A stretch of 64,000 nt of DNA from Candidatus Chisholmbacteria bacterium RIFCSPHIGHO2_01_FULL_52_32 (GTDB lineage: Bacteria > Patescibacteriota > Microgenomatia > UBA1400 > Chisholmbacteraceae), in NCBI GenBank assembly GCA_001816585.1, contig MHCJ01000003.1:284228-348227 (forward strand), written 5' to 3'. The translations under genes were made by a program, and so were the position numbers. Of this stretch, positions 1 through 64,000 are shown piece after piece. The notes beneath the pieces were generated by a model. The model worked only from the letters and a program-made list of their open reading frames with translations. It ran no database searches and was not told the origin of the DNA. Numbering within the stretch: position 1 is the stretch's first letter; the number at the start of each line of letters is the position of its first letter.

Positions 1-217
1 GGTAAAGCTGGGCGGCCAAGGTTTTATTGTGCGAAATCACCAGCGCGGGCTTACCGAGGTTTGCAATCACGTTTGCCGCGGTGAAGGTTTTTCCGCTCCC
101 GGTTACCCCCAGGAGAACCTGCAGTTTATCCCCTCTTTGCAGGCCACGAGTTAGGGATTCGATCGCATGCGGTTGATCTCCGGTTGGCTTATACGGAGAC
201 TTCAAGTGAAATTCCAT
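1..217 (-). CDS. uvrB: Excinuclease ABC subunit B (UvrB), N-terminal part; continues beyond window start
   Basis: Reverse translation from the ATG at complement 215-217 gives [72 protein letters not shown]. This is the canonical UvrB N-terminus with Walker [11 protein letters not shown]. It is divergent from lexA. Confidence 0.85.
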
Positions 218-267
218 AGCTTTCGGATTATACCGTACCAGTTTCATTTTAATTCAAAAAGTCCTTA

Positions 268-297
268 TTGACAGTCGGGAAATCTTTGGGCTAAGAT
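268..297 (+). promoter_or_regulatory. Sigma70-like promoter for lexA (TTGACA-N18-TAAGAT)
   Basis: TTGACA at 268-273 and TAAGAT at 292-297 read directly from the sequence. They lie upstream of the lexA RBS AAGGAGG (347-353). Confidence 0.5.
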
Positions 298-323
298 GAC
301 CCCAATAGAAACATAATATTCAC

Positions 324-342
324 CGAACCCCGCACACGTTCG
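324..342. promoter_or_regulatory. Palindromic LexA-box-like operator CGAAC-N9-GTTCG between divergent uvrB and lexA
   Basis: CGAAC at 324-328 and GTTCG at 338-342 form a perfect 5-bp inverted repeat. The half-sites match the Gram-positive Cheo box CGAACnnnnGTTCG but the spacer is 9 nt instead of 4. It sits between the promoter -10 and the RBS of lexA. Confidence 0.45.
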
Positions 343-356
343 GAAAGCAAGGAGGC

Positions 357-977
357 ATGATGCCGGTCACCCTTTACAAGCGTCAACGTCAGATTGTCGA
401 TTTCATTTCCCAGTACATCCAGAAAAACGGTTATTCGCCAACCCTACAGGACATTGCCAGTGCAATAGGAGTTTCATCCCTGGCAACGATCCATGAACAT
501 CTCCAAGCCTTAACAAAAAAAGGTGTTATACGAAAGTACGAAGGGGCGGTGCGCGGAATAGAGCTTTTGGACAGAAAATTGGGTAGGCTTACCCAAGGTC
601 TCGATCTTCCGATCATGGGTTACATCGCTGCCGGGCGGCCGCTTGAGCCATACACCGACCCCAGTGCGGTATTCCGGGTTTCGCCATCCATGGTGACCGG
701 GAAAAAACGCGCATATGTCCTCCAGGTTAAGGGAGAGAGCATGATAGAGGAAGGCATTTTGGATGGAGATTTTGTCGTCATTGAGGATGAAGATGAAGTG
801 CGCGATGGGGATATCGTGGTCGCCCTGCTTGAGAACGGGCTGGCAACACTCAAGAAATACTTTCGAGAGGCAACCCGCATCCGGCTTGAGCCGGCAAACT
901 CCCAGATGAACCCCATCTTTGCGAAGAACGTGCGGATTCAAGGAAAAGTTGTCGGGCTCATCCGTAGATTCAATTGA
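357..977 (+). CDS. lexA: LexA transcriptional repressor (SOS regulator, S24 peptidase)
   Basis: 206 aa. It has an N-terminal winged HTH and the cleavage-site region IMGYIAAGRPLEP (A-G). The C-terminal S24 domain contains VKGESMIEEGILDGDFVVI and a catalytic Lys context. A strong SD sits 4 nt upstream of the ATG. Confidence 0.9.
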   Translation: MMPVTLYKRQRQIVDFISQYIQKNGYSPTLQDIASAIGVSSLATIHEHLQALTKKGVIRKYEGAVRGIELLDRKLGRLTQGLDLPIMGYIAAGRPLEPYTDPSAVFRVSPSMVTGKKRAYVLQVKGESMIEEGILDGDFVVIEDEDEVRDGDIVVALLENGLATLKKYFREATRIRLEPANSQMNPIFAKNVRIQGKVVGLIRRFN

Positions 978-1156
978 TCTCTATCCTCGACACTCCGTCT
1001 ATTCCGCCTTCGCGGAAAACCGAGGCCTCTCAGGCAGCGGATGGATAGTGATTTTTAAAGTCCGGTGATTTCCGCTGCGGCGGATTTCAGCTCTCATTGT
1101 GGTAGGCTTTTCAGTGTTGATATTCAAGATTCCACAGCCTCCGAGGCCGTGGAGCT

Positions 1157-1828
1157 TCAATCTTCTTTTTGATTGATACGGCTTCGGTGTATCTGGCTGT
1201 ACTGGTGGATTTTCTTCAGTTTATAGCGAACGTACAAAATGATACCTAAAGCGGACACGAGCGCGAAGGCAAAGTCGAATTTGTGAAACAACGGTCCAAG
1301 GCTGTTCCAATTTTCTCCGAACAGACGACCGACGTGGGCCAGGACTGCACTCCAGACGACGGTTCCAAGGAAAGCATAAAAAACAAATGTCGGGAAATGC
1401 ATCTTTGCAATGCCAGCCGGCAATGAAATAAAGGTGCGGATTACCGGTAGAAGCCTTGAGATAAACGTTACAAATTGCCCGTACTTTCGAAACCACTGTT
1501 CCGCCTCATCGAGCTCGTATTCGTGAACCAGGACATATTTTCCATATTTTCTGATGAGTCCCCGAACAACGGATTCTCCGCCGAAGTAGCCAACGGCGTA
1601 GGCGAGTGCGGAGCCGATCGTGCCGCCAATCCCTGCAGAAAGGACAACCAGCCAAAAGTTAAATCTGCCGGTAGACACGAGATATCCAGAAAAGGGCATG
1701 ATGATTTCGGATGGAAGAGGAATCGACGCGGACTCGATCGCCATGGCTATTGCGACACCGAAGTATCCGAGAGAAGAAATCAACGTTGTAATAAATGTCG
1801 CAAGTGGCGCGATGATTGCATCGATCAT
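1157..1828 (-). CDS. DedA/SNARE-associated (VTT domain) family inner-membrane protein
   Basis: 223 aa polytopic protein with the DedA signature region (FSGYLVSTGRFNFWLVVLSAGIGGTIGSALAYAVGYFGG ... RLLPVIRTFISLPAG). Confidence 0.8.
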   Translation of the reverse strand: MIDAIIAPLATFITTLISSLGYFGVAIAMAIESASIPLPSEIIMPFSGYLVSTGRFNFWLVVLSAGIGGTIGSALAYAVGYFGGESVVRGLIRKYGKYVLVHEYELDEAEQWFRKYGQFVTFISRLLPVIRTFISLPAGIAKMHFPTFVFYAFLGTVVWSAVLAHVGRLFGENWNSLGPLFHKFDFAFALVSALGIILYVRYKLKKIHQYSQIHRSRINQKED

Positions 1829-1837
1829 AACGGGGCT

Positions 1838-2770
1838 TTAGAGGAATTCTTCTAACGCGGGGGCGAGGTCTATAGACGAAATGGATTGTTCAACCAGAGG
1901 CTTTTCTTTAAGTGCCGTAACCTCTTCATGATAGGCAGGCTTTTCTTCCCGGTAGAAGATGCCGAGGGGGATTTTTTCCTCTTCGAGGGCTTTGGCAAAA
2001 GCCTTGGTTCTGTCGGTCGGAGTATAGCCTTCGTCGTCGAGCTTATAGACCCGCTGTCGGTACCAGTCGTAGGTATTGATGCGGTTGAAGGTAACGCAGG
2101 GTTGAAGAATATCTACCAGGGCAAAACCTTTGTGCTCAACCGCCTGTTTGATGAGACCGGCAGTGTGCGCCATGTCTCCGGAAAACGCACGAGAGACAAA
2201 GGTTGCCCCTGAAGAAATCGCAAGGGCCATCGGGTTGACCCCAATCTCGATCGTTCCTCCCGGGGTTGATTTTGTTTTCGTTCCCTTCGTCGTGGTGGGC
2301 GCGCTTTGACCGGTTGTCAGCCCGTACACCTGATTATTATGGACGATTACCGTGATATCGTGGTTTCCTCTTGCGGCGGCGATAAAATGGCCCATCCCTT
2401 CACCATACGTATCCCCATCCCCTGCCACAATAATGACGGGTAGTGTATGGTTGGTTAATTTAATCGCCGTCGCGTTTGGAATCCCGCGCCCGTGGAGTGC
2501 ATGGAACCCATGGGCGTGGAAAAAGTCAGCCATGTTTCCTGAGCAGCCGATACCGAACACGACGACAAATTGCCAAGGATGAAGGTTTAACGAAACTAAT
2601 GAGTTTTTGAGGGACCCCCAAATTCCGAAGTCACCGCAGCCCGGGCACCAGGTTGGGAATACCGTTGATTGATACTCGGTTTGTTTAGGTGGTTCTTCTG
2701 GCATAGTCGGCAATCTCCTCCGGGAAGAATGGGCGGCCGTCGTACTTGAGTAATCGCTCATCGATGACAA
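1838..2770 (-). CDS. 2-oxoacid:ferredoxin oxidoreductase beta subunit (TPP-binding; pyruvate/2-oxoglutarate type)
   Basis: It contains CPGCGDFGI, GIGCS and a TPP-binding fold. The true start is probably the internal Met (MPEEPP..., ~2704), giving a short overlap with the upstream alpha gene. Confidence 0.85.
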   Translation of the reverse strand: MSSMSDYSSTTAAHSSRRRLPTMPEEPPKQTEYQSTVFPTWCPGCGDFGIWGSLKNSLVSLNLHPWQFVVVFGIGCSGNMADFFHAHGFHALHGRGIPNATAIKLTNHTLPVIIVAGDGDTYGEGMGHFIAAARGNHDITVIVHNNQVYGLTTGQSAPTTTKGTKTKSTPGGTIEIGVNPMALAISSGATFVSRAFSGDMAHTAGLIKQAVEHKGFALVDILQPCVTFNRINTYDWYRQRVYKLDDEGYTPTDRTKAFAKALEEEKIPLGIFYREEKPAYHEEVTALKEKPLVEQSISSIDLAPALEEFL

Positions 2771-4412
2771 TTCCGGTCTCTTGCCGCAAAAGCTGACCGA
2801 GTTGTCCGGTGGCGTTGCACTCTACGAGAACCGGTCGCTTGGCGGTTCTTATGAATCCGGTTACTTCTTGAATCGGAAAGGGCCAGACTGCGGAAAGATG
2901 CATAAAATTGAACGTTCGTTTGTCTCCTTCAAGTTTCTTCAGAGCAGACAGGATCGCCCCTTTATTTGAACCCCAGGAAATGAAGGTAAGCTCGGCATCA
3001 GAGGGCCCGAACACCGTCGGTTTCGGAATGAGTGATGCAATCCCCTTTTCTTTGCGGAGGCGTTTTGATACCTGCTTTGCGGTCATGTCACTCTCTTCCG
3101 TTGCGAGGCCATACTCGTTGTGTTCGTAGCTGTTTGCAAGGAACAATGCGTCGGCGTCTCCTGGGAGCGCACGGGGCGAGACCCCTGTATCCGTATCTTT
3201 GTAGCGAAGAAAGGTGGTTCCTTTCTCTTCTTGGTTGGCAAATCCAAAACGCTCGTTGGAAAAGGTTTTAGCAAACGGAGCGCAACTTTGGTGGCTCTCC
3301 AGGAGCTGTTTATCTCCGAGAATAATTACCGGAGTTTGATACTTTTCCGCAATCTCAAAGGCCAGACGGGTGAGCGAAAATGCTTCTTCAACATCCCCGG
3401 GGGTGAGGATGGCTCTGGGAAACTCTCCGTGTCCGGAGCGGAGCACAAACTGAAGGTCTGCTTGAGAAGTCCAAGTCGGAAGACCGGTTGCCGGTGCAGG
3501 CCGCTGGCCCTCGAGGATGACAATCGGAGTCTCCGTCATCCCAGCCAGAGAGACTCCCTCAACCATGAGGGCAAACCCTCCACCGGAAGTCGCAGTCATG
3601 GAGCGGACACCTGCGTAGGAAGCTCCGATTATTTGGTTTATTGCGGAGATTTCGTCTTCGGCATGTTTGACGACGATAGCGTACTTTTCCGCGACTGAAG
3701 CCATGTAATGGAGAAGGGCAGACGTTGGTGTCATCGGGTAGGCAGCGAAGTACTTGCACCCTGAGGAGATCGCACCAAGTCCCACTGCTTCGTTTCCGGA
3801 AAGCACAATTTCCCCCCGATCTTCTCCTTTTTGGAGGCTTATCGTTTCTATCGGTTTAGAATGCTCTTTCGCAAAGGCATATCCGGCTGCGGCCGCATCT
3901 TGGTTCGCTTTTATCACGTCATCGCCTTTCCGCTTGAACACGGAAATAAGGACGTTGTGGAAAGTTTCAAGATCAAGCCCTAAGAGGTAAAGAGAAACGC
4001 CTAAGGCAACGTTGTTCACCATCACTTTGTCTGCCCCTACCTGGCGGGTGATGTCGGCCATCGGTATGTCATAGTGAATGCCCTTGGCTTGAAATTGTTG
4101 TGGGGTAAAGTGGCTTTCTTTTTGATCAAAGATAATCGTTGTCCCCTCGGAGATTTCTGCAAGATGCAGCTTTACGCCGTCTGGATTGAGGGCGATGAGC
4201 AGGTCAACGAGCTTCTCTTGGACATTGGTCTTATCCTTACTAGCCTTGACTTGGATGGTGTTGTGGCCACCACGGATAAGTGACGGATATTCGGTGTAGT
4301 CAAATGCTGACAGTCCATGACGGGCGCAGGTTTTCGAAAGAAGAAGGCCGGTCGTCATAATACCCTGGCCGGCGTAGCCCGCTATTTTCCAGTTAAATTC
4401 AGCTTTCGTCAT
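2685..4412 (-). CDS. 2-oxoacid:ferredoxin oxidoreductase alpha subunit with fused N-terminal gamma domain
   Basis: 575 aa. The N-terminus MTKAEFNWKIAGYAGQGIMTTG is the gamma-domain motif, followed by the alpha catalytic domain. It is adjacent to and co-oriented with the beta subunit. Confidence 0.85.
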   Translation of the reverse strand: MTKAEFNWKIAGYAGQGIMTTGLLLSKTCARHGLSAFDYTEYPSLIRGGHNTIQVKASKDKTNVQEKLVDLLIALNPDGVKLHLAEISEGTTIIFDQKESHFTPQQFQAKGIHYDIPMADITRQVGADKVMVNNVALGVSLYLLGLDLETFHNVLISVFKRKGDDVIKANQDAAAAGYAFAKEHSKPIETISLQKGEDRGEIVLSGNEAVGLGAISSGCKYFAAYPMTPTSALLHYMASVAEKYAIVVKHAEDEISAINQIIGASYAGVRSMTATSGGGFALMVEGVSLAGMTETPIVILEGQRPAPATGLPTWTSQADLQFVLRSGHGEFPRAILTPGDVEEAFSLTRLAFEIAEKYQTPVIILGDKQLLESHQSCAPFAKTFSNERFGFANQEEKGTTFLRYKDTDTGVSPRALPGDADALFLANSYEHNEYGLATEESDMTAKQVSKRLRKEKGIASLIPKPTVFGPSDAELTFISWGSNKGAILSALKKLEGDKRTFNFMHLSAVWPFPIQEVTGFIRTAKRPVLVECNATGQLGQLLRQETGIVIDERLLKYDGRPFFPEEIADYARRTT

Positions 4413-4414
4413 GG

Positions 4415-6157
4415 CTAAAATTCTTCTAAGGTTGAGGTATCTCCGATAGGCAGTCCAAGTTCTTGGGCTTTAAGAAGCCTACGCATGATCTTTCCGGAAC
4501 GAGTTTTGGGTAGCTTATCGCGGAATTCAATCTCTCGAGGATAGGCGTGCCCTGCGAGATGGCGTTTAATGAAGCTTTGGATATCTTCCTTGAGCATCTC
4601 GGATTGTTTTACCCCGGGCTTCAGGGTAATGAACGCTTTAATGATTTCGCCCCGCAGTGGGTCGGGTTTACCAATCACGCCTGCTTCAGCAATCTTCGGA
4701 TGTTCTACCAAGGCGGATTCGACTTCAAACGGTCCTACCCTTTCTCCTGCGGTTTTAATAACATCGTCCGCGCGACCAACGAACCAGAAATACCCATCTG
4801 TGTCTTTAAAGGCCCGGTCTCCTGAGATATACCAACCTTTCGTGAAATAGCTTTTGTACTTTTTTGGCCTTTTCCAGATAGTCTTCATCATCGATGGCCA
4901 ACCCGGACGAATCGCAAGATTTCCCTCTTTGTTCGCCGCGAGTTCATTCCCCAGATCATCGACGATCGACGCTTCTATTCCAGGCAACGGCTTGCCCATC
5001 GATCCCAACTTAATGTCCATCGATGGGTAATTCGCGATGAGGATTCCACCGGTTTCCGTCTGCCACCAGTTATCGTGAAAGGGGAGGCCGAACGTCTTTA
5101 ATCCCCAGCGGATAGGTTCCGGGTTTAGCGGTTCTCCCACTGAAGCAAGGTGCCGGAGCGATGAGAAATCAAAGTTTTTCGCCGATCTTTCCGGGTCACT
5201 CGCAAGCATACGGATGGCAGTCGGAGCGGTATACCAGACGTTGACGCTGTAATCCTCAATGATTTGATACCACGTCTTTGGTTCGAAACGGCCTGAAAAA
5301 ACAACCGAGGAGGCTCCGTTTGACCAGGATCCCAGAATCTCGTAGGCAATCCCCGTTACCCAGCCCGGATCCGCTGTACACCAGTAGACGTCTTCCTCTT
5401 TGAGGTCAAGCGCCCACTTCGCGCTTAAATGCTCGTGGAGAATAGCCTTATGAACGTGGACTACCCCTTTCGGTTTCCCGGTAGTGCCAGAGGTATAGAG
5501 CATAAAGGCCGGGTCCTCCGGATCCATCATCCGCGTTTCGTAGACCGTGCTTTGTGACGAAAGGAGGTTTGGCAGAGACAGGATTTGCGTCTTTCCTGCT
5601 TTCCGATCTTTTGTCCCGTCAGTCAGGAGGATCGTCGTTAACTCCGGTAAGTTTTTCAGTACCTTCAAAACGCGCGGGAGAAGTTCCGTGTTGGTTAGAA
5701 GAAGTTTTGCGGCGCTGTTTCCCAGGCGATCTTCAATTGCCTGAGGGCCGAAGGCTGAGAACATCGTGCCGGCGATGGCTCCCCTTTTGAGCGTACCGAG
5801 GAATGCGTAGTAAAGCTGGGGAACCCTGGGAAGGAAGATAAATACGCGTTCTTGCTGTCCGATTTCCAGAGCATGGAGAAGATTGGCGAATTGGTTTGAA
5901 ATTTTGAACAAGTCCAAAAAGGTGTATCGTTCTTTCTCGTTTGCTTCGCCTTGCCAGTAGAGGGCAATTTTGTTTTTACGAAAGTTTTGCGCATTTCTGT
6001 CTATCGCACTGTGCGCAGCGTTCAGCTTTCCATTTAAGAATGCAACTTCCTCCCTGGCTTTTGCCCAAGAAAATGTCCTCACCGCTTTCTCGTAATCAGG
6101 GAGATTGGGAACGAACTTGAGGTTTTGTGCGGTTTTCCTGTAGATTTGTACTTTCAT
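4415..6157 (-). CDS. AMP-forming acyl-CoA synthetase (acetyl-CoA synthetase-like)
   Basis: 580 aa with the adenylate-forming motif YTSGTTGKPKGV, the GEPLNPE motif and a C-terminal PKTRSGKIMRR lysine motif. It immediately follows PFOR, consistent with acetate/acetyl-CoA interconversion. Confidence 0.7.
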   Translation of the reverse strand: MKVQIYRKTAQNLKFVPNLPDYEKAVRTFSWAKAREEVAFLNGKLNAAHSAIDRNAQNFRKNKIALYWQGEANEKERYTFLDLFKISNQFANLLHALEIGQQERVFIFLPRVPQLYYAFLGTLKRGAIAGTMFSAFGPQAIEDRLGNSAAKLLLTNTELLPRVLKVLKNLPELTTILLTDGTKDRKAGKTQILSLPNLLSSQSTVYETRMMDPEDPAFMLYTSGTTGKPKGVVHVHKAILHEHLSAKWALDLKEEDVYWCTADPGWVTGIAYEILGSWSNGASSVVFSGRFEPKTWYQIIEDYSVNVWYTAPTAIRMLASDPERSAKNFDFSSLRHLASVGEPLNPEPIRWGLKTFGLPFHDNWWQTETGGILIANYPSMDIKLGSMGKPLPGIEASIVDDLGNELAANKEGNLAIRPGWPSMMKTIWKRPKKYKSYFTKGWYISGDRAFKDTDGYFWFVGRADDVIKTAGERVGPFEVESALVEHPKIAEAGVIGKPDPLRGEIIKAFITLKPGVKQSEMLKEDIQSFIKRHLAGHAYPREIEFRDKLPKTRSGKIMRRLLKAQELGLPIGDTSTLEEF

Positions 6158-6165
6158 TGCATTGA

Positions 6166-7800
6166 TCAGATGAGCTCCCTCCCTGTCATCATCGGCGGTT
6201 TGGGGATATTTAACAGTTTTAACATAGTTGGTGCGATATCGGCAAGTACGCCGGTTTGCACCATGCTGCCTTTCCCGGTCGATTCTCTGTCAATAAAAAT
6301 GAACGGTACGGGAAACGTCGAGTGTTCCGTGTCTACCTGCCCGGTCTCAGGATTTAAAAGTTCTTCAGCATTCCCGTGATCTGCGGTGATGATCGTTGCC
6401 CCCCCGACGGACATGGCTTTCTGGGCGATCTGCTCCACACATTGATCGACAGTCTCGCAGGCAGCGATGGTTGCCTGCATGTTTCCGGTGTGTGCAACCA
6501 TATCCGGATTTGCAAAGTTGACGATGATGACGTTATAGATACCGGTTGCGATTCGTTCAATGACCGAGTCGGTAATCTCAAGGGCAGACATTTGAGGATC
6601 CAGGTCGTAGGTCGGGACTTTCACCGAAGGAATAATAATACGGTCTTCTCCCGGAAATGGGTCTTCCCTTAGCCCATTGAAATAGTAGGTCACGAAGCGT
6701 TCTTTTTCGGTCTCTGCCACCCTGAGCTGTCGGAGGTTGAAGTCGGCGATTATCCTTCCAAATGGCATCTCCACCGTTTGCGGCGGGTAGGCGATTGATA
6801 CCGGTAGCGCCCGCTCGTACTCTGTCATGGTTACGAAGAGGAGATTTTTGATTCTCTCTCCACGAGTAAACGGAGTGGTTTGAAGCTGCGGGTAGGCCGC
6901 GTGCTTACGAAAGTACTTGATCGCGTAGGGATCGAATGCAGGGCGCTTTTCTGCAGCAGTTTCAAAGTTCGGCAAAACAAAGGCCTTGGTAAGCTGCCTC
7001 GGTCGATCAATGCGAAAATTAAAAAAGATTACCGCATCGTTTTCCCGCACCAGTCTTTTCGGATTGTTGTTTTCATCAACAATCAACGTGGGTTCAATGA
7101 ATTCATCGGTTTTCCCGGCAGTATATGCGGACGTAACCGATTCATTTGCATCACGGGCTTTATGTGCGGCGCCGACGGTTAAGGCTTGGTAGGCTTTCTC
7201 GGTTCGCTCCCAGCGTTGGTCCCTGTCCATCGCATAAAATCGCCCCATGACAGAAGCGATCTCTCCTACACCTATAGTTTGAATTTTCGCCTGAATCTGT
7301 GAAATGTAGGTTAACGCCGAGGTCGGAGGAGAGTCCCTGCCGTCCGTAAAAAGATGAAGCGCAACGTGTTCAAGTCGATGGAGGCTCGCAAAATGGAGCA
7401 GGGCAAACAGGTGCTCGATGTTTGAGTGTACTCCCCCTGCTCCGACAAGGCCCATGAGGTGCAAGGTCGAGTTGTAAGTTTGCACATGCGCCCCGGCAGT
7501 TACGAAAGCCTGGTTTTCGAAAAAGCTGCCATCTGCAATTGACATGTTGATACGCGGTAAATCCTGGTAGACAATTTGCCCCGCACCGATGTTCAGATGG
7601 CCCGTTTCCGTGTTCCCTTCTTCCCCGTGGGGAAGACCCACTGCTTCACCGGAAGCTTCAAGTTTTGTGTGAGGAAAAGCATTCCAGTAACGATCCAGGT
7701 TCGGTGTAATCGCTCTTTCGATAGCATTGCCCGGTCCCGGTGGGGCGATGCCCCAACCGTCGAGGATCAAAAGCACAATGGGTTTCGGGATTGGGCTCAT
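6166..7800 (-). CDS. gpmI: 2,3-bisphosphoglycerate-independent phosphoglycerate mutase
   Basis: 544 aa. The N-terminus PIVLLILDGWGIAPPGPGNAI, GHLNIGAGQIVYQD and ADHGNAE are classic iPGM motifs. Confidence 0.9.
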   Translation of the reverse strand: MSPIPKPIVLLILDGWGIAPPGPGNAIERAITPNLDRYWNAFPHTKLEASGEAVGLPHGEEGNTETGHLNIGAGQIVYQDLPRINMSIADGSFFENQAFVTAGAHVQTYNSTLHLMGLVGAGGVHSNIEHLFALLHFASLHRLEHVALHLFTDGRDSPPTSALTYISQIQAKIQTIGVGEIASVMGRFYAMDRDQRWERTEKAYQALTVGAAHKARDANESVTSAYTAGKTDEFIEPTLIVDENNNPKRLVRENDAVIFFNFRIDRPRQLTKAFVLPNFETAAEKRPAFDPYAIKYFRKHAAYPQLQTTPFTRGERIKNLLFVTMTEYERALPVSIAYPPQTVEMPFGRIIADFNLRQLRVAETEKERFVTYYFNGLREDPFPGEDRIIIPSVKVPTYDLDPQMSALEITDSVIERIATGIYNVIIVNFANPDMVAHTGNMQATIAACETVDQCVEQIAQKAMSVGGATIITADHGNAEELLNPETGQVDTEHSTFPVPFIFIDRESTGKGSMVQTGVLADIAPTMLKLLNIPKPPMMTGRELI

Positions 7801-7821
7801 TGTTTGCTGGGATCTCCCTTG

Positions 7822-9105
7822 TTATGCGTTCGTCTGCGGAGCTTGGGGTTTTGCGGTAAGTTCGCTTTCTATGTCGAGAAGGCGGTTGTATTTTGCGATG
7901 CGCTCACCGCGAGCCGGCGCGCCAAACTTCGTGTAATGCGCGCCAACGCCAACGGCAAAATCAGCGATAAAGTCATCGTTGGTTTCACCCGAGCGATGGG
8001 AAACGACGACTTGCCAACCCGCATTTTTTGCAATTGTAATGACCTCAATTGCCTGTGAGATGGTGCCAATTTGGTTCGGCTTCGCCAAGATTCCCGTACA
8101 GCACTTTTCAGCAATACCTTTCAGGGTTCTTTCTTTATTCGTCGTCAGGAGATCGTCGCCAATAACAACCGTTGAGGTCCCAATTTCCTTGGTCAGGGTT
8201 GTCCAGGAACCCCAATCATCTTCGAATAGCGGATCCTCGAGAGTGTACAGATGGTACTGATCATTGAGGCCTTTGTAATAGTCAATAAATTCTTTTGTAG
8301 AAAAAGGTTCTTTCCGATCCTTGATTTGATACTTCCCTCCCTTGTAGAAATTGGAGGCGGCTACGTCGAGGCCGAGAAAGACATCCTCCCCATATTTATA
8401 CTTCGTCGTCCGAATTGCCTCGAGTATTAGCTCCAGGGCATCAGAATTGTTGTACAAGTTCGGAGCAAATCCGCCCTCGATGCCGACGCTATGGATCGCT
8501 CCGTGTTTGGTGAGGACTTGGTCGATGGCGTGATAGACTTCAACGCCCGTTTGAAGCGCTTGGGAATAGCTCATTCTGGTCGAGGGAATGATATGGAATT
8601 CCTGAAAGTCCAGGTTCCCGGCTCCGTGTTTTCCTCCGTTTATCACGTTGAACGTCGGAGTAGGAAATGTGGGCGGATCTTTGGCCAGACGGTATTTTGC
8701 GAAGAGATACTTATATACCGGTAAATTGTACGCGAGGGCTCCGGCTTTACACAGGGCTGTTGAAACGGAAAGAATGGCGTTGGCGCCCAAGCGCGATTTG
8801 TTTAACGACCCATCGAGATTAACGAGGATCTGATCGACGTCGGTTTGGCGGGTCGGATCTTTTCCGAGAATTGCCGGGCCGATGACTGCGTTTACGTTTG
8901 CAACCGCCTTCAACACCCCTTTGCCGTAGAATCGATTCTGATCGTTGTCCCGAAGCTCAACGGCTTCGTGAGTGCCAGTAGACGTTCCAGCCGGTACTGA
9001 AGCGGTTACCTTGCGCTCGTTGTCAATCGTCAGGGTTGTCTCAATTGTCGGGATTCCCCGGGAATCGAGAATCTCTTTGGCAAGGGTTTGAGTTATCTGT
9101 GCCAC
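7822..9105 (-). CDS. eno: Enolase (phosphopyruvate hydratase)
   Basis: 427 aa. It contains AKEILDSRGIPTIE, SHRSGETND and the standard enolase length. It has a GTG start with no SD, directly downstream (on the mRNA) of a heptamer repeat array. Confidence 0.9.
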   Translation of the reverse strand: MAQITQTLAKEILDSRGIPTIETTLTIDNERKVTASVPAGTSTGTHEAVELRDNDQNRFYGKGVLKAVANVNAVIGPAILGKDPTRQTDVDQILVNLDGSLNKSRLGANAILSVSTALCKAGALAYNLPVYKYLFAKYRLAKDPPTFPTPTFNVINGGKHGAGNLDFQEFHIIPSTRMSYSQALQTGVEVYHAIDQVLTKHGAIHSVGIEGGFAPNLYNNSDALELILEAIRTTKYKYGEDVFLGLDVAASNFYKGGKYQIKDRKEPFSTKEFIDYYKGLNDQYHLYTLEDPLFEDDWGSWTTLTKEIGTSTVVIGDDLLTTNKERTLKGIAEKCCTGILAKPNQIGTISQAIEVITIAKNAGWQVVVSHRSGETNDDFIADFAVGVGAHYTKFGAPARGERIAKYNRLLDIESELTAKPQAPQTNA

Positions 9106-9115
9106 GGGATAATAA

Positions 9116-9152
9116 TAAAGAATTAAGAATTATGAATTATGAATTAAGAATT
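9116..9152. repeat. Heptanucleotide tandem array (A[AT]GAATT)x5 in the eno leader / ppsA-eno intergenic region
   Basis: The sequence reads aaGAATT aaGAATT atGAATT atGAATT aaGAATT atga, i.e. period 7 with five consecutive units. Confidence 0.8.
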
Positions 9153-9178
9153 ATGACGCATGATAGTTCTGGTTTCAT

Positions 9179-11476
9179 TTATCTTCTGACGAGGCGGAGT
9201 TCAGCCTGGTAGACGGTTTCGCGCGTTTGCTCGATCGCATCCGGGCTCACCGACACACTGGTAATCCCCCACTCGACAAGCTTTTGGGTAAACTCAGGGT
9301 ACTGTGAGGGGGCCTGTCCGCATACCGAGGAGGTGATTCTTCTTTTGTTCGCCGTTTTGATGATTTTTTCAAGTGCCCACATTACGGCGGGATTTCGCTC
9401 ATCGAATTGACTCGCCACTTCTTCGTTATCCCTGTCGATGCCGAGAATGAGCATCGTGAGGTCATTGGTGCCAACCGATATTCCGTCAATCCCGACGTCG
9501 ATAAACTCATCGAGTAGGATAACGTTCGACGGGATTTCGACCATCATCCAAAACTTGAACGTGGCTGAGCGAAACAGGCCTCGGGAGGCAACGATCCTTT
9601 TTACTTCAGCCAGTTCTTTGACTGTGTGGACGAACGGTATCATCAGCCAAAGATTCTTGTGCCCGGCTTTGTTCCTCACTTTTTTTATGGCTTCAAGTTC
9701 CAGGTCAAACACCGTTTCGTCAGATATGTACCGAAATGCTCCCCTGTATCCGAGCATGGGGTTTTGCTCCTGCGGTTCATAGTGGGTACCTCCCGGCAGA
9801 TTCCTGTATTCGTTGGTTTTGAAATCCGTCGCCCGGTAAACCACAGGTTTTCCCTGAAATGCACGACAGAAGACCTCCAGCCCGTCGGCGAGTTTGTTGA
9901 TGAATTGTTGTTTTTTTCCGTCGTGAATCATCTTTTTGGGGTGGATCCCAATTTGGGCAACCATAAACTCGGCGCGCAACAGCCCTACTCCGTCGACGTT
10001 TCTTGATGCAATATCGGCAGCGAGATCCGGCTCTCCTAGGTTAACGTAAACTTTGGTTGCGGTGCTTCTTTGGGTCACAAGCCTCACCTCGCCGCGTGGC
10101 ACCGAGGGTGTGGTTACCTTTCGGGGCGAAAGTACCCCATTGAAGACCTCGCCGGTCTTGCCGTTGACCGTGATCTGTTGGCCCGTTTTCAAGGTATCGG
10201 TTGCTTTACCAGTTCCGACGACGCAGGTTATCCCGAGTTCACGCGAGACGATGGCGGCGTGGGAAGTTTGCCCGCCTTTATCGGTTACGATAGCGGTTAC
10301 TTTCCTCATTGCCGGAACGAAGTCCGGGGTTGTCATCTCGGTCACCAGCACTTCCCCTTTGAGGATTTTTCCGATTTCACGGGCAGAATGGATGATGCGG
10401 ACTTTCCCGCTTGCGATGCCAGGCGAGGCAGGATCTCCTTTGAGGATCAGTTTGAGTGATTTGGCGATGGCCCTGCCTGTAGCTTCGTCCGTTATCGATA
10501 GTTCCTTTTCTCCGAGGGTAGTGATCGGCCTCGTTTGCAGGATATAGATCTCGTCTCTATCAACGCCCCACTCTATATCCTGTGGAAAAAAATAGTGATG
10601 GTGAATTGCCTCACCAATTTTCGCGAGTTTCCCAATCTGGTCATCCGAGAGTTTCTGGGCTTTTTGTTTATTCAGAGGTACTCTCGCCTCGACATCTTTC
10701 CCGTGTTTTTTCACGAGCTCTATTTGTTGTTTGACAATGTATTTCTTGAGAATTTTATACGTTTTTTTCTCGACTATATATCGGTCCGGTGTCACTGCCC
10801 CTTGGACGATCATTTCCCCCAGCCCCCAGATTGCCTCAATAATGAGGGTGCGTTTGTCTTGTGTTACAGGGTCGACGGTAAACATGACTCCCGAAACATC
10901 GGATTGAACCATATTCTGAACGGGTATTGCGATTCCGACTTTGAAATGATCAAATCCTTTTTCCGCGCGATAAAAAATGGCTCGGGGTTCGAAGAGTGAT
11001 GCCCAAGCCTCACGGATGGCATCGACCACGTTGGCGGCCCCTTTCACATTAAGGAAGGTTGCTTGTTGTCCTGCAAAAGAGGCTCCGGGAAGATCCTCTG
11101 CCGTAGCTGATGAGCGGACGGCAACGAGCGGAGCACTGTCATGCTTATCGAGAGATCGGTAGTGCTTTATCATCGCATCGGCCAGGTCCGGCGGAACTTC
11201 GGCGTTGGTGATCAACTTTTTGACGCGTTGGCTGGCTTGGTGAAGTGCTGTTGTATCCTGAACGTTCAGGCCTGTAAGGATGGATTTAATCTTCGGCCGA
11301 AGGTCATTGTGGTCGAGGACATAGAAATAGGCCGGCGCCGTGACGATGAAGCCGTTCGGGACGGGAAATCCCGCTTTGACCATTTCCCCCAGATTCGCTC
11401 CTTTACCGCCGACGAGCGGGATATCGTCTTTATCGATCTCGCGAAACCAGACCACATAGTCATTGGAACTCACCAT
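9179..11476 (-). CDS. ppsA: Phosphoenolpyruvate synthase (pyruvate, water dikinase)
   Basis: 765 aa. It has an N-terminal ATP-grasp with LVGGKGANLGEM, a central phospho-His domain (GGQTSHAAIVSRELGI) and a C-terminal PEP-utilising TIM barrel. Confidence 0.85.
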   Translation of the reverse strand: MVSSNDYVVWFREIDKDDIPLVGGKGANLGEMVKAGFPVPNGFIVTAPAYFYVLDHNDLRPKIKSILTGLNVQDTTALHQASQRVKKLITNAEVPPDLADAMIKHYRSLDKHDSAPLVAVRSSATAEDLPGASFAGQQATFLNVKGAANVVDAIREAWASLFEPRAIFYRAEKGFDHFKVGIAIPVQNMVQSDVSGVMFTVDPVTQDKRTLIIEAIWGLGEMIVQGAVTPDRYIVEKKTYKILKKYIVKQQIELVKKHGKDVEARVPLNKQKAQKLSDDQIGKLAKIGEAIHHHYFFPQDIEWGVDRDEIYILQTRPITTLGEKELSITDEATGRAIAKSLKLILKGDPASPGIASGKVRIIHSAREIGKILKGEVLVTEMTTPDFVPAMRKVTAIVTDKGGQTSHAAIVSRELGITCVVGTGKATDTLKTGQQITVNGKTGEVFNGVLSPRKVTTPSVPRGEVRLVTQRSTATKVYVNLGEPDLAADIASRNVDGVGLLRAEFMVAQIGIHPKKMIHDGKKQQFINKLADGLEVFCRAFQGKPVVYRATDFKTNEYRNLPGGTHYEPQEQNPMLGYRGAFRYISDETVFDLELEAIKKVRNKAGHKNLWLMIPFVHTVKELAEVKRIVASRGLFRSATFKFWMMVEIPSNVILLDEFIDVGIDGISVGTNDLTMLILGIDRDNEEVASQFDERNPAVMWALEKIIKTANKRRITSSVCGQAPSQYPEFTQKLVEWGITSVSVSPDAIEQTRETVYQAELRLVRR

Positions 11477-11575
11477 ACACCCAATATAACTTAGCGAAAG
11501 CTCTTGTTCAATCCCAGAAAAAGGAATAGTCTCTTATGGCTTAAGAGGGAAAGTCATGATGAGGCTTGGGTGGAG

Positions 11576-12646
11576 CTAGTTTTTCAGTTTTTCTTTGAAG
11601 TAGTCAACCCAGGGAATGGGAGCCGGATTTTGGTCATAAAGAATTGAAAGGTACAAATTCGTTACAGCCCCGAACTGAATTAGCTCGAACGCCTGAGAAA
11701 GCTTTGTTTCTGAGTGCAAGCTGATCTCAATCGACGCTATCTTGTTCTTCATCGTTATCTCTTTCGTAATTGCAAACCGCAATTTTATTTTCTCTGAGTA
11801 AAGCGATGATTCAGCGAAAATAACAAAGAGGTGCTCCGGATTGGTACTTGGATGTTTGAGACCTTCCAAAAGGTGATGATTGAGTTCGGGAATCTGGAAA
11901 TCAGTGGAGAAGGCTTTGGCATTTTCGTTTAACTGATTGTTGATTGTATGCGTTGAACCGACGAGATGTTCAGCTGAGATATATACAATTATTCGGCCGA
12001 GCATTTGCTTTGCAAGTTTCTTTGCGGGATTGTGTGGAACTGCCACCGTGGGATTCGTCTTTACCCAGACTTCCGTCATTGCTTTTGCGGCTGTTTCAAT
12101 CTCAGCCTGACTCAATTGAATGACTCCAATCTTGGCCGCAAGTGCCAGTACTCCAACGACGTTGTACCCGATTGCCATGCGAGGCTGGTTCGACGGATTG
12201 TGGGTCGGCAGTACTTGGTAGTAAGGGACTCTTTCTCGTTTGGCAAGGTCTATGAGTGGTCCGCCTGTGCCAATAGCGATCCATTTTGCCCTGGCCTTGA
12301 TTGCTTGATTTGCATTACTTAACGTTTCTTCCGTTGTGCCGGAATAGCTCGCGCAAATGACGAGCGATTTCTCATTTACGAAGGCGGGAATATCATATCC
12401 GTTGATTCTGGTGAATGGATACCTTATCTCGTTGCCGTATACCGACTGGATGACTCTTGCCCCCAAGCCGGTGCCCCCCATGCCGGTCATCACAATATTG
12501 TCGATTTCACTGTAGGCAGGGGGAATTGTTACGGCACTTGCTTCATCCCAGGCATGAAGGCATTGCTTGGCTAAGGCTTCGATGGAGCCCAATACATTTT
12601 GAACATCGATCTTACGAATTTCTTCAATACTGTCGAGTTTATCCAT
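11576..12646 (-). CDS. Bifunctional phosphoglucose/phosphomannose isomerase (archaeal-type PGI/PMI, SIS domains)
   Basis: 356 aa with two SIS domains (MTGMGGTGLGARVI ... ICASYSGTTEET). The fold resembles archaeal/Aquificae-type PGI/PMI. Confidence 0.7.
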   Translation of the reverse strand: MDKLDSIEEIRKIDVQNVLGSIEALAKQCLHAWDEASAVTIPPAYSEIDNIVMTGMGGTGLGARVIQSVYGNEIRYPFTRINGYDIPAFVNEKSLVICASYSGTTEETLSNANQAIKARAKWIAIGTGGPLIDLAKRERVPYYQVLPTHNPSNQPRMAIGYNVVGVLALAAKIGVIQLSQAEIETAAKAMTEVWVKTNPTVAVPHNPAKKLAKQMLGRIIVYISAEHLVGSTHTINNQLNENAKAFSTDFQIPELNHHLLEGLKHPSTNPEHLFVIFAESSLYSEKIKLRFAITKEITMKNKIASIEISLHSETKLSQAFELIQFGAVTNLYLSILYDQNPAPIPWVDYFKEKLKN

Positions 12647-12715
12647 GGATTTGATTGTACGAGGTTAACCCTTATGCAGCAAGTGATTGGGAATTGATGC
12701 AGTCTGTTTTGATCC

Positions 12716-14089
12716 CTATGCTTGCCGTATTGTTCCGTGACTGCTGAGAAAGCTGACAATTTCAGTCGTATGTTCTGCAAGGATTTTATGGTTGTCCGCT
12801 TCAATATTGAGTCGAAGCAATGGTTCGGTATTGGAAGGTCGGACGTTAAACCACCAGTCTGTAAACCAGACACTAATCCCATCTAGCCAATCCGTTGATC
12901 TGGCCTTGTTCTTATACGTTGTTTCCAACCTTCGCATAACACCGAGTTTATCTTTTACCATAAAGTTAATTTCACCGGAGCTCGGATACTTATCATATTG
13001 CCTTACGAGATCAGAAAGCTTTTGGTTCTTTACGGACATCAGCTCCAAAACGAGTAAAGCGGCGATGATTGCAGAATCAGCATAGAAAAAATCACGAAAA
13101 AAGTAATGACCGGAATGCTCGCCGCAAAACAACCCGTTGTGCTTTCGCATTGCTTCTTTGATCAGCGTGTGTCCGACGCGGACACGGACGGGTTTACCGC
13201 CCCGCTTTTTGATGATTTCAGGGACAACCCGTCCGACGATTGCATTGTAGAGGATCGTTTGTTTCGGATGTTTTCTGAGAAGGTTTTCGGTGATCAGGGC
13301 GGTCATAATGGTGCCGGAGACGATTCGCCCGGTTTCATCAACCAGGAAAACCCTATCCCCGTCGCCATCGAATGCCATGCCAACGTCCGCCCCAACTCTT
13401 TTCACCGCTTTTACCGTATCCAGCATGTTTTTTGCTTCGATAGGACTCGGGATGTGATTTGGGAACGATCCGTCGAGCTCGTAGAAGATCCTCGTGACTT
13501 TCCAAGGCAGATGGTCTTCAACGGCGGGCATAAAAAACCCTCCCATCCCGTTTCCGGTATCAACCGCCACCTTGAACGGCTTCATATTTTTTACGTTGAT
13601 GAATTTGAGAACGTGTTTGACAAAATCGTTAAGAACCCGACGCTTCGAAAGTCTGCCTGTCTCTTTCGATGTTTTCTCAAGGCTTTTGGTTGACACGGCG
13701 AGATCCCGGATTTCATAGATCCCGCTATCGCCCGAGACCGCGATAGCCCCGCGTTTCACGATTTTCATGCCATTGTACTGGGGCGGATTGTGGGAGGCGC
13801 TGATGGTTACCGCCAGGTCTTCATTGTACTTGCCGGCCGCAAAATACAGCATGTCCGTTGAAATCAGTCCGAGGTCGACCACGTCAACACCCGCCTTGAG
13901 CATGGTGTTTACAAAGATCTGGTGAAGTTTCGGCGAAGACATCCGCATGTCTCTTCCTACCTGGATTGTTCTGGGTTGGAAACAGACGGCGATTGCCTGT
14001 GCCACCCGTATCAGACCTGCCTCATCGAGCTCTCCGGGGATGATTGCCCGGATGTCGTAATCTCTGAAGATCTCCGGACTTAGGCGCAT
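12716..14089 (-). CDS. Phosphoglucomutase/phosphomannomutase (alpha-D-phosphohexomutase family)
   Basis: 457 aa. It has the active-site Ser loop TISASHNPPQYNGMKI and the metal-binding FDGDGDR motif. Confidence 0.85.
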   Translation of the reverse strand: MRLSPEIFRDYDIRAIIPGELDEAGLIRVAQAIAVCFQPRTIQVGRDMRMSSPKLHQIFVNTMLKAGVDVVDLGLISTDMLYFAAGKYNEDLAVTISASHNPPQYNGMKIVKRGAIAVSGDSGIYEIRDLAVSTKSLEKTSKETGRLSKRRVLNDFVKHVLKFINVKNMKPFKVAVDTGNGMGGFFMPAVEDHLPWKVTRIFYELDGSFPNHIPSPIEAKNMLDTVKAVKRVGADVGMAFDGDGDRVFLVDETGRIVSGTIMTALITENLLRKHPKQTILYNAIVGRVVPEIIKKRGGKPVRVRVGHTLIKEAMRKHNGLFCGEHSGHYFFRDFFYADSAIIAALLVLELMSVKNQKLSDLVRQYDKYPSSGEINFMVKDKLGVMRRLETTYKNKARSTDWLDGISVWFTDWWFNVRPSNTEPLLRLNIEADNHKILAEHTTEIVSFLSSHGTIRQA

Positions 14090-14110
14090 CTTTTCTTCGT
14101 AAGGCTCATT

Positions 14111-14812
14111 CTAGATTTCGCTTAAAATCAAGTCAAGCATCGATGAAAGGGGCAGAATGCTCTTTCCGGTCTTGACCGCAACATCCGTCCGGTAGAGGCT
14201 TTCGTGGAGCATCTGAAGGTCTTTTGAAGTAAATTTCCCGGCTTGAGCCAGGAGTCGCTGTCTTTGCCACTTTTGCATGGCATGGAGTTCTTTTCCGTTG
14301 TAATCCGCTGCCATGAGGAGGCTTGTAACCCTCCTTGAGAGCATGTAGAAAACGAGCTCGGGTGCGTCCTGTTTTAACGTTTCGTGGTAATAACCCAGCA
14401 ATTGCCCTGTATTTTTCGGGTAAATTGAGTCAAGGAAGCGAAAGATCGCTTTGCTTAATTTAAACAGTCGAACCGTGGCCGTTTTATTTACCAATCGTAG
14501 TTGGGCGGTGGTGAGTTCTTTACGTTCCCAAAGGATTACCTCTCCCTTTGGACTTTCGACGGCAATATAGCGCACAAGCTCCTCCTTGGTTTTTGACCGG
14601 ACCCTTGTCAATACGTTTTCGATGATGACCAACCGAACGGTCCCAAAAAGGCTCTCGCTCTCGAGGGCTTGCTTGAGATCTCCAAGCGATACCTTCTCGC
14701 CATTAAGTCTCACGATATCTTTGATCCCTGACCTTCTGGCTTTTTCCACACTCTCCCTGAGTGCACTACGGCTAGCTACTATCTGGTCGCCATGAAGGAT
14801 TAGAAGAGACAT
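14111..14812 (-). CDS. holA: DNA polymerase III delta subunit-like (HolA), short form
   Basis: 233 aa. The N-terminal pattern LILHGDQIVASRSALRE ... LGDLKQALESESLFGTVRLVIIENV matches the delta N-domain. It is shorter than canonical HolA. Confidence 0.5.
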   Translation of the reverse strand: MSLLILHGDQIVASRSALRESVEKARRSGIKDIVRLNGEKVSLGDLKQALESESLFGTVRLVIIENVLTRVRSKTKEELVRYIAVESPKGEVILWERKELTTAQLRLVNKTATVRLFKLSKAIFRFLDSIYPKNTGQLLGYYHETLKQDAPELVFYMLSRRVTSLLMAADYNGKELHAMQKWQRQRLLAQAGKFTSKDLQMLHESLYRTDVAVKTGKSILPLSSMLDLILSEI

Positions 14813-14854
14813 GAGGGTATAGTCCTTCGTCCGCCAGCTGGCGGATCAGGATAA

Positions 14855-14890
14855 AGGTTTAGGGTTTAGAACCTTGGGATTTATATTTTT
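14855..14890. repeat. Heptamer array (GGTTTAG / TTTAGGG-like) spanning the stop of the upstream gene and the holA leader
   Basis: The sequence reads AGGTTTA GGGTTTA GAACCTT GGGATTT ATATTTT, i.e. period 7. Confidence 0.6.
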
Positions 14891-15245
14891 GAAATAGTGC
14901 TTCCACTGTCTGGTGATCAATACGGCGTCCCCTTCCCCGATGGGGAACGAGAGCCCCGGAGAAGGTTTTGGGGATATGCAAGAGCTCGTGGATCAACACT
15001 CTCGTCTTGTCATCCTCCGGCAACCTGTCAAACCTTTCAGAGAGAATCTCGATGACGTAGTGGGGCTTAAGGCGAAGTGCGAGCTGCCAGATTCGGGGAA
15101 AACTCCAGATTCTCGCCCTTGCCCGAGAGGAAGAACCAAAACTTCTGAAACAAATGACTTTTGTGGCGTCAATATGAGGAAATTTCATTACTCGGAGAAT
15201 TGCAGAGAGCTTTTCCTGTATATCTGGAGCTTTGTGAAAATCCAT
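14859..15245 (-). CDS. Small predicted zinc metallopeptidase-like protein (HExxH motif; SprT/YgjP-like)
   Basis: 128 aa with HELLH followed by a basic stretch. No further family assignment is possible from sequence alone. Confidence 0.4.
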   Translation of the reverse strand: MDFHKAPDIQEKLSAILRVMKFPHIDATKVICFRSFGSSSRARARIWSFPRIWQLALRLKPHYVIEILSERFDRLPEDDKTRVLIHELLHIPKTFSGALVPHRGRGRRIDHQTVEALFQKYKSQGSKP

Positions 15246-15263
15246 ACCAGGATCTTGGAAATG

Positions 15264-15524
15264 TTACTCGGTTGCTTTATAGACCGGTGTTCCTTCGTAG
15301 ACTTTTTTATCCACCTTCAGTCCTACCGATTGTCCTTTCTTTGCCTCTTTGACCTTCTCGTGATCTATTTCCATCGATTCCACGGTTTGGACCAGTTCAT
15401 CACCCTCGGCTTTCCCGGCAATTTTGATGGTATCCCCTACCTTTAATTGCCCCGTTACATCGACGACGGCAACACAGATTTTGTCATAGTAGTGCGCCAC
15501 CTTCCCAACCGCTTTGTCAGCCAT
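15264..15524 (-). CDS. Small beta-barrel protein resembling EF-Tu domain II (translation elongation factor-like protein)
   Basis: 86 aa. The pattern GKVAHYYDKICVAVVDVTGQLKVGDTIKI ... GQSVGLKV is typical of stand-alone EF-Tu domain-2-like proteins. Confidence 0.4.
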   Translation of the reverse strand: MADKAVGKVAHYYDKICVAVVDVTGQLKVGDTIKIAGKAEGDELVQTVESMEIDHEKVKEAKKGQSVGLKVDKKVYEGTPVYKATE

Positions 15525-15592
15525 TTATGCTCACCTCCGATCTCCCATTTACAATACATTCACTTTGAATTAAGTATAACACAACTTTTGTT

Positions 15593-16819
15593 TCACTCCC
15601 TTGGAAATTGGTACAATTTGTCGCCGAGATACCCCGTCACTTCCGGCCTTATGAGCGGCCCCCTTAGGAGTCTTGCGGAGCGGAGGCTTGCGAATCCATG
15701 CTTCTTATTGATTGCATCGACCGCACTCCAGAGTTTTTCTCTCTTTTGCCAGCTTTCAAGCCAACACGCCGTGAGGTTTGTTACCGGAGAAAGGAGGCCT
15801 ACATGAACGCCGAAGCGAATCACGGCAAAGCTCCGCTGCCAACCTTTATACAAACCGTTGTAGATGAGGTCGAATACCTCATCCGGATGACGAACGTGGT
15901 ACTTGAGCGTCCGATGCCGATACCAGATTTTCTCCTCTCCCTCCAGGAAAATGGATATTTGACGGCCGGCAAGATTCATTTGGCGAATCTTGTAGGTTGC
16001 TTCCTCGACAAGGTTGCGGATGATCTTTTGAATCTCTTCTTCTGAATCGCAGAGGCGAAACCCCGTAATGGTGCGGCCGACACCCTTCATGTATAGATTG
16101 GAATCAAGCAGTCTTAAGAGATGCGATTCCTCACCGATGGAAATCCTCTTGAGCTCCGGTCCCCAAAACGGTCCGAAACGCAGCTTGAGAATTTTATCCT
16201 CAAGCTTTCTGATTTGAAGGATGTTCGTCACCCCCGTGTTGATGAGTTTTTCTTCCAAGCGAGGGCCAATCCCGCAGATGTCTCGCGGCTTGCATCCCGC
16301 CAAGATTTCATCAAGATTTTCCTTGCTAATCCGAAAGTAGCCGCCTTTCGGAGCATGGTCTCCGGCAAGCTTGGCAAGCGTGCGGTTATACGAAATCCCA
16401 ATTGAGGCGGTGACCCAATTTCCGAGCTTCGCATAGATCTTTTCCTGAATCTTGACCGCAAGGGTTTCGGCTGAACCGCAGAGGCGGATACAATTTGAGG
16501 TGTTGATGAACGCTTCATCGAGTGAGAATAGGGTAACGTCCGGGCTAAATGATTCAACGAGCGCAAAGAAACGTTTTGTGTAATCGAGGTATTTGTCAAA
16601 ATCTGCTTTGATAAGGATGAGACGGGGGGCAAGTTTTCTGGCATCATGGAGGTTGGTGCCGGTTTTGATCCCAAGCCTTTTGGCTTCTTTACTTGCGGCA
16701 ATAATGCACATTCTGCCTATGTCTTTCACAATCCCTACCGGCTTTCCCCGTAAGAATGGGTTTTGTTGCTGCTCTACTGTGGCAAAATATGAGTTGAGGT
16801 CTACGTGGAGGATGGTCAT
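15593..16819 (-). CDS. dinB: DNA polymerase IV (Y-family translesion polymerase)
   Basis: The protein contains ILHVDLNSYFATVEQ, SLDEAF and the Y-family palm/fingers. The true start is likely the ATG at complement 16817-16819 (MTILHVD...), which aligns with the E. coli DinB N-terminus. The longer ORF to 16831 uses TTG. Confidence 0.85.
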   Translation of the reverse strand: MTILHVDLNSYFATVEQQQNPFLRGKPVGIVKDIGRMCIIAASKEAKRLGIKTGTNLHDARKLAPRLILIKADFDKYLDYTKRFFALVESFSPDVTLFSLDEAFINTSNCIRLCGSAETLAVKIQEKIYAKLGNWVTASIGISYNRTLAKLAGDHAPKGGYFRISKENLDEILAGCKPRDICGIGPRLEEKLINTGVTNILQIRKLEDKILKLRFGPFWGPELKRISIGEESHLLRLLDSNLYMKGVGRTITGFRLCDSEEEIQKIIRNLVEEATYKIRQMNLAGRQISIFLEGEEKIWYRHRTLKYHVRHPDEVFDLIYNGLYKGWQRSFAVIRFGVHVGLLSPVTNLTACWLESWQKREKLWSAVDAINKKHGFASLRSARLLRGPLIRPEVTGYLGDKLYQFPRE

Positions 16820-16822
16820 GGG

Positions 16823-16885
16823 AATGTTCAATGTTTAATGTTTAATTCTTAAATCTTAAATCTTGAATCTTGAATCTTCAATCTT
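16823..16885. repeat. Heptamer array, 9 units (AATGTTY / AAATCTT / GAATCTT), abutting the dinB start codon
   Basis: The sequence reads aatgttc aatgttt aatgttt aattctt aaatctt aaatctt gaatctt gaatctt caatctt, i.e. period 7. It begins 3 nt from the dinB ATG on the mRNA, and there is no SD. Confidence 0.85.
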
Positions 16886-16888
16886 GTG

Positions 16889-17137
16889 TCATCCTTCCAT
16901 CCAAATCTGTTCCAGGATCCAGGTTTCGGTGGTGCGGTTGTATTCGAGAAGGTAGAGATTTCCGTTTGAGAGGACGGCATAACGGCGTTTCTTAATACTC
17001 TCATCTTTGACCTCGTGGATGCTCGTGATTTCCTCAATGGGATATGCGCGGTTGTGCCAATGGAACGTTTTGGGGACGAATGAGGTTTCTCTAAAAATTC
17101 CCAGAACACTTATTGTTTCGCCTATTGTTTGGTACAT
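16889..17137 (-). CDS. Hypothetical small protein (82 aa) between ruvB and dinB
   Basis: It is co-oriented and tightly spaced with ruvB and dinB. It has no recognisable motifs, so its role is unknown. Confidence 0.35.
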   Translation of the reverse strand: MYQTIGETISVLGIFRETSFVPKTFHWHNRAYPIEEITSIHEVKDESIKKRRYAVLSNGNLYLLEYNRTTETWILEQIWMEG

Positions 17138-17197
17138 CTGACCAAACTATACCCGAATTTTGATGGGGGTGTCAACAGCGATTTTCGGATGATGAGT

Positions 17198-18202
17198 TTA
17201 GAAGAGTTCCTGCTGATCTTTAACCTTTTTCGGAATCGGGATTGAGAGGTGCTCGTATGCAAGGAGAGTTGCCATCCGGCCCCGGGATGTCCTTTTGAGA
17301 AAGCCCAGTTGTAAAAGGTACGGTTCGTGGACGTCTCTTAACGTTTCGATGTCCTCTGAAATAGTGGCGGCGATCGACTCGATACCGACGGGTCCTCCAG
17401 CGTGTTTTTTGATGATCGCCTCAAGAATCCGACGATCTGCTTTATCCAAACCCGCTTTGTCAACTTCAAGCATCTCAAGCGCCTTCTTGACAACCTCTAA
17501 GGTCAACTGGCCTTTTGCATGGACCTCGGAGTAATCCCTGATCCGACGAAGCAATCTGTTGGCTACCCTTGGAGTTCCCCTTGATGTTTTGGAAAGTTCC
17601 CGCGCGACGGCTTTATCGAACTTCATTCCCAGGATAGCGGCTGAGCGGACAAGGATCATTTCGACTTCTGCGGATGAATAATAGTCGATGTGGTGGATGG
17701 CTCCGAAACGGTCCCGTAGCGGCGAAGACAGCATTCCGATGCGCGTGGTTGCCCCGATGATCGTGAACCTGGGGAGGTCCAATCTCACGGTTCTCGCGGA
17801 TGGGCCTTTACCAAGTACAATGTCTAGGTGATATTCCTCCATCGCAGGATAGAGGGTTTCTTCTACAATTTTGCTCAGTCGGTGAACCTCGTCGATAAAA
17901 AGGATGTCGCGGTCCTTGAGGTTCGTGAGGATTGAGGCGAGATCGCCAGCCCGCTCGATCGCCGGACCTGACGTAACGCGGATTTCGCTTTCCATCTCGT
18001 TGGCGATGACATGGGCAAGTGTCGTCTTCCCAAGGCCCGGTGGCCCGTAGAAGAGGAGATGTTCGAGCGGTTCGTTCCGTTTTTTCGCAGCGGCGAGAAA
18101 AGTTCGAAGTTTTCCCTTTACCTTTTCTTGCCCGAAGAAATCGTTTAGGGTTTTCGGACGGATGTTGATGTCGGGAGCTTTTGCGTCTTTGGCTGCCTTC
18201 AT
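17198..18202 (-). CDS. ruvB: Holliday junction branch-migration helicase RuvB
   Basis: 334 aa with Walker [12 protein letters not shown] and the AAA+ RuvB fold. Confidence 0.9.
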
Positions 18203-18206
18203 GAGC

Positions 18207-18788
18207 CTACTTTCCGATTGTCTTTAAGGCTTCTTTAATGAGTTGTTCTGTTGTCATCTTGCCCTTTCCTTTAATCGTTCTTAAAGATTCCCGGGCCTCC
18301 GATTGTGTAAATCCAAACTGTCGGAGTGCCTGAACGGTCTCTTCATACGCAGGGCTTACGACTTCAAAAAGATCCGTCCCCTTATCGGCTCCAAGTGTCG
18401 CTTTCAGATCGATGATGATCCGCTGGGCTGTTTTTCTCCCGACACCCGGAATCGTGGTGAAGAAATCGACGTCGCCATTGAGTATTGCTTGAGCGATCTC
18501 GTCCCTGCCACCCGAAGAAATCACGCTCAAGGCGGTTTTTGGTCCTACTCCGGCTATTGCAAGCAATGTTTCAAACAGGGAGAGCTCTTCGAGCGTGTCA
18601 AAGCCATACAGCGAAAGCGTATCTTCGCGGACGTAGGTATACGTATAGAGTGACACCGTCTCCCCTTGGGCAGCTTTGCGGTTCAGTATTCGAGCCGGAA
18701 CGGCAATTTTAAAGCCGATTCCGGCCACGTCAACGATCAGTGAATTTTTGTACACGCGATCAAATTTTCCGGTAACTTTGGCGATCAT
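18207..18788 (-). CDS. ruvA: Holliday junction DNA helicase RuvA
   Basis: 193 aa. The N-terminus MIAKVTGKF ... [10 protein letters not shown] and the HhH motifs match RuvA. Confidence 0.85.
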
Positions 18789-19270
18789 TTCGGTTTCTTG
18801 ATTACTCCGTGGGTAATTGCAACTGCAAGAGCATCGGTCACATCATCGGGGGAGGGTATGACTTTGAGGTTTAAGAGCATTTTTACCATGAGTTCAACCT
18901 GGTGCTTGTCCGCTCTCCCGTACCCTGAAACCGCCATTTTTACTTCAAGCGGAGTGTATTGAGACACAGGGATCGCCTCCTGCTTTAAGGCAAGTAACGT
19001 CACTCCCCTAGCCTCCCCAACCGCGAGCGCGGTTTTGGCGTTCGTGTTGAAAAAAAGTTTCTCGACCGCCGCTTCCTTGGGTCTCCATTTTTTCAGAATT
19101 TTTTTCAGTGAGGTATATAGGTCCTCAAGGCGGCTTTCCGGAGCCAGGTTCTTTTTTGTCTCAATACAATCGAAGGCTAGCGCTACAGAGGAATTGCTAT
19201 CGTAATGGATAATTCCCCAACCGGTTCTCGCAATCCCAGGGTCAATACCAAGGATATTCACGGCCCTCAT
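18785..19270 (-). CDS. ruvC: Crossover junction endodeoxyribonuclease RuvC
   Basis: 161 aa. It has ILGIDPGIARTGWGI (the RNase H-like catalytic Asp) and a 4-nt overlap with ruvA. Confidence 0.85.
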   Translation of the reverse strand: MRAVNILGIDPGIARTGWGIIHYDSNSSVALAFDCIETKKNLAPESRLEDLYTSLKKILKKWRPKEAAVEKLFFNTNAKTALAVGEARGVTLLALKQEAIPVSQYTPLEVKMAVSGYGRADKHQVELMVKMLLNLKVIPSPDDVTDALAVAITHGVIKKPK

Positions 19271-19290
19271 TGTAACACGTCTTCTGAGAC

Positions 19291-19719
19291 TTAAGAAAAT
19301 GTCTGTCCGTGGTGCTTTCGGGCTCTGGCAACTTTGAGCTCCAGGACCGCCTTTTTTAGCGAGGCTTCGGCGAGGAGGATTTCCGTACGGGATACCCTTT
19401 GCTTTAAAAGTTCTTCAGCTCTGGTTTTGGCTTCCTCGGCTTTTCGGATATCGATCTCCTCTGCCCTGACGGCGCTGTCGACGAGGATGGTGACCGTATT
19501 TTCGGATGAAACGTCAATAAATCCGGCCCCGGTCACGAGTTCAATAGTCTGATCACCTTTTCGAACTGTGATTGTTCCCGTATTGAGACTCGAGAAGAAT
19601 GGCGTATGATGAGCCAGGATCGTGACCGCTCCTTCTGAAGCATAGGCGGTTACCGACTCCGCCGTGTCCTGGTAGAGCACGGTGTCTTGAGAGATGACTT
19701 CAAGCGAGAAGAGTTCCAT
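19291..19719 (-). CDS. atpC: F1 ATP synthase epsilon subunit
   Basis: 142 aa with an N-terminal beta-sandwich and a C-terminal helical hairpin, at the end of the atp operon. Confidence 0.85.
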   Translation of the reverse strand: MELFSLEVISQDTVLYQDTAESVTAYASEGAVTILAHHTPFFSSLNTGTITVRKGDQTIELVTGAGFIDVSSENTVTILVDSAVRAEEIDIRKAEEAKTRAEELLKQRVSRTEILLAEASLKKAVLELKVARARKHHGQTFS

Positions 19720-19725
19720 AATAGG

Positions 19726-19802
19726 CAGTTAATAGTTAAAAATTAAAAGTTAAAAGTTAAAAACCCAAATCAAGCAGTTAAAAGTTCAAAATTATAAGTT
19801 TG
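19726..19802. repeat. Heptamer array, about 11 units (AGTTAAA family), in the atpD-atpC intergenic gap
   Basis: The sequence reads cagttaa tagttaa aaattaa aagttaa aagttaa aaaccca aatcaag cagttaa aagttca aaattat aagtttg, i.e. period 7. It is directly upstream of the atpC start, which has no SD. Confidence 0.85.
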
Positions 19803-19859
19803 GTTCTATATAATAACCTCTGTTCCCATTGTTTCCTGTAAACTTTTGACTTTAGGCTA

Positions 19860-21726
<1,867 letters not shown>

Positions 21727-21740
21727 ACTGTTTCTTTCCG

Positions 21741-22655
21741 CTATGCTGACAACGCCTTCCGGGATGTAACCAAGTCAGCAATTTCACTGGTGATCGACTG
21801 CTGCCTATCCTTGTTGTATATGAGCGTTAGGTCTTGGATGATCTCAGCCGCGTTGTCTGAAGCGCTTTTCATCGCAACCATTCTGGCGCTCTGTTCCGAC
21901 GCCAACGCTTCGAGGGCCGTCTGATACACTTGCATTTCTATGTAGTGAGGAAGCAGCGCTTCCATGACCGTATCCGCATCGGGTTCAAACAGATAATCCT
22001 TCAGAGGTCTGATGAGGGTTTCGGAGGTTTCTTTCAGCTTCTTTGTCTCTATCGGAAGGAGACGGAATGAGTTTACTTCCTGTTTAAGGGTGGTGACAAA
22101 GTCCGTATAGACGATATAAACCTGCTTAAATTTTCCACTCATAAACCCTTCGATCGCGAGTTTAGCAATCGGGCTTACGTCTTCAAATTTCGGTCGCTCG
22201 GGGAGGTTTGTAAACTCTGCGTAGAGCGCTTGACCGGTTTTTAAAACATAGTCTCGGGATTTTCTGCCGACTGCAATGTACTCAAAACTTAACATTTGCT
22301 CTCGCATTTCTTCATGAAGAGCAAGCTTGAACTCTTCCATGGCTCGAAAAAGGTTCGTGTTTAAGGCGCCGCAAAGCCCGCGGTCGGAGGAGATAAGTAT
22401 TATTCCGGTTGCTCCTATGCTGTCAGGGAAAGACCTCAGCATTGGATGTTTGTCGGAGCGAATTCTGGTTGCCAGTTGAGAGAGGATTTCGCGCAATTTT
22501 GTAGAGTATGGCCTGGTAGTCAGCGCCTTTTCTTGGGCTCTTCGCATTTTTGAAGCAGCAACCATCTCCATGGCCTTGGTAATTTGTTTAATATTTTTTG
22601 CGGATCGGATTCTGCGTTTAATGATCTTAATTGCAGCCATATTATTCTTCCTCAA
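21741..22655 (-). CDS. atpG: F1 ATP synthase gamma subunit
   Basis: 304 aa. The N-terminus [31 protein letters not shown] is the gamma signature. Confidence 0.9.
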
Positions 22656-24189
22656 GCATCAAGCCGCTTTCTATGGCGTTAAATGTTGTTGCGGCTTTTG
22701 TTAGCTCATCCTCGAGTTCGCCGGTCATTTCCGGTATTTGTCTGAGATGTTCGAGAATCTCCGGATGTGCCGTGTCGAGATATTGGATGAACAATCGTTC
22801 CCACTGGCGACATTGATCTTTCTTTACAGGGTCGAGAAAACCATTCGTTGCAGCCCAAATGATAACCACTTGGTGTTCGAGGGGAGCAGGCTCATCCCAC
22901 CCTTGTTTGAGGATTTCCGTGATGCGGGCCCCTCGCTCGAGTTGGCTTTGTGTTTTTGGATCAAGGTCGGAGGCGAACTGTGCGAATGCCGCCAACTCTC
23001 GATACTGCGCCAGATCCAAGCGGAGTTTTCCCGCCACCCTTTTCATGGCTTTCGCCTGTGCAGCACCGCCTACTCTCGAGACAGACAAGCCCACGTTTAT
23101 CGCCGGCCGTACTCCTGCGTAAAACAGGTCCGGTTCGAGGTAAATTTGGCCGTCGGTGATTGAGATAATATTGGTCGGAATATACGATGAAAGATCTCCC
23201 GCCTGAGTTTCAACAATTGGCAGGGCAGTGAGAGATCCGCCGCCGCGCTTTTTGTTCAGCTTGCAGGCACGCTCGAGTACGCGGGAGTGCAGGTAAAAAA
23301 TGTCTCCTGGGTACGCCTCTCTGCCCGAGGGCCGATGGAGGAGCAAGGAAAGCTCTCGATAAGACCATGCGTGTTTCGTGAGATCATCGTAAATGACTAA
23401 GGCATCACGGCCGTTATAGGCAAAATACTCCCCCAATGCACAGCCTGCATAGGGCGCGATGTACTGGAGCGTTGCCGGATCTGCTGCGGTTGCTGCTACG
23501 ATTATCGTGTGATCCAAGGCGTCAAACTGCTCGAGTATAGATACGAGTTTTGCCACGAATGAGGCTCTCTGCCCGATGACGACGTAGATACAGACAACAC
23601 CTGATCCTTTTTGGTTGATGATGGTCGTGATCGGGAGCGATGACTTCCCTGTGCCACGATCCCCAATGATGAGTTCTCGCTGACCTCTGCCGATGGGAAT
23701 CATGCTGTCGATGGCTTTCACCCCGGTTTGGAGCGGTACATGAACAGGCTCACGCTCAATAACCCCGGGAGCAAGACGCTCCAACGGGTAAAACTCTGTC
23801 TCTTTCGGCTTTGGTTTCCCATCCAAAGGGAAACCTAATGGGTCGATTACCCTGCCGATGAACGCATTCCCCACCGGAACCGAGAGTAAACGACCGGTAG
23901 TGTGGACCAAATCGCCTTCTTTGATGTGTTTATGCTCACCGAGGATAATCGTCCCGATCCGGTTTTCTTCGAGATTTACTGCAAGACCGAAGGTTTTTTT
24001 GGGAAATAACAAAAGTTCGTTATACATCACCTTGTAAAGGCCCCTTACCATTGCAACGCCATCACCCGCACTCTCCACGACTCCCACGCTCTCCGTCTTT
24101 AGTTCTGTTGTCTCCGCTTCCACCTTGGCTGTTTGATCAGAAATGAAGTCCAGAATTCTGGTGTACTCTTTGGCGAGGTTTCTTTTCAT
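22642..24189 (-). CDS. atpA: F1 ATP synthase alpha subunit
   Basis: 515 aa with Walker A GDRGTGKS. Confidence 0.95.
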
Positions 24190-24473
24190 GGAAGAAGTCT
24201 TTCCTTCAGTTTTTCGATTTTGGCCCGAAGCGTTGCGTCGATGGCTTTATCCCCGATTTTGATGTACAAGCCGCCAATAACAGAATCGTCCAGTCGATTT
24301 TCAATTTTGTAGATTCCTCCGAACAGGCCCGCGAGAATTTGCTCGATCTCCCTGCGTTGAAACGGGGATAGGGCAACGACAGAAACAACGAGGGCTGCTT
24401 TTGCCTTTGTCTCGATTGCTCTTTTCTGTTCTGCCTCAGAGGCGACCTTTATCTGACGTTTTTTCCGCCACAT
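24186..24473 (-). CDS. atpH: ATP synthase delta (OSCP) subunit, C-terminal domain only (N-terminally truncated, 95 aa)
   Basis: The C-terminus [25 protein letters not shown] is the delta/OSCP signature. It starts 1 nt after the atpF stop, and no N-terminal alpha-binding domain is encoded. Confidence 0.6.
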
Positions 24474-24474
24474 T

Positions 24475-24966
24475 CTAGGTTTTCTTCATCTTTTTTAGGC
24501 GCTCGATTTGGGCATGAATGATTGCTTTCTGATCGTGCGGCGTCAACGTGTCTTTCAAGAGCGTCTCTGTAGTTGCGACAACGGTTTGGGTAAACTTTCG
24601 CTCAAGCTCATGTTCCATCTGGTGAACCCGTGCCTTTGCGATATTTTCTGCTTTCTGAATCTTTGTTTCGGCTTCTTGATGCGCTTTTTCGAGAAGACCC
24701 TTTTCCACTTTTTCGGCTCTGATCCTGGCACCTTCCAAAATCTTATGTGCGTCCTTTTGCGCAGCGATTACCAACTTCTTTTTTTCATGCTCAAGCTTTT
24801 CCTGTTCGAGGATGCTCTTTTCGGCAGCCTCCAAGCCATCTCTAATCTTTCTTGCCCGCTGTTCAAGGATTCTTAAGATTGGGCCATACAGGTATTTTTT
24901 CAGAAGGAATAAAAGGATGGCAAAGTTCACGATCTGGAATAGTATCTGAAAAAAATTGATATTCAT
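24475..24966 (-). CDS. atpF: Fo ATP synthase subunit b
   Basis: 163 aa with a single N-terminal TM helix followed by a long charged coiled coil. Confidence 0.75.
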   Translation of the reverse strand: MNINFFQILFQIVNFAILLFLLKKYLYGPILRILEQRARKIRDGLEAAEKSILEQEKLEHEKKKLVIAAQKDAHKILEGARIRAEKVEKGLLEKAHQEAETKIQKAENIAKARVHQMEHELERKFTQTVVATTETLLKDTLTPHDQKAIIHAQIERLKKMKKT

Positions 24967-24975
24967 AGACCTTCC

Positions 24976-25191
24976 TTAAGTGAATTTCAGGATGAGGGCC
25001 ATTACCAGCGAGTAAATAGCAATGGCCTCAGCGAATGCTATACCTAAGATCATGACGGTCTGCACACGTGCCGATGCTTCGGGATTTCTCCCCATTGCTT
25101 CCAGAGCCTTGGCCACGATCAGTCCGATTGCTATTGCCGGTCCCATTCCTCCCATAGCGATTGTAAATCCCACAACAAAGTTTTCTGTCAT
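24976..25191 (-). CDS. atpE: Fo ATP synthase subunit c
   Basis: 71 aa hairpin proteolipid with the conserved carboxylate in helix 2 (AFAEAIAIY). Confidence 0.85.
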   Translation of the reverse strand: MTENFVVGFTIAMGGMGPAIAIGLIVAKALEAMGRNPEASARVQTVMILGIAFAEAIAIYSLVMALILKFT

Positions 25192-25238
25192 TATTGTTTC
25201 ACCTCCTTCTTTGATCTCGAACCGTTCCCCTGTCCATT

Positions 25239-25997
25239 CTAATGTTCTTCTTCATGGGGAAGCGTTGCCGTGTTCATAAACACCAACGTCAAGATTGCAA
25301 ATACCAAGGCCTGAATGAGCCCGATGAAAATTTCAAGTCCCATGAACGGCAGCGGAGCGAGGAAAGGGATTAACGCCAGACTGACTGCCAGGAGGACTTC
25401 TCCGGCAAAAATATTTCCGAAAAGCCGGAAGGCAAAGGAAATGATTTTTGACAATTCCGAGATGATGTCAAGAAGTCCCATGACAAATTTCATAGGATTC
25501 TTGAAATTAATGAAGCGTTGAAAATACGCAAAGCTTAAGTGTTTAAATCCCACAATCTGGATCATGCTTACTGAAATGAGCGCAAGGCCCAAGGTCGCAT
25601 TAAAGTCTGCTGAAGGCGGTCGAACGAGCGGGGCAAAGAGCGTTTTACCTTCATGGTCCATTCCCATGATTCCGATTGTCCCGACACCGGGCAGTAACTC
25701 CAGCCAATTAGAAAACAGGATGTAGAGGAAAAACGTCGCAATCAGCGGAAAGAATTCTTTCGTCTTCGCTTCGCCTGCAACAGAGACCATGAGATTATAT
25801 AAACTTTCGATGATCATTTCCGCAACATTCTGAACACCCTTAACCGACTTGCTCAGTTTGAGGTTCCTGGAAAGCCAAAAGGAAAAACCCACCAAAAAGA
25901 CCGAAACCGCAATGCCGGTAAGCATCGAGTTCGTGATGTCGATGTTTCCCAAACGAAAAAGCGGCTCTGCCGATATCGAAACGTTTAGTTTCGTCAT
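25239..25997 (-). CDS. atpB: Fo ATP synthase subunit a
   Basis: 252 aa polytopic protein with the conserved Arg in LALRLFGNIFAGE. Confidence 0.85.
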   Translation of the reverse strand: MTKLNVSISAEPLFRLGNIDITNSMLTGIAVSVFLVGFSFWLSRNLKLSKSVKGVQNVAEMIIESLYNLMVSVAGEAKTKEFFPLIATFFLYILFSNWLELLPGVGTIGIMGMDHEGKTLFAPLVRPPSADFNATLGLALISVSMIQIVGFKHLSFAYFQRFINFKNPMKFVMGLLDIISELSKIISFAFRLFGNIFAGEVLLAVSLALIPFLAPLPFMGLEIFIGLIQALVFAILTLVFMNTATLPHEEEH

Positions 25998-26024
25998 GGA
26001 AAGTTCACCCCAATTTTAACTTCT

Positions 26025-26864
26025 CTAGTCTTTCGCTGTCAAGGTAAAGGGATGGCGTATTTCTTTAAGCTTTGCCAGTCCATCCTTCGCTATTGCCCGT
26101 AAGTACGGTGAATTACACGCCACGAAGAAGGCCACGATTTCCTCCAGTTGTTTGACAATGTCACGCCGGAGCGGAAATTTCTCCTTGACAAGCTTGTGCG
26201 TTTTCAGACGCGTTTCCGAGTCAAAAACCGGTGTCGTATGTTTTTCCCCCTGGAGTTGTTGGATCTGCCGAAGTAGGTGGACTCTCATCTTTTCTTCCGT
26301 TTCTTTAATTGTTTTATTGATGATGAATTTCTGGTTCTGGATAAGGAGATCGATCACTTTCATAAGCAGGTTTTTCCGGACTATATACGATTGTTCTCCC
26401 CGAGAACCACCGGCTGTGGGTTTTCCTGCCAACAAGAACTTCAGCCCCAGTATAATCGTTTCCTCCTGTTTCAGCGTGGCATTAAACCAGATCGGACCCA
26501 AGAGGTCTGAAGTAATTTGCATACGAGTCAAGTGGCTTTTGTCGTTACGGTTGTTGATCCTTGGATCAGTTGCCCAGAAGATCAGCTTTGCGATCAGCCT
26601 GGTTCTTTTATTGGGATCGTGTAGTGCTGCAAGGATCTCGTTACGGACGGTTTCTGGGTAAATCGGGCCATCTCCGGGTCTGCGGGGAGGAAACGCACCA
26701 AAATGACGAGAAGCCACCTCTGCCCCGAGCAGGTTGAGCATGATATCCCTACGGACGAGATTGTCGTTTTGTACGGCTAATGCAACGAACGGATCGTACT
26801 TCATCCAGGCTACCACCGCCTTTTCAAACAGCGGAGCGCTTTTATTTTTTGGTTTGGCTTCCAT
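26025..26864 (-). CDS. Hypothetical soluble protein (279 aa) occupying the position upstream of atpB
   Basis: No TM segments or known motifs. It is co-oriented and located where atpI normally sits. Confidence 0.4.
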   Translation of the reverse strand: MEAKPKNKSAPLFEKAVVAWMKYDPFVALAVQNDNLVRRDIMLNLLGAEVASRHFGAFPPRRPGDGPIYPETVRNEILAALHDPNKRTRLIAKLIFWATDPRINNRNDKSHLTRMQITSDLLGPIWFNATLKQEETIILGLKFLLAGKPTAGGSRGEQSYIVRKNLLMKVIDLLIQNQKFIINKTIKETEEKMRVHLLRQIQQLQGEKHTTPVFDSETRLKTHKLVKEKFPLRRDIVKQLEEIVAFFVACNSPYLRAIAKDGLAKLKEIRHPFTLTAKD

Positions 26865-26895
26865 GGCCTGCCCATTTTACCACGCTTCCTCTTTT

Positions 26896-26925
26896 TGGTT
26901 TGTTGAGGACCATTCAGTTTCTCTG
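26896..26925 (+). promoter_or_regulatory. Promoter for the tRNA-Lys/tRNA-Glu pair (TTGAGG-N18-TATAAT)
   Basis: The -35-like TTGAGG and a perfect -10 TATAAT end about 15 nt before tRNA-Lys. Confidence 0.5.
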
Positions 26926-26940
26926 GTATAATTTCAATGC

Positions 26941-27013
26941 GGGCCCGTAGCTCAGCGGCAGAGCGACAGCCTTTTAAGCTGTGCGTCGGAGGTTCGACTC
27001 CTCCCGGGCTCAC
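26941..27013 (+). tRNA. tRNA-Lys (anticodon UUU)
   Basis: Manual fold: acceptor GGGCCCG/CGGGCTC, anticodon stem ACAGC/GCTGT with loop CTTTTAA, T-loop GGTTCGACTCC and discriminator A. Confidence 0.85.
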
Positions 27014-27036
27014 ACGATAAAGCAAAATTAAAAAAT

Positions 27037-27108
27037 GCCCCCTTAGTCTAGAGGTCAGGACGTCGGGTTTTCATCCCGGAAACAGGGGTTCGATTCCCCT
27101 AGGGGGCG
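27037..27108 (+). tRNA. tRNA-Glu (anticodon UUC)
   Basis: Manual fold: acceptor GCCCCCT/AGGGGGC, anticodon loop TTTTCAT and T-loop GGTTCGATTCC. Confidence 0.8.
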
Positions 27109-27117
27109 CAGAGTTAA

Positions 27118-27159
27118 TAGGGTTTTGGGTAAAGGGTTTAGGGTATAGGGTTTAAAGGC
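27118..27159. repeat. Heptamer array (TAGGGTT / TTTAGGG-like), 6 units, downstream of tRNA-Glu and of the tkt stop
   Basis: The sequence reads tagggtt ttgggta aagggtt tagggta tagggtt taaaggc, i.e. period 7. Confidence 0.8.
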
Positions 27160-27176
27160 CAGGAATTAGTCACGGT

Positions 27177-29036
27177 TTAAGTGCTGAGGAGTTCAAGTGT
27201 CTTTTCGACAATTGCTCGTTTGGAAATATCTTCATAATCAAGCAATTCTTCCATCGTCCCGCTCGTCGGTTGTTTTGTGACCGCGAGTGAGTGGATAGGA
27301 ACTTTTTGGTTGAAAAGAGCGCTTCGCACCGCTTCGCCTATCCCTCCCTCGGGATAATGATCCTCAACCGTAATGAATGCTTTGGTTTCCCTGGCGCAAC
27401 GGGTGAGCGTCTCGATGTCGATGGGCTTTATGGAGTACAGATCGACGACACGGATGAAGATACCTTGCTTTTTTAGCTGCTCATATGCTGCCAGAGTTTC
27501 ATGAAGTGTTATCCCTGCGGCGATTACCGTTACGGAATCGTTCTCGCTGCTTTTAAGAATCTTGCACTTTCCAATTTGAAATTGTTCATCCTCGCCATAA
27601 ATAACCGGCGTATCATTTCTTGTTACCCGCAGGTATACGATCCCGGGATGCTCTATTGCTTTTTCGATGAGTTTTTCACAGGACACCGCATCGGAGGGGT
27701 AGAGGACGATGCTTCCCAAAAGACCGCGAAACAACGCGATATCCTCAAGTCCCATTTGGGATGGTCCGTCAGTATTGATCGAGACACCTGCAAAGGAACC
27801 GGCAAATTTGACATTGGCATTTGCATACTGGAGCATCCGCAGCTGGTCATGAGTTCTGGTGAAAAACGCGGCAAAGGTTGAGACAAAAGGAATTTTCCCG
27901 CGCAAGCTTAAGCCGAGTGCGATTCCCACCATGTTTTGTTCAGCGATGTACATCTCGAAATATCGCTTGGGAAAGTACTCTTCGAAGGTTTGCGCAAAGG
28001 TTGAGTTTTTCACTTCCGCGTCCAGAGCTATGACTTTGGGATTGCGAAAGCCGATTCGAACGAGTGCGACCCCATACGCTCGTCGTACCGAGATCCTATC
28101 ACCTACCTTGTACGACGGAAGTTCCGTAAGAGGTTTTTCCGGTTGGCCTTTCTGTAGCTTTGGCAATATGCTTTGCGGTTTTCCGAGCGCACCACGTGCG
28201 GAAACATCAATTGGTCCGAGCTCTTTTTCCGCACTGTCAAATTCAGCTACTGATAAGGCTTTCCCATGCCAACCTTCTTTATTTTCAGTGAATGATACAC
28301 CCTTCCCCTTGAGCGTTTTTGCGATGATCGCAGTTGGTTTTTCAGCCTCTGTTAATGCTTCGTGATAGGCATGGAAGACTTTGGCTAGGTCGTGGCCATC
28401 GTCAATGGGTATCGCTCGCCATCCGAAGGCACTCAGTCGTTCTGCGTAGGCCGAAATGTCATGTCCGTACATCGTCTCGCCGCGTTGCCCGAGGCGGTTC
28501 ACGTCGATTACGCCAACCAAGTTATTGAGTTTGTAATGTGCGGCAAGCTGGATCGCTTCCCAAACAGAACCTTCCGACATTTCGCTGTCGCCGAGAAGGA
28601 CATACGTTCTGTAGGGCAGTTCGTCGAGAAGCTTCGCATTCAGCGCCAGACCAACCCCGACGGAGAGCCCCTGGCCTAAAGACCCCGTGGGGGCTTCCAC
28701 GAAGGGCAAGTCCTTCGCCGGGTGACCTTCCAGACGGCTGCCCATTTTCCGAAGTGTCAGGAGTTCTTTTTCTTCAATTGCGCCTGCTAAGGTATAGAGC
28801 GCATACAGAAGCGGGGCCGCATGTCCCTTTGAAAAAATAAGACGGTCGTTGTTGGGATTGTTCGGATTGGAAAGGTCGGCGCGGAATAAACCGCCAAAGA
28901 GAAGTGTCACCATGAGCTCAACGGAAGAGAGGGCCGAAGTGGGATGTCCGGAGCCAGCCTCGGTGGTTGAACGAAGAATCCAGTACCGAATTGTTTTTGA
29001 AAATTCACTCAACCTTCTTTTTTTCGAATCATCCAT
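27177..29036 (-). CDS. tkt: Transketolase
   Basis: 619 aa. The N-terminal TPP motif is SGHPTSALSSVELM and GDSEMSEGSVWEA is also present. All three transketolase domains are found. Confidence 0.9.
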   Translation of the reverse strand: MDDSKKRRLSEFSKTIRYWILRSTTEAGSGHPTSALSSVELMVTLLFGGLFRADLSNPNNPNNDRLIFSKGHAAPLLYALYTLAGAIEEKELLTLRKMGSRLEGHPAKDLPFVEAPTGSLGQGLSVGVGLALNAKLLDELPYRTYVLLGDSEMSEGSVWEAIQLAAHYKLNNLVGVIDVNRLGQRGETMYGHDISAYAERLSAFGWRAIPIDDGHDLAKVFHAYHEALTEAEKPTAIIAKTLKGKGVSFTENKEGWHGKALSVAEFDSAEKELGPIDVSARGALGKPQSILPKLQKGQPEKPLTELPSYKVGDRISVRRAYGVALVRIGFRNPKVIALDAEVKNSTFAQTFEEYFPKRYFEMYIAEQNMVGIALGLSLRGKIPFVSTFAAFFTRTHDQLRMLQYANANVKFAGSFAGVSINTDGPSQMGLEDIALFRGLLGSIVLYPSDAVSCEKLIEKAIEHPGIVYLRVTRNDTPVIYGEDEQFQIGKCKILKSSENDSVTVIAAGITLHETLAAYEQLKKQGIFIRVVDLYSIKPIDIETLTRCARETKAFITVEDHYPEGGIGEAVRSALFNQKVPIHSLAVTKQPTSGTMEELLDYEDISKRAIVEKTLELLST

Positions 29037-29094
29037 TTGACTTCATTCAGACACATCATCCCCCGCTTGTCAAAAGAGATGGGTCAGCTACTGT

Positions 29095-29454
29095 TTATGC
29101 CGTTACATTTTTGAGATGACGGATCGATTTCAGCTCGCCCTGTCCGGTTACCTCTATTGCTACGACGTCGACGCGCATGCTCGAAGGAGTCCTTCGGTTC
29201 AACTTCATAAAGATGTTTGCGGTGGTCAGGATCGATTTCAACTTCCTTTTTGTCACCGCCTCTACGGGATTTCCGTACCTCAAACTAAAGCGTGTTTTCA
29301 CCTCAACAAATACCAACGTTTTTTTGTCAAGAAGGATGAGATCGATCTCTCCGTACGGACAGGAGAAGTTGCGATCCAGAAGTTTGTAGCCAAGTTTTCT
29401 TAGGTAAAAAAGTGCCAGGTCCTCACCCCTGGCTCCCAGAAATCTTCGCTTCAC
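29095..29454 (-). CDS. YraN/UPF0102 family endonuclease
   Basis: 119 aa. The pattern GEDLALFYLRKLGYKLLDRNF ... GEIDLI ... FVEVKTR matches YraN. Confidence 0.75.
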   Translation of the reverse strand: MKRRFLGARGEDLALFYLRKLGYKLLDRNFSCPYGEIDLILLDKKTLVFVEVKTRFSLRYGNPVEAVTKRKLKSILTTANIFMKLNRRTPSSMRVDVVAIEVTGQGELKSIRHLKNVTA

Positions 29455-29794
29455 CGTGATCTTGTTCTCCCTTTTGAGAACTTTTAACCTGCGCTTCTTT
29501 CCCGACTCTGTTCCTGAGATAGTAAAGCTTACTTTTCTTTGCGTACCCGCGCTTGATTACGGTAAGCCTGTCTATAGAGGGAGAGTTCACCGGCCAGATG
29601 CGTTCCACTCCGACCCCTCCGGCTGCCACCTTCCTGACCGTAAACGATTTCCCTGAATCCCGCCCTTTCATGGCAATTACGATGCCCTCGAACGCTTGGG
29701 TCCGCAGCTTTTCTTCTTCCCGAATCAATTGGTAGACACGAACGATGTCTCCGATGTGAACTGCCTTATTTTTGATTGTGGTTGTCATTGCCAT
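29423..29794 (-). CDS. rplS: 50S ribosomal protein L19
   Basis: 123 aa. The pattern GDIVRVYQLIREEEKLRTQAFEGIVIAMKG ... matches L19. Confidence 0.9.
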   Translation of the reverse strand: MAMTTTIKNKAVHIGDIVRVYQLIREEEKLRTQAFEGIVIAMKGRDSGKSFTVRKVAAGGVGVERIWPVNSPSIDRLTVIKRGYAKKSKLYYLRNRVGKEAQVKSSQKGEQDHGEAKISGSQG

Positions 29795-29846
29795 ATTGTA
29801 TCTCCAGTCGTCTGGGAGAGAATTTTACCAGAAACAGGCGATTTCC

Positions 29847-31520
29847 TCAATCTTTCGTTGTCGCAGCCTTTAAGAGGCCGATGAAGATTGGGTGGGGGGA
29901 GAGTGGGCGAGACATGTATTCAGGATGAAACTGTGTTCCAACAAAAAATGGATGGAGCTCCGGAGAGAGCTCCATTGCTTCGACGAGTTTTCCGTCCGGA
30001 CTTACACCGGAAATCAGATACCCTTTCTCTTCAAGCTCTTTTCTAAAAGTGTTGTTGACTTCGTAGCGGTGTCGGTGACGTTCTGAAACAATATTTCCTT
30101 TGATTGCGTTTACCATGTTTCCGTACTTTCGGTAGAGCCCGTTTAAGATGGTATTTTCATTTACTTTACACGGCCAGGCACCCAATCGAATGGTTCCGCC
30201 GAACTGATGCTTCTTCAAATACTCTCTCTGGTCCGGCATGATGTGAATAACCGGATATTTCGTCCTGGGATCGATCTCCTCGGAATTGGCCCCCGTTAAT
30301 CCCACGACGTTTCTCGCAAACTCAATCGTAGCCAGTTGCATGCCGAAGCAGAGACCCAAATAGGGTACCTTTCGCTCCCTGGCAAACTGCGCCGCGAGAA
30401 TCTTTCCCTCTGTTCCCCGACTCCCCCACCCTTGCGGAACGATAATGGCGTGCGGTTTTGCTTCTTCGAGGATCGCGGGGCCATGTTCTTCTAAACGTTT
30501 GGAGTCAATCGGGATGAGTTCTATCGACTTTTTGCAATAGGCTGCAGCGTGGTTCAAGGCTTCAAGAACCGAGATATAAACATCCTTGTGCTTATCCGCT
30601 CCATGTTTGACGTACTTTCCCACTAAGGCAATCCTCACCGGCTCTGTTCTGAGGTCGGTGTTTGCTACGAATTGCTCCCACTGCTTAAACGTATCTTCCC
30701 GGGCTTTAAGTCCGAACTCTTCGAGAATTTCTGTCGCAAGTCCAGCCATTTTTAAGGTTTCGGGAACTTTGTAGATGTTTGGATTGTCAGGATTGTCAAT
30801 AATGTGCTCACGATCAATAAAACAGCGGGCGGAAAGGGTTTCGAGCCTTGGTTCATCAATCGGAATTTCCCCCCTGGTGATGATAAAATTCGGAAAGATA
30901 CCGCTCTCCCTCAGATGAGCCACCGCATGCTGGGTTGGTTTTGTTTTTAACTCCCCGACATTCCTTAAGAACGGAAGGTAGGTTACCAGAATATAGATGG
31001 CGGGGTACTGGCGACCGAGTTCCCTTGCCGCATGCAGGAACGGTTGGTTCTCCAGATCCCCGGTCGTCCCCCCGATCTCCACCAAAACAATCTCATCGGT
31101 TTTTTTCACCGGGGCGAGGATCATCCGTTTTATTTCATCGATCACATCGGGGAACATTGAGGCATCCCTACCTTTGTATACCATGTGACGCTCGTTTTTT
31201 ATCACGTTTGAAAATACTTTCCCGGTCGTGATGTTATGGTCTCTGGTTAACGATTGGTTCAAAAACCGTTCGTAGTGTCCGAGGTCCTGATCGATTTCTC
31301 CGCCATCATCGGTGACAAATACTTCCCCGTGTTCAGCGGGGCGCATTGTCCCGGCATCGATAGAAATATACGGATCAATTTTGATTGCGGTTGCGTTAAA
31401 ACCGAGGGATTTTACAAGAAGCGCAATTGAGGCAGTCGTTATGCCTTTTCCAATACCCGATAGTACTCCTCCGATAACGAAGATGAATCTCGGAGAATTA
31501 TGCATACCGTAGCCTATCAC
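29847..31520 (-). CDS. pyrG: CTP synthase
   Basis: 557 aa. The N-terminal synthetase domain FVIGGVLSGIGKGI is followed by a C-terminal class I glutamine amidotransferase (GLCFGMQ). Confidence 0.9.
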   Translation of the reverse strand: MIGYGMHNSPRFIFVIGGVLSGIGKGITTASIALLVKSLGFNATAIKIDPYISIDAGTMRPAEHGEVFVTDDGGEIDQDLGHYERFLNQSLTRDHNITTGKVFSNVIKNERHMVYKGRDASMFPDVIDEIKRMILAPVKKTDEIVLVEIGGTTGDLENQPFLHAARELGRQYPAIYILVTYLPFLRNVGELKTKPTQHAVAHLRESGIFPNFIITRGEIPIDEPRLETLSARCFIDREHIIDNPDNPNIYKVPETLKMAGLATEILEEFGLKAREDTFKQWEQFVANTDLRTEPVRIALVGKYVKHGADKHKDVYISVLEALNHAAAYCKKSIELIPIDSKRLEEHGPAILEEAKPHAIIVPQGWGSRGTEGKILAAQFARERKVPYLGLCFGMQLATIEFARNVVGLTGANSEEIDPRTKYPVIHIMPDQREYLKKHQFGGTIRLGAWPCKVNENTILNGLYRKYGNMVNAIKGNIVSERHRHRYEVNNTFRKELEEKGYLISGVSPDGKLVEAMELSPELHPFFVGTQFHPEYMSRPLSPHPIFIGLLKAATTKD

Positions 31521-31544
31521 TCAATGCAACCTTAGGTCAATCTT

Positions 31545-32474
31545 TCACAGGCCTGACCCCTTTTTTGTCAGCGCAGACACTGCCCGTCCAACTGCGGGAA
31601 TTGCGCTGACAATTTTTAATTTGTCAAATTGTTGTGCCTTTGTTATCGGCAGCGTATCGGTGACCGTGATCTCGTCGATCTGGCTTCTCGAGATTCGATC
31701 CGATGACCCTTTGATAAAAAGCGCATGGGTGCAAAATGCAGCAGCGGACTTTGCCCCGCTTTCCTTGAGGAGTGTAGCAGCCTCCACCAAGGTGTCACCC
31801 GTTACCACCACATCATCGCAGAGGATGCAATCCTTTCCTGCAACGTTACCCTTGACTTTACCGTACTCAATTTTCAGCGTCTGACGGTCCCTGACTTTCT
31901 TCAGGACCAATACTCGACCGTTGACCAGACTTGCCAGCTCCATGGCTCTTGTTCTGGCCCCGTCATCCGGAGCAACGATCAGCGTGTTTTCGGTATACCT
32001 CCCGATGAGCATATCTTTGAAGATTTCCGATGGCGCGATCACCCTCGTTTGTGTCTTGAAATATGAGGCCGTCCGAAGACTATGAAGATCGATCAAAATC
32101 AGTTCACTCAGTTTTAGGGCATCGATCAGACGCGCGATCGATTCGGAGGATATCGGCTCTCCGGTGCGGAACTGTTCGTCCTGCAGGCTATAGGCAAGCC
32201 AGGGGATTATTCCGATAACCTTTTGCGGAAATCCCCTTTTTACTGCGTCGATGAGTAAGGCAAACTCGATCAACTGTGCGCCGGCACTGCCGAAAAGACT
32301 CTGGACCACAACGACAGTTTTCCCTCGAACATCACCCAGAATCCTGGCCCGGAGCTCTCCATTGGGGAATACACTCAACTCTCTTTTCGTGACTGATGCC
32401 TGTAAGAATTCTGCCAGGCCCTCGGCAAAGGCAGGATGAGAGGAGCCGGAAACGATTGTTAACGTCTCCTTCAT
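31545..32474 (-). CDS. prs: Ribose-phosphate pyrophosphokinase (PRPP synthetase)
   Basis: 309 aa with the PRPP-binding motif ILCDDVVVTGDTL. Confidence 0.9.
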   Translation of the reverse strand: MKETLTIVSGSSHPAFAEGLAEFLQASVTKRELSVFPNGELRARILGDVRGKTVVVVQSLFGSAGAQLIEFALLIDAVKRGFPQKVIGIIPWLAYSLQDEQFRTGEPISSESIARLIDALKLSELILIDLHSLRTASYFKTQTRVIAPSEIFKDMLIGRYTENTLIVAPDDGARTRAMELASLVNGRVLVLKKVRDRQTLKIEYGKVKGNVAGKDCILCDDVVVTGDTLVEAATLLKESGAKSAAAFCTHALFIKGSSDRISRSQIDEITVTDTLPITKAQQFDKLKIVSAIPAVGRAVSALTKKGSGL

Positions 32475-35400
32475 TTGAGAAGCTTCCCGATTTGTTGTTT
32501 AAGCCTTCCTGTGTAATGTACCCCGTATGGCAAGGCTATTCGCCTTGCAGACCCGCCGTTCTCCACATTCAAAACGATCCTGTCGTCCCCTTTGTTTTCT
32601 TTGAAGAGTTCGCTTAACGTTTTTAGCCTCTCTCTTGAAGTTTTTCTCGGGATGGTAATGGTGATCGCATCGTCATTTTCCAATTGAGCGGTGTCTCTAT
32701 CTTCACCTGTTAACTCCTCATGGGTCACCGGTCGCTCCGCAATCAGAGACAGCCGATCGTCACGTTGGTTTACCGTTCCAGTAACGAGTAAGGGGGCATC
32801 GACCACCCAAATTGACCGTGTTTTTTCATACAATTTCGGGAAGACCACCACATCGATTTTGCCCGTATCATCCTCGAGCGTTGCAAATACCATCTCCTGC
32901 TGGCCTTTCTTTGTGACTACTCTCCTTAAGTCCGTCAGGATACCTGCTATTGTTACAACTTTGCCTACGTGGATGTCTTCCGAAAGGTCCTCCACTTTAT
33001 GAGTAGCGCGCTCGCCCATCGTCTTTAGGACCTTCGCCATCGGATGGTCGGTCAGATAAAACCCTAACATCTGCTTTTCCATCGCCAGGAGCTCCGTCTT
33101 CTGGAACTCTTCTACTTCGGGAAGATCATCTTTATCACCGGACTTTGCCTCTGTGATGGTTTCAAACATTGTCGTCTGTCCGCTCGCCTTCGCCTTCTGC
33201 TCCGTGAGAATATTTTCCCGTACCTTGTCCAGCGATACTAAAAGAGGGGCTCTGGGACCGAAGTCGTCCATTGCGCCTACTTTAATCAAGCTTTCAAGGA
33301 CTTTCCGATTCACCTTTTGTCCATCGACCCTCCGGCAGAAATCAGCGAGCGAGGTGAATGTTCCGCTTTTCTTTCTTGCCTGAAGAATCACTTCGATTGC
33401 CGTCATCCCTACGTTTTTGATTGCGGCAAGGCCAAACCGGATTGCCTTTCCTTCGAGCGATTGTTTTATCTTCTCAAGTGTAAATCCGCTTTCAGAAGAG
33501 TTCACGCTCGGAGGCATAATCGCGACCCCCATCCGTCTTGCCTCTTCGATTGCTATAGCGACCTTGTCCGTATTCGAAGCCTCGGCGGTCAGAACCGCTG
33601 CCATAAACTCAACCGGAAAGTTTGCTTTCATGTAGGCCGTCTGGTATGCGATCATCGCGTAACTTGCCGAGTGAGCCTTGTTGAACCCGTATCCTGCGAA
33701 GCGCTCGATGTATCCCCAGACCCGATCAGCCACGGGTTTTGTGTATCCTTTTTCCCTCGCGCCATCGGTAAATTTCTTCTTCTCCCGTTCCATGATCGAC
33801 CGTTTCTTCTTGCCGATTGCCAGTCTCAAATTATCCGCCTCTGCTAACGAATAGCCGGCAAGCAGGGCCGCTATCTGCAGGCATTGTTCCTGGTACACTG
33901 CGATACCGTAGGTCTCCTCTAAAATGGGCTTTAAGTCTTCATGGGGGTATTTCACCTGCTTTGGGTTTTGCTTCCCTTTGATGAAATCGTTAATCAGCTC
34001 CATCGGCCCGGGCCGGTAGAGGGCCACCATGGCCGTGATATCGGAGAACCTTGACGGCTTCAGGGCCCGGGCAACCCGGCGCATCCCGGACGATTCCAGC
34101 TGGAAAACGCCCGTTGTTTCTCCCTTCGAGAGCATTTCATAGACCTTCCTGTCATCGAGTGGAATTTCGGAGATGTCAACTTTGACCCCCCTTTCCTGAC
34201 GAACAAAATCGATTGCAAGGCCCAGGATTGTCAAATTTCTCAGTCCTAAAAAGTCCATCTTTAAGAGTCCGATGGCTTCTTTGGATATATTGAGGTCTAA
34301 AGCGTACATGTCGTATTGGGTGATAATCTTGCCGCTTGTTGATTCCCGCTGAAGTGGGACGTAGGACGTCAATTCTTGATCTGCGATCACTACGCCGGCG
34401 GCGTGCGTTGAGGCGTGGCGAGCCACCCCTTCGACTTTCTTTGCCAGGTCAATCAGTTTGCGGAATTTCTCGTTTTTATAGTACTCCTGAAGCTCAAACA
34501 CGCTCGTCAATGCTTCTTCAATCGAGTACCCGAGCGGGATGAGTTTTGCAATACGGTCCGGCTCTTCGTATGGTAGTCCGAGAACCCGGCCAATATCGCG
34601 GATGCTCGCACGCGCCTCCATCGTCCCGAAGGTGATGATTTGGGCAACTTTCTTTTCGCCGTACTTCTCGGTCACATACGCGATCACTTCGTCCCTCCGG
34701 TCGTCGGCGAAATCAAGGTCGATGTCAGGAGGGGTCGGTCGATAGGGATTAAGGAAGCGTTCGAAAGGAAGATTGTGTTCTAACGGATCAATAGAGGTGA
34801 TCCGGAGTACAAATGATACCAAGGATCCTGCTGCTGATCCTCTCCCCGGTCCAACCCGGATTCCTTTTTCTTTTGCCCAATTGACAAAATCGGCAACGAT
34901 CAGAAAGTACGGAGCAAAGCCTTTGCCGCAGATCACGTCAAGCTCGTTCTCAACGCGCGCTTGAACTTCCTTCGATGGGTTTGGATAGCGTAGCTTGATA
35001 TTGACTGATACTTGGTTTCGCAAATACGATTCGGGGGTTTCTCCTTCTGGCAATGGATATTTTGGCAGGATCCAATTGCCGATGGGTATTTCCAGTTGGC
35101 ATTTTCCCGCTATTGTATTGGTGTTTTCAACCGCATCGGGATAGTCTTTGAACGCTGTTTGCATTTCTTCCGGTGAGCGTAGGTAGAAATCCGGGCTATC
35201 GAACATGGACAGCCTGTTTTTGTCTGAGATCAGCTTTCTTGTCTGAACAGCCAGGAGAGCATCTTGGGCCTGAGCGTCTTCTTTATCGACATAATGAACA
35301 TCGTTTGTCGCGACGATCGGTATGCCGAGTTCTCTGGATAACTTCACCAATTTTTCTCGAACCGCCTCCACTTCTGGAATATTTGAGTGGTGCTGAATCT

Positions 35401-35929
35401 CTAGATAGAAGTCCTGACCGAATAGCTCTTGGAATCTTCCGGCAAGTTTCTCTGCTTCTTTCTCCCGTTTTGCAAGGATCAGCTGTGCAATCTCCCCTTG
35501 TATGCAGGCGCTGGTTACCATCAAACCTTCTCTGTATTTAGCGAGGATTTCCCAGTCGATCCTCGGACGATAGTGATAGCCCTCCAGGTGAGCCAGGGTT
35601 GTCAGCATCATCAGGTTTTTGTACCCTTGGATGTTTTTGGCGAGGATGAGGAGATGAAACTGGTCCGCTCCGAATCGGGGCTGCTTGTCGTGTCTTGAGA
35701 CGGAAGCCATGTACGTTTCCATTCCGATGATCGGTTTTAAGCCAAGTTGTTTTGCCGTTGTGAAAAAGGGAACCGCCCCGTACATCGCACCGTGGTCGGT
35801 GATGGCAATTGCTTCCATCTCGAATTCTTTTGCCCGTTCTAAGAGCTTCGGGATTTTCGATAGCCCGTCGAGCAACGAGTATTCCGTGTGTACATGAAGA
35901 TGGACGAAAGGCGTCATTCTGAAGCTCAA
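32471..35929 (-). CDS. dnaE: DNA polymerase III alpha subunit
   Basis: 1152 aa. It has an N-terminal PHP domain (FVHLHVHTEYSLLDG), the Pol IIIa palm/fingers, and OB and C-terminal domains. Confidence 0.9.
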   Translation of the reverse strand: MSFRMTPFVHLHVHTEYSLLDGLSKIPKLLERAKEFEMEAIAITDHGAMYGAVPFFTTAKQLGLKPIIGMETYMASVSRHDKQPRFGADQFHLLILAKNIQGYKNLMMLTTLAHLEGYHYRPRIDWEILAKYREGLMVTSACIQGEIAQLILAKREKEAEKLAGRFQELFGQDFYLEIQHHSNIPEVEAVREKLVKLSRELGIPIVATNDVHYVDKEDAQAQDALLAVQTRKLISDKNRLSMFDSPDFYLRSPEEMQTAFKDYPDAVENTNTIAGKCQLEIPIGNWILPKYPLPEGETPESYLRNQVSVNIKLRYPNPSKEVQARVENELDVICGKGFAPYFLIVADFVNWAKEKGIRVGPGRGSAAGSLVSFVLRITSIDPLEHNLPFERFLNPYRPTPPDIDLDFADDRRDEVIAYVTEKYGEKKVAQIITFGTMEARASIRDIGRVLGLPYEEPDRIAKLIPLGYSIEEALTSVFELQEYYKNEKFRKLIDLAKKVEGVARHASTHAAGVVIADQELTSYVPLQRESTSGKIITQYDMYALDLNISKEAIGLLKMDFLGLRNLTILGLAIDFVRQERGVKVDISEIPLDDRKVYEMLSKGETTGVFQLESSGMRRVARALKPSRFSDITAMVALYRPGPMELINDFIKGKQNPKQVKYPHEDLKPILEETYGIAVYQEQCLQIAALLAGYSLAEADNLRLAIGKKKRSIMEREKKKFTDGAREKGYTKPVADRVWGYIERFAGYGFNKAHSASYAMIAYQTAYMKANFPVEFMAAVLTAEASNTDKVAIAIEEARRMGVAIMPPSVNSSESGFTLEKIKQSLEGKAIRFGLAAIKNVGMTAIEVILQARKKSGTFTSLADFCRRVDGQKVNRKVLESLIKVGAMDDFGPRAPLLVSLDKVRENILTEQKAKASGQTTMFETITEAKSGDKDDLPEVEEFQKTELLAMEKQMLGFYLTDHPMAKVLKTMGERATHKVEDLSEDIHVGKVVTIAGILTDLRRVVTKKGQQEMVFATLEDDTGKIDVVVFPKLYEKTRSIWVVDAPLLVTGTVNQRDDRLSLIAERPVTHEELTGEDRDTAQLENDDAITITIPRKTSRERLKTLSELFKENKGDDRIVLNVENGGSARRIALPYGVHYTGRLKQQIGKLLK

Positions 35930-35963
35930 TACTATCAGGAAACAGGAAAAATACCAAGGTTAC

Positions 35964-37289
35964 CTAGGCTCTTTTCCCCCCGAGTCTTTTGTGAAGGATT
36001 GCTTTCAAAAGAATGGCGTCTGCTCTGCCGGAAGAGAGCTGCATGACTTTTCCAATCAATACTTCGATCGCTTGGGTTTTCCCTTTTTGATAATCAACTA
36101 CCGCTTGAGGAAGGCTTGATATAGCCTCCGTGATCCACCGATTCAGCATCGCTTTGTCCTGGACTTTTTCAGATTTTTGTTTCTTCAGTATTTCGATCAG
36201 CGATTTCGGTGTACGGTTCTTCAGATTGATCTTTTTGTTCACGATTATGATTGCCAGTGCATTTGGTGCAAAGCCATGCTTCTTGCCCTCCATGAACACG
36301 GCTTCAGCGACCTCGGCAAGCCGACTGTCAGATACCAGTACCTGTGCGTACTTCGGTTCAACCTTGAAATCTTTCAGGAAACGTGACTCGAGCATATCCG
36401 GCAGCTCCGGAAGTTCTGCCCGGCGACCGGCAAGCTCCTCTGATGTGAAACGCATCGGGGGGATATCCGGTTCCGGAAAGTATCGATAGTCCGCAGCCGT
36501 CTCCTTGTAACGTTGGGTTTCCGTCTTCTGCTGTTTTTCGCTCCATCCCCGAGTTTCTTGGCGCGGAAGCTTCCCTGCGGCCAGAAGCTTCTCCTGTCTT
36601 TGGAGTTCGTAGTCGATGGCCCTCCCAACGAAATTGAACGAGTTGAGGTTCTTTACCTCGACCTTATACCCCAAGTCCAGTCCCAGAGAGATGTTTGCCT
36701 CGAGCCTCATGGAGCCTTTTTCCATGTCGCAATCTGATACAGCGAGGTACCGTACAATCCTTTGGAGCCGCTCGCAGAATTCCTTGGCTTGTGTCCCGGT
36801 CTTTACATCCGGCTCTGTCACAATTTCTACCAAAGGGACTCCGCTCCTGTTAAAGTCAACTAACGTCACGTCTTCTCCCTCCAGGGTCGTATGTAAAAGC
36901 TTCCCCGTATCTTCTTCGAGATGCACTCGAGTTATCCTGACTTTCCCTTCGGTCGTTTCCAGATATCCATCTGTGCAGAGTGGTTCGTCGTATTGGCTAA
37001 TTTGGTAGCCTTTCGGTAAGTCCGGATAAAAATAGTGTTTCCGATCGAACTTTGACTCCCTTTCTGCCTTACAGTGTAAAGCCAGACCAATCAACTGGGT
37101 CCAGCGGATTGCCTTGACGTTTGGGACCGGCAAGGCTCCGGGAAGACCAAGACAAACCGGACATGTGTTGGTGTTTGCACTCGCTCCAAAATGGTCGGCC
37201 GGACAGCCACAGAACATCTTGCTTTTCGTTTTAAGCTCTACGTGAACTTCAATGCCTATCGTTGGTTTGTACGTTTTATCTTTCTTCAT
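35964..37289 (-). CDS. gatB: Aspartyl/glutamyl-tRNA(Asn/Gln) amidotransferase subunit B
   Basis: 441 aa. The N-terminus KPTIGIEVHVEL and a C-terminal YqeY-like domain match GatB. Confidence 0.9.
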   Translation of the reverse strand: MKKDKTYKPTIGIEVHVELKTKSKMFCGCPADHFGASANTNTCPVCLGLPGALPVPNVKAIRWTQLIGLALHCKAERESKFDRKHYFYPDLPKGYQISQYDEPLCTDGYLETTEGKVRITRVHLEEDTGKLLHTTLEGEDVTLVDFNRSGVPLVEIVTEPDVKTGTQAKEFCERLQRIVRYLAVSDCDMEKGSMRLEANISLGLDLGYKVEVKNLNSFNFVGRAIDYELQRQEKLLAAGKLPRQETRGWSEKQQKTETQRYKETAADYRYFPEPDIPPMRFTSEELAGRRAELPELPDMLESRFLKDFKVEPKYAQVLVSDSRLAEVAEAVFMEGKKHGFAPNALAIIIVNKKINLKNRTPKSLIEILKKQKSEKVQDKAMLNRWITEAISSLPQAVVDYQKGKTQAIEVLIGKVMQLSSGRADAILLKAILHKRLGGKRA

Positions 37290-38728
37290 TGCTTTAGCCT
37301 CGGTTTCCTTTCGTACATCCGAAGCTCCTGTTCGACTTCAAGACTAACCCGAAACAACCGTGTTTCTGAAAAATGAGGGGCAATCAGCTGTAAGCCATTG
37401 GGCAAGTTGTCAACAAACCCGATCGGAACGGAAATCGCCGGATGTCCGGTGAGGTTTGCCGGAACTGTCAAGACATCAGATAAGTACATCTTTAAAGGAT
37501 CCTTTTCCCGCTCGCCGTGCTTAAAGGGAGGAAAGGGGAACACCGGCCCGGCGATCAGATCCACTTTTTGAAAAGCTTCTTCAAACTCCCTGATCAAGAG
37601 GGTTCTTCCAGCAATCGCCCGCTTATAGTATTGGTCGGCGTACCCGGCGGAGAGGGAGTGTGTCCCGATCATTATGCGACGCTTGGCTTCGTCCTGAAAC
37701 CTCTGCCTCGGGAATCCGTACCGAATACCGTCAAAGCGGGCTAGATTTGAAGACACTTCAGAAGAGACCGTGACACAGTATATAGCGTAAGCGTATTTTA
37801 CATTGGGCAAGGAGATCTCAATCAGCCTATGCCCTCTGGCCTTGAGCACATCCAGGGCTTGAAGGACTTTCGTTACCAATTTCGTTTCGAGACCTTCGAA
37901 AAATTCTTTCGGAATGCCGATTTTTACTCTCCCTTTGTCTGCAAGCCTCTCATGGTACTGCTGTACTGGCTCGGTTGAAGAAGTCGCATCGAGGGGATCA
38001 TTTCCGGCGGTTACAGAAAGAATCGCGGCAGAGTCCCAGACTCTTTTTGTCAGGTGTCCAATCGAGTCCGTTGTAGACGCCATGGCAATTATTCCATAGC
38101 GGCTTACCCGCCCGTAGGTTGGTTTTAGACCCACCAGATTACAGTAACTGGCCGGTTGTCTGTTTGAACCTCCGGTATCGGTCCCGGTCGCCGCGATGCA
38201 AAGGTCCGACGCAACCGCAGCGCCTGAACCGCTCGATGAGCCTCCGGTTACCCTTTCATAGTCATACGGGTTTCGCGTTATTCCATACTCCGTATGCTCC
38301 CCTGAAGATCCGTGTCCCCAAGCGTCAAGGTTCGTCTTTCCCAAGATGATGGCCCCAGCATTCTTTAGCCTCGATACTGCCGTTGCATCATATTGGGGAA
38401 TATAATCGTCGAGTACCTTCGAGGCGGCTGTTGTCCGAAGACCCTGGGTGAGAAAATTATCTTTGAGCACAATCGGAATTCCCAAAAGGAGCCTGTCAGA
38501 TCCTTTGGCCCTCTCCTGATCGGCTTTGGTTGCCTCAGCGATGATCTCCTGCTCGTCCCTTACGGTAATAAAGGCGTGAAGTTTTGGATTGTACTTTTTT
38601 ATCCGCTCTAAGAACACATTGACAAGCTCTACGCTTGAGGCCCGTTTTGACCTCAATAGCGTTATCGCTTCCTGAAGTGATACTTCATGAAGTTTCATTT
38701 CTTCCTTTAAAGATTGACTTGGTGACAA
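37286..38728 (-). CDS. gatA: Glutamyl-tRNA(Gln) amidotransferase subunit A (amidase signature)
   Basis: 480 aa with the amidase signature GGSSSGSGAAVAS and the Ser-cisSer-Lys triad context. Confidence 0.9.
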   Translation of the reverse strand: MSPSQSLKEEMKLHEVSLQEAITLLRSKRASSVELVNVFLERIKKYNPKLHAFITVRDEQEIIAEATKADQERAKGSDRLLLGIPIVLKDNFLTQGLRTTAASKVLDDYIPQYDATAVSRLKNAGAIILGKTNLDAWGHGSSGEHTEYGITRNPYDYERVTGGSSSGSGAAVASDLCIAATGTDTGGSNRQPASYCNLVGLKPTYGRVSRYGIIAMASTTDSIGHLTKRVWDSAAILSVTAGNDPLDATSSTEPVQQYHERLADKGRVKIGIPKEFFEGLETKLVTKVLQALDVLKARGHRLIEISLPNVKYAYAIYCVTVSSEVSSNLARFDGIRYGFPRQRFQDEAKRRIMIGTHSLSAGYADQYYKRAIAGRTLLIREFEEAFQKVDLIAGPVFPFPPFKHGEREKDPLKMYLSDVLTVPANLTGHPAISVPIGFVDNLPNGLQLIAPHFSETRLFRVSLEVEQELRMYERKPRLKQ

Positions 38729-39008
38729 AGTAGCCTCGGTGCGTCCGTTTGGCTTGGCTTACGGATGCTGTTTGGGAGAGGATCGTATTCCGGTTCACTC
38801 TGTCTTCGCGAAACCGATTGGTTGTGCCTGTGACCTGACTCGTCTCGGTAACGTCTTGGGTTCTCATCCCGGCGATTTGGTTTACATATTCGAAGATGCT
38901 TGCCAGCTGGGCTTTAAACCTTGCGGCTTCTGCCTCGTTTAGGCTTAGCTTTGCAAGGCGCGAAACGTGTTTGACCTCTTTTATGGTGATTGAGGACTTG
39001 GTTCTCAT
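38685..39008 (-). CDS. gatC: Glu/Asp-tRNA amidotransferase subunit C
   Basis: 107 aa. The pattern ITIKEVKHVSRLAKLSLNEAEAARFKAQL matches GatC. It overlaps the gatA start. Confidence 0.8.
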   Translation of the reverse strand: MRTKSSITIKEVKHVSRLAKLSLNEAEAARFKAQLASIFEYVNQIAGMRTQDVTETSQVTGTTNRFREDRVNRNTILSQTASVSQAKRTHRGYFVTKSIFKGRNETS

Positions 39009-39187
39009 TGCAGACCTCTCTCTTGATCCATTTTTCTTCGGCAGTTTTTATGGTCACTAAACGGACCAATAGGCTGCTATCTTAGTGCATTTTCTCGAAT
39101 TGTACAAGAGGTTTGCTTAGTGGAAGTCCAATGGATCGGGAAAGTAACAAACTCCGAGATAAGGAGCTTAACGAATGCTCGGATTGA

Positions 39188-39358
39188 CTAGAAGCTTAAG
39201 CTTTCCGCCTCGGCTGGGGACAGGGAGCCATTTTGGCGAAGCTTCATCACGAGCCTCTTTTGTGCGTCTGCGATCACTTCCCGCTGGATCGGTCCTGAAA
39301 TATTGGCCTTCGCCAGCTCGGCGAGCTCGATGGCAAGACCGCAGTCTTTTCGCTCCAT
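39188..39358 (-). CDS. Small hypothetical protein (56 aa) with a strong SD; below the ORF-track length cutoff
   Basis: Manual translation gives MERKDCGLAIELAELAKANISGPIQREVIADAQKRLVMKLRQNGSLSPAEAESLSF. It is preceded by GGGAGGGGAGGTG 7 nt upstream of the ATG. It is helical and charged, unlike the R/S/P-rich antisense plus-strand ORF. Confidence 0.45.
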   Translation of the reverse strand: MERKDCGLAIELAELAKANISGPIQREVIADAQKRLVMKLRQNGSLSPAEAESLSF

Positions 39359-39638
39359 AATTTTTCACCTCCCCTCCCCTATTTTAGTAATCAGTTAGGT
39401 GTATAGCAGTCTCAAACGTTGAGTGCAATGCGTAGGAGTTATGTACGGGAAATATTCGCCTTTACCGGCAACCAAAATTCTGTTTGTGAAACCCGAAGGG
39501 CGTTCACGTATGAAGTCAGTTTAGAAGCTTATTTCCATGCCCTGTTTTCCCTCGGAGTGGTGGTTCGGTTCACCTTTTCTGCCGATCCGCGGCACGCCTG
39601 CCCTTTCTTGAGACTCAGAACATCAATGAACGTGCGGG

Positions 39639-40556
39639 TTAGGCCATTGCTCTCAAGGCATCAATTCGCTCCTTCACTGGGGGGTGGGTGTTGAAGAGGT
39701 TTGCAAACCATCCGATCGCACCGTGTTTGTTTTTCAGCGGATCTGCGATATAGAGGTGGGCTGTAGCCTTGTTTGCTACCTCGAGCGGTTCTTTGTCCTG
39801 GCTTATTTTCTCCAAGGCCCTCGCCAAACCTTCAGGATACTTGGTTAGTTGTACACCTGAAGCATCCGCTAAGAATTCCCGCCTTCTCGAAATAGCCAGC
39901 TTTATCAAGTTCGCAATTAGCGGTGAGAGGAGGGCCAGGAAAAAGCCTACAATAACGATAAGCGCTGTCACCCGATTCTCATCTCCAGATCGCCTCCGAC
40001 CCCCAAATGAGGACATCCTCAGAAACCAATCTGCCAAGAGGGTCACGATGCCGATCAACACCGTGACCAGTGCCATCAACCGAATGTCGTAATTTCTAAT
40101 ATGCGAGAGCTCGTGGGCAACCACCCCCTCGAGCTCGGTCCGATCGAGCTTCTCGAGAAGACCCCGAGTCGCCACTACCACAGCGTGCTTAGGATCTCTT
40201 CCCGTGGCAAAGGCATTGGTCGCTGAGTCTTCAATTACGTACAGGCGCGGCAAGGGAAGCTGGGATGCCAGGCATAAATTTTCCGCCACGGTGAAGAAAT
40301 TGAAGTCCCGCTCCTTGGACGCGGGTCTGGCCCCTGACAATGTCAGAATTATCTGATCCGAATAGTAGAAACTTCCCAGGCTCATTAGGCCTGCAATAAC
40401 CATCGCCCAGATAGCCGCAGAAGGCCCGTAACCCAGTGCTTCGGAGAGAATCCAAGCCACCAGTACAACGAACGCAACAAACCCTACCATGACGATCAGG
40501 GATTTCGCTTTATTCCGGTCGACCTGTTCGTAGATATTGAGCATTCCAAGTCTCAC
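39639..40556 (-). CDS. htpX: HtpX membrane zinc metalloprotease (M48)
   Basis: 305 aa with N-terminal TM helices, HELSHIRNYD (HExxH) and a downstream Glu. Confidence 0.85.
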   Translation of the reverse strand: MRLGMLNIYEQVDRNKAKSLIVMVGFVAFVVLVAWILSEALGYGPSAAIWAMVIAGLMSLGSFYYSDQIILTLSGARPASKERDFNFFTVAENLCLASQLPLPRLYVIEDSATNAFATGRDPKHAVVVATRGLLEKLDRTELEGVVAHELSHIRNYDIRLMALVTVLIGIVTLLADWFLRMSSFGGRRRSGDENRVTALIVIVGFFLALLSPLIANLIKLAISRRREFLADASGVQLTKYPEGLARALEKISQDKEPLEVANKATAHLYIADPLKNKHGAIGWFANLFNTHPPVKERIDALRAMA

Positions 40557-40590
40557 CCTTTACCGACTCAGCCGAATCTTTCCTTCTTGG

Positions 40591-41178
40591 TTACTCCAGG
40601 GTCACCTTCGGAGTCTTCATTTCCTCGGCCTTAACCTCAAGATGTCCGCCTTCATGCGGTACCTTTAACCCCTCCTGTGGTTTGAAACCAAACAACTTTC
40701 CCACAATATTTGAAGGGATTGTGAGTAACATCCGGTTGAAATCCGCGACTAAATCTATCAACGTCCTTCTCGCATACATGACTTTGTCGGCCGTGTCCCG
40801 CAGCTCGTCCATCAGCTTCTTAATCGGCTCCTGGGCGCGCAGCTCCGGATTAGCCTCAACAGCGATGGTGAGTTTGGGTAAAAGCTCCTGAATCTTTGAC
40901 GCAGCATCTACCATTTTCTGGGGAGCACCTTCCTTCACCGCGCTGGTGATTGCTTTTCGTGCGTCAGTGAGCATCCGATAGATTTCCTTCTCGTGTTTCA
41001 GGTAGGATTTGGCAGCAGTCTCGAGGTTCGGAATCAGGTCGACCTGTCTCTTCAACTGGTTTCCGATTTCCTGAATTGAGGCCGTGATCCTAGTTAAAGT
41101 CGTCTGAAACCGGTTGTAAGTCGAGAAGATATAGACGAGAACAACGGCACAGGCGCCCAGTACTATCAGCACTGGCAT
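40591..41178 (-). CDS. lemA: LemA family protein
   Basis: 195 aa with a single N-terminal TM helix and the LemA pattern YNRFQT ... RQVDLIPNL. Confidence 0.8.
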   Translation of the reverse strand: MPVLIVLGACAVVLVYIFSTYNRFQTTLTRITASIQEIGNQLKRQVDLIPNLETAAKSYLKHEKEIYRMLTDARKAITSAVKEGAPQKMVDAASKIQELLPKLTIAVEANPELRAQEPIKKLMDELRDTADKVMYARRTLIDLVADFNRMLLTIPSNIVGKLFGFKPQEGLKVPHEGGHLEVKAEEMKTPKVTLE

Positions 41179-41194
41179 GGTTCTTCACCTCCTC

Positions 41195-42985
41195 TCATAC
41201 TTGGGTCTTTGTGAGTAATATTTTCTCAAGTTCGGAATACGGTCTGGTGTTGAGGATGTGTCTTGCCTCTGCCCAGCCTCTCCTGGCAACGTCCACTCCG
41301 TACCTCATAAGATCCATATGTTCGATTGCATGCGCGTCGGTGTCTATCACCAATTGTACACCCATCCGGATAGCCTGTCGTACCAGCGTGTCAGGGAGAT
41401 CGAGTCGTGTTGGCCAAGCATTTATTTCAATGAATTTCCCGTTTTCTTTTGCGAAGGAGAAGATTTTGTCCCAGTCCGCTTCATAGCCTTCTCTTTGATT
41501 GAGGAGTCTTCCCGTCGGATGGCCCAATATTTTGACTTTTGGATGGGATAATCCTTTGAGGATTCGCTCGGTCATTTTGGCTTTCGGTATTCTCATGCTG
41601 GAATGGACAGAGGCTACCGCATAGTCAAGCATAACCAGTCCCTCATCCGGGATTGCCAGCGAACCGTCGGTTCGGATATCGATTTCTAAGGTATTGAGTA
41701 TATGTATTGTTCTATTTTCATGAGTTATTTCTATTGAGTACTTTAGTTTGTCTATTTCCTCTGATCTCTTTTTTATTTCAATAATAATTTCCTTCCGGTT
41801 ATACTCAGTTAAGCTCGGATTGTGATCCCCTATTCCGACGTATTCGTACCCAAGCTCCATCGCTTTTTCAACCATTTCCCGCATGGTATTTGCTCCCGTA
41901 TCGTGAGCGGATCTCCAAGGATAATCCGTGTGGAGATGGAGATCTCCGCGTATTTCTTCTTTTTTTATTAATTCCGGCAATTTTGCTTCGAGCGCGGCCT
42001 CAATTTCACCCTGATCTTCGCGCAACTCCGGCGGTATCCATTGCATACCCAGTGCCTTATAAAACTCCGCTTCAGAGGCGAAGGCAGCTATTTTCCCTTT
42101 TTTTCTAATGCCATGTTCTGAAAGTGAAAGGTTCTGCTCCAGGGCAATCTCCCGCAAGTGGATGTTGTGGCTTTTGCTTCCGGTGAAATGCTGCAACAAG
42201 GCTCCGTATCTGTCTGGTTTTTCAGTTTTTACGTCAATTTGCCGGCCGCTTCGGTGAACGAGCCTCGCGGTATTCTCACCAGAGGCAAGGATGTCTTTCG
42301 CATGGGGGAACCGAGTAAAATGGCTTATAACCTTTGATGGATCTTTGGTGGCTACAGCCACGTCGACGTCACCTACCGTAGAAGTGCGACGACGGAGGCT
42401 TCCCAGGGTGTCAATCTTTTCGACCGCCTTTTCCCGTTCCATGTAGGTTTGGAGTTCCTCTGCAATCTGGGTTGCTTGAGGGAGAAGCATCCGATTCTCC
42501 CTACGCTGGTACTCTTCAATCCCCTTCAGAATCTCGGACTCCGATTCTTTGCCAAACCCTTCAATTTTTTGGATTCTTCCTAATCTGGCGGCCTCCTTTA
42601 TTCGGCGAATTGCCCCATGCGCTTTTGAGATTCCTAGCTTTTTTACAAGTTTGTAGGCAGTTTTTGGTCCTATACCGGGAATTCCGATCAGTTCAAACAT
42701 CGCCTCCGGGAGGCGCGCCAAAACTGTTTGGAAATGGTCGACTTTGCCTTTGCGAAATAACTCGTCTATGTGGCCGGCGATATTCGGTCCGACCCCCGGA
42801 AGATCGCCGAGCCTTCCTTCCTCCCAAAGATCCTTCACTTCTCTATTTGCGTGTTCGATTGAGTCTGCAGCATTTTCATAAGCGCGGATACGAAACACAC
42901 TCTCGTCTTCAATTTCATACGCGCCAGATATCGCACGAAAGAGCTTTACGACCTCTTCGTTGTTCATGTTCTTATGTGTATGCAT
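41195..42985 (-). CDS. DNA polymerase X family protein with C-terminal PHP phosphoesterase domain
   Basis: 596 aa. It has an N-terminal Pol beta-like core with HhH and GVGPNIAGHI, and a C-terminal PHP domain (HLHTDYPWRSAHD ... GIGDHNP). Confidence 0.85.
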   Translation of the reverse strand: MHTHKNMNNEEVVKLFRAISGAYEIEDESVFRIRAYENAADSIEHANREVKDLWEEGRLGDLPGVGPNIAGHIDELFRKGKVDHFQTVLARLPEAMFELIGIPGIGPKTAYKLVKKLGISKAHGAIRRIKEAARLGRIQKIEGFGKESESEILKGIEEYQRRENRMLLPQATQIAEELQTYMEREKAVEKIDTLGSLRRRTSTVGDVDVAVATKDPSKVISHFTRFPHAKDILASGENTARLVHRSGRQIDVKTEKPDRYGALLQHFTGSKSHNIHLREIALEQNLSLSEHGIRKKGKIAAFASEAEFYKALGMQWIPPELREDQGEIEAALEAKLPELIKKEEIRGDLHLHTDYPWRSAHDTGANTMREMVEKAMELGYEYVGIGDHNPSLTEYNRKEIIIEIKKRSEEIDKLKYSIEITHENRTIHILNTLEIDIRTDGSLAIPDEGLVMLDYAVASVHSSMRIPKAKMTERILKGLSHPKVKILGHPTGRLLNQREGYEADWDKIFSFAKENGKFIEINAWPTRLDLPDTLVRQAIRMGVQLVIDTDAHAIEHMDLMRYGVDVARRGWAEARHILNTRPYSELEKILLTKTQV

Positions 42986-43087
42986 GCCGTTTTTTATGAT
43001 ACCATACGTGCATTGACGCGGTCCGTCTCATCTGTTAGGATACGGCCAGAACGTACGCTAAGATGCCTTGTTCCTTTTTTTTGGCTA

Positions 43088-43163
43088 GGACCCGTGGTGT
43101 AGTCTGGCCAAACACGCGTCCCTGTCAAGGACGAGATCACCGGTTCGAATCCGGCCGGGTCCG
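43088..43163 (+). tRNA. tRNA-Asp (anticodon GUC)
   Basis: Manual fold: acceptor GGACCCG/CGGGTCC, anticodon loop CTGTCAA and T-loop GGTTCGAATCC. A TTGACG-N17-TAGGAT promoter lies upstream. Confidence 0.8.
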
Positions 43164-43242
43164 CAGTATTAATTCGGGCGAATGCTTCGTCCGTTAACTG
43201 CTTCTGCCTGTCTGCCACGATATTTCTGCCTGAAAGGAGGTT

Positions 43243-43866
43243 TTGAGCCTGTTTGGCTCTATAACGTGTATGGAAGACGTTTTAAAAACATGGCTGAAAC
43301 GCCTGAAGCTTAATGAATCCACGATCAGTATGTTCTTGGGTGTCTTGGTGGTTGCTGTTGCAGGGATTCTCGTTTATAACTATTTTTCTCGCGTTGAGAA
43401 GCCTGAGGAAAAAGCCAGCCAAGAAACACCCGAGCAATATCAGCTTGAGGTGGTTGAAGAAGAAGGGAAAATGGTTCCTCAGGGATTGCCCGTTGAACAC
43501 ATCGTTTCTCCGCTTGAGCATCTTTGGGGTATTTCGGAAAAGTATTATGGCACCGGATATAATTGGGTTGATATCGCCAAGGCGAATAATCTTAGTGACC
43601 CGGGACTTATCTATCCTGAGCAGAAGCTGACTATCCCTCGGTCTGAAGTGAAGGTTATTTCAAAGTCTGCTTCGACACTGAGCACTTCCCTTGAGCCGAT
43701 TACCAGCGACTCGTACACCGTCGTCCGTGGAGACAGCCTTTGGAAGATCGCAGTACGGGCTTATCAAGACGGCTACGCTTGGCCAAAAATCTTTGCCGAA
43801 AATAAAAACCTAATCAAGGATCCCGGCCTTATCGAAGCGGATTGGGAACTCAAGATTCCTAGATAG
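43243..43866 (+). CDS. Membrane-anchored LysM-domain protein (two LysM repeats)
   Basis: 207 aa. It has an N-terminal TM helix and LysM motifs (HLWGISEKYYG ... IAKANNL; YTVVRGDSLWKIAVRAYQDG ... IFAENKNL). The start is ambiguous between TTG 43243 and ATG 43270. Confidence 0.7.
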   Translation: MSLFGSITCMEDVLKTWLKRLKLNESTISMFLGVLVVAVAGILVYNYFSRVEKPEEKASQETPEQYQLEVVEEEGKMVPQGLPVEHIVSPLEHLWGISEKYYGTGYNWVDIAKANNLSDPGLIYPEQKLTIPRSEVKVISKSASTLSTSLEPITSDSYTVVRGDSLWKIAVRAYQDGYAWPKIFAENKNLIKDPGLIEADWELKIPR

Positions 43867-44035
43867 CCCTCCTTTTGTTGCAGTCTTTCTAGAGGTGTGA
43901 TTAAATTGGAAATGGAGCCTTCATATCGGCAAACTCTAAGGATGTAATGGGAGTGGCGAAGTTTGCAAGAACGATTTTTGAAAGCAATAATACAATAATT
44001 TGCTACCGTAATTCCGGGGAAGATGTACCAATCCT

Positions 44036-44106
44036 TGCGAGATTAGTTGAGCGGCTCAACGTCACCTTCCCAAGGTGAAAAGACGGGTTCGACTCCCGTA
44101 TCTCGC
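44036..44106 (+). tRNA. tRNA-Gly (anticodon CCC)
   Basis: Manual fold: acceptor GCGAGAT/ATCTCGC, D-stem GTTG/CAAC, anticodon stem TCACC/GGTGA with loop TTCCCAA, T-arm ACGGG-TTCGACT-CCCGT. Confidence 0.75.
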
Positions 44107-44192
44107 TCTGGTTTTCCGGGCAGCACGGAACGCGTTTTATGACGATTTTGCAAAAGCGGTAGAGCAATCTCTTCGCCTACCCGCCTCAACTA

Positions 44193-44265
44193 GCCGCCTT
44201 AGCTCAGTTGGCAGAGCAGGGCTTTCGTAAAGCCAAGGTCCTCGGTTCGAATCCGAGAGGCGGCT
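44193..44265 (+). tRNA. tRNA-Thr (anticodon CGU)
   Basis: Manual fold: acceptor GCCGCCT/AGGCGGC, anticodon loop TTCGTAA (U33, A37), T-arm CTCGG-TTCGAAT-CCGAG. The 27-43 pair is a G-A mismatch. Confidence 0.7.
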
Positions 44266-44285
44266 CAGGCAAGTAGGGCAGGTAA

Positions 44286-44318
44286 AGACAAGATCCTCTG
44301 TTCGAATCCGTGAGGCAA
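44286..44318 (+). other. Degenerate duplicate of a tRNA 3-prime half (T-arm plus acceptor remnant)
   Basis: The sequence GATCCTCTGTTCGAATCCGTGAGGCA resembles the T-arm/acceptor of the adjacent tRNA-Thr (GGTCCTCGGTTCGAATCCGAGAGGCGGC). It has no 5-prime half and cannot fold as a tRNA. Confidence 0.5.
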
Positions 44319-44329
44319 TTTTTAGGTTT

Positions 44330-45079
44330 TTGATATCATCTCAAATGGCTCGCACTCGCTTTCACTACCGTTCGAGACTATCCCGCAAGGAAGGTCAACG
44401 CTACGCCCGGCAGACATTCATCTTTTCGTTCTTAACGCTCCTCCTTATTGCCGTCCTCTTGTTTTGGGGTATTCCTTCCTTAGTGAAGCTGGCTGTTTTC
44501 CTGGGTGATCTGCGCTCAAGCTCGCAGCCTGTCAGTAGTGAAGACGCTGTTCCTCCTCCCGTTCCGATTCTTCGACCGTCTGCTCCGGCCACCAATAGCG
44601 CTACCTTACGAATATCCGGTTTCTCGGAGGATGGAACCACCGTTGTCCTTTCCATCAACGGTTCCGACACCCATGAAGTGTTAGTCGAGGCAAACGGCGA
44701 ATTTCTGTTCGACAGTGTTTCGTTGCAACCAGGCGAAAATACAATATCAGCCCGCTCTGTTGATAAGGCGGGGAATGCCAGCCGCTCTTCTGCTGACGTT
44801 CGGGTCATCTACGATAACGCTTTGCCTTCCCTGACCGTCGATTCCCCTCAAGATCGAGCTTCCTTCGTCGGGTCATCCGAAAAGGTCCTCCGCGTCAGTG
44901 GGACGAGCGAATCTGATTCTGTTGTCCGAATCAATGGGCTTTTTGCCATCCTTTCCACGGAGGGAGGTTTTTCATCCTCTCTCACGCTTTCTCCTGGAGA
45001 TAACACCATTACCGTTACCGCTTCCGATCGCGCAGGCAACGAGACCGTTGTCACGCGGACGGTTTCTTACGAAGAGTAG
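44330..45079 (+). CDS. Membrane-anchored surface protein with Ig-like (Big-type) beta-sandwich repeats
   Basis: 249 aa. It has an N-terminal TM anchor and then Ser/Thr/Val-rich repeats (ISGFSEDGTTVVLSINGSD ... VSGTSESDSVVRINGLF ... TVTASDRAGNETV) typical of bacterial Ig-like domains. It may start at TTG 44330 or ATG 44345. Confidence 0.5.
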   Translation: MISSQMARTRFHYRSRLSRKEGQRYARQTFIFSFLTLLLIAVLLFWGIPSLVKLAVFLGDLRSSSQPVSSEDAVPPPVPILRPSAPATNSATLRISGFSEDGTTVVLSINGSDTHEVLVEANGEFLFDSVSLQPGENTISARSVDKAGNASRSSADVRVIYDNALPSLTVDSPQDRASFVGSSEKVLRVSGTSESDSVVRINGLFAILSTEGGFSSSLTLSPGDNTITVTASDRAGNETVVTRTVSYEE

Positions 45080-46253
45080 CTTCTTTTAGGGCAATGAGCA
45101 TCCACATCCACACCAACACCCATGGATAGAACCACGAATTGTTAAAAACCCCATGCGTAGCCAGCGCAGCAAGACTGGCAAGCCCCAATGCTTTACCAGT
45201 TCCACCTCTTTCGCTTCCAGCCAGCCAGAGCTTGTTTATTTTATAGATGAGCCAAGCGAACGCGCTGCCTCCAATAATCCCTGTGGTTACAAGAATAAAC
45301 AGGTATGAGTTCTCCACTCCTGCGCCTGAATGGCTGGTTTTCCAATCCTCTCCCAGGTAATGGTACCGTTTTTGGGCGTAGCGGAGGAGATTGAACCCCA
45401 CACCTAAGGCAGGATGATCCCTGATCATGACAGCCGCGTGTTCCCAAGTTTCTACCCGGTTAAAAAAGGAGTATTGGCGCAGTAAGTTCGTCCCTTCGCT
45501 TGCAGCCTTGGGAAGAAAAACGAGAAATAGCAAAAACAGGAAGATGCCAAGTAGGGCCTTGCCCAGCTTCTTTATCATCCACCCAAAAACCAGAAAACCG
45601 GCCAAGAAAGCCAGATAGGATGACCGGGAATAGGTGAGAAGTAGTGCAAGCGTAGAAAGTGTAACGGCCGCGATCTTTACGGGTTTGGGTTCGCTCAGCC
45701 TCATAGCAAGCAGCGCCGTCAATACCAAGATAATTCCGGTAAATCCCGGGTCAAGCAGCGTGCCGACAAGCCGGAAGGCATGATCATCCCAACCGATCCA
45801 TTTGAATTGCGTCATGTCAGGAAAGATAACGTACTGAACAATACCCAAAGCAGCAAGGCTCAGTCCTGAGAGGAGGAGGACTTCTTCATAGGAAACCGTC
45901 GTTCTTAAGACCTTCAGTCCCCGTTCAATCGGTAGCGTCAGGGTAAAGAAGTAGACTGCGGTAAGAAGCATCCAACGCAGGAGGTATAGGGAACCGGTCA
46001 TAAGCTCCGGAAGTTCGACCGTTCTTGACCCTTGGAGAAGCGACAAAGCGGCAACCAGTGAAAATAGGACGATAGGATAGGTCAGTTTCGCTTTTGGAAG
46101 CGACTTTGTCTTGAGCGCTTTGGCAATGACCACCATTGCCATCAGGCCGGCGATGAGGTCGTTCGGATACACGGCGATTCCTTGCGCCACTTCGAGCCTC
46201 ACGAGATGTCCCAAGGGGAAACTTACCAGTAACAGAATCAAGAGTACGGACAT
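45051..46253 (-). CDS. O-antigen ligase/polymerase family membrane protein (Wzy_C-like)
   Basis: 400 aa with about 10-12 TM helices and a periplasmic loop bearing the Wzy_C-like region. It overlaps the 3-prime end of the convergent upstream gene. Confidence 0.6.
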   Translation of the reverse strand: MSVLLILLLVSFPLGHLVRLEVAQGIAVYPNDLIAGLMAMVVIAKALKTKSLPKAKLTYPIVLFSLVAALSLLQGSRTVELPELMTGSLYLLRWMLLTAVYFFTLTLPIERGLKVLRTTVSYEEVLLLSGLSLAALGIVQYVIFPDMTQFKWIGWDDHAFRLVGTLLDPGFTGIILVLTALLAMRLSEPKPVKIAAVTLSTLALLLTYSRSSYLAFLAGFLVFGWMIKKLGKALLGIFLFLLFLVFLPKAASEGTNLLRQYSFFNRVETWEHAAVMIRDHPALGVGFNLLRYAQKRYHYLGEDWKTSHSGAGVENSYLFILVTTGIIGGSAFAWLIYKINKLWLAGSERGGTGKALGLASLAALATHGVFNNSWFYPWVLVWMWMLIALKEATLRKKPSA

Positions 46254-46256
46254 GGC

Positions 46257-47039
46257 TCATCTCCTCCTCATTTTCACTCGGACGAAGAGCGAATGTAGAC
46301 TCATCATGTATGCCATCACCAAGCCTGGAAATCCATCCAATAATCCGAGCAGTAGGAAATAATTTTTCACGAACTTTGCCAACGGAAGGGCGAGCGTCTC
46401 AACCGGGGATGGTGGTTCCCCTTGCCTTGTCCTGAACCTGGCTTCGATATCCGTATAGCGATTAATGTCCTCAAGGAACTGGTGAATCGTCGGATGGGGA
46501 TGGTGCTGTATCTTTCCCTCAAGTTCTCCTACCTTCCCTTTAATCTCCCAAACTTCATGCACCGGTCGGTTCCATTCCCCGGTTGACTTTTTCCCCAGAC
46601 GGATAAGCCTGGCGTGGGCGGTCTCACCAAATTTCAAACTTCTTCCCAAAAACTCGTCCTCTCTCCCCAGCCAAAAGCCTACCACATCCTTTCTGCTTAC
46701 CGCATTCTCTATCTCTTGCTTCAGTTCATCTGAGACCCATTCGTCTGCATCCAAAAAGAGGATCCATTCACCCTTGGCTTTATTGAGACCGAAATTCCGC
46801 TGGGCAGCAAAATCGCCATGCATGGTTCTTGTGAATACCGTCGCGCCCGCTTGTCCTGCCAGAACAGCGGTTTTATCTTTCGACCCGTCATCGATCACGA
46901 TGACCTCATCGCACCACCGAAGGCTCCGCAGGCATTCCTGAATGTTTTGTTCCTCGTTTTTGGTCAGGACAACTGCTGAAATTCTCGGTGAAATGGACTT
47001 CTTTATCCGGTTCTTTTCCATTTGAGATCCTTTTTTCAA
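46257..47039 (-). CDS. Family 2 glycosyltransferase
   Basis: 260 aa. It contains ISAVVLTKNEEQNIQECLRSL ... VIVIDDGSKD and a DAD (DxD) motif. Confidence 0.8.
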   Translation of the reverse strand: MKKGSQMEKNRIKKSISPRISAVVLTKNEEQNIQECLRSLRWCDEVIVIDDGSKDKTAVLAGQAGATVFTRTMHGDFAAQRNFGLNKAKGEWILFLDADEWVSDELKQEIENAVSRKDVVGFWLGREDEFLGRSLKFGETAHARLIRLGKKSTGEWNRPVHEVWEIKGKVGELEGKIQHHPHPTIHQFLEDINRYTDIEARFRTRQGEPPSPVETLALPLAKFVKNYFLLLGLLDGFPGLVMAYMMSLHSLFVRVKMRRR

Positions 47040-47051
47040 GCAGAAAATGTG

Positions 47052-48611
47052 CTAGCGCATTGGTTTTTCAACCCGTAATACGGCAAGGTTTCCTATCCAG
47101 TAGACTTTGCCTTTATGGATTTGCGGCAGTTTGGTGATGTCCTCATAAACGGTATATCGTATTTTGGTGTCCTTGACCGGTTCGTTCCCCAGCCACCAGA
47201 GGAGGTATTGGTAATTTTGGGCGTAGTTGTCTTCGAATTGATCGAATGGCCCGACCCTGGAGAGCGAGAATTGCTCTCCGCGCGCGGTTGCGACAATGGT
47301 TTTTGCAGCCTCAAGCTGCACACGGTACGGCACACGCCCGTCCTTGAGGATTTGCGTTTCGGGAAGAAAAAACCATTTTTCCGAAAAGAAGAAGCGAAGA
47401 TTGGTTACCGTCATCAGGAATAACACCAACGTAACGAGTACTTGACCTGCTCTTTTCCCAAACAGCTGCCCCAGAAGAAGACCTAAGAACAGGATCGGTA
47501 TGGGCAAGAGTGTGACAAAGTAGTGTGCCGGTGGATCTGCGTGAATAAAAAGGCCAATATACCCAATCACAAAGAGGGCTGTAAGTGTCAGCCATGACCA
47601 ATCTTTCCGGTTCTCCCCAAGCGTACGGACAGTTCTTCTTGCCGCGAAGAGCGTCACTCCTCCCACAAGGATAAAACCCAGGATTTTCGCGTCTATGACG
47701 AAGCTTTGGCTGAAAAAGTCGTACAAAGAGGAAAGATTTTTTTCCGCGATCTGGGTAGTGATGTTGTTCCTGGGGTAGAACCCCAAGAATCCCAGAACCC
47801 GGTAGGGCACCCAAATGAGCAGTTTTGTCAGCATGGAAAACCGGTTTTGGACGTCCCCAAGAAGAAACGGGAGACTGGGGATGATAAACCCAACGCCGCC
47901 GAGAAGGAGGGCTTTTTTCTTCAATTGCCTTCGATGGATATAGAGTAAAATCAAGGTCCCCGGAAGAAGAGCCAAAGGAGTCAAATGGAAGTTCAACATC
48001 ACTGCGAGAAACATCCCGACCCAGAAGAGGTTGGTAGCTTTTTGCTGTTTTCCAGAGGAAGTCTTGGGAGCTTCTAAGGCTCTGACAAGGAAAAATAGGA
48101 AGAGAAAAAAGAGGAGAGCTACTAACGAATAGAATCTTGACTCTCTCGCAAGGCTGACCCAAGCCGGAGATATCGCCATGAGATATGTTGAAAGGATGGC
48201 GACCCGTCTATCGAAAAGCTTTTCACCCACCCAGTACATCGCCACAAGCGCCACGACGCTTATCAGGGCCATAAACAGAGCACCCGTGGTTGGATCGAAG
48301 CGGCCCAAAAACAACAGGGGAGCCATCAGCCAATAGTAGAGCGGGCCAAATGCGAGCCATGGATGTGAGGTCGGAGGGCCGATAAGCGGTACAGAACCTT
48401 CAGCCACAAAGTTTTTTATCGCCAAGTAGTTGTGGCCGAGTTCTCCGTGGAACACCAGGTTTTCCGAAAGACGATAGAATCGCAAGAACGTCCCCAGAAT
48501 CAAGCTTCCCACCAATAACCCGTCCCAGGCTAAATATCCAGGTATAAACGGGCGTCGTGGTTGATGATTAGTTGTGCTGATTATTTTCTTCAGGCGCTGT
48601 TTGTTGGGCAT
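47052..48611 (-). CDS. GT-C fold membrane glycosyltransferase (ArnT/PMT-like, GT39/83-like)
   Basis: 519 aa with more than 10 TM helices. The architecture resembles dolichyl/undecaprenyl-phosphate sugar transferases. Confidence 0.6.
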   Translation of the reverse strand: MPNKQRLKKIISTTNHQPRRPFIPGYLAWDGLLVGSLILGTFLRFYRLSENLVFHGELGHNYLAIKNFVAEGSVPLIGPPTSHPWLAFGPLYYWLMAPLLFLGRFDPTTGALFMALISVVALVAMYWVGEKLFDRRVAILSTYLMAISPAWVSLARESRFYSLVALLFFLFLFFLVRALEAPKTSSGKQQKATNLFWVGMFLAVMLNFHLTPLALLPGTLILLYIHRRQLKKKALLLGGVGFIIPSLPFLLGDVQNRFSMLTKLLIWVPYRVLGFLGFYPRNNITTQIAEKNLSSLYDFFSQSFVIDAKILGFILVGGVTLFAARRTVRTLGENRKDWSWLTLTALFVIGYIGLFIHADPPAHYFVTLLPIPILFLGLLLGQLFGKRAGQVLVTLVLFLMTVTNLRFFFSEKWFFLPETQILKDGRVPYRVQLEAAKTIVATARGEQFSLSRVGPFDQFEDNYAQNYQYLLWWLGNEPVKDTKIRYTVYEDITKLPQIHKGKVYWIGNLAVLRVEKPMR

Positions 48612-48641
48612 CTTTCTTCCCTTTCACTCTCCTTGTCATTC

Positions 48642-49523
48642 CTATGTGTTCCTTGAAAGCATGCCAGCGAAAAGTAAAACAACAAGGAGACAAACAATCT
48701 TCCATCGGTCAAGCACCCAAAAGCTAAGCTGGGTTACCGTTCCGGTTACCATCCCGAAATGTTTCTTGAAATAATAGGTTCGACTGGCACGAAAGATACC
48801 CAAGGCCCTGCCTTTATTTTCGGTACTTCTGCCGGAGAGGTGAATGACTTTTGCCCTGGGTTCGAACAGAATCTTTCTGCCTAAATTTCTTGCCCGCAGG
48901 CAGAAATCCGATTCCTCAAAATACATAAAAAACCGTTCGTCAAACCCCCCGAGTTCCTCAAACAGTGCTTTTTCCACCATAAAGGCTGCTCCATGAACTG
49001 CTTCCACTTGTCTTTGGGATTTCCTATCCCACTGGGAGAGCCAATACTTCTTTGCAACGGGATTTTTTGGAAAGAATCTGTTTATGACTGAGTGAGCCAT
49101 CAGCCCAGCCAGCGGTGTGAGGGTATCCGTGCACTGAAAAGGATACACCTGCCTATTCTCCATAAGAAGTTGCGGAGCGACGATACCGACATTATTTCTC
49201 GCGTTCATCGTTTGTACACATCGGTCGATTGCTTCCTTTTCGATGATGGTATCGGGGTTGAGAAACAGGAGGTACTTTCCTTTTGCAGCCTTCGCACCCA
49301 AATTGTTACCAGCACCAAACCCGACGTTTCCTCGGGAACGTATATACCGCACCCAAGGAGCTTTTTTTCGAAGATCTGCCTCAATCCCGTCTTCCACGTC
49401 ATTATCCACCACGATCACCTCAAAGGTTGTCTTTGGGTGCGACTGTGCGATCGCTGAAAGACAATTGAAAAGTTCTTTATTCGCCCTGTAATGAACGATG
49501 ATAATTGAAACCTTCGGTTTCAT
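48642..49523 (-). CDS. Family 2 glycosyltransferase
   Basis: 293 aa. It contains [18 protein letters not shown] ... VVDNDVEDG and a C-terminal TM helix. Confidence 0.8.
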
Positions 49524-50632
49524 GGCTGAGGATTTTTTAATATCTTTTCCAGTTTCCGGATATGATGATCCCAGGTCCAGTTTTTTTCCACCTCGGCTCG
49601 CGCGGCAACACCCATTCGCCTTGCTTTCTCCGGATTTGCGATCAGCTCTTCGATCTTTTGGGCCAAATTACCGGGGTTTCGCTCGACTAAAAATCCTGTT
49701 TTTCCGTCAAGCACCGTTTCCCGATATCCCCCTTCCCTGACGGCAATGACCGGTGTCCCACAGGACATGGATTCCAAAGCGACCAAACCGAATGGTTCTA
49801 AGACAGCAGCGCAGATTGTTATCACCGCGCTATTGTACGCCAAGGCCATCTCCTTCTGGTTTCTCTTGAATGCGCCACGAACTGTTTGATTGATAACCGT
49901 GAGGCGTGGCCGCTGGTTCGACGGAATCTTTGCAATCGCAGCTATCAGAAGGTCGTACCCGTCGATCCGAGCCCGATGGCCGATAAATAACACCCCATCT
50001 TTTTTCATGGCCGGCAGAGGTTTAAAGACTTCCGTGTCAACACCCAGAGGACACACCTCTGCCTTTGTGCCATACGCTTGGGCGATGTACTCCTTCACGT
50101 AATGGGATGCACAAATGATCCTGGTTGCTGCCCTGGCATTGGTGCGGTCGATTTGCTTTCTTGTCAGCCTGTTGAATTTCTCATACGCTTGTTTTATCGG
50201 TCCGACCGCTTCTCTCAAGCGAAGTTCGTACTCGTAGCCGATCCTCAACGGCTCCTGGCAGTAATAGACGCTTGGGGTCTGAAGATAGCGAAGGAGATAC
50301 GGCGCCTGGGTAAGACGATCGGGGTGAACGAAGGCAATCTCGTACCCTCCGCCGTCGATTTGTCGAGCGATTTCCCTATGTACCTTCCGTAAAACGGTAA
50401 AGCTCGCAAGATCCCGGCGGAGGCGGGAAAACCCGTGCGATTCTTTTTTCATCACTTCATAAGGGAAGAGGAAGATTTTTTTGCAGAGAGGCCGTAGAGA
50501 ATATTCGCCTTCCAGCGAAACAAGGCTGAAAAGGTCAATCGCGTGGTGGTTCGCCAGGCGCTTAACCTGTTCGTACAGGGCGATGTGGGCTCCACCTTCC
50601 GGAAGATTGTGGAAAACTGCGAGCTTTCGCAT
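49520..50632 (-). CDS. Family 4 (GT-B) glycosyltransferase
   Basis: 370 aa with the C-terminal GT4 motif [19 protein letters not shown] ... GGYRET. Confidence 0.8.
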
Positions 50633-50648
50633 TTTTCTTCATCCTTTT

Positions 50649-51368
50649 TTAGAAATATCCTAAGGATCTCATTTTTCGTGATACCTTCCCCTTGTGTGCC
50701 TTAACTTTCGGCAGGCTCTTTTTCCTTTTTAATAATCTTTGGAGTAATCCCTGCTTCTGCGGATACCTCATTTGTAGTGAGTTCTCCTCAAGATAGGGCA
50801 CTGCATTCTCTTCAAGATAGCTCATGATCTCTTCTTTGGTGAAATGGAGGAGAGGATGAATGCGCACGTGATTCTTGCGCGGAGAGAAATAAACCTCGGA
50901 CTCATATGCCTCGTCCTCTTGCCATCGGATTCCGGTCATGAGCGCCTTCAAGCGATACTTCTTGATTGCTCTTTTGATGGATCGAATCTTCATCATCTGG
51001 ATTAGCTGTCTCTTTTCTGATTTACTTTTGGCTTTCCGGTATTGGCGTCGGGTTGGCTTGTCAGAGACACGAAGAAGGGGAAGTTGCCAGTCTCGCTTGA
51101 TTTTCTCGATAAATTGGTTGGTCGTCGCAGATTCCGATTTGGTATCAATGTACAGTACGGGAAGTGATATTTTGTCGTCTTGGGCTCTTTTTACCAGATG
51201 CAGCAAGACCATGGAGTCAGCTCCTCCCGACCAGAAAACGCCGATTCTTGGCTGATACTTTCTTCCCGCAAGGTCAATAATTTTCAGGCTTTGCCTTATT
51301 TTCAGGCGATCAATCTTTTGCATCTTCCTTCTTGGTTGCCCTAAGATACAGCCAAAGACCGTTCCCAC
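50649..51368 (-). CDS. PAPS-reductase/ATP-PPase superfamily protein (adenine-nucleotide alpha-hydrolase, SGGxDS P-loop)
   Basis: The protein contains IGVFWSGGADSMVLLHLV, the PP-loop. The probable start is the internal Met (MQKIDRL, about 51323). It is embedded in the glycan cluster. Confidence 0.55.
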   Translation of the reverse strand: MGTVFGCILGQPRRKMQKIDRLKIRQSLKIIDLAGRKYQPRIGVFWSGGADSMVLLHLVKRAQDDKISLPVLYIDTKSESATTNQFIEKIKRDWQLPLLRVSDKPTRRQYRKAKSKSEKRQLIQMMKIRSIKRAIKKYRLKALMTGIRWQEDEAYESEVYFSPRKNHVRIHPLLHFTKEEIMSYLEENAVPYLEENSLQMRYPQKQGLLQRLLKRKKSLPKVKAHKGKVSRKMRSLGYF

Positions 51369-52107
51369 CGGACTTCATATTGAGAAATCTTTTCAGGTAT
51401 TCGAATAGAAGGCGTTTCACCAGGGATGAGGGAACTGTTTTCCCGTACGGAGAGTCCTTAATGTATGACCAGAGCTCCCGGCGGTACGGCCGAAACGTTG
51501 CAATGCGATAGAGCCGGTACCAAGCTACCACCGCTCGTTTCGGAAAGTAGTACTGAACACCTACCAGGGAAAGTCCGGCACCCTGCAAGATTTTGATCCA
51601 TTCCGCCTTTGATCGATAGTGAAGATGGCGTACCCTTCGGTTAAACTGCTTCCATCTCCTATCGTCCCGAATAAGGGTTCTTAACGCTGTTTGTAATTTC
51701 CTGGTGGGTACCGTCAGGAAGATCGTGCCGCCCTTCTTTGTTACCCTTGCGATTTCTTTGACTGCGGTGAGATCATCGGTAATGTGCTCAAACGTGCTGT
51801 TTGCAATGGTCGTTGTAAACGACCCCGACTTGAGCGCCAGGCTCTGGGCATCCATCACCGCAACAAAGCGATATGCGCCGCACGCTTTTGCCTGCCCGAT
51901 CAGCCGTGCATCAACGTCGATTCCAAGATCTATTTTTTTGCCCTCAAAGAGCAGCTTTCCGATTCTCCCATCCGAGCACCCAATATCGAGAGTTGGGCGG
52001 GAAAATCGATGCTTCTGCCAGATTGCCCGTTCTCTGGCTCGCAGAAAGGCATCCTGGGGAGCAAACCAAAATGCTTCAAGGAGCAACTTAAGATCGGTTT
52101 CGTTCAT
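51310..52107 (-). CDS. Class I SAM-dependent methyltransferase
   Basis: 265 aa with motif I LDIGCSDGRIG and a Rossmann fold. Confidence 0.75.
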   Translation of the reverse strand: MNETDLKLLLEAFWFAPQDAFLRARERAIWQKHRFSRPTLDIGCSDGRIGKLLFEGKKIDLGIDVDARLIGQAKACGAYRFVAVMDAQSLALKSGSFTTTIANSTFEHITDDLTAVKEIARVTKKGGTIFLTVPTRKLQTALRTLIRDDRRWKQFNRRVRHLHYRSKAEWIKILQGAGLSLVGVQYYFPKRAVVAWYRLYRIATFRPYRRELWSYIKDSPYGKTVPSSLVKRLLFEYLKRFLNMKSGGNGLWLYLRATKKEDAKD

Positions 52108-53417
52108 TCTGTTTCGGTTTGAACATCGCTAAATACCCTCCGGAGATAATACCCGATGACCGGCAGCGCTGCGAGTGCTCCGATTGTGGCTGAAGCGGCA
52201 GCCCCGAGAATTCCATATCGGTTCACCAAGGGGACTATCGTCACAGCCAGCCCGAGAATGGAGACGAGGGTCAGCCCGGTAACATACTCCTGTTTTTTCA
52301 CCGCCAAAAAAAGAGCGGATGATGACCCTGAGATTGCCCTGATAACACCGAAGATCGCGAGGAGTTGTAACGCAGGAGCGGCTATCAGCCATTGCTCACC
52401 AAAGACAAATGCGATCACCTGATTTGGAAATAGGAATAGGAAGATCCCGAAGGGTAGAACAAGGAGGGTGATACCGACGGTGGTCTTTACAAACGCTTTC
52501 CTTAATCTTTCGGTATCCCCGGAAATTCTCGTAAAGATCGGAAAGGTGACTTTCCCGAATACATCCGCCACTTCGGTAATGGGAAGGGTTGAGATCTTGT
52601 ACGCCATCTGATAGAGGCCTAAGGAGGTGGTGCCTAAAAGCTTCCCAACGACGATATCGTCTCCATGATGAAAGAGATAATTAAAAAATCCGGCCGCTGT
52701 GATCCATTTCCCTCTCCCGATGATCCGGGTTGTCTTTGTTTTCTCGAGGGCAAGTTTTGGCCTCGGGCGAATGAGAAGAAAAGAGATCGCTATCTCAAGA
52801 AGTGCTCCTCCTATCATCCCGAAAATCAGGCTCTCGACAGAACGCATCCGAAGAGCAAGGAAGATTGTAATCGCTGCCTCGAAAACCACGACGACTGATT
52901 GAACGATGAATTGTTTATGAAACTGGAGTTCCTTCTGGAGTTTGACAATTGCCGGATTGATAAATCCGCGGAGGAACGGTACAAGCGCAATTAGCAGGAG
53001 AAGCTGAAACGAATCTTTCGAACTGAAAAATATAGCGACCAGCGGTGCTGAAAGGACAATAATTGACGCTATCAGAATCCCTCTTACTATCGAAACCACC
53101 CAGGCAGTATCGATGTATTCTTCAATGTCTCCTTCATCCTGTATGAGAAAGACATTGATGCCTGTTTCTGTCAAGGTTTCCAGGAAAGCAACGACAAGCG
53201 AAGCAATGCCGAAGAGACCGAATTGAGACGGAACCAGAATCCGGGCAAGAATTGCCAATTTCAGCAAAGCCACCAGACGGATTATAAGGCGTAAACCTCC
53301 CATCCAGCCCGTGCCTTTTACCGCCTGGTGAAAGTATCCCATGGGGCCTATTGTATCATCGTTTTGATTGAGTGAAGCTTGAGAGAATACCCACGAGGGA
53401 GCCGGACATAACGGCAA
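52104..53417 (-). CDS. Polysaccharide/oligosaccharide flippase (MOP/Wzx family)
   Basis: 437 aa with about 12 TM helices. The start is probably an internal Met (about 53345). Confidence 0.7.
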   Translation of the reverse strand: MPLCPAPSWVFSQASLNQNDDTIGPMGYFHQAVKGTGWMGGLRLIIRLVALLKLAILARILVPSQFGLFGIASLVVAFLETLTETGINVFLIQDEGDIEEYIDTAWVVSIVRGILIASIIVLSAPLVAIFFSSKDSFQLLLLIALVPFLRGFINPAIVKLQKELQFHKQFIVQSVVVVFEAAITIFLALRMRSVESLIFGMIGGALLEIAISFLLIRPRPKLALEKTKTTRIIGRGKWITAAGFFNYLFHHGDDIVVGKLLGTTSLGLYQMAYKISTLPITEVADVFGKVTFPIFTRISGDTERLRKAFVKTTVGITLLVLPFGIFLFLFPNQVIAFVFGEQWLIAAPALQLLAIFGVIRAISGSSSALFLAVKKQEYVTGLTLVSILGLAVTIVPLVNRYGILGAAASATIGALAALPVIGYYLRRVFSDVQTETE

Positions 53418-54333
53418 CGTCCGCCGTCATTTGCAGGAACGGCAAAAGCAAGAGTGCGCGCTTATCCTTCACAAACGCATATCCCTTACCAATGACCCAG
53501 GCGAAGTATTGCGGAACCAAGAAAATCAAGAGGAGAGGGAAGACCTTCAGAAGCCAAAGACCAACCAGGTAGCGGAGCCAAACCAGACCTATCCTTATCA
53601 CGTGCGGCCGGTAGCGGGCATTAACATCACCTTTGGCATAATTGAACAGCTGCCGGAATGCTTTCCCAACTGATCTTTGCTGTCGCCAATGGACGATGGC
53701 GTCTTTGGCGATGGTGAACTTGGCTCCTTTTTTCATCAGCCGCTCGACAAACACCAGATCCTCGCAGGTTGTGAGTTGCTTCGGGTAGCCGCCAGCTTTC
53801 TTCCAGACGGTTTTCCGAAACGCTATGGAACGGGAAGCGGGCAGAAAATTTCGCGGATCGAATCGATGCGGTAAGACGCAGGTATAGACAGCCAAACATT
53901 TTTGAAACACCGACTTCCCTTGCGGGAGGTAATATCCGCTAACGACGTCTACTTTGGAATTGCGAAATGGGACGATAAGTTTTTTAAGCCAGTCTTTGGT
54001 TGGGATGCAACCGGCGTCGGTGACCGCGATGAATGGGCCATGGGCGCGGGCGATCCCGATGTTCCTTCCCCTCGCGCGATTGGCCCCGGGGACGACCAGG
54101 AGACGAAGGTTCTTTGAATCTTTCTGTAGGGCTCGAATCTTCTCTACCGTACGGTCGTTTGAACCTGCGTCGATAACGATAATTTCATCCGGTTGCCGGC
54201 TTTGGTTGAAAAGCGAAGCGAGAAGCTTCTCTATCACAGACTCCTCATTGAGGACTGTCGTGACTACACTGACTTTCTCCATAGACTTTTTCGTAGTTTT
54301 TGCGCAGTGCTTCTGATTACATTTTACTCCCAT
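53356..54333 (-). CDS. Family 2 glycosyltransferase with C-terminal TM segments
   Basis: The protein contains VSVVTTVLNEESVIEKLL ... IIVIDAGSNDRT and a DAG motif. The probable start is MEKVSVV (about 54282). Confidence 0.8.
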   Translation of the reverse strand: MGVKCNQKHCAKTTKKSMEKVSVVTTVLNEESVIEKLLASLFNQSRQPDEIIVIDAGSNDRTVEKIRALQKDSKNLRLLVVPGANRARGRNIGIARAHGPFIAVTDAGCIPTKDWLKKLIVPFRNSKVDVVSGYYLPQGKSVFQKCLAVYTCVLPHRFDPRNFLPASRSIAFRKTVWKKAGGYPKQLTTCEDLVFVERLMKKGAKFTIAKDAIVHWRQQRSVGKAFRQLFNYAKGDVNARYRPHVIRIGLVWLRYLVGLWLLKVFPLLLIFLVPQYFAWVIGKGYAFVKDKRALLLLPFLQMTADVAVMSGSLVGILSSFTQSKR

Positions 54334-54435
54334 TTCTTTCCGTCTGTTTATGCCCGTAAACGTCCTATGGCGTTTGCTTTTTTAGGTTTTATTTGCCCAG
54401 TCTGCTATAATGCCCCATAGTGTTAAACGGAGGAG

Positions 54436-54969
54436 GTGAGTAACTTGAGAAGTTTTGCCATTACCATTACCGTTCTTCTGCTTATTGGCGGGATCGGCGG
54501 TTGGTACTATTCCAACAAAGTTCGCCCCAAGGCCGAACCGGGCTCGGAAGAGATCTCACCCAGCGAACAATCCAAACTACCGCTTGAGGCTGCTTTGACC
54601 GCCTCTTCGGAGAACATTACAGTCACGACAAATACCAATGATGTTCCGGATATCGGCAAGTCAGAGCTTGAGGTTTCCTATACCAACAATTCCGAGCGTG
54701 ATCTTTCCGGTGTCCAAGTTTGGTTGTCCGTCGGCCAAATGGGCACATTCGACTTTCCGCCGGCAAGCCGATTTAATAAGCCGGCCACCGAACGAGCCCT
54801 AGCCGGAACTTCAATTTTCGATGTGTCCGATGTGCCCGCATCGAGTACGGCTACATCCCGGATCGCGGTGTTTGCCTTGCAAGCAGGTACCTACCCTGTT
54901 TCTGCTACCGTGAAGGCGGGAGAGGATTTAGTAGCCACGACCAGTGCGGTCTATATTGTTGCCAAGTAG
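54436..54969 (+). CDS. Hypothetical membrane-anchored/secreted protein (177 aa)
   Basis: It has an N-terminal TM/signal-anchor and then a Ser/Thr-rich beta-rich domain. A strong AGGAGG RBS is present, with a likely TTG start at 54445. Confidence 0.5.
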   Translation: MSNLRSFAITITVLLLIGGIGGWYYSNKVRPKAEPGSEEISPSEQSKLPLEAALTASSENITVTTNTNDVPDIGKSELEVSYTNNSERDLSGVQVWLSVGQMGTFDFPPASRFNKPATERALAGTSIFDVSDVPASSTATSRIAVFALQAGTYPVSATVKAGEDLVATTSAVYIVAK

Positions 54970-55476
54970 GGCCGGCATTTCCTCGATAGTGAAAAAACCG
55001 TGAAAATAGTTGGCATAGGTATTTCGGCTGCCAACGCGATTCCGAGAACGGAAAGTCTGTTCGTACCAATCGCGGGTGGTCAGTTGGCATGATCGCCTGC
55101 CTCTACCTGTTTAGTTTTTCTCTCTTCAAGTTTGGTCAATGGTTTTTTTGAACTTCTTATTTTATTTTGTATTCCCATTTCTTACCCGCCGAAAATCTTG
55201 ACTTTAAGCCTGGATTGTGCTATTTGGTATATGGAAAATATTCGGTTTTTATTTGCGACCTAATTCATTGCCCCGCTGCAGCTGTCCAAGGGTCGTTGTT
55301 TGTCTATGGAGCCAATACTCGCGTCTTCACCATTACTACCTGCCACTTTCCTTCTGTCCTTTATTTCAGTGATCTTTCTGTTACACGCGATTCCCTTCGC
55401 GGATGGCTCATTGACAACTGAATAACAAAGCATTTTAACGGGCTTTCTATATCCCGCGGCCATAATCCCCCGCGTC

Positions 55477-55516
55477 GGATGAATCCTGAAAGCACAAATG
55501 CATCAAGAATTCATCC
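55477..55516. promoter_or_regulatory. 8-bp perfect inverted repeat GGATGAAT-N24-ATTCATCC at the left edge of the GC-rich island, upstream of the first island gene
   Basis: Read directly from the sequence. It lies about 95 nt upstream of the ATG at 55612. Confidence 0.4.
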
Positions 55517-55611
55517 CACCTGACCTCGTGAACAACCCTGAAAGGAGGCGTACAGCATCCGCTTCGATCCCTCGTATCCGTGTCCGCGTTCACAAGCCTT
55601 TGGAGGCAACC

Positions 55612-56031
55612 ATGACAGGAATCGTCGATTTTCTCACCTGGATTGGGACAGATGTTGTCGCCCCGATTGCTACGGCTTTGCTGTTCATCGGCGTGGCCTA
55701 CTTCGTCGGCTACAAGATCGCGTGGTCCGGGCTGAAGCGAATCGCCGCGCTCGCCGATGCGCAGAGCGTCTCCATCGACACCTTCAAGCCAGCTCTGATC
55801 GCGTATGCTGTGGCGATCGTCGGATCCATCCTCGTGGCAGCTTTGGGGGCGATCATCGTGCTCAACTGGGAGGACACCAAGGACTTCGTCAACGGCATCT
55901 ACAAGGAGGCCATCAACCGTTCGTCCTGGAGATACGGGCCGGTGATGCCCATGGCGGTGTTCGTCCCGATCTACCTGAAGGAGGCCAGCAGGCAAGTCAG
56001 GTGCCGCCTGCGCCGGGCTTTTCGCCGCTGA
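55612..56031 (+). CDS. Small two-TM membrane protein (first gene of the GC-rich T4SS-like operon; possible VirB2/VirB3-class component)
   Basis: 140 aa. Manual start is the ATG at 55612 with a GGAGG RBS at 55602-55606. Two hydrophobic helices are present (IATALLFIGVAYFVGY; AYAVAIVGSILVAALGAIIVL). The GC content is far above the host. Confidence 0.5.
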   Translation: MTGIVDFLTWIGTDVVAPIATALLFIGVAYFVGYKIAWSGLKRIAALADAQSVSIDTFKPALIAYAVAIVGSILVAALGAIIVLNWEDTKDFVNGIYKEAINRSSWRYGPVMPMAVFVPIYLKEASRQVRCRLRRAFRR

Positions 56032-56059
56032 TCGTCAGCTTCCCCACAAGGAGTTTCTC

Positions 56060-57922
56060 ATGTTCAAAGGTTTAGGTCGGCTGGCCGCCGTGTTCGGTTC
56101 CCGTCGGGCAAAGGTAGCTGGTGCGGCGGCCAGCTGCCTAACCTTTGCCATCATCCTGTCCGGATGCAACGTCATCCTCGAACCCGGTAAGGGCTCACGC
56201 CTCCTCGAAGCACTGCTGCGGCTTATCAAGTACCTTCCGGAGGGGCCGGTTGTGGCTTTGGAGGAGTTCGTGCTCGAACTTCTTGGTGACAGCTTCGCCC
56301 AGACGTTCAACGAGATCATGGCGGCCATCACCCAGAAGCCGAATCTGACAACCTCGGTCTGGGGCAACATCTTCAACGGACTGGCTGTCGGGATGTTTGG
56401 GCTGATGCTGTTCCACACCTTTTTCTACTTCCGTGATTACTCTCGAGCAGTGGAGAAGCACGGTGCGGAGGCGGTCAACGAAGGCAGAGGAGGTGTCATC
56501 CCGATCTTCCAGTACACCGGGCGGTTCGCCGCGGTGGCGTTCCTGGTGATCGGGATTCCCATCATCCTTCAGCAGGTGATCAACCTCACCTGGCAGCTGG
56601 TATATGACTTTGCCACGGCTGCCTATGGAGAACAAGGCAACTCAGTCGGGGAAGTGATGTTTGACCTCATCGTCAAGATGGTCCATGGCGGAGGGCTGGC
56701 GATCGTCACCCTGATGTTCATGTTCATCGTCATCTGGTTGGCAACGCTGGTCTTCGTCTCCGTCTACCTCTGGGGCTATCTGATGCTGTTCCTCAATGCC
56801 CTCAAGGCAGTGATCAAAGCCCCGAAGTTCCTGCGCGGGAAACCGGACGATCTTGAGGCCATGTCCGAACCCTTACTCGATGCCTTGGAGTCGGTCGCCT
56901 ACCTGGGGACACGGTGGTTGTTGATCTACATGACACCGTTTCTTCTCTGGTGGGTGGCAGATGACCTGATGGGTGGAGCGGAAACACCCGTCACCCCGAC
57001 CATCATCACCGTCGGACTGTTCGTTTTGATCATGCTCGCTACGGCTGCTCCCTGGATCCTGTTCGGATTCCGCTTGTTCGGCATCAGGATCTGGAAGGGT
57101 TTTACCAAACCTATCCCAGAGCGTCTGAGGCCGAGAGTCGGCGGACTGGACGAGACCTACGGCAAAGCCGAAGCGGCGCTGGCTGGGGTCGCGGCTGGCA
57201 TTGCCGCTGAGGAGACGGTCGGACAAGGATGGCTTCGTAAGCAAGCGCAGAGGGCTTTTCGCGCGGCTGAACAAGCTGTCGGTATGGATCCTCGGCATGC
57301 TCGTCAGCGGGAAAGCATCCGCAAAGTCGTCCATCACGAGGTGGGTTATCAGGATGTCGCGGAAGCCGCGAGAAGGCAGTACCCACCTTCGGCACCATCG
57401 ACGGGGACAAGCAGTGGACCATCTAGCCCACCGCCTCCGACAGCCGGACCAGTACCACCCCCCTCCTCCCCGCCACCCCGTCCCACGCCTTCAGGTGGGG
57501 GAGCAAGTGCAATGCCGCCACAAGCTCGAAGGAGATCTGCCAGTGATGGTTCAGCTTCCCCCAGTGCAAAACCGGAAACACAAAGATCGGTTCCCGGTCA
57601 GAAGCCAGGACCTCCTCCGGCACAACCTTCCGAACAACAGCGTGTGGAAGAGGGAGCATCAGAAGCCCCAATAACCGGGGGAACACCTGCACCACCGGCG
57701 TTTGAGCGACTGCTTGCTGAACTGAAGTCCCTGAAGTTGCCGGTGGTTGATCTGTCCGATGCAGAACTGGCAGTTTGCCCCGCCCTGCGTATCTACGGAC
57801 ACGGGAGCAGTACTGACGCAGGGCTTCCGGAAGACGCAAGAAGGTTCCTGCGGAGCATCCCCGGAGCTCAGAGAACCGATTGGGCGAAGATCGGTAATGA
57901 ACTTCGAGCCCATTTGCCCTAG
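56060..57922 (+). CDS. VirB6/TrbL-like polytopic membrane lipoprotein with Pro/Ser-rich C-terminal tail
   Basis: 620 aa. It has a lipobox LSGC after a basic N-terminus, 6-7 TM helices, and then a low-complexity PPSAPSTGTSSGPSSPPPPTAGPVPPPSSPPPRPTPSGG ... tail. This is the architecture of VirB6/TrbL/ConG-class channel proteins. Confidence 0.55.
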   Translation: MFKGLGRLAAVFGSRRAKVAGAAASCLTFAIILSGCNVILEPGKGSRLLEALLRLIKYLPEGPVVALEEFVLELLGDSFAQTFNEIMAAITQKPNLTTSVWGNIFNGLAVGMFGLMLFHTFFYFRDYSRAVEKHGAEAVNEGRGGVIPIFQYTGRFAAVAFLVIGIPIILQQVINLTWQLVYDFATAAYGEQGNSVGEVMFDLIVKMVHGGGLAIVTLMFMFIVIWLATLVFVSVYLWGYLMLFLNALKAVIKAPKFLRGKPDDLEAMSEPLLDALESVAYLGTRWLLIYMTPFLLWWVADDLMGGAETPVTPTIITVGLFVLIMLATAAPWILFGFRLFGIRIWKGFTKPIPERLRPRVGGLDETYGKAEAALAGVAAGIAAEETVGQGWLRKQAQRAFRAAEQAVGMDPRHARQRESIRKVVHHEVGYQDVAEAARRQYPPSAPSTGTSSGPSSPPPPTAGPVPPPSSPPPRPTPSGGGASAMPPQARRRSASDGSASPSAKPETQRSVPGQKPGPPPAQPSEQQRVEEGASEAPITGGTPAPPAFERLLAELKSLKLPVVDLSDAELAVCPALRIYGHGSSTDAGLPEDARRFLRSIPGAQRTDWAKIGNELRAHLP

Positions 57923-57935
57923 GAAGGATTGTGTG

Positions 57936-58655
57936 ATGAAGACAACCAAGAAGACCAAGAAGCGAAAAAGCTTCGAGAGCGATCAGGGCTACTCCTGGGT
58001 TGCCGATACCCTGGGGCTGACTTGGACGCCCAGACTCTTCGGTATCGGAGCTTCGTTCAACCTGCTGGGAGTCGGATTAGGGATGGGAGGACTGATCGTC
58101 CTTGCCATGTCCTACGTCATCAGCTTCATGACGATCCTCCGGCCCGTGGGTTGGGTGCTGATCGTCGGAGCGGTTCTGGGGACGCTTTTTGTGGGAGAGA
58201 ACGGGAAGCGGTTCATGCATTTCCTGATTCCGGTGATGACCCTGAGAAAGATCGGGATACCGGCATCGGAGAAACCCGTCTCCAGGACCATCGTCCGTAT
58301 CTGGTCGTACGGATCGTTCGCCTTTGAGATCGGCGTCTGGCTCTGGTGGCAGGTGTTCACCGCTCCCCCACGGCCTGATCTCGAGGCCTGGCTTGATGCC
58401 GGGGGCGACTATCTTAACTGGTTGTACGCCTTGCAATTCCAGGCTTATAGCCAGCTGGAGTACTACTGGTGGCTCCTGCCGGTGCTGGTCTTCTGCGTTC
58501 TGGGCCTTCTCAAGCTCTTAGAATGGGCCCCGATCTTCGGCTGGATGCTGCGCATGACTCGGATCGTTCCGCTCATCATCCCGTTTGTTCTTGTTCTTGA
58601 GGCGGTGATGATCTACCAATGGTGGGATTTCACGTTCAGACCCATCATCCCGTGA
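57936..58655 (+). CDS. Integral membrane protein (4-5 TM), T4SS-operon component
   Basis: 239 aa from the ATG at 57936 with an AGGAAGGA RBS. It has a basic N-terminus (KTTKKTKKRK) and Trp-rich TM helices. Confidence 0.5.
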   Translation: MKTTKKTKKRKSFESDQGYSWVADTLGLTWTPRLFGIGASFNLLGVGLGMGGLIVLAMSYVISFMTILRPVGWVLIVGAVLGTLFVGENGKRFMHFLIPVMTLRKIGIPASEKPVSRTIVRIWSYGSFAFEIGVWLWWQVFTAPPRPDLEAWLDAGGDYLNWLYALQFQAYSQLEYYWWLLPVLVFCVLGLLKLLEWAPIFGWMLRMTRIVPLIIPFVLVLEAVMIYQWWDFTFRPIIP

Positions 58656-58703
58656 CTTCGGGGAGAGGCTGGCTTCTCTCCAGCTTCTCCCATGGAGGTT
58701 GCT

Positions 58704-64000: not shown

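What the first reader, a model, noticed from the sequence alone, without database searches (positions are those of the whole stretch)
9116..9152. Recurrent degenerate heptanucleotide tandem arrays in intergenic regions (at least six loci), each with a different 7-mer unit
Period-7 arrays occur at 9116-9152 (AWGAATT), 14855-14890 (GGTTTAG), 16823-16885 (AATCTTR), 19726-19802 (AGTTAAA), 27118-27159 (TAGGGTT) and 63395-63435 (GTAAGGA). The units differ between loci but the 7-nt phase is maintained over 5-11 units. Three arrays end within 3-6 nt of a start codon that has no Shine-Dalgarno (eno GTG, dinB ATG, atpC ATG). This suggests a role in translation initiation, transcript stability or promoter architecture rather than random AT-rich spacer. 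The arrangement recalls cyanobacterial STRR heptamer repeats, but the gene content here is not cyanobacterial. Arrays this regular are also potential slipped-strand or phase-variation substrates.
Basis: seen in the sequence. Interest (0 to 1): 0.6.

Follow-up and report, generated by a model that had tools for sequence, protein, structure and literature searches.

The report
Dispersed 7-base tandem repeats between genes
The 7-base tandem repeats are real and far beyond chance: they are repeats of a kind already known in cyanobacteria and sulfur bacteria, here found in an uncultivated candidate-phylum bacterium, where they have wedged into tight gene junctions and replaced the ribosome-binding sites of three housekeeping genes.

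Summary
Four of the six claimed arrays are robust: 9110-9153, 16823-16885, 19727-19800 and 27117-27154. One is marginal (63400-63427) and one has only two copies (14856-14869). Period 7 is the only period from 2 to 15, apart from its multiple 14, that gives arrays: 5 found against 0.11 expected. All lie in the 7% of the window that is non-coding.

The window comes from Candidatus Chisholmbacteria (Patescibacteria/CPR). The arrays are heptanucleotide simple-sequence repeats of the kind known from cyanobacteria (STRR), Beggiatoaceae (TAACTGA) and Xanthomonas.

They change by whole units. Two strains 99.4% identical differ by a single small indel in 8.4 kb, and it is exactly one heptamer.

They also form dispersed families. 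A 96-nt composite is 92% identical between the rplU leader of this genome and the dinB leader of another species. The dinB array recurs before a CBS-domain gene in a third species.

Relatives have 0-13 nt junctions where this genome has arrays. The eno, dinB and atpC leaders lack a Shine-Dalgarno sequence and are almost structure-free.

A role in translation is plausible but not shown. Other arrays lie between convergent gene ends. Hypervariable phase variation is not supported. This is a new member of a known kind, of moderate interest.

The parts
9110..9153 (-). Heptamer array in the ppsA-eno spacer. The mRNA-sense units are CATAATT/CTTAATT x6, with no G. It ends 5 nt before the eno GTG.
   Evidence: TRF period 7, 6.3 copies, 86% matches. 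Sequence. The orthologous junctions in L001 and L002 overlap or are 6 nt long. The same AAGAATT/ATGAATT units occur in a distant Patescibacteria locus, L070: 96.8% over 31 nt.
7822..9105 (-). eno (enolase). Its GTG start follows the array directly and there is no SD.
   Evidence: Pfam Enolase_N and Enolase_C. N-terminal alignment with relatives. Initiation-region folding energy -0.3 kcal/mol and anti-SD duplex +2.9.
9179..11476 (-). Gene upstream of eno: PEP synthase / pyruvate phosphate dikinase family (ppsA).
   Evidence: Pfam PPDK_N, PEP-utilizers and PEP-utilizers_C.
14856..14869 (-). Two-copy heptamer (GGTTTAG x2 on the + strand; CTAAACC x2 in mRNA sense). It overlaps the stop codon of the metallopeptidase-like gene and lies 43 nt upstream of the holA-like ATG (14812). 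It is a seed, not an array.
   Evidence: Sequence. Not called by TRF. Same GGGTT/AACCC unit family as the 27117 array and L091 3302-3332.
16823..16885 (-). Composite array that fills the spacer between the 82-aa gene and dinB. mRNA sense: TGA-CAC-(AAGATTN)x5-AAGAATT-(AAACATT)x2-GAACATT-CCC-ATG.
   Evidence: TRF. Sequence. It is conserved at the orthologous site in L001. It recurs before a non-orthologous CBS-domain gene in L002: 88.9% over 63 nt. There is a one-unit indel between strains L001 and L092. More distant relatives have no spacer here.
15593..16819 (-). dinB (Y-family DNA polymerase). Its ATG lies 3 nt after the array and there is no SD.
   Evidence: Pfam IMS and IMS_C. 71% and 69% amino-acid identity to L001 and L002. 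N-terminus MTILHVD. Initiation-region folding energy -1.6 kcal/mol.
16889..17137 (-). Conserved 82-aa gene of unknown function, first cistron of an operon with dinB. Its 3' end (GGAAGGA) is the ancestral SD of dinB.
   Evidence: Alignment A1. No Pfam hit. In L094 and L093 it sits 1-6 nt from the dinB ATG.
17146..17175 (-). Sigma-70-like promoter (TTGACA-18-TATAGT) of the operon formed by the 82-aa gene and dinB. This places the dinB array inside the mRNA.
   Evidence: 11 of 12 consensus matches. The TTGACA and GGGTATAGTTTGG motifs are conserved in L002.
19727..19800 (-). Array in the atpD-atpC spacer (19720-19859). mRNA sense: degenerate TTTGAAC/TTTTAAC units, then (TTTTAAC)x5, ending 7 nt before the atpC ATG. 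The core is 19727-19762.
   Evidence: TRF period 7 x5.1 and period 21 x3.4. Sequence. The orthologous spacers are about 10 nt long in L001 and L002. It shares the AACTTTT unit and polarity with the rplU-leader and L091 dinB-leader element.
19291..19719 (-). atpC (ATP synthase epsilon subunit). ATG start with no SD.
   Evidence: Pfam ATP-synt_DE_N and ATP-synt_DE. N-terminus MELFSLE. Anti-SD duplex +2.2 kcal/mol.
19860..21248 (-). atpD (ATP synthase beta subunit), upstream of the array.
   Evidence: Pfam.
27117..27154 (+). G-rich array (TAGGGTT/AAGGGTT/TAGGGTA) between the 3' end of tRNA-Glu (27109, + strand) and the tkt stop codon (27177, - strand), that is between convergent gene ends. It contains a canonical G-quadruplex motif at 27120-27143.
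   Evidence: TRF period 7 x5 and period 14 x2.6. Sequence. tRNAs. G4 pattern. The same family occurs as a perfect (GAGGGTT)x13.9 array 8 kb beyond the window (L096 14006-14102).
63400..63427 (.). Weak purine-rich period-7 stretch (GTAAGGT GTAAGGA ATAAGGA AGAGGAA) in a 513-nt region between convergent genes. Marginal.
   Evidence: TRF score 33, 76% matches. Detected only at the relaxed threshold. No Rfam match at E<=1.
35936..35949 (-). Another two-copy heptamer (TTTCCTG x2 in mRNA sense), 6 nt upstream of the 1152-aa gene's putative TTG start.
   Evidence: Exact tandem duplication. Upstream sequence.

Best explanation
The arrays are heptanucleotide simple-sequence repeats. They belong to the class of long SSRs in which 7-nt units predominate, as in cyanobacterial STRRs, the Beggiatoaceae TAACTGA repeats and the Xanthomonas/Nostoc GGGNATC repeats.

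Shown:
1. They are real, specific to period 7 and confined to non-coding DNA.
2. They grow and shrink by whole units, which is the signature of slipped-strand mispairing.
3. They fall into a few unit families that recur at non-orthologous loci and in other genomes. These are AAGATTY/AAACATT/AAATATT, AAGAATT/ATGAATT, AAAGTTN/AACTTTT, NAGGGTT and GATAGCA. So they also spread by some form of copying or lateral transfer.
4. In this genome they sit in gene junctions that are 0-13 nt long, or overlapping, in relatives.
5. The eno, dinB and atpC arrays now make up most or all of the leader. The ancestral SD sits in the 3' end of the upstream gene, and the arrays put it 45-130 nt away from the start. 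The leader is A/U-rich (17% GC), has no SD and is almost structure-free.

Inferred:
- These three genes are translated from an unstructured leader without an SD. This is a mode that the organism evidently already uses, because most of its genes lack a strong SD.
- The arrays are mainly self-propagating or neutral passengers, and selection filters them for harmlessness. A/U-rich, non-folding families persist in 5' leaders. The long G-rich arrays lie between convergent 3' ends, although C-rich sense copies of that unit also occur in two leaders.
- Any tuning of translation is a by-product rather than the reason they exist.

Why the unit is 7 nt is not resolved here. The published idea is a polymerase-slippage preference.
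For: Period-7 specificity and excess over chance.

Lineage-specific abundance of period-7 arrays per 100 kb:
- 7.1 in Chisholmbacteria-like loci
- 15 in other Patescibacteria
- 30 in Omnitrophota
- 0.3 in 877 kb of other phyla.

Out-of-sample confirmation: three more arrays lie in the 8.9 kb beyond the window.

Slippage: L092 and L001 are 99.4% identical over 8,427 nt, and the single small indel is one AAACATC unit.

Insertion into tight junctions.

Dispersal:
- 91.7% over 96 nt between the rplU leader of this genome and the L091 dinB leader
- 88.9% over 63 nt between the window dinB array and the L002 array before the CBS-domain gene
- 96.8% over 31 nt between the eno array and L070
- 16 array pairs share a consensus unit, against 2.8 expected.

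Leaders without an SD or structure.

Not translation-specific:
- Arrays lie at convergent 3' ends (27117; L096 14006; 63400).
- Arrays lie in frame inside an ORF in L070.
- The eno and atpC arrays are absent from L001 and L002.
- L091 and L002 carry different units at the same dinB site.

Precedents: heptamer SSR excess and the slippage hypothesis of Mrazek et al. 2007, as summarised in PMC4679880 and PMC4692102. TAACTGA repeats abutting start codons without an SD: PMC4679880.
Against: - The AAGATTY/AAACATY units are retained between the window and L001. This is despite four-fold degenerate sites in ruvB, atpD and dinB being saturated at 27-35% identity. The array is also the best-conserved 120 nt of the alignment from the 82-aa gene through dinB. 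A purely neutral SSR should have drifted, so this points to selection on the sequence or to recent transfer.
- All five copies of the two best-defined families abut an ATG (0-11 nt) in the same orientation: window, L001 and L002 for one family, and the rplU leader and the L091 leader for the other. That is more orderly than random insertion predicts.
- No copying mechanism was identified. There are no target-site duplications, only imperfect (71-74%) inverted arms.
- Translation from these leaders has not been measured.
Confidence: 0.55

Rival explanations
1. The arrays are selected translation-initiation leaders. Tandem A/U-rich heptamers would give an unstructured landing platform that replaces the SD, possibly by binding ribosomal protein S1 or a cold-shock-domain protein. 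They would be kept, and copied between genes, because they set translation levels.
For: - Three arrays abut start codons that lack an SD and have the least structured initiation regions in the window: -0.3, -1.6 and -4.1 kcal/mol against a median of -8.75.
- The leaders fold no better than shuffled controls (z = +0.4 to +1.6).
- Unit sequences are conserved although synonymous sites are saturated.
- The same composite sits in the same orientation against the ATG of non-orthologous genes.
- The same proposal was made for the TAACTGA repeats (PMC4679880).
- Cold-shock proteins bind U/T-rich heptamers with nanomolar affinity (PMC7704496).
Against: - Units differ widely between loci, so one sequence-specific binder cannot serve them all.
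- Arrays also occur between convergent gene ends and after a tRNA.
- The AAGAATT family occurs in both orientations relative to the gene (eno versus L070).
- The eno and atpC arrays are absent from orthologous junctions of equidistant relatives.
- Any AT-rich repeat is trivially unstructured.
- Other genes here initiate without either an SD or an array.
Confidence: 0.2
2. The composite arrays are small non-autonomous mobile cassettes, in the manner of MITEs or cyanobacterial small dispersed repeats. They would insert in front of start codons and move between co-occurring CPR genomes. Slippage would only remodel them afterwards.
For: - 92% identity over 96 nt between non-orthologous loci of two species whose RuvB proteins are 75% identical.
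- The AAGATTY/AAACATT/AAATATT composite is found at dinB in two species and before the CBS-domain gene in a third.
- The rplU, L091 and atpC elements have imperfect inverted arms, an AAAGTT arm and an AACTTT arm.
- A hybrid contig, L081, joins L002-type and window-type sequence. This shows at least that the two species co-occur and may recombine.
Against: - No target-site duplication or sharp conserved termini were seen.
- The arms are only 71-74% complementary and low in complexity.
- No transposase or integrase was linked to them.
- One probe for the 96-nt element found nothing in viral contigs.
- Only two or three copies per family were sampled.
Confidence: 0.15
3. The arrays are DNA-level protein-binding sites or promoter architecture. 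Examples would be operator arrays for a repressor that binds contiguous 7-bp heptads, as the omega protein of plasmid pSM19035 does (my own knowledge), or UP-like AT tracts.
For: - Three heptamers span 21 bp, which is two helical turns, and TRF also reports period-21 versions.
- Weak sigma-70-like matches (9 of 12) fall inside the eno array.
Against: - The dinB and atpC arrays lie inside operons. The dinB array is downstream of a strong, conserved promoter.
- The promoter-like matches are at the level expected for AT-rich DNA.
- Units differ at each locus.
- No candidate binding protein was identified.
- Arrays also occur at convergent 3' ends.
Confidence: 0.05
4. The arrays are contingency (phase-variation) loci. 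Frequent changes in copy number would switch or tune expression, as the (ATCTTTC)n repeat does in the 5'-UTR of Haemophilus influenzae hmw1A.
For: - The arrays lie in 5' leaders.
- A one-unit change was seen between two close strains.
- hmw shows that heptamer number in a 5'-UTR can set expression (PMC12721329).
Against: - No length or base variation was found in any array among 10 contigs of the window species at 99.8-100% identity, from different samples.
- The genes are housekeeping genes (eno, atpC, dinB, rplU), not surface or virulence genes.
- There is no repeat-containing hairpin as in hmw.
Confidence: 0.04
5. The pattern is chance low-complexity AT-rich spacer or an assembly artefact.
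For: The 63400 array and the 14856 repeat are weak on their own.
Against: - 5 arrays were found against 0.11 expected, and only at period 7.
- The arrays are identical in 10 contigs assembled from other samples.
- Three further arrays lie just outside the window, one with 13.9 perfect copies.
Confidence: 0.01

Closest known systems
Long simple sequence repeats with heptanucleotide units (Mrazek, Guo and Shah 2007, as summarised in PMC4679880 and PMC4692102)
   Same: - Tandem 7-nt units, longer than composition predicts.
- Intergenic location.
- 7 is by far the commonest period.
- Sporadic, lineage-specific abundance.
- Slippage dynamics.
   Different: - Described for Burkholderia, cyanobacteria, actinobacteria and Xanthomonas. 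No paper in the searched library reports them in Patescibacteria or Omnitrophota.
- Here the arrays are composites of several unit types, and they are shared between non-orthologous loci.
TAACTGA direct repeats of marine Beggiatoaceae (MacGregor 2015, PMC4679880)
   Same: - Heptamer direct repeats.
- Mostly within a few nt upstream of start codons.
- They overlap the expected ribosome-binding site, and canonical SD sequences are rare there.
- The downstream genes include housekeeping and ribosomal-protein genes.
- The same unit is shared with distant phyla, with no transfer mechanism known.
   Different: - One dominant unit (TAACTGA) at 169 loci, with 2-6 copies each. Here there are several unit families and 5-14 copies.
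- TAACTGA itself is absent. The best match in the atpC leader has 3 mismatches in 14, no better than chance.
Cyanobacterial STRR sequences (short tandemly repeated repetitive heptamers of Calothrix/Nostoc; cited in PMC4692102; unit sequences from my own knowledge)
   Same: - Dispersed families of tandem heptamers in non-coding DNA.
- Several unit families per genome.
- Transcribed as parts of mRNAs.
   Different: - Different units: STRR1-3 are CCCCAGT, TTGGTCA and CAACAGT.
- Different phylum.
- The genome here is about 1.2 Mb and very compact. The arrays therefore fill whole gene junctions rather than lying in long spacers.
G-quadruplex-forming GGGAATC / GGGGAYT heptamer repeats of Xanthomonas and Nostoc (Rehm et al. 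2015, PMC4692102)
   Same: - The NAGGGTT family has G3 tracts every 7 nt, a canonical G4 motif. It comprises window 27117-27154 and (GAGGGTT)x13.9 at L096 14006-14102.
- Intergenic location.
- Length and sequence vary between relatives.
   Different: - The unit sequence differs.
- G4 formation was not tested here.
- Only this one family is G-rich.
Haemophilus influenzae hmw (ATCTTTC)n 5'-UTR repeat (PMC12721329)
   Same: A heptamer SSR transcribed as part of a 5'-UTR, where repeat number can set expression.
   Different: - hmw needs a long hairpin between the repeats and a G-rich arm, cleaved by RNase III. It is hypervariable and controls an adhesin.
- The leaders here are structure-poor.
- They are invariant among the sampled strains of this species.
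- They precede housekeeping genes.

Membership tests
Heptanucleotide long SSR (LSSR sensu Mrazek 2007) | Head-to-tail copies of a 5-11 nt unit, longer than expected for the genome's composition | tested here: met
   TRF found 4-6 arrays of 3.4-6.3 copies. 5 arrays against 0.11 expected in block shuffles.
Heptanucleotide long SSR (LSSR sensu Mrazek 2007) | Period 7 predominates over other periods, and the arrays are non-coding | tested here: met
   Only period 7 and its multiple 14 give arrays in the window. All robust arrays are intergenic, in 7.1% of the sequence. Period 7 accounts for 70 arrays, against 29 for period 6 and 21 for period 9, in 73 loci.
Heptanucleotide long SSR (LSSR sensu Mrazek 2007) | Copy number changes by whole units (slippage) | tested here: met
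   L092 and L001 are 99.4% identical over 8.4 kb, and the only small indel is one 7-nt unit. No change was seen among 10 strain-level contigs of the window species.
Cyanobacterial STRR | Tandem heptamers in dispersed families in non-coding DNA | tested here: met
Cyanobacterial STRR | Unit sequences STRR1-3 (CCCCAGT, TTGGTCA, CAACAGT; from my own knowledge) | tested here: not met
   The TRF consensus units in the window are TAAGAAT, AATGTTT, TTAAATC, AGTTAAA, ATAGGGT and AAGGAAT. None is a rotation or complement of an STRR unit. An Omnitrophota locus, L039, does carry TTGGTCA x2.
Cyanobacterial STRR | Host is a (heterocystous) cyanobacterium | tested here: not met
   The nearest genomes are Ca. 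Chisholmbacteria / Patescibacteria.
Beggiatoaceae TAACTGA repeats | The unit is TAACTGA | tested here: not met
   No tandem TAACTGA. Matches with up to 3 mismatches are at chance level: 5 against 2.95 expected.
Beggiatoaceae TAACTGA repeats | Forward-oriented repeats within a few nt of a start codon, replacing a recognisable SD | tested here: met
   Met for eno, dinB and atpC, and for rplU just outside the window. Not met for the arrays at 27117 and 63400.
Phase-variable contingency SSR (hmw type) | Repeat number is hypervariable among closely related strains | tested here: not met
   No differences in any array among 10 contigs at 99.8-100% identity. A single one-unit change was seen in another species pair. 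Read-level heterogeneity could not be tested.
Phase-variable contingency SSR (hmw type) | The repeat forms a long 5'-UTR hairpin, an RNase III substrate | tested here: not met
   Leader folding energies are -0.3 to -4.1 kcal/mol. Z-scores against shuffles are +0.37, +1.62 and +1.0.
G-quadruplex heptamer repeats (GGGNATC type) | At least four G3 tracts separated by short loops | tested here: met
   27120-27143 reads GGGTTTTGGGTAAAGGGTTTAGGG. L096 14008 onwards is (GGGTTGA)n.
G-quadruplex heptamer repeats (GGGNATC type) | The sequence actually folds into a G4 | not testable with these tools
   Needs CD or NMR spectroscopy, or polymerase-stop assays.
MITE-like or small dispersed mobile repeat | Near-identical copies at non-orthologous loci | tested here: met
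   91.7% over 96 nt. 88.9% over 63 nt and 96.8% over 31 nt.
MITE-like or small dispersed mobile repeat | Terminal inverted repeats and target-site duplications | tested here: inconclusive
   There are only imperfect internal inverted arms, 71-74% over 26-34 nt. No duplication is visible at the compared filled and empty junctions.

The most novel reading that the evidence does not exclude
The composite heptamer arrays would be portable translation leaders that need no SD. These would be cassettes of about 60-130 nt that are copied in front of start codons of unrelated genes (dinB, a CBS-domain gene, rplU, atpC, eno). They would pass between co-occurring Patescibacteria species, displace the ancestral Shine-Dalgarno site and then be tuned by unit slippage. 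That would be a mobile cis-regulatory module for translation in ultra-small bacteria. It might also explain the unexplained dispersal of heptamer repeats in cyanobacteria and Beggiatoaceae.
Probability: 0.15. Interest if true: 0.75.

Novelty: new member of a known kind. Interest (0 to 1): 0.45.

Why it matters
Heptamer repeats have been known since 1990 (STRR) and shown to be the commonest long SSR in bacteria since 2007. Yet neither the reason for the 7-nt unit, nor how the same units reach many loci and distant phyla, nor any function is established.

This locus extends the phenomenon to Patescibacteria, and the comparison loci extend it to Omnitrophota. In these compact genomes, at the junctions examined here (dinB, eno, atpC), the array makes up most or all of the spacer. 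Filled and empty junctions can therefore be compared directly.

Three observations make the open questions testable:
- A one-unit indel is the only small indel between two near-identical strains.
- 89-92% identical composites sit at non-orthologous genes of different species.
- Arrays displace the SD of essential genes (eno, atpC).

If the arrays prove to be active leaders, they would bear on how SD-independent initiation works in candidate-phylum bacteria.

Tried and rejected
1. Rfam at gathering thresholds over the whole window, and at E<=1 over 38950-39700 and 62900-63500, found only five tRNAs. No known RNA family covers any array.
2. Hairpin or riboswitch-like structure in the leaders is rejected. 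They fold no better than shuffles.
3. Promoter function: only 9-of-12 consensus matches lie inside the eno array, as expected for AT-rich DNA. The strong promoter lies upstream of the 82-aa gene.
4. TAACTGA membership is rejected.
5. Strain-level copy-number variation in the window species: none in 10 contigs.
6. My first comparison suggested that dinB was only 33% identical to its relatives, hinting at gene replacement. That was my own frame error, because the start is 16819 and not 16821. The true identity is 69-71%.
7. L080, a contig that diverges inside dinB, and L081, a hybrid of L002-type and window-type sequence, may be assembly chimeras. They were not used as evidence for recombination.
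8. Viral-contig scans: the 96-nt element gave no hit. AAGATTY x3 hits 39 viral contigs, many with a 21-nt periodicity that suggests coding heptad repeats. These are uninformative and were not pursued.
9. My greedy ORF caller overcalls ORFs across arrays in other loci, so the '25 of 44 arrays intergenic' figure is a lower bound and was not relied on.
10. The literature search found no report of heptamer repeats in Patescibacteria or Omnitrophota. The library covers open-access papers only.
Full report
OBSERVATION

Tandem Repeats Finder over the 64-kb window reports period-7 arrays at:
- 9110-9153 (6.3 copies)
- 16823-16846 plus 16842-16885 (3.4 and 6.3 copies of two different units)
- 19727-19762 (5.1 copies, with a degenerate continuation to 19800 scored as period 21)
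- 27117-27154 (5 copies)
- 63400-63427 (3.9 copies, 76% matches), which is weak.

The sixth claimed array (14855-14890) is only two exact copies of GGTTTAG at 14856-14869.

A self-match scan over periods 2-15 finds arrays only at period 7 and its multiple 14. At a threshold of 16 or more matches out of 21 there are five arrays. The expectation is 0.11 in 200 shuffles that preserve composition within 50-nt blocks. Exact tandem duplications number 174, 49, 23, 13, 1 and 3 for periods 4-9. Eight of the 13 period-7 cases lie in the 7.1% of the window that is non-coding.

The same sequences occur without a single difference in the arrays in ten contigs assembled from other samples.

ORGANISM AND GENE CONTEXT

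RuvB (17198-18202, minus strand) is 78% and 71% identical to two Patescibacteria MAGs. One of them is Ca. Chisholmbacteria RIFCSPLOWO2_01_FULL_49_14. The 82-aa protein next to the dinB array is annotated in NCBI as a Ca. Chisholmbacteria hypothetical protein and lies on a 1.16-Mb contig.

Almost all genes in 1-55 kb are on the minus strand. Read in mRNA sense, the arrays lie as follows:
- between ppsA and eno
- between a conserved 82-aa gene and dinB
- between atpD and atpC
- downstream of tRNA-Glu, facing the 3' end of tkt
- in a 513-nt region between convergent genes.

N-terminal alignments with five relatives fix the start codons at eno GTG 9105, dinB ATG 16819 and atpC ATG 19719. The arrays end 5, 3 and 7 nt before them. 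A strong, conserved sigma-70-type promoter (TTGACA-18-TATAGT, 17175-17146) precedes the 82-aa gene, so the dinB array is intercistronic RNA.

WHAT RELATIVES SHOW

Synteny from 6.1 to 26.9 kb is conserved in L001 and L002.

Where this genome has arrays, relatives have tight junctions:
- atpD|atpC is about 10 nt.
- ppsA|eno overlaps or is 6 nt.
- In four more distant relatives the 82-aa gene and dinB overlap or are 1-6 nt apart.

In those relatives an SD-like sequence often lies just before the ATG. Some of these sequences sit in the 3' end of the upstream gene. Examples are GAAGGA before dinB in L094 and GGGAGG before atpC in L094. The arrays therefore sit between the ancestral SD and the start codon.

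At the dinB junction every genome that has a spacer has heptamer-type arrays, but the units turn over:
- window and L001 have AAGATTY, then AAACATY (and AAATATT in L001)
- L002 has AATTTCT and a 9-mer, AATTAGGTC
- L091 has AAATTMA, AACTTTG, AACCCTA and TGCCTAG.

The six Chisholmbacteria species sampled are roughly equidistant (RuvB 70-78% identical). Four of them carry arrays.

SLIPPAGE

L092 is a strain of the L001 species: 99.4% identity over 8,427 nt with 42 mismatches. The only small indel in that alignment is exactly one AAACATC unit of the array, 2 copies against 3. This is direct evidence of whole-unit gain or loss.

In the window species, ten contigs at 99.8-100% identity show no change in any array. 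The arrays are the most indel-prone sites, but they are not hypervariable at this resolution.

DISPERSED FAMILIES

The units are not unique to their loci.

1. The composite (AAGATTY)n-(AAGAATK)-(AAACATT)n-(AAATATT)n precedes dinB in the window and in L001. In L002 it precedes a non-orthologous CBS-domain gene between atpG and atpD. The window and L002 copies are 88.9% identical over 63 ungapped nt.

2. Extending the window by 8.9 kb (locus L096, the same genome) reveals three more period-7 arrays:
   - GATAGCA x6.7. The same unit occurs in the L002 spacer between dinB and the 86-aa gene.
   - A perfect (GAGGGTT)x13.9 between convergent gene ends. This is the same GGGTT family as 27117.
   - A 130-nt composite in the ftsW-rplU spacer.

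3. That rplU leader matches the spacer between the 82-aa gene and dinB of L091, a different species and a different gene, at 91.7% over 96 ungapped nt (E = 1e-31).

4. The eno array units (AAGAATT/ATGAATT) recur twice in a distant Patescibacteria locus, L070, at up to 96.8% over 31 nt.

5. Across 68 arrays from all loci, 16 pairs share a consensus unit, against 2.8 expected under a composition-preserving null.

Four-fold degenerate sites in ruvB, atpD and dinB are only 27-35% identical between these species, which means they are saturated. Such similarities cannot be neutral retention. They imply copying or transfer, or selection on the sequence.

No target-site duplication or sharp termini were seen. 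The rplU, L091 and atpC elements have imperfect inverted arms, an AAAGTT arm and an AACTTT arm, 71-74% complementary.

LINEAGE SPECIFICITY

Period-7 arrays per 100 kb:

| Group | Arrays per 100 kb |
|---|---|
| Chisholmbacteria-like loci | 7.1 |
| Other Patescibacteria loci (almost all in three loci) | 15 |
| Four Omnitrophota loci | 30 |
| 877 kb from other phyla | 0.3 |

In the other phyla, periods 6 and 9 (coding repeats) dominate instead.

CONSEQUENCES FOR EXPRESSION

Among 42 genes, the three that follow arrays have the least structured initiation regions. Their folding energies are -0.3, -1.6 and -4.1 kcal/mol, against a median of -8.75. They have no SD: duplex energies with the anti-SD sequence are +2.9, +0.4 and +2.2, against a median of -4.05. 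Their leaders are 17% GC. Whole leaders fold no better than dinucleotide shuffles, with z-scores of +0.37, +1.62 and +1.0.

Only about a third of the genes in the window have a strong SD, and some relatives have AT-rich, SD-less eno leaders without any array. Initiation without an SD therefore seems normal here, which would make arrays in leaders tolerable.

eno and atpC are core genes. Their translation from these leaders is an inference, not an observation.

INTERPRETATION

The best-supported reading is that these are heptanucleotide SSRs of the known LSSR/STRR kind. They expand by slippage, spread as a limited vocabulary of unit families, and persist wherever they do no harm. A/U-rich, non-folding families persist in leaders. 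The long G-rich arrays, which carry G4 motifs, lie between convergent 3' ends.

Three points argue against a purely translational purpose:
- Some arrays are nowhere near a start codon.
- The eno and atpC arrays are absent from orthologous sites in relatives.
- In L070, arrays lie in frame inside an O-antigen-ligase-like ORF.

Two points argue against pure neutrality:
- The dinB array is the best-conserved stretch of its alignment despite saturated synonymous sites.
- All five copies of the two best-defined families abut an ATG in the same orientation.

I therefore give 0.55 to 'selfish or neutral SSR families filtered by selection, with SD-less initiation as a tolerated consequence'. I give 0.20 to 'selected leaders' and 0.15 to 'mobile cassettes'. 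The DNA-binding, phase-variation and artefact explanations receive small residual probabilities.

COMPARISON WITH WHAT IS KNOWN

- Mrazek et al. 2007 reported that heptamers are the commonest long SSR in many bacteria and proposed a polymerase-slippage preference (summarised in PMC4679880 and PMC4692102).
- MacGregor 2015 (PMC4679880) described TAACTGA repeats at 169 loci in a Beggiatoaceae genome. Most lie a few nt upstream of start codons with no SD. They are shared with cyanobacteria and Bacteroidetes by an unknown route. She proposed S1, Csp or CsrA as binders. This is the closest analogue in position and in the open questions, but the unit is absent here.
- Rehm et al. 2015 (PMC4692102) described G4-forming GGGAATC repeats, which parallel the NAGGGTT family.
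- The H. influenzae hmw (ATCTTTC)n repeat (PMC12721329) shows that a heptamer SSR in a 5'-UTR can set expression. It works through a hairpin and RNase III, which these leaders lack.
- I found no report of such repeats in Patescibacteria or Omnitrophota.

VERDICT

This is a genuine, statistically strong feature whose kind is already known: a new member in a new lineage. It adds useful evidence, namely unit-wise slippage, cross-locus and cross-species copies, and displacement of the SD. No function has been demonstrated.

Noticed in passing
window 357-977 (+): The first gene of the window is a LexA homologue (LexA_DNA_bind plus Peptidase_S24, according to the precomputed Pfam hits). Together with the operon of the 82-aa gene and dinB, and its strong promoter at 17175-17146, this suggests an SOS-type regulon in this Patescibacterium. 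No LexA box was searched for.
   Followed up: no
window 16889-17137 (-): A conserved 82-aa protein with no Pfam hit always sits immediately upstream of dinB in Chisholmbacteria and relatives (17 homologues found). In distant relatives it overlaps the dinB start, and the junction sequence suggests translational coupling. It may be an accessory factor of the Y-family polymerase.
   Followed up: partly
window about 56000-63000: A block with 58-59% GC, against about 49% elsewhere. It encodes large proteins on the + strand with no Pfam hits (620, 132, 736 and 266 aa) and an M23 peptidase-domain protein. It may be a horizontally acquired island or a cell-surface or predation module.
   Followed up: partly
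L096 14006-14115 (same genome, about 3.2 kb beyond the window end): A perfect (GAGGGTT)x13.9 array followed by (AGGGTAT)x2.6, lying between the convergent 3' ends of a signal-peptidase gene and parB. It is the longest and cleanest heptamer array seen and carries a canonical G-quadruplex motif.
   Followed up: partly
L070 16223-17770 (distant Patescibacteria MAG): Heptamer arrays (AAGAATT/ATGAATT, CGTACAA, ACGTGGT) lie in frame and free of stop codons inside a 515-aa membrane-protein ORF that looks like an O-antigen ligase. They encode peptides such as LKIMNYELRIKNYG. Upstream of the likely start there are three copies of a 45-nt repeat. The Pfam check failed because I gave the wrong frame, and I did not repeat it.
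   Followed up: partly
L081 1-6255 versus 6256-20249: A 201-kb ENA contig switches inside atpD from L002-type sequence, which carries the L002 heptamer array before the CBS-domain gene, to 99.85% window-type sequence. A cluster of mismatches marks the junction. This is either an assembly chimera of two co-occurring Chisholmbacteria species or a real recombinant.
   Followed up: partly
L033, L034, L037, L039 (Omnitrophota loci): These loci have the highest density of period-7 arrays seen, about 30 per 100 kb. The units are more GC-rich (AGTAGGC/TGCCTAC, CCGCAAC, TACCCGC, CTTGGAG) and occur in both orientations. Several abut ATG starts. One locus carries TTGGTCA x2, which is the cyanobacterial STRR2 unit.
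   Followed up: partly
L001 11524-12205 versus L092 684-708: Between two strains 99.4% identical, L001 carries about 680 nt between ruvB and the 82-aa gene where L092 has 23 nt. This is an insertion or deletion of unknown content.
   Followed up: no
window 39009-39638, 54970-55446 and 58328-58691: These non-coding stretches (630, 477 and 364 nt) are unusually long for such a compact genome. The first gave no Rfam match at E<=1, and only short ORFs are present.
   Followed up: partly
L097-L135 (IMG/VR contigs): AAGATTY x3 occurs in 39 viral contigs, including giant-virus MAGs. The matches are often spaced 21 nt apart in long runs, which may be coding heptad repeats. Any relation to the bacterial arrays is unknown.
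   Followed up: no
L002 about 8245-8480: The atpD homologue of L002 aligns only to residue 381. It is followed by 190 nt that still look like atpD coding sequence, which suggests a frameshift or an assembly error in that MAG.
   Followed up: no
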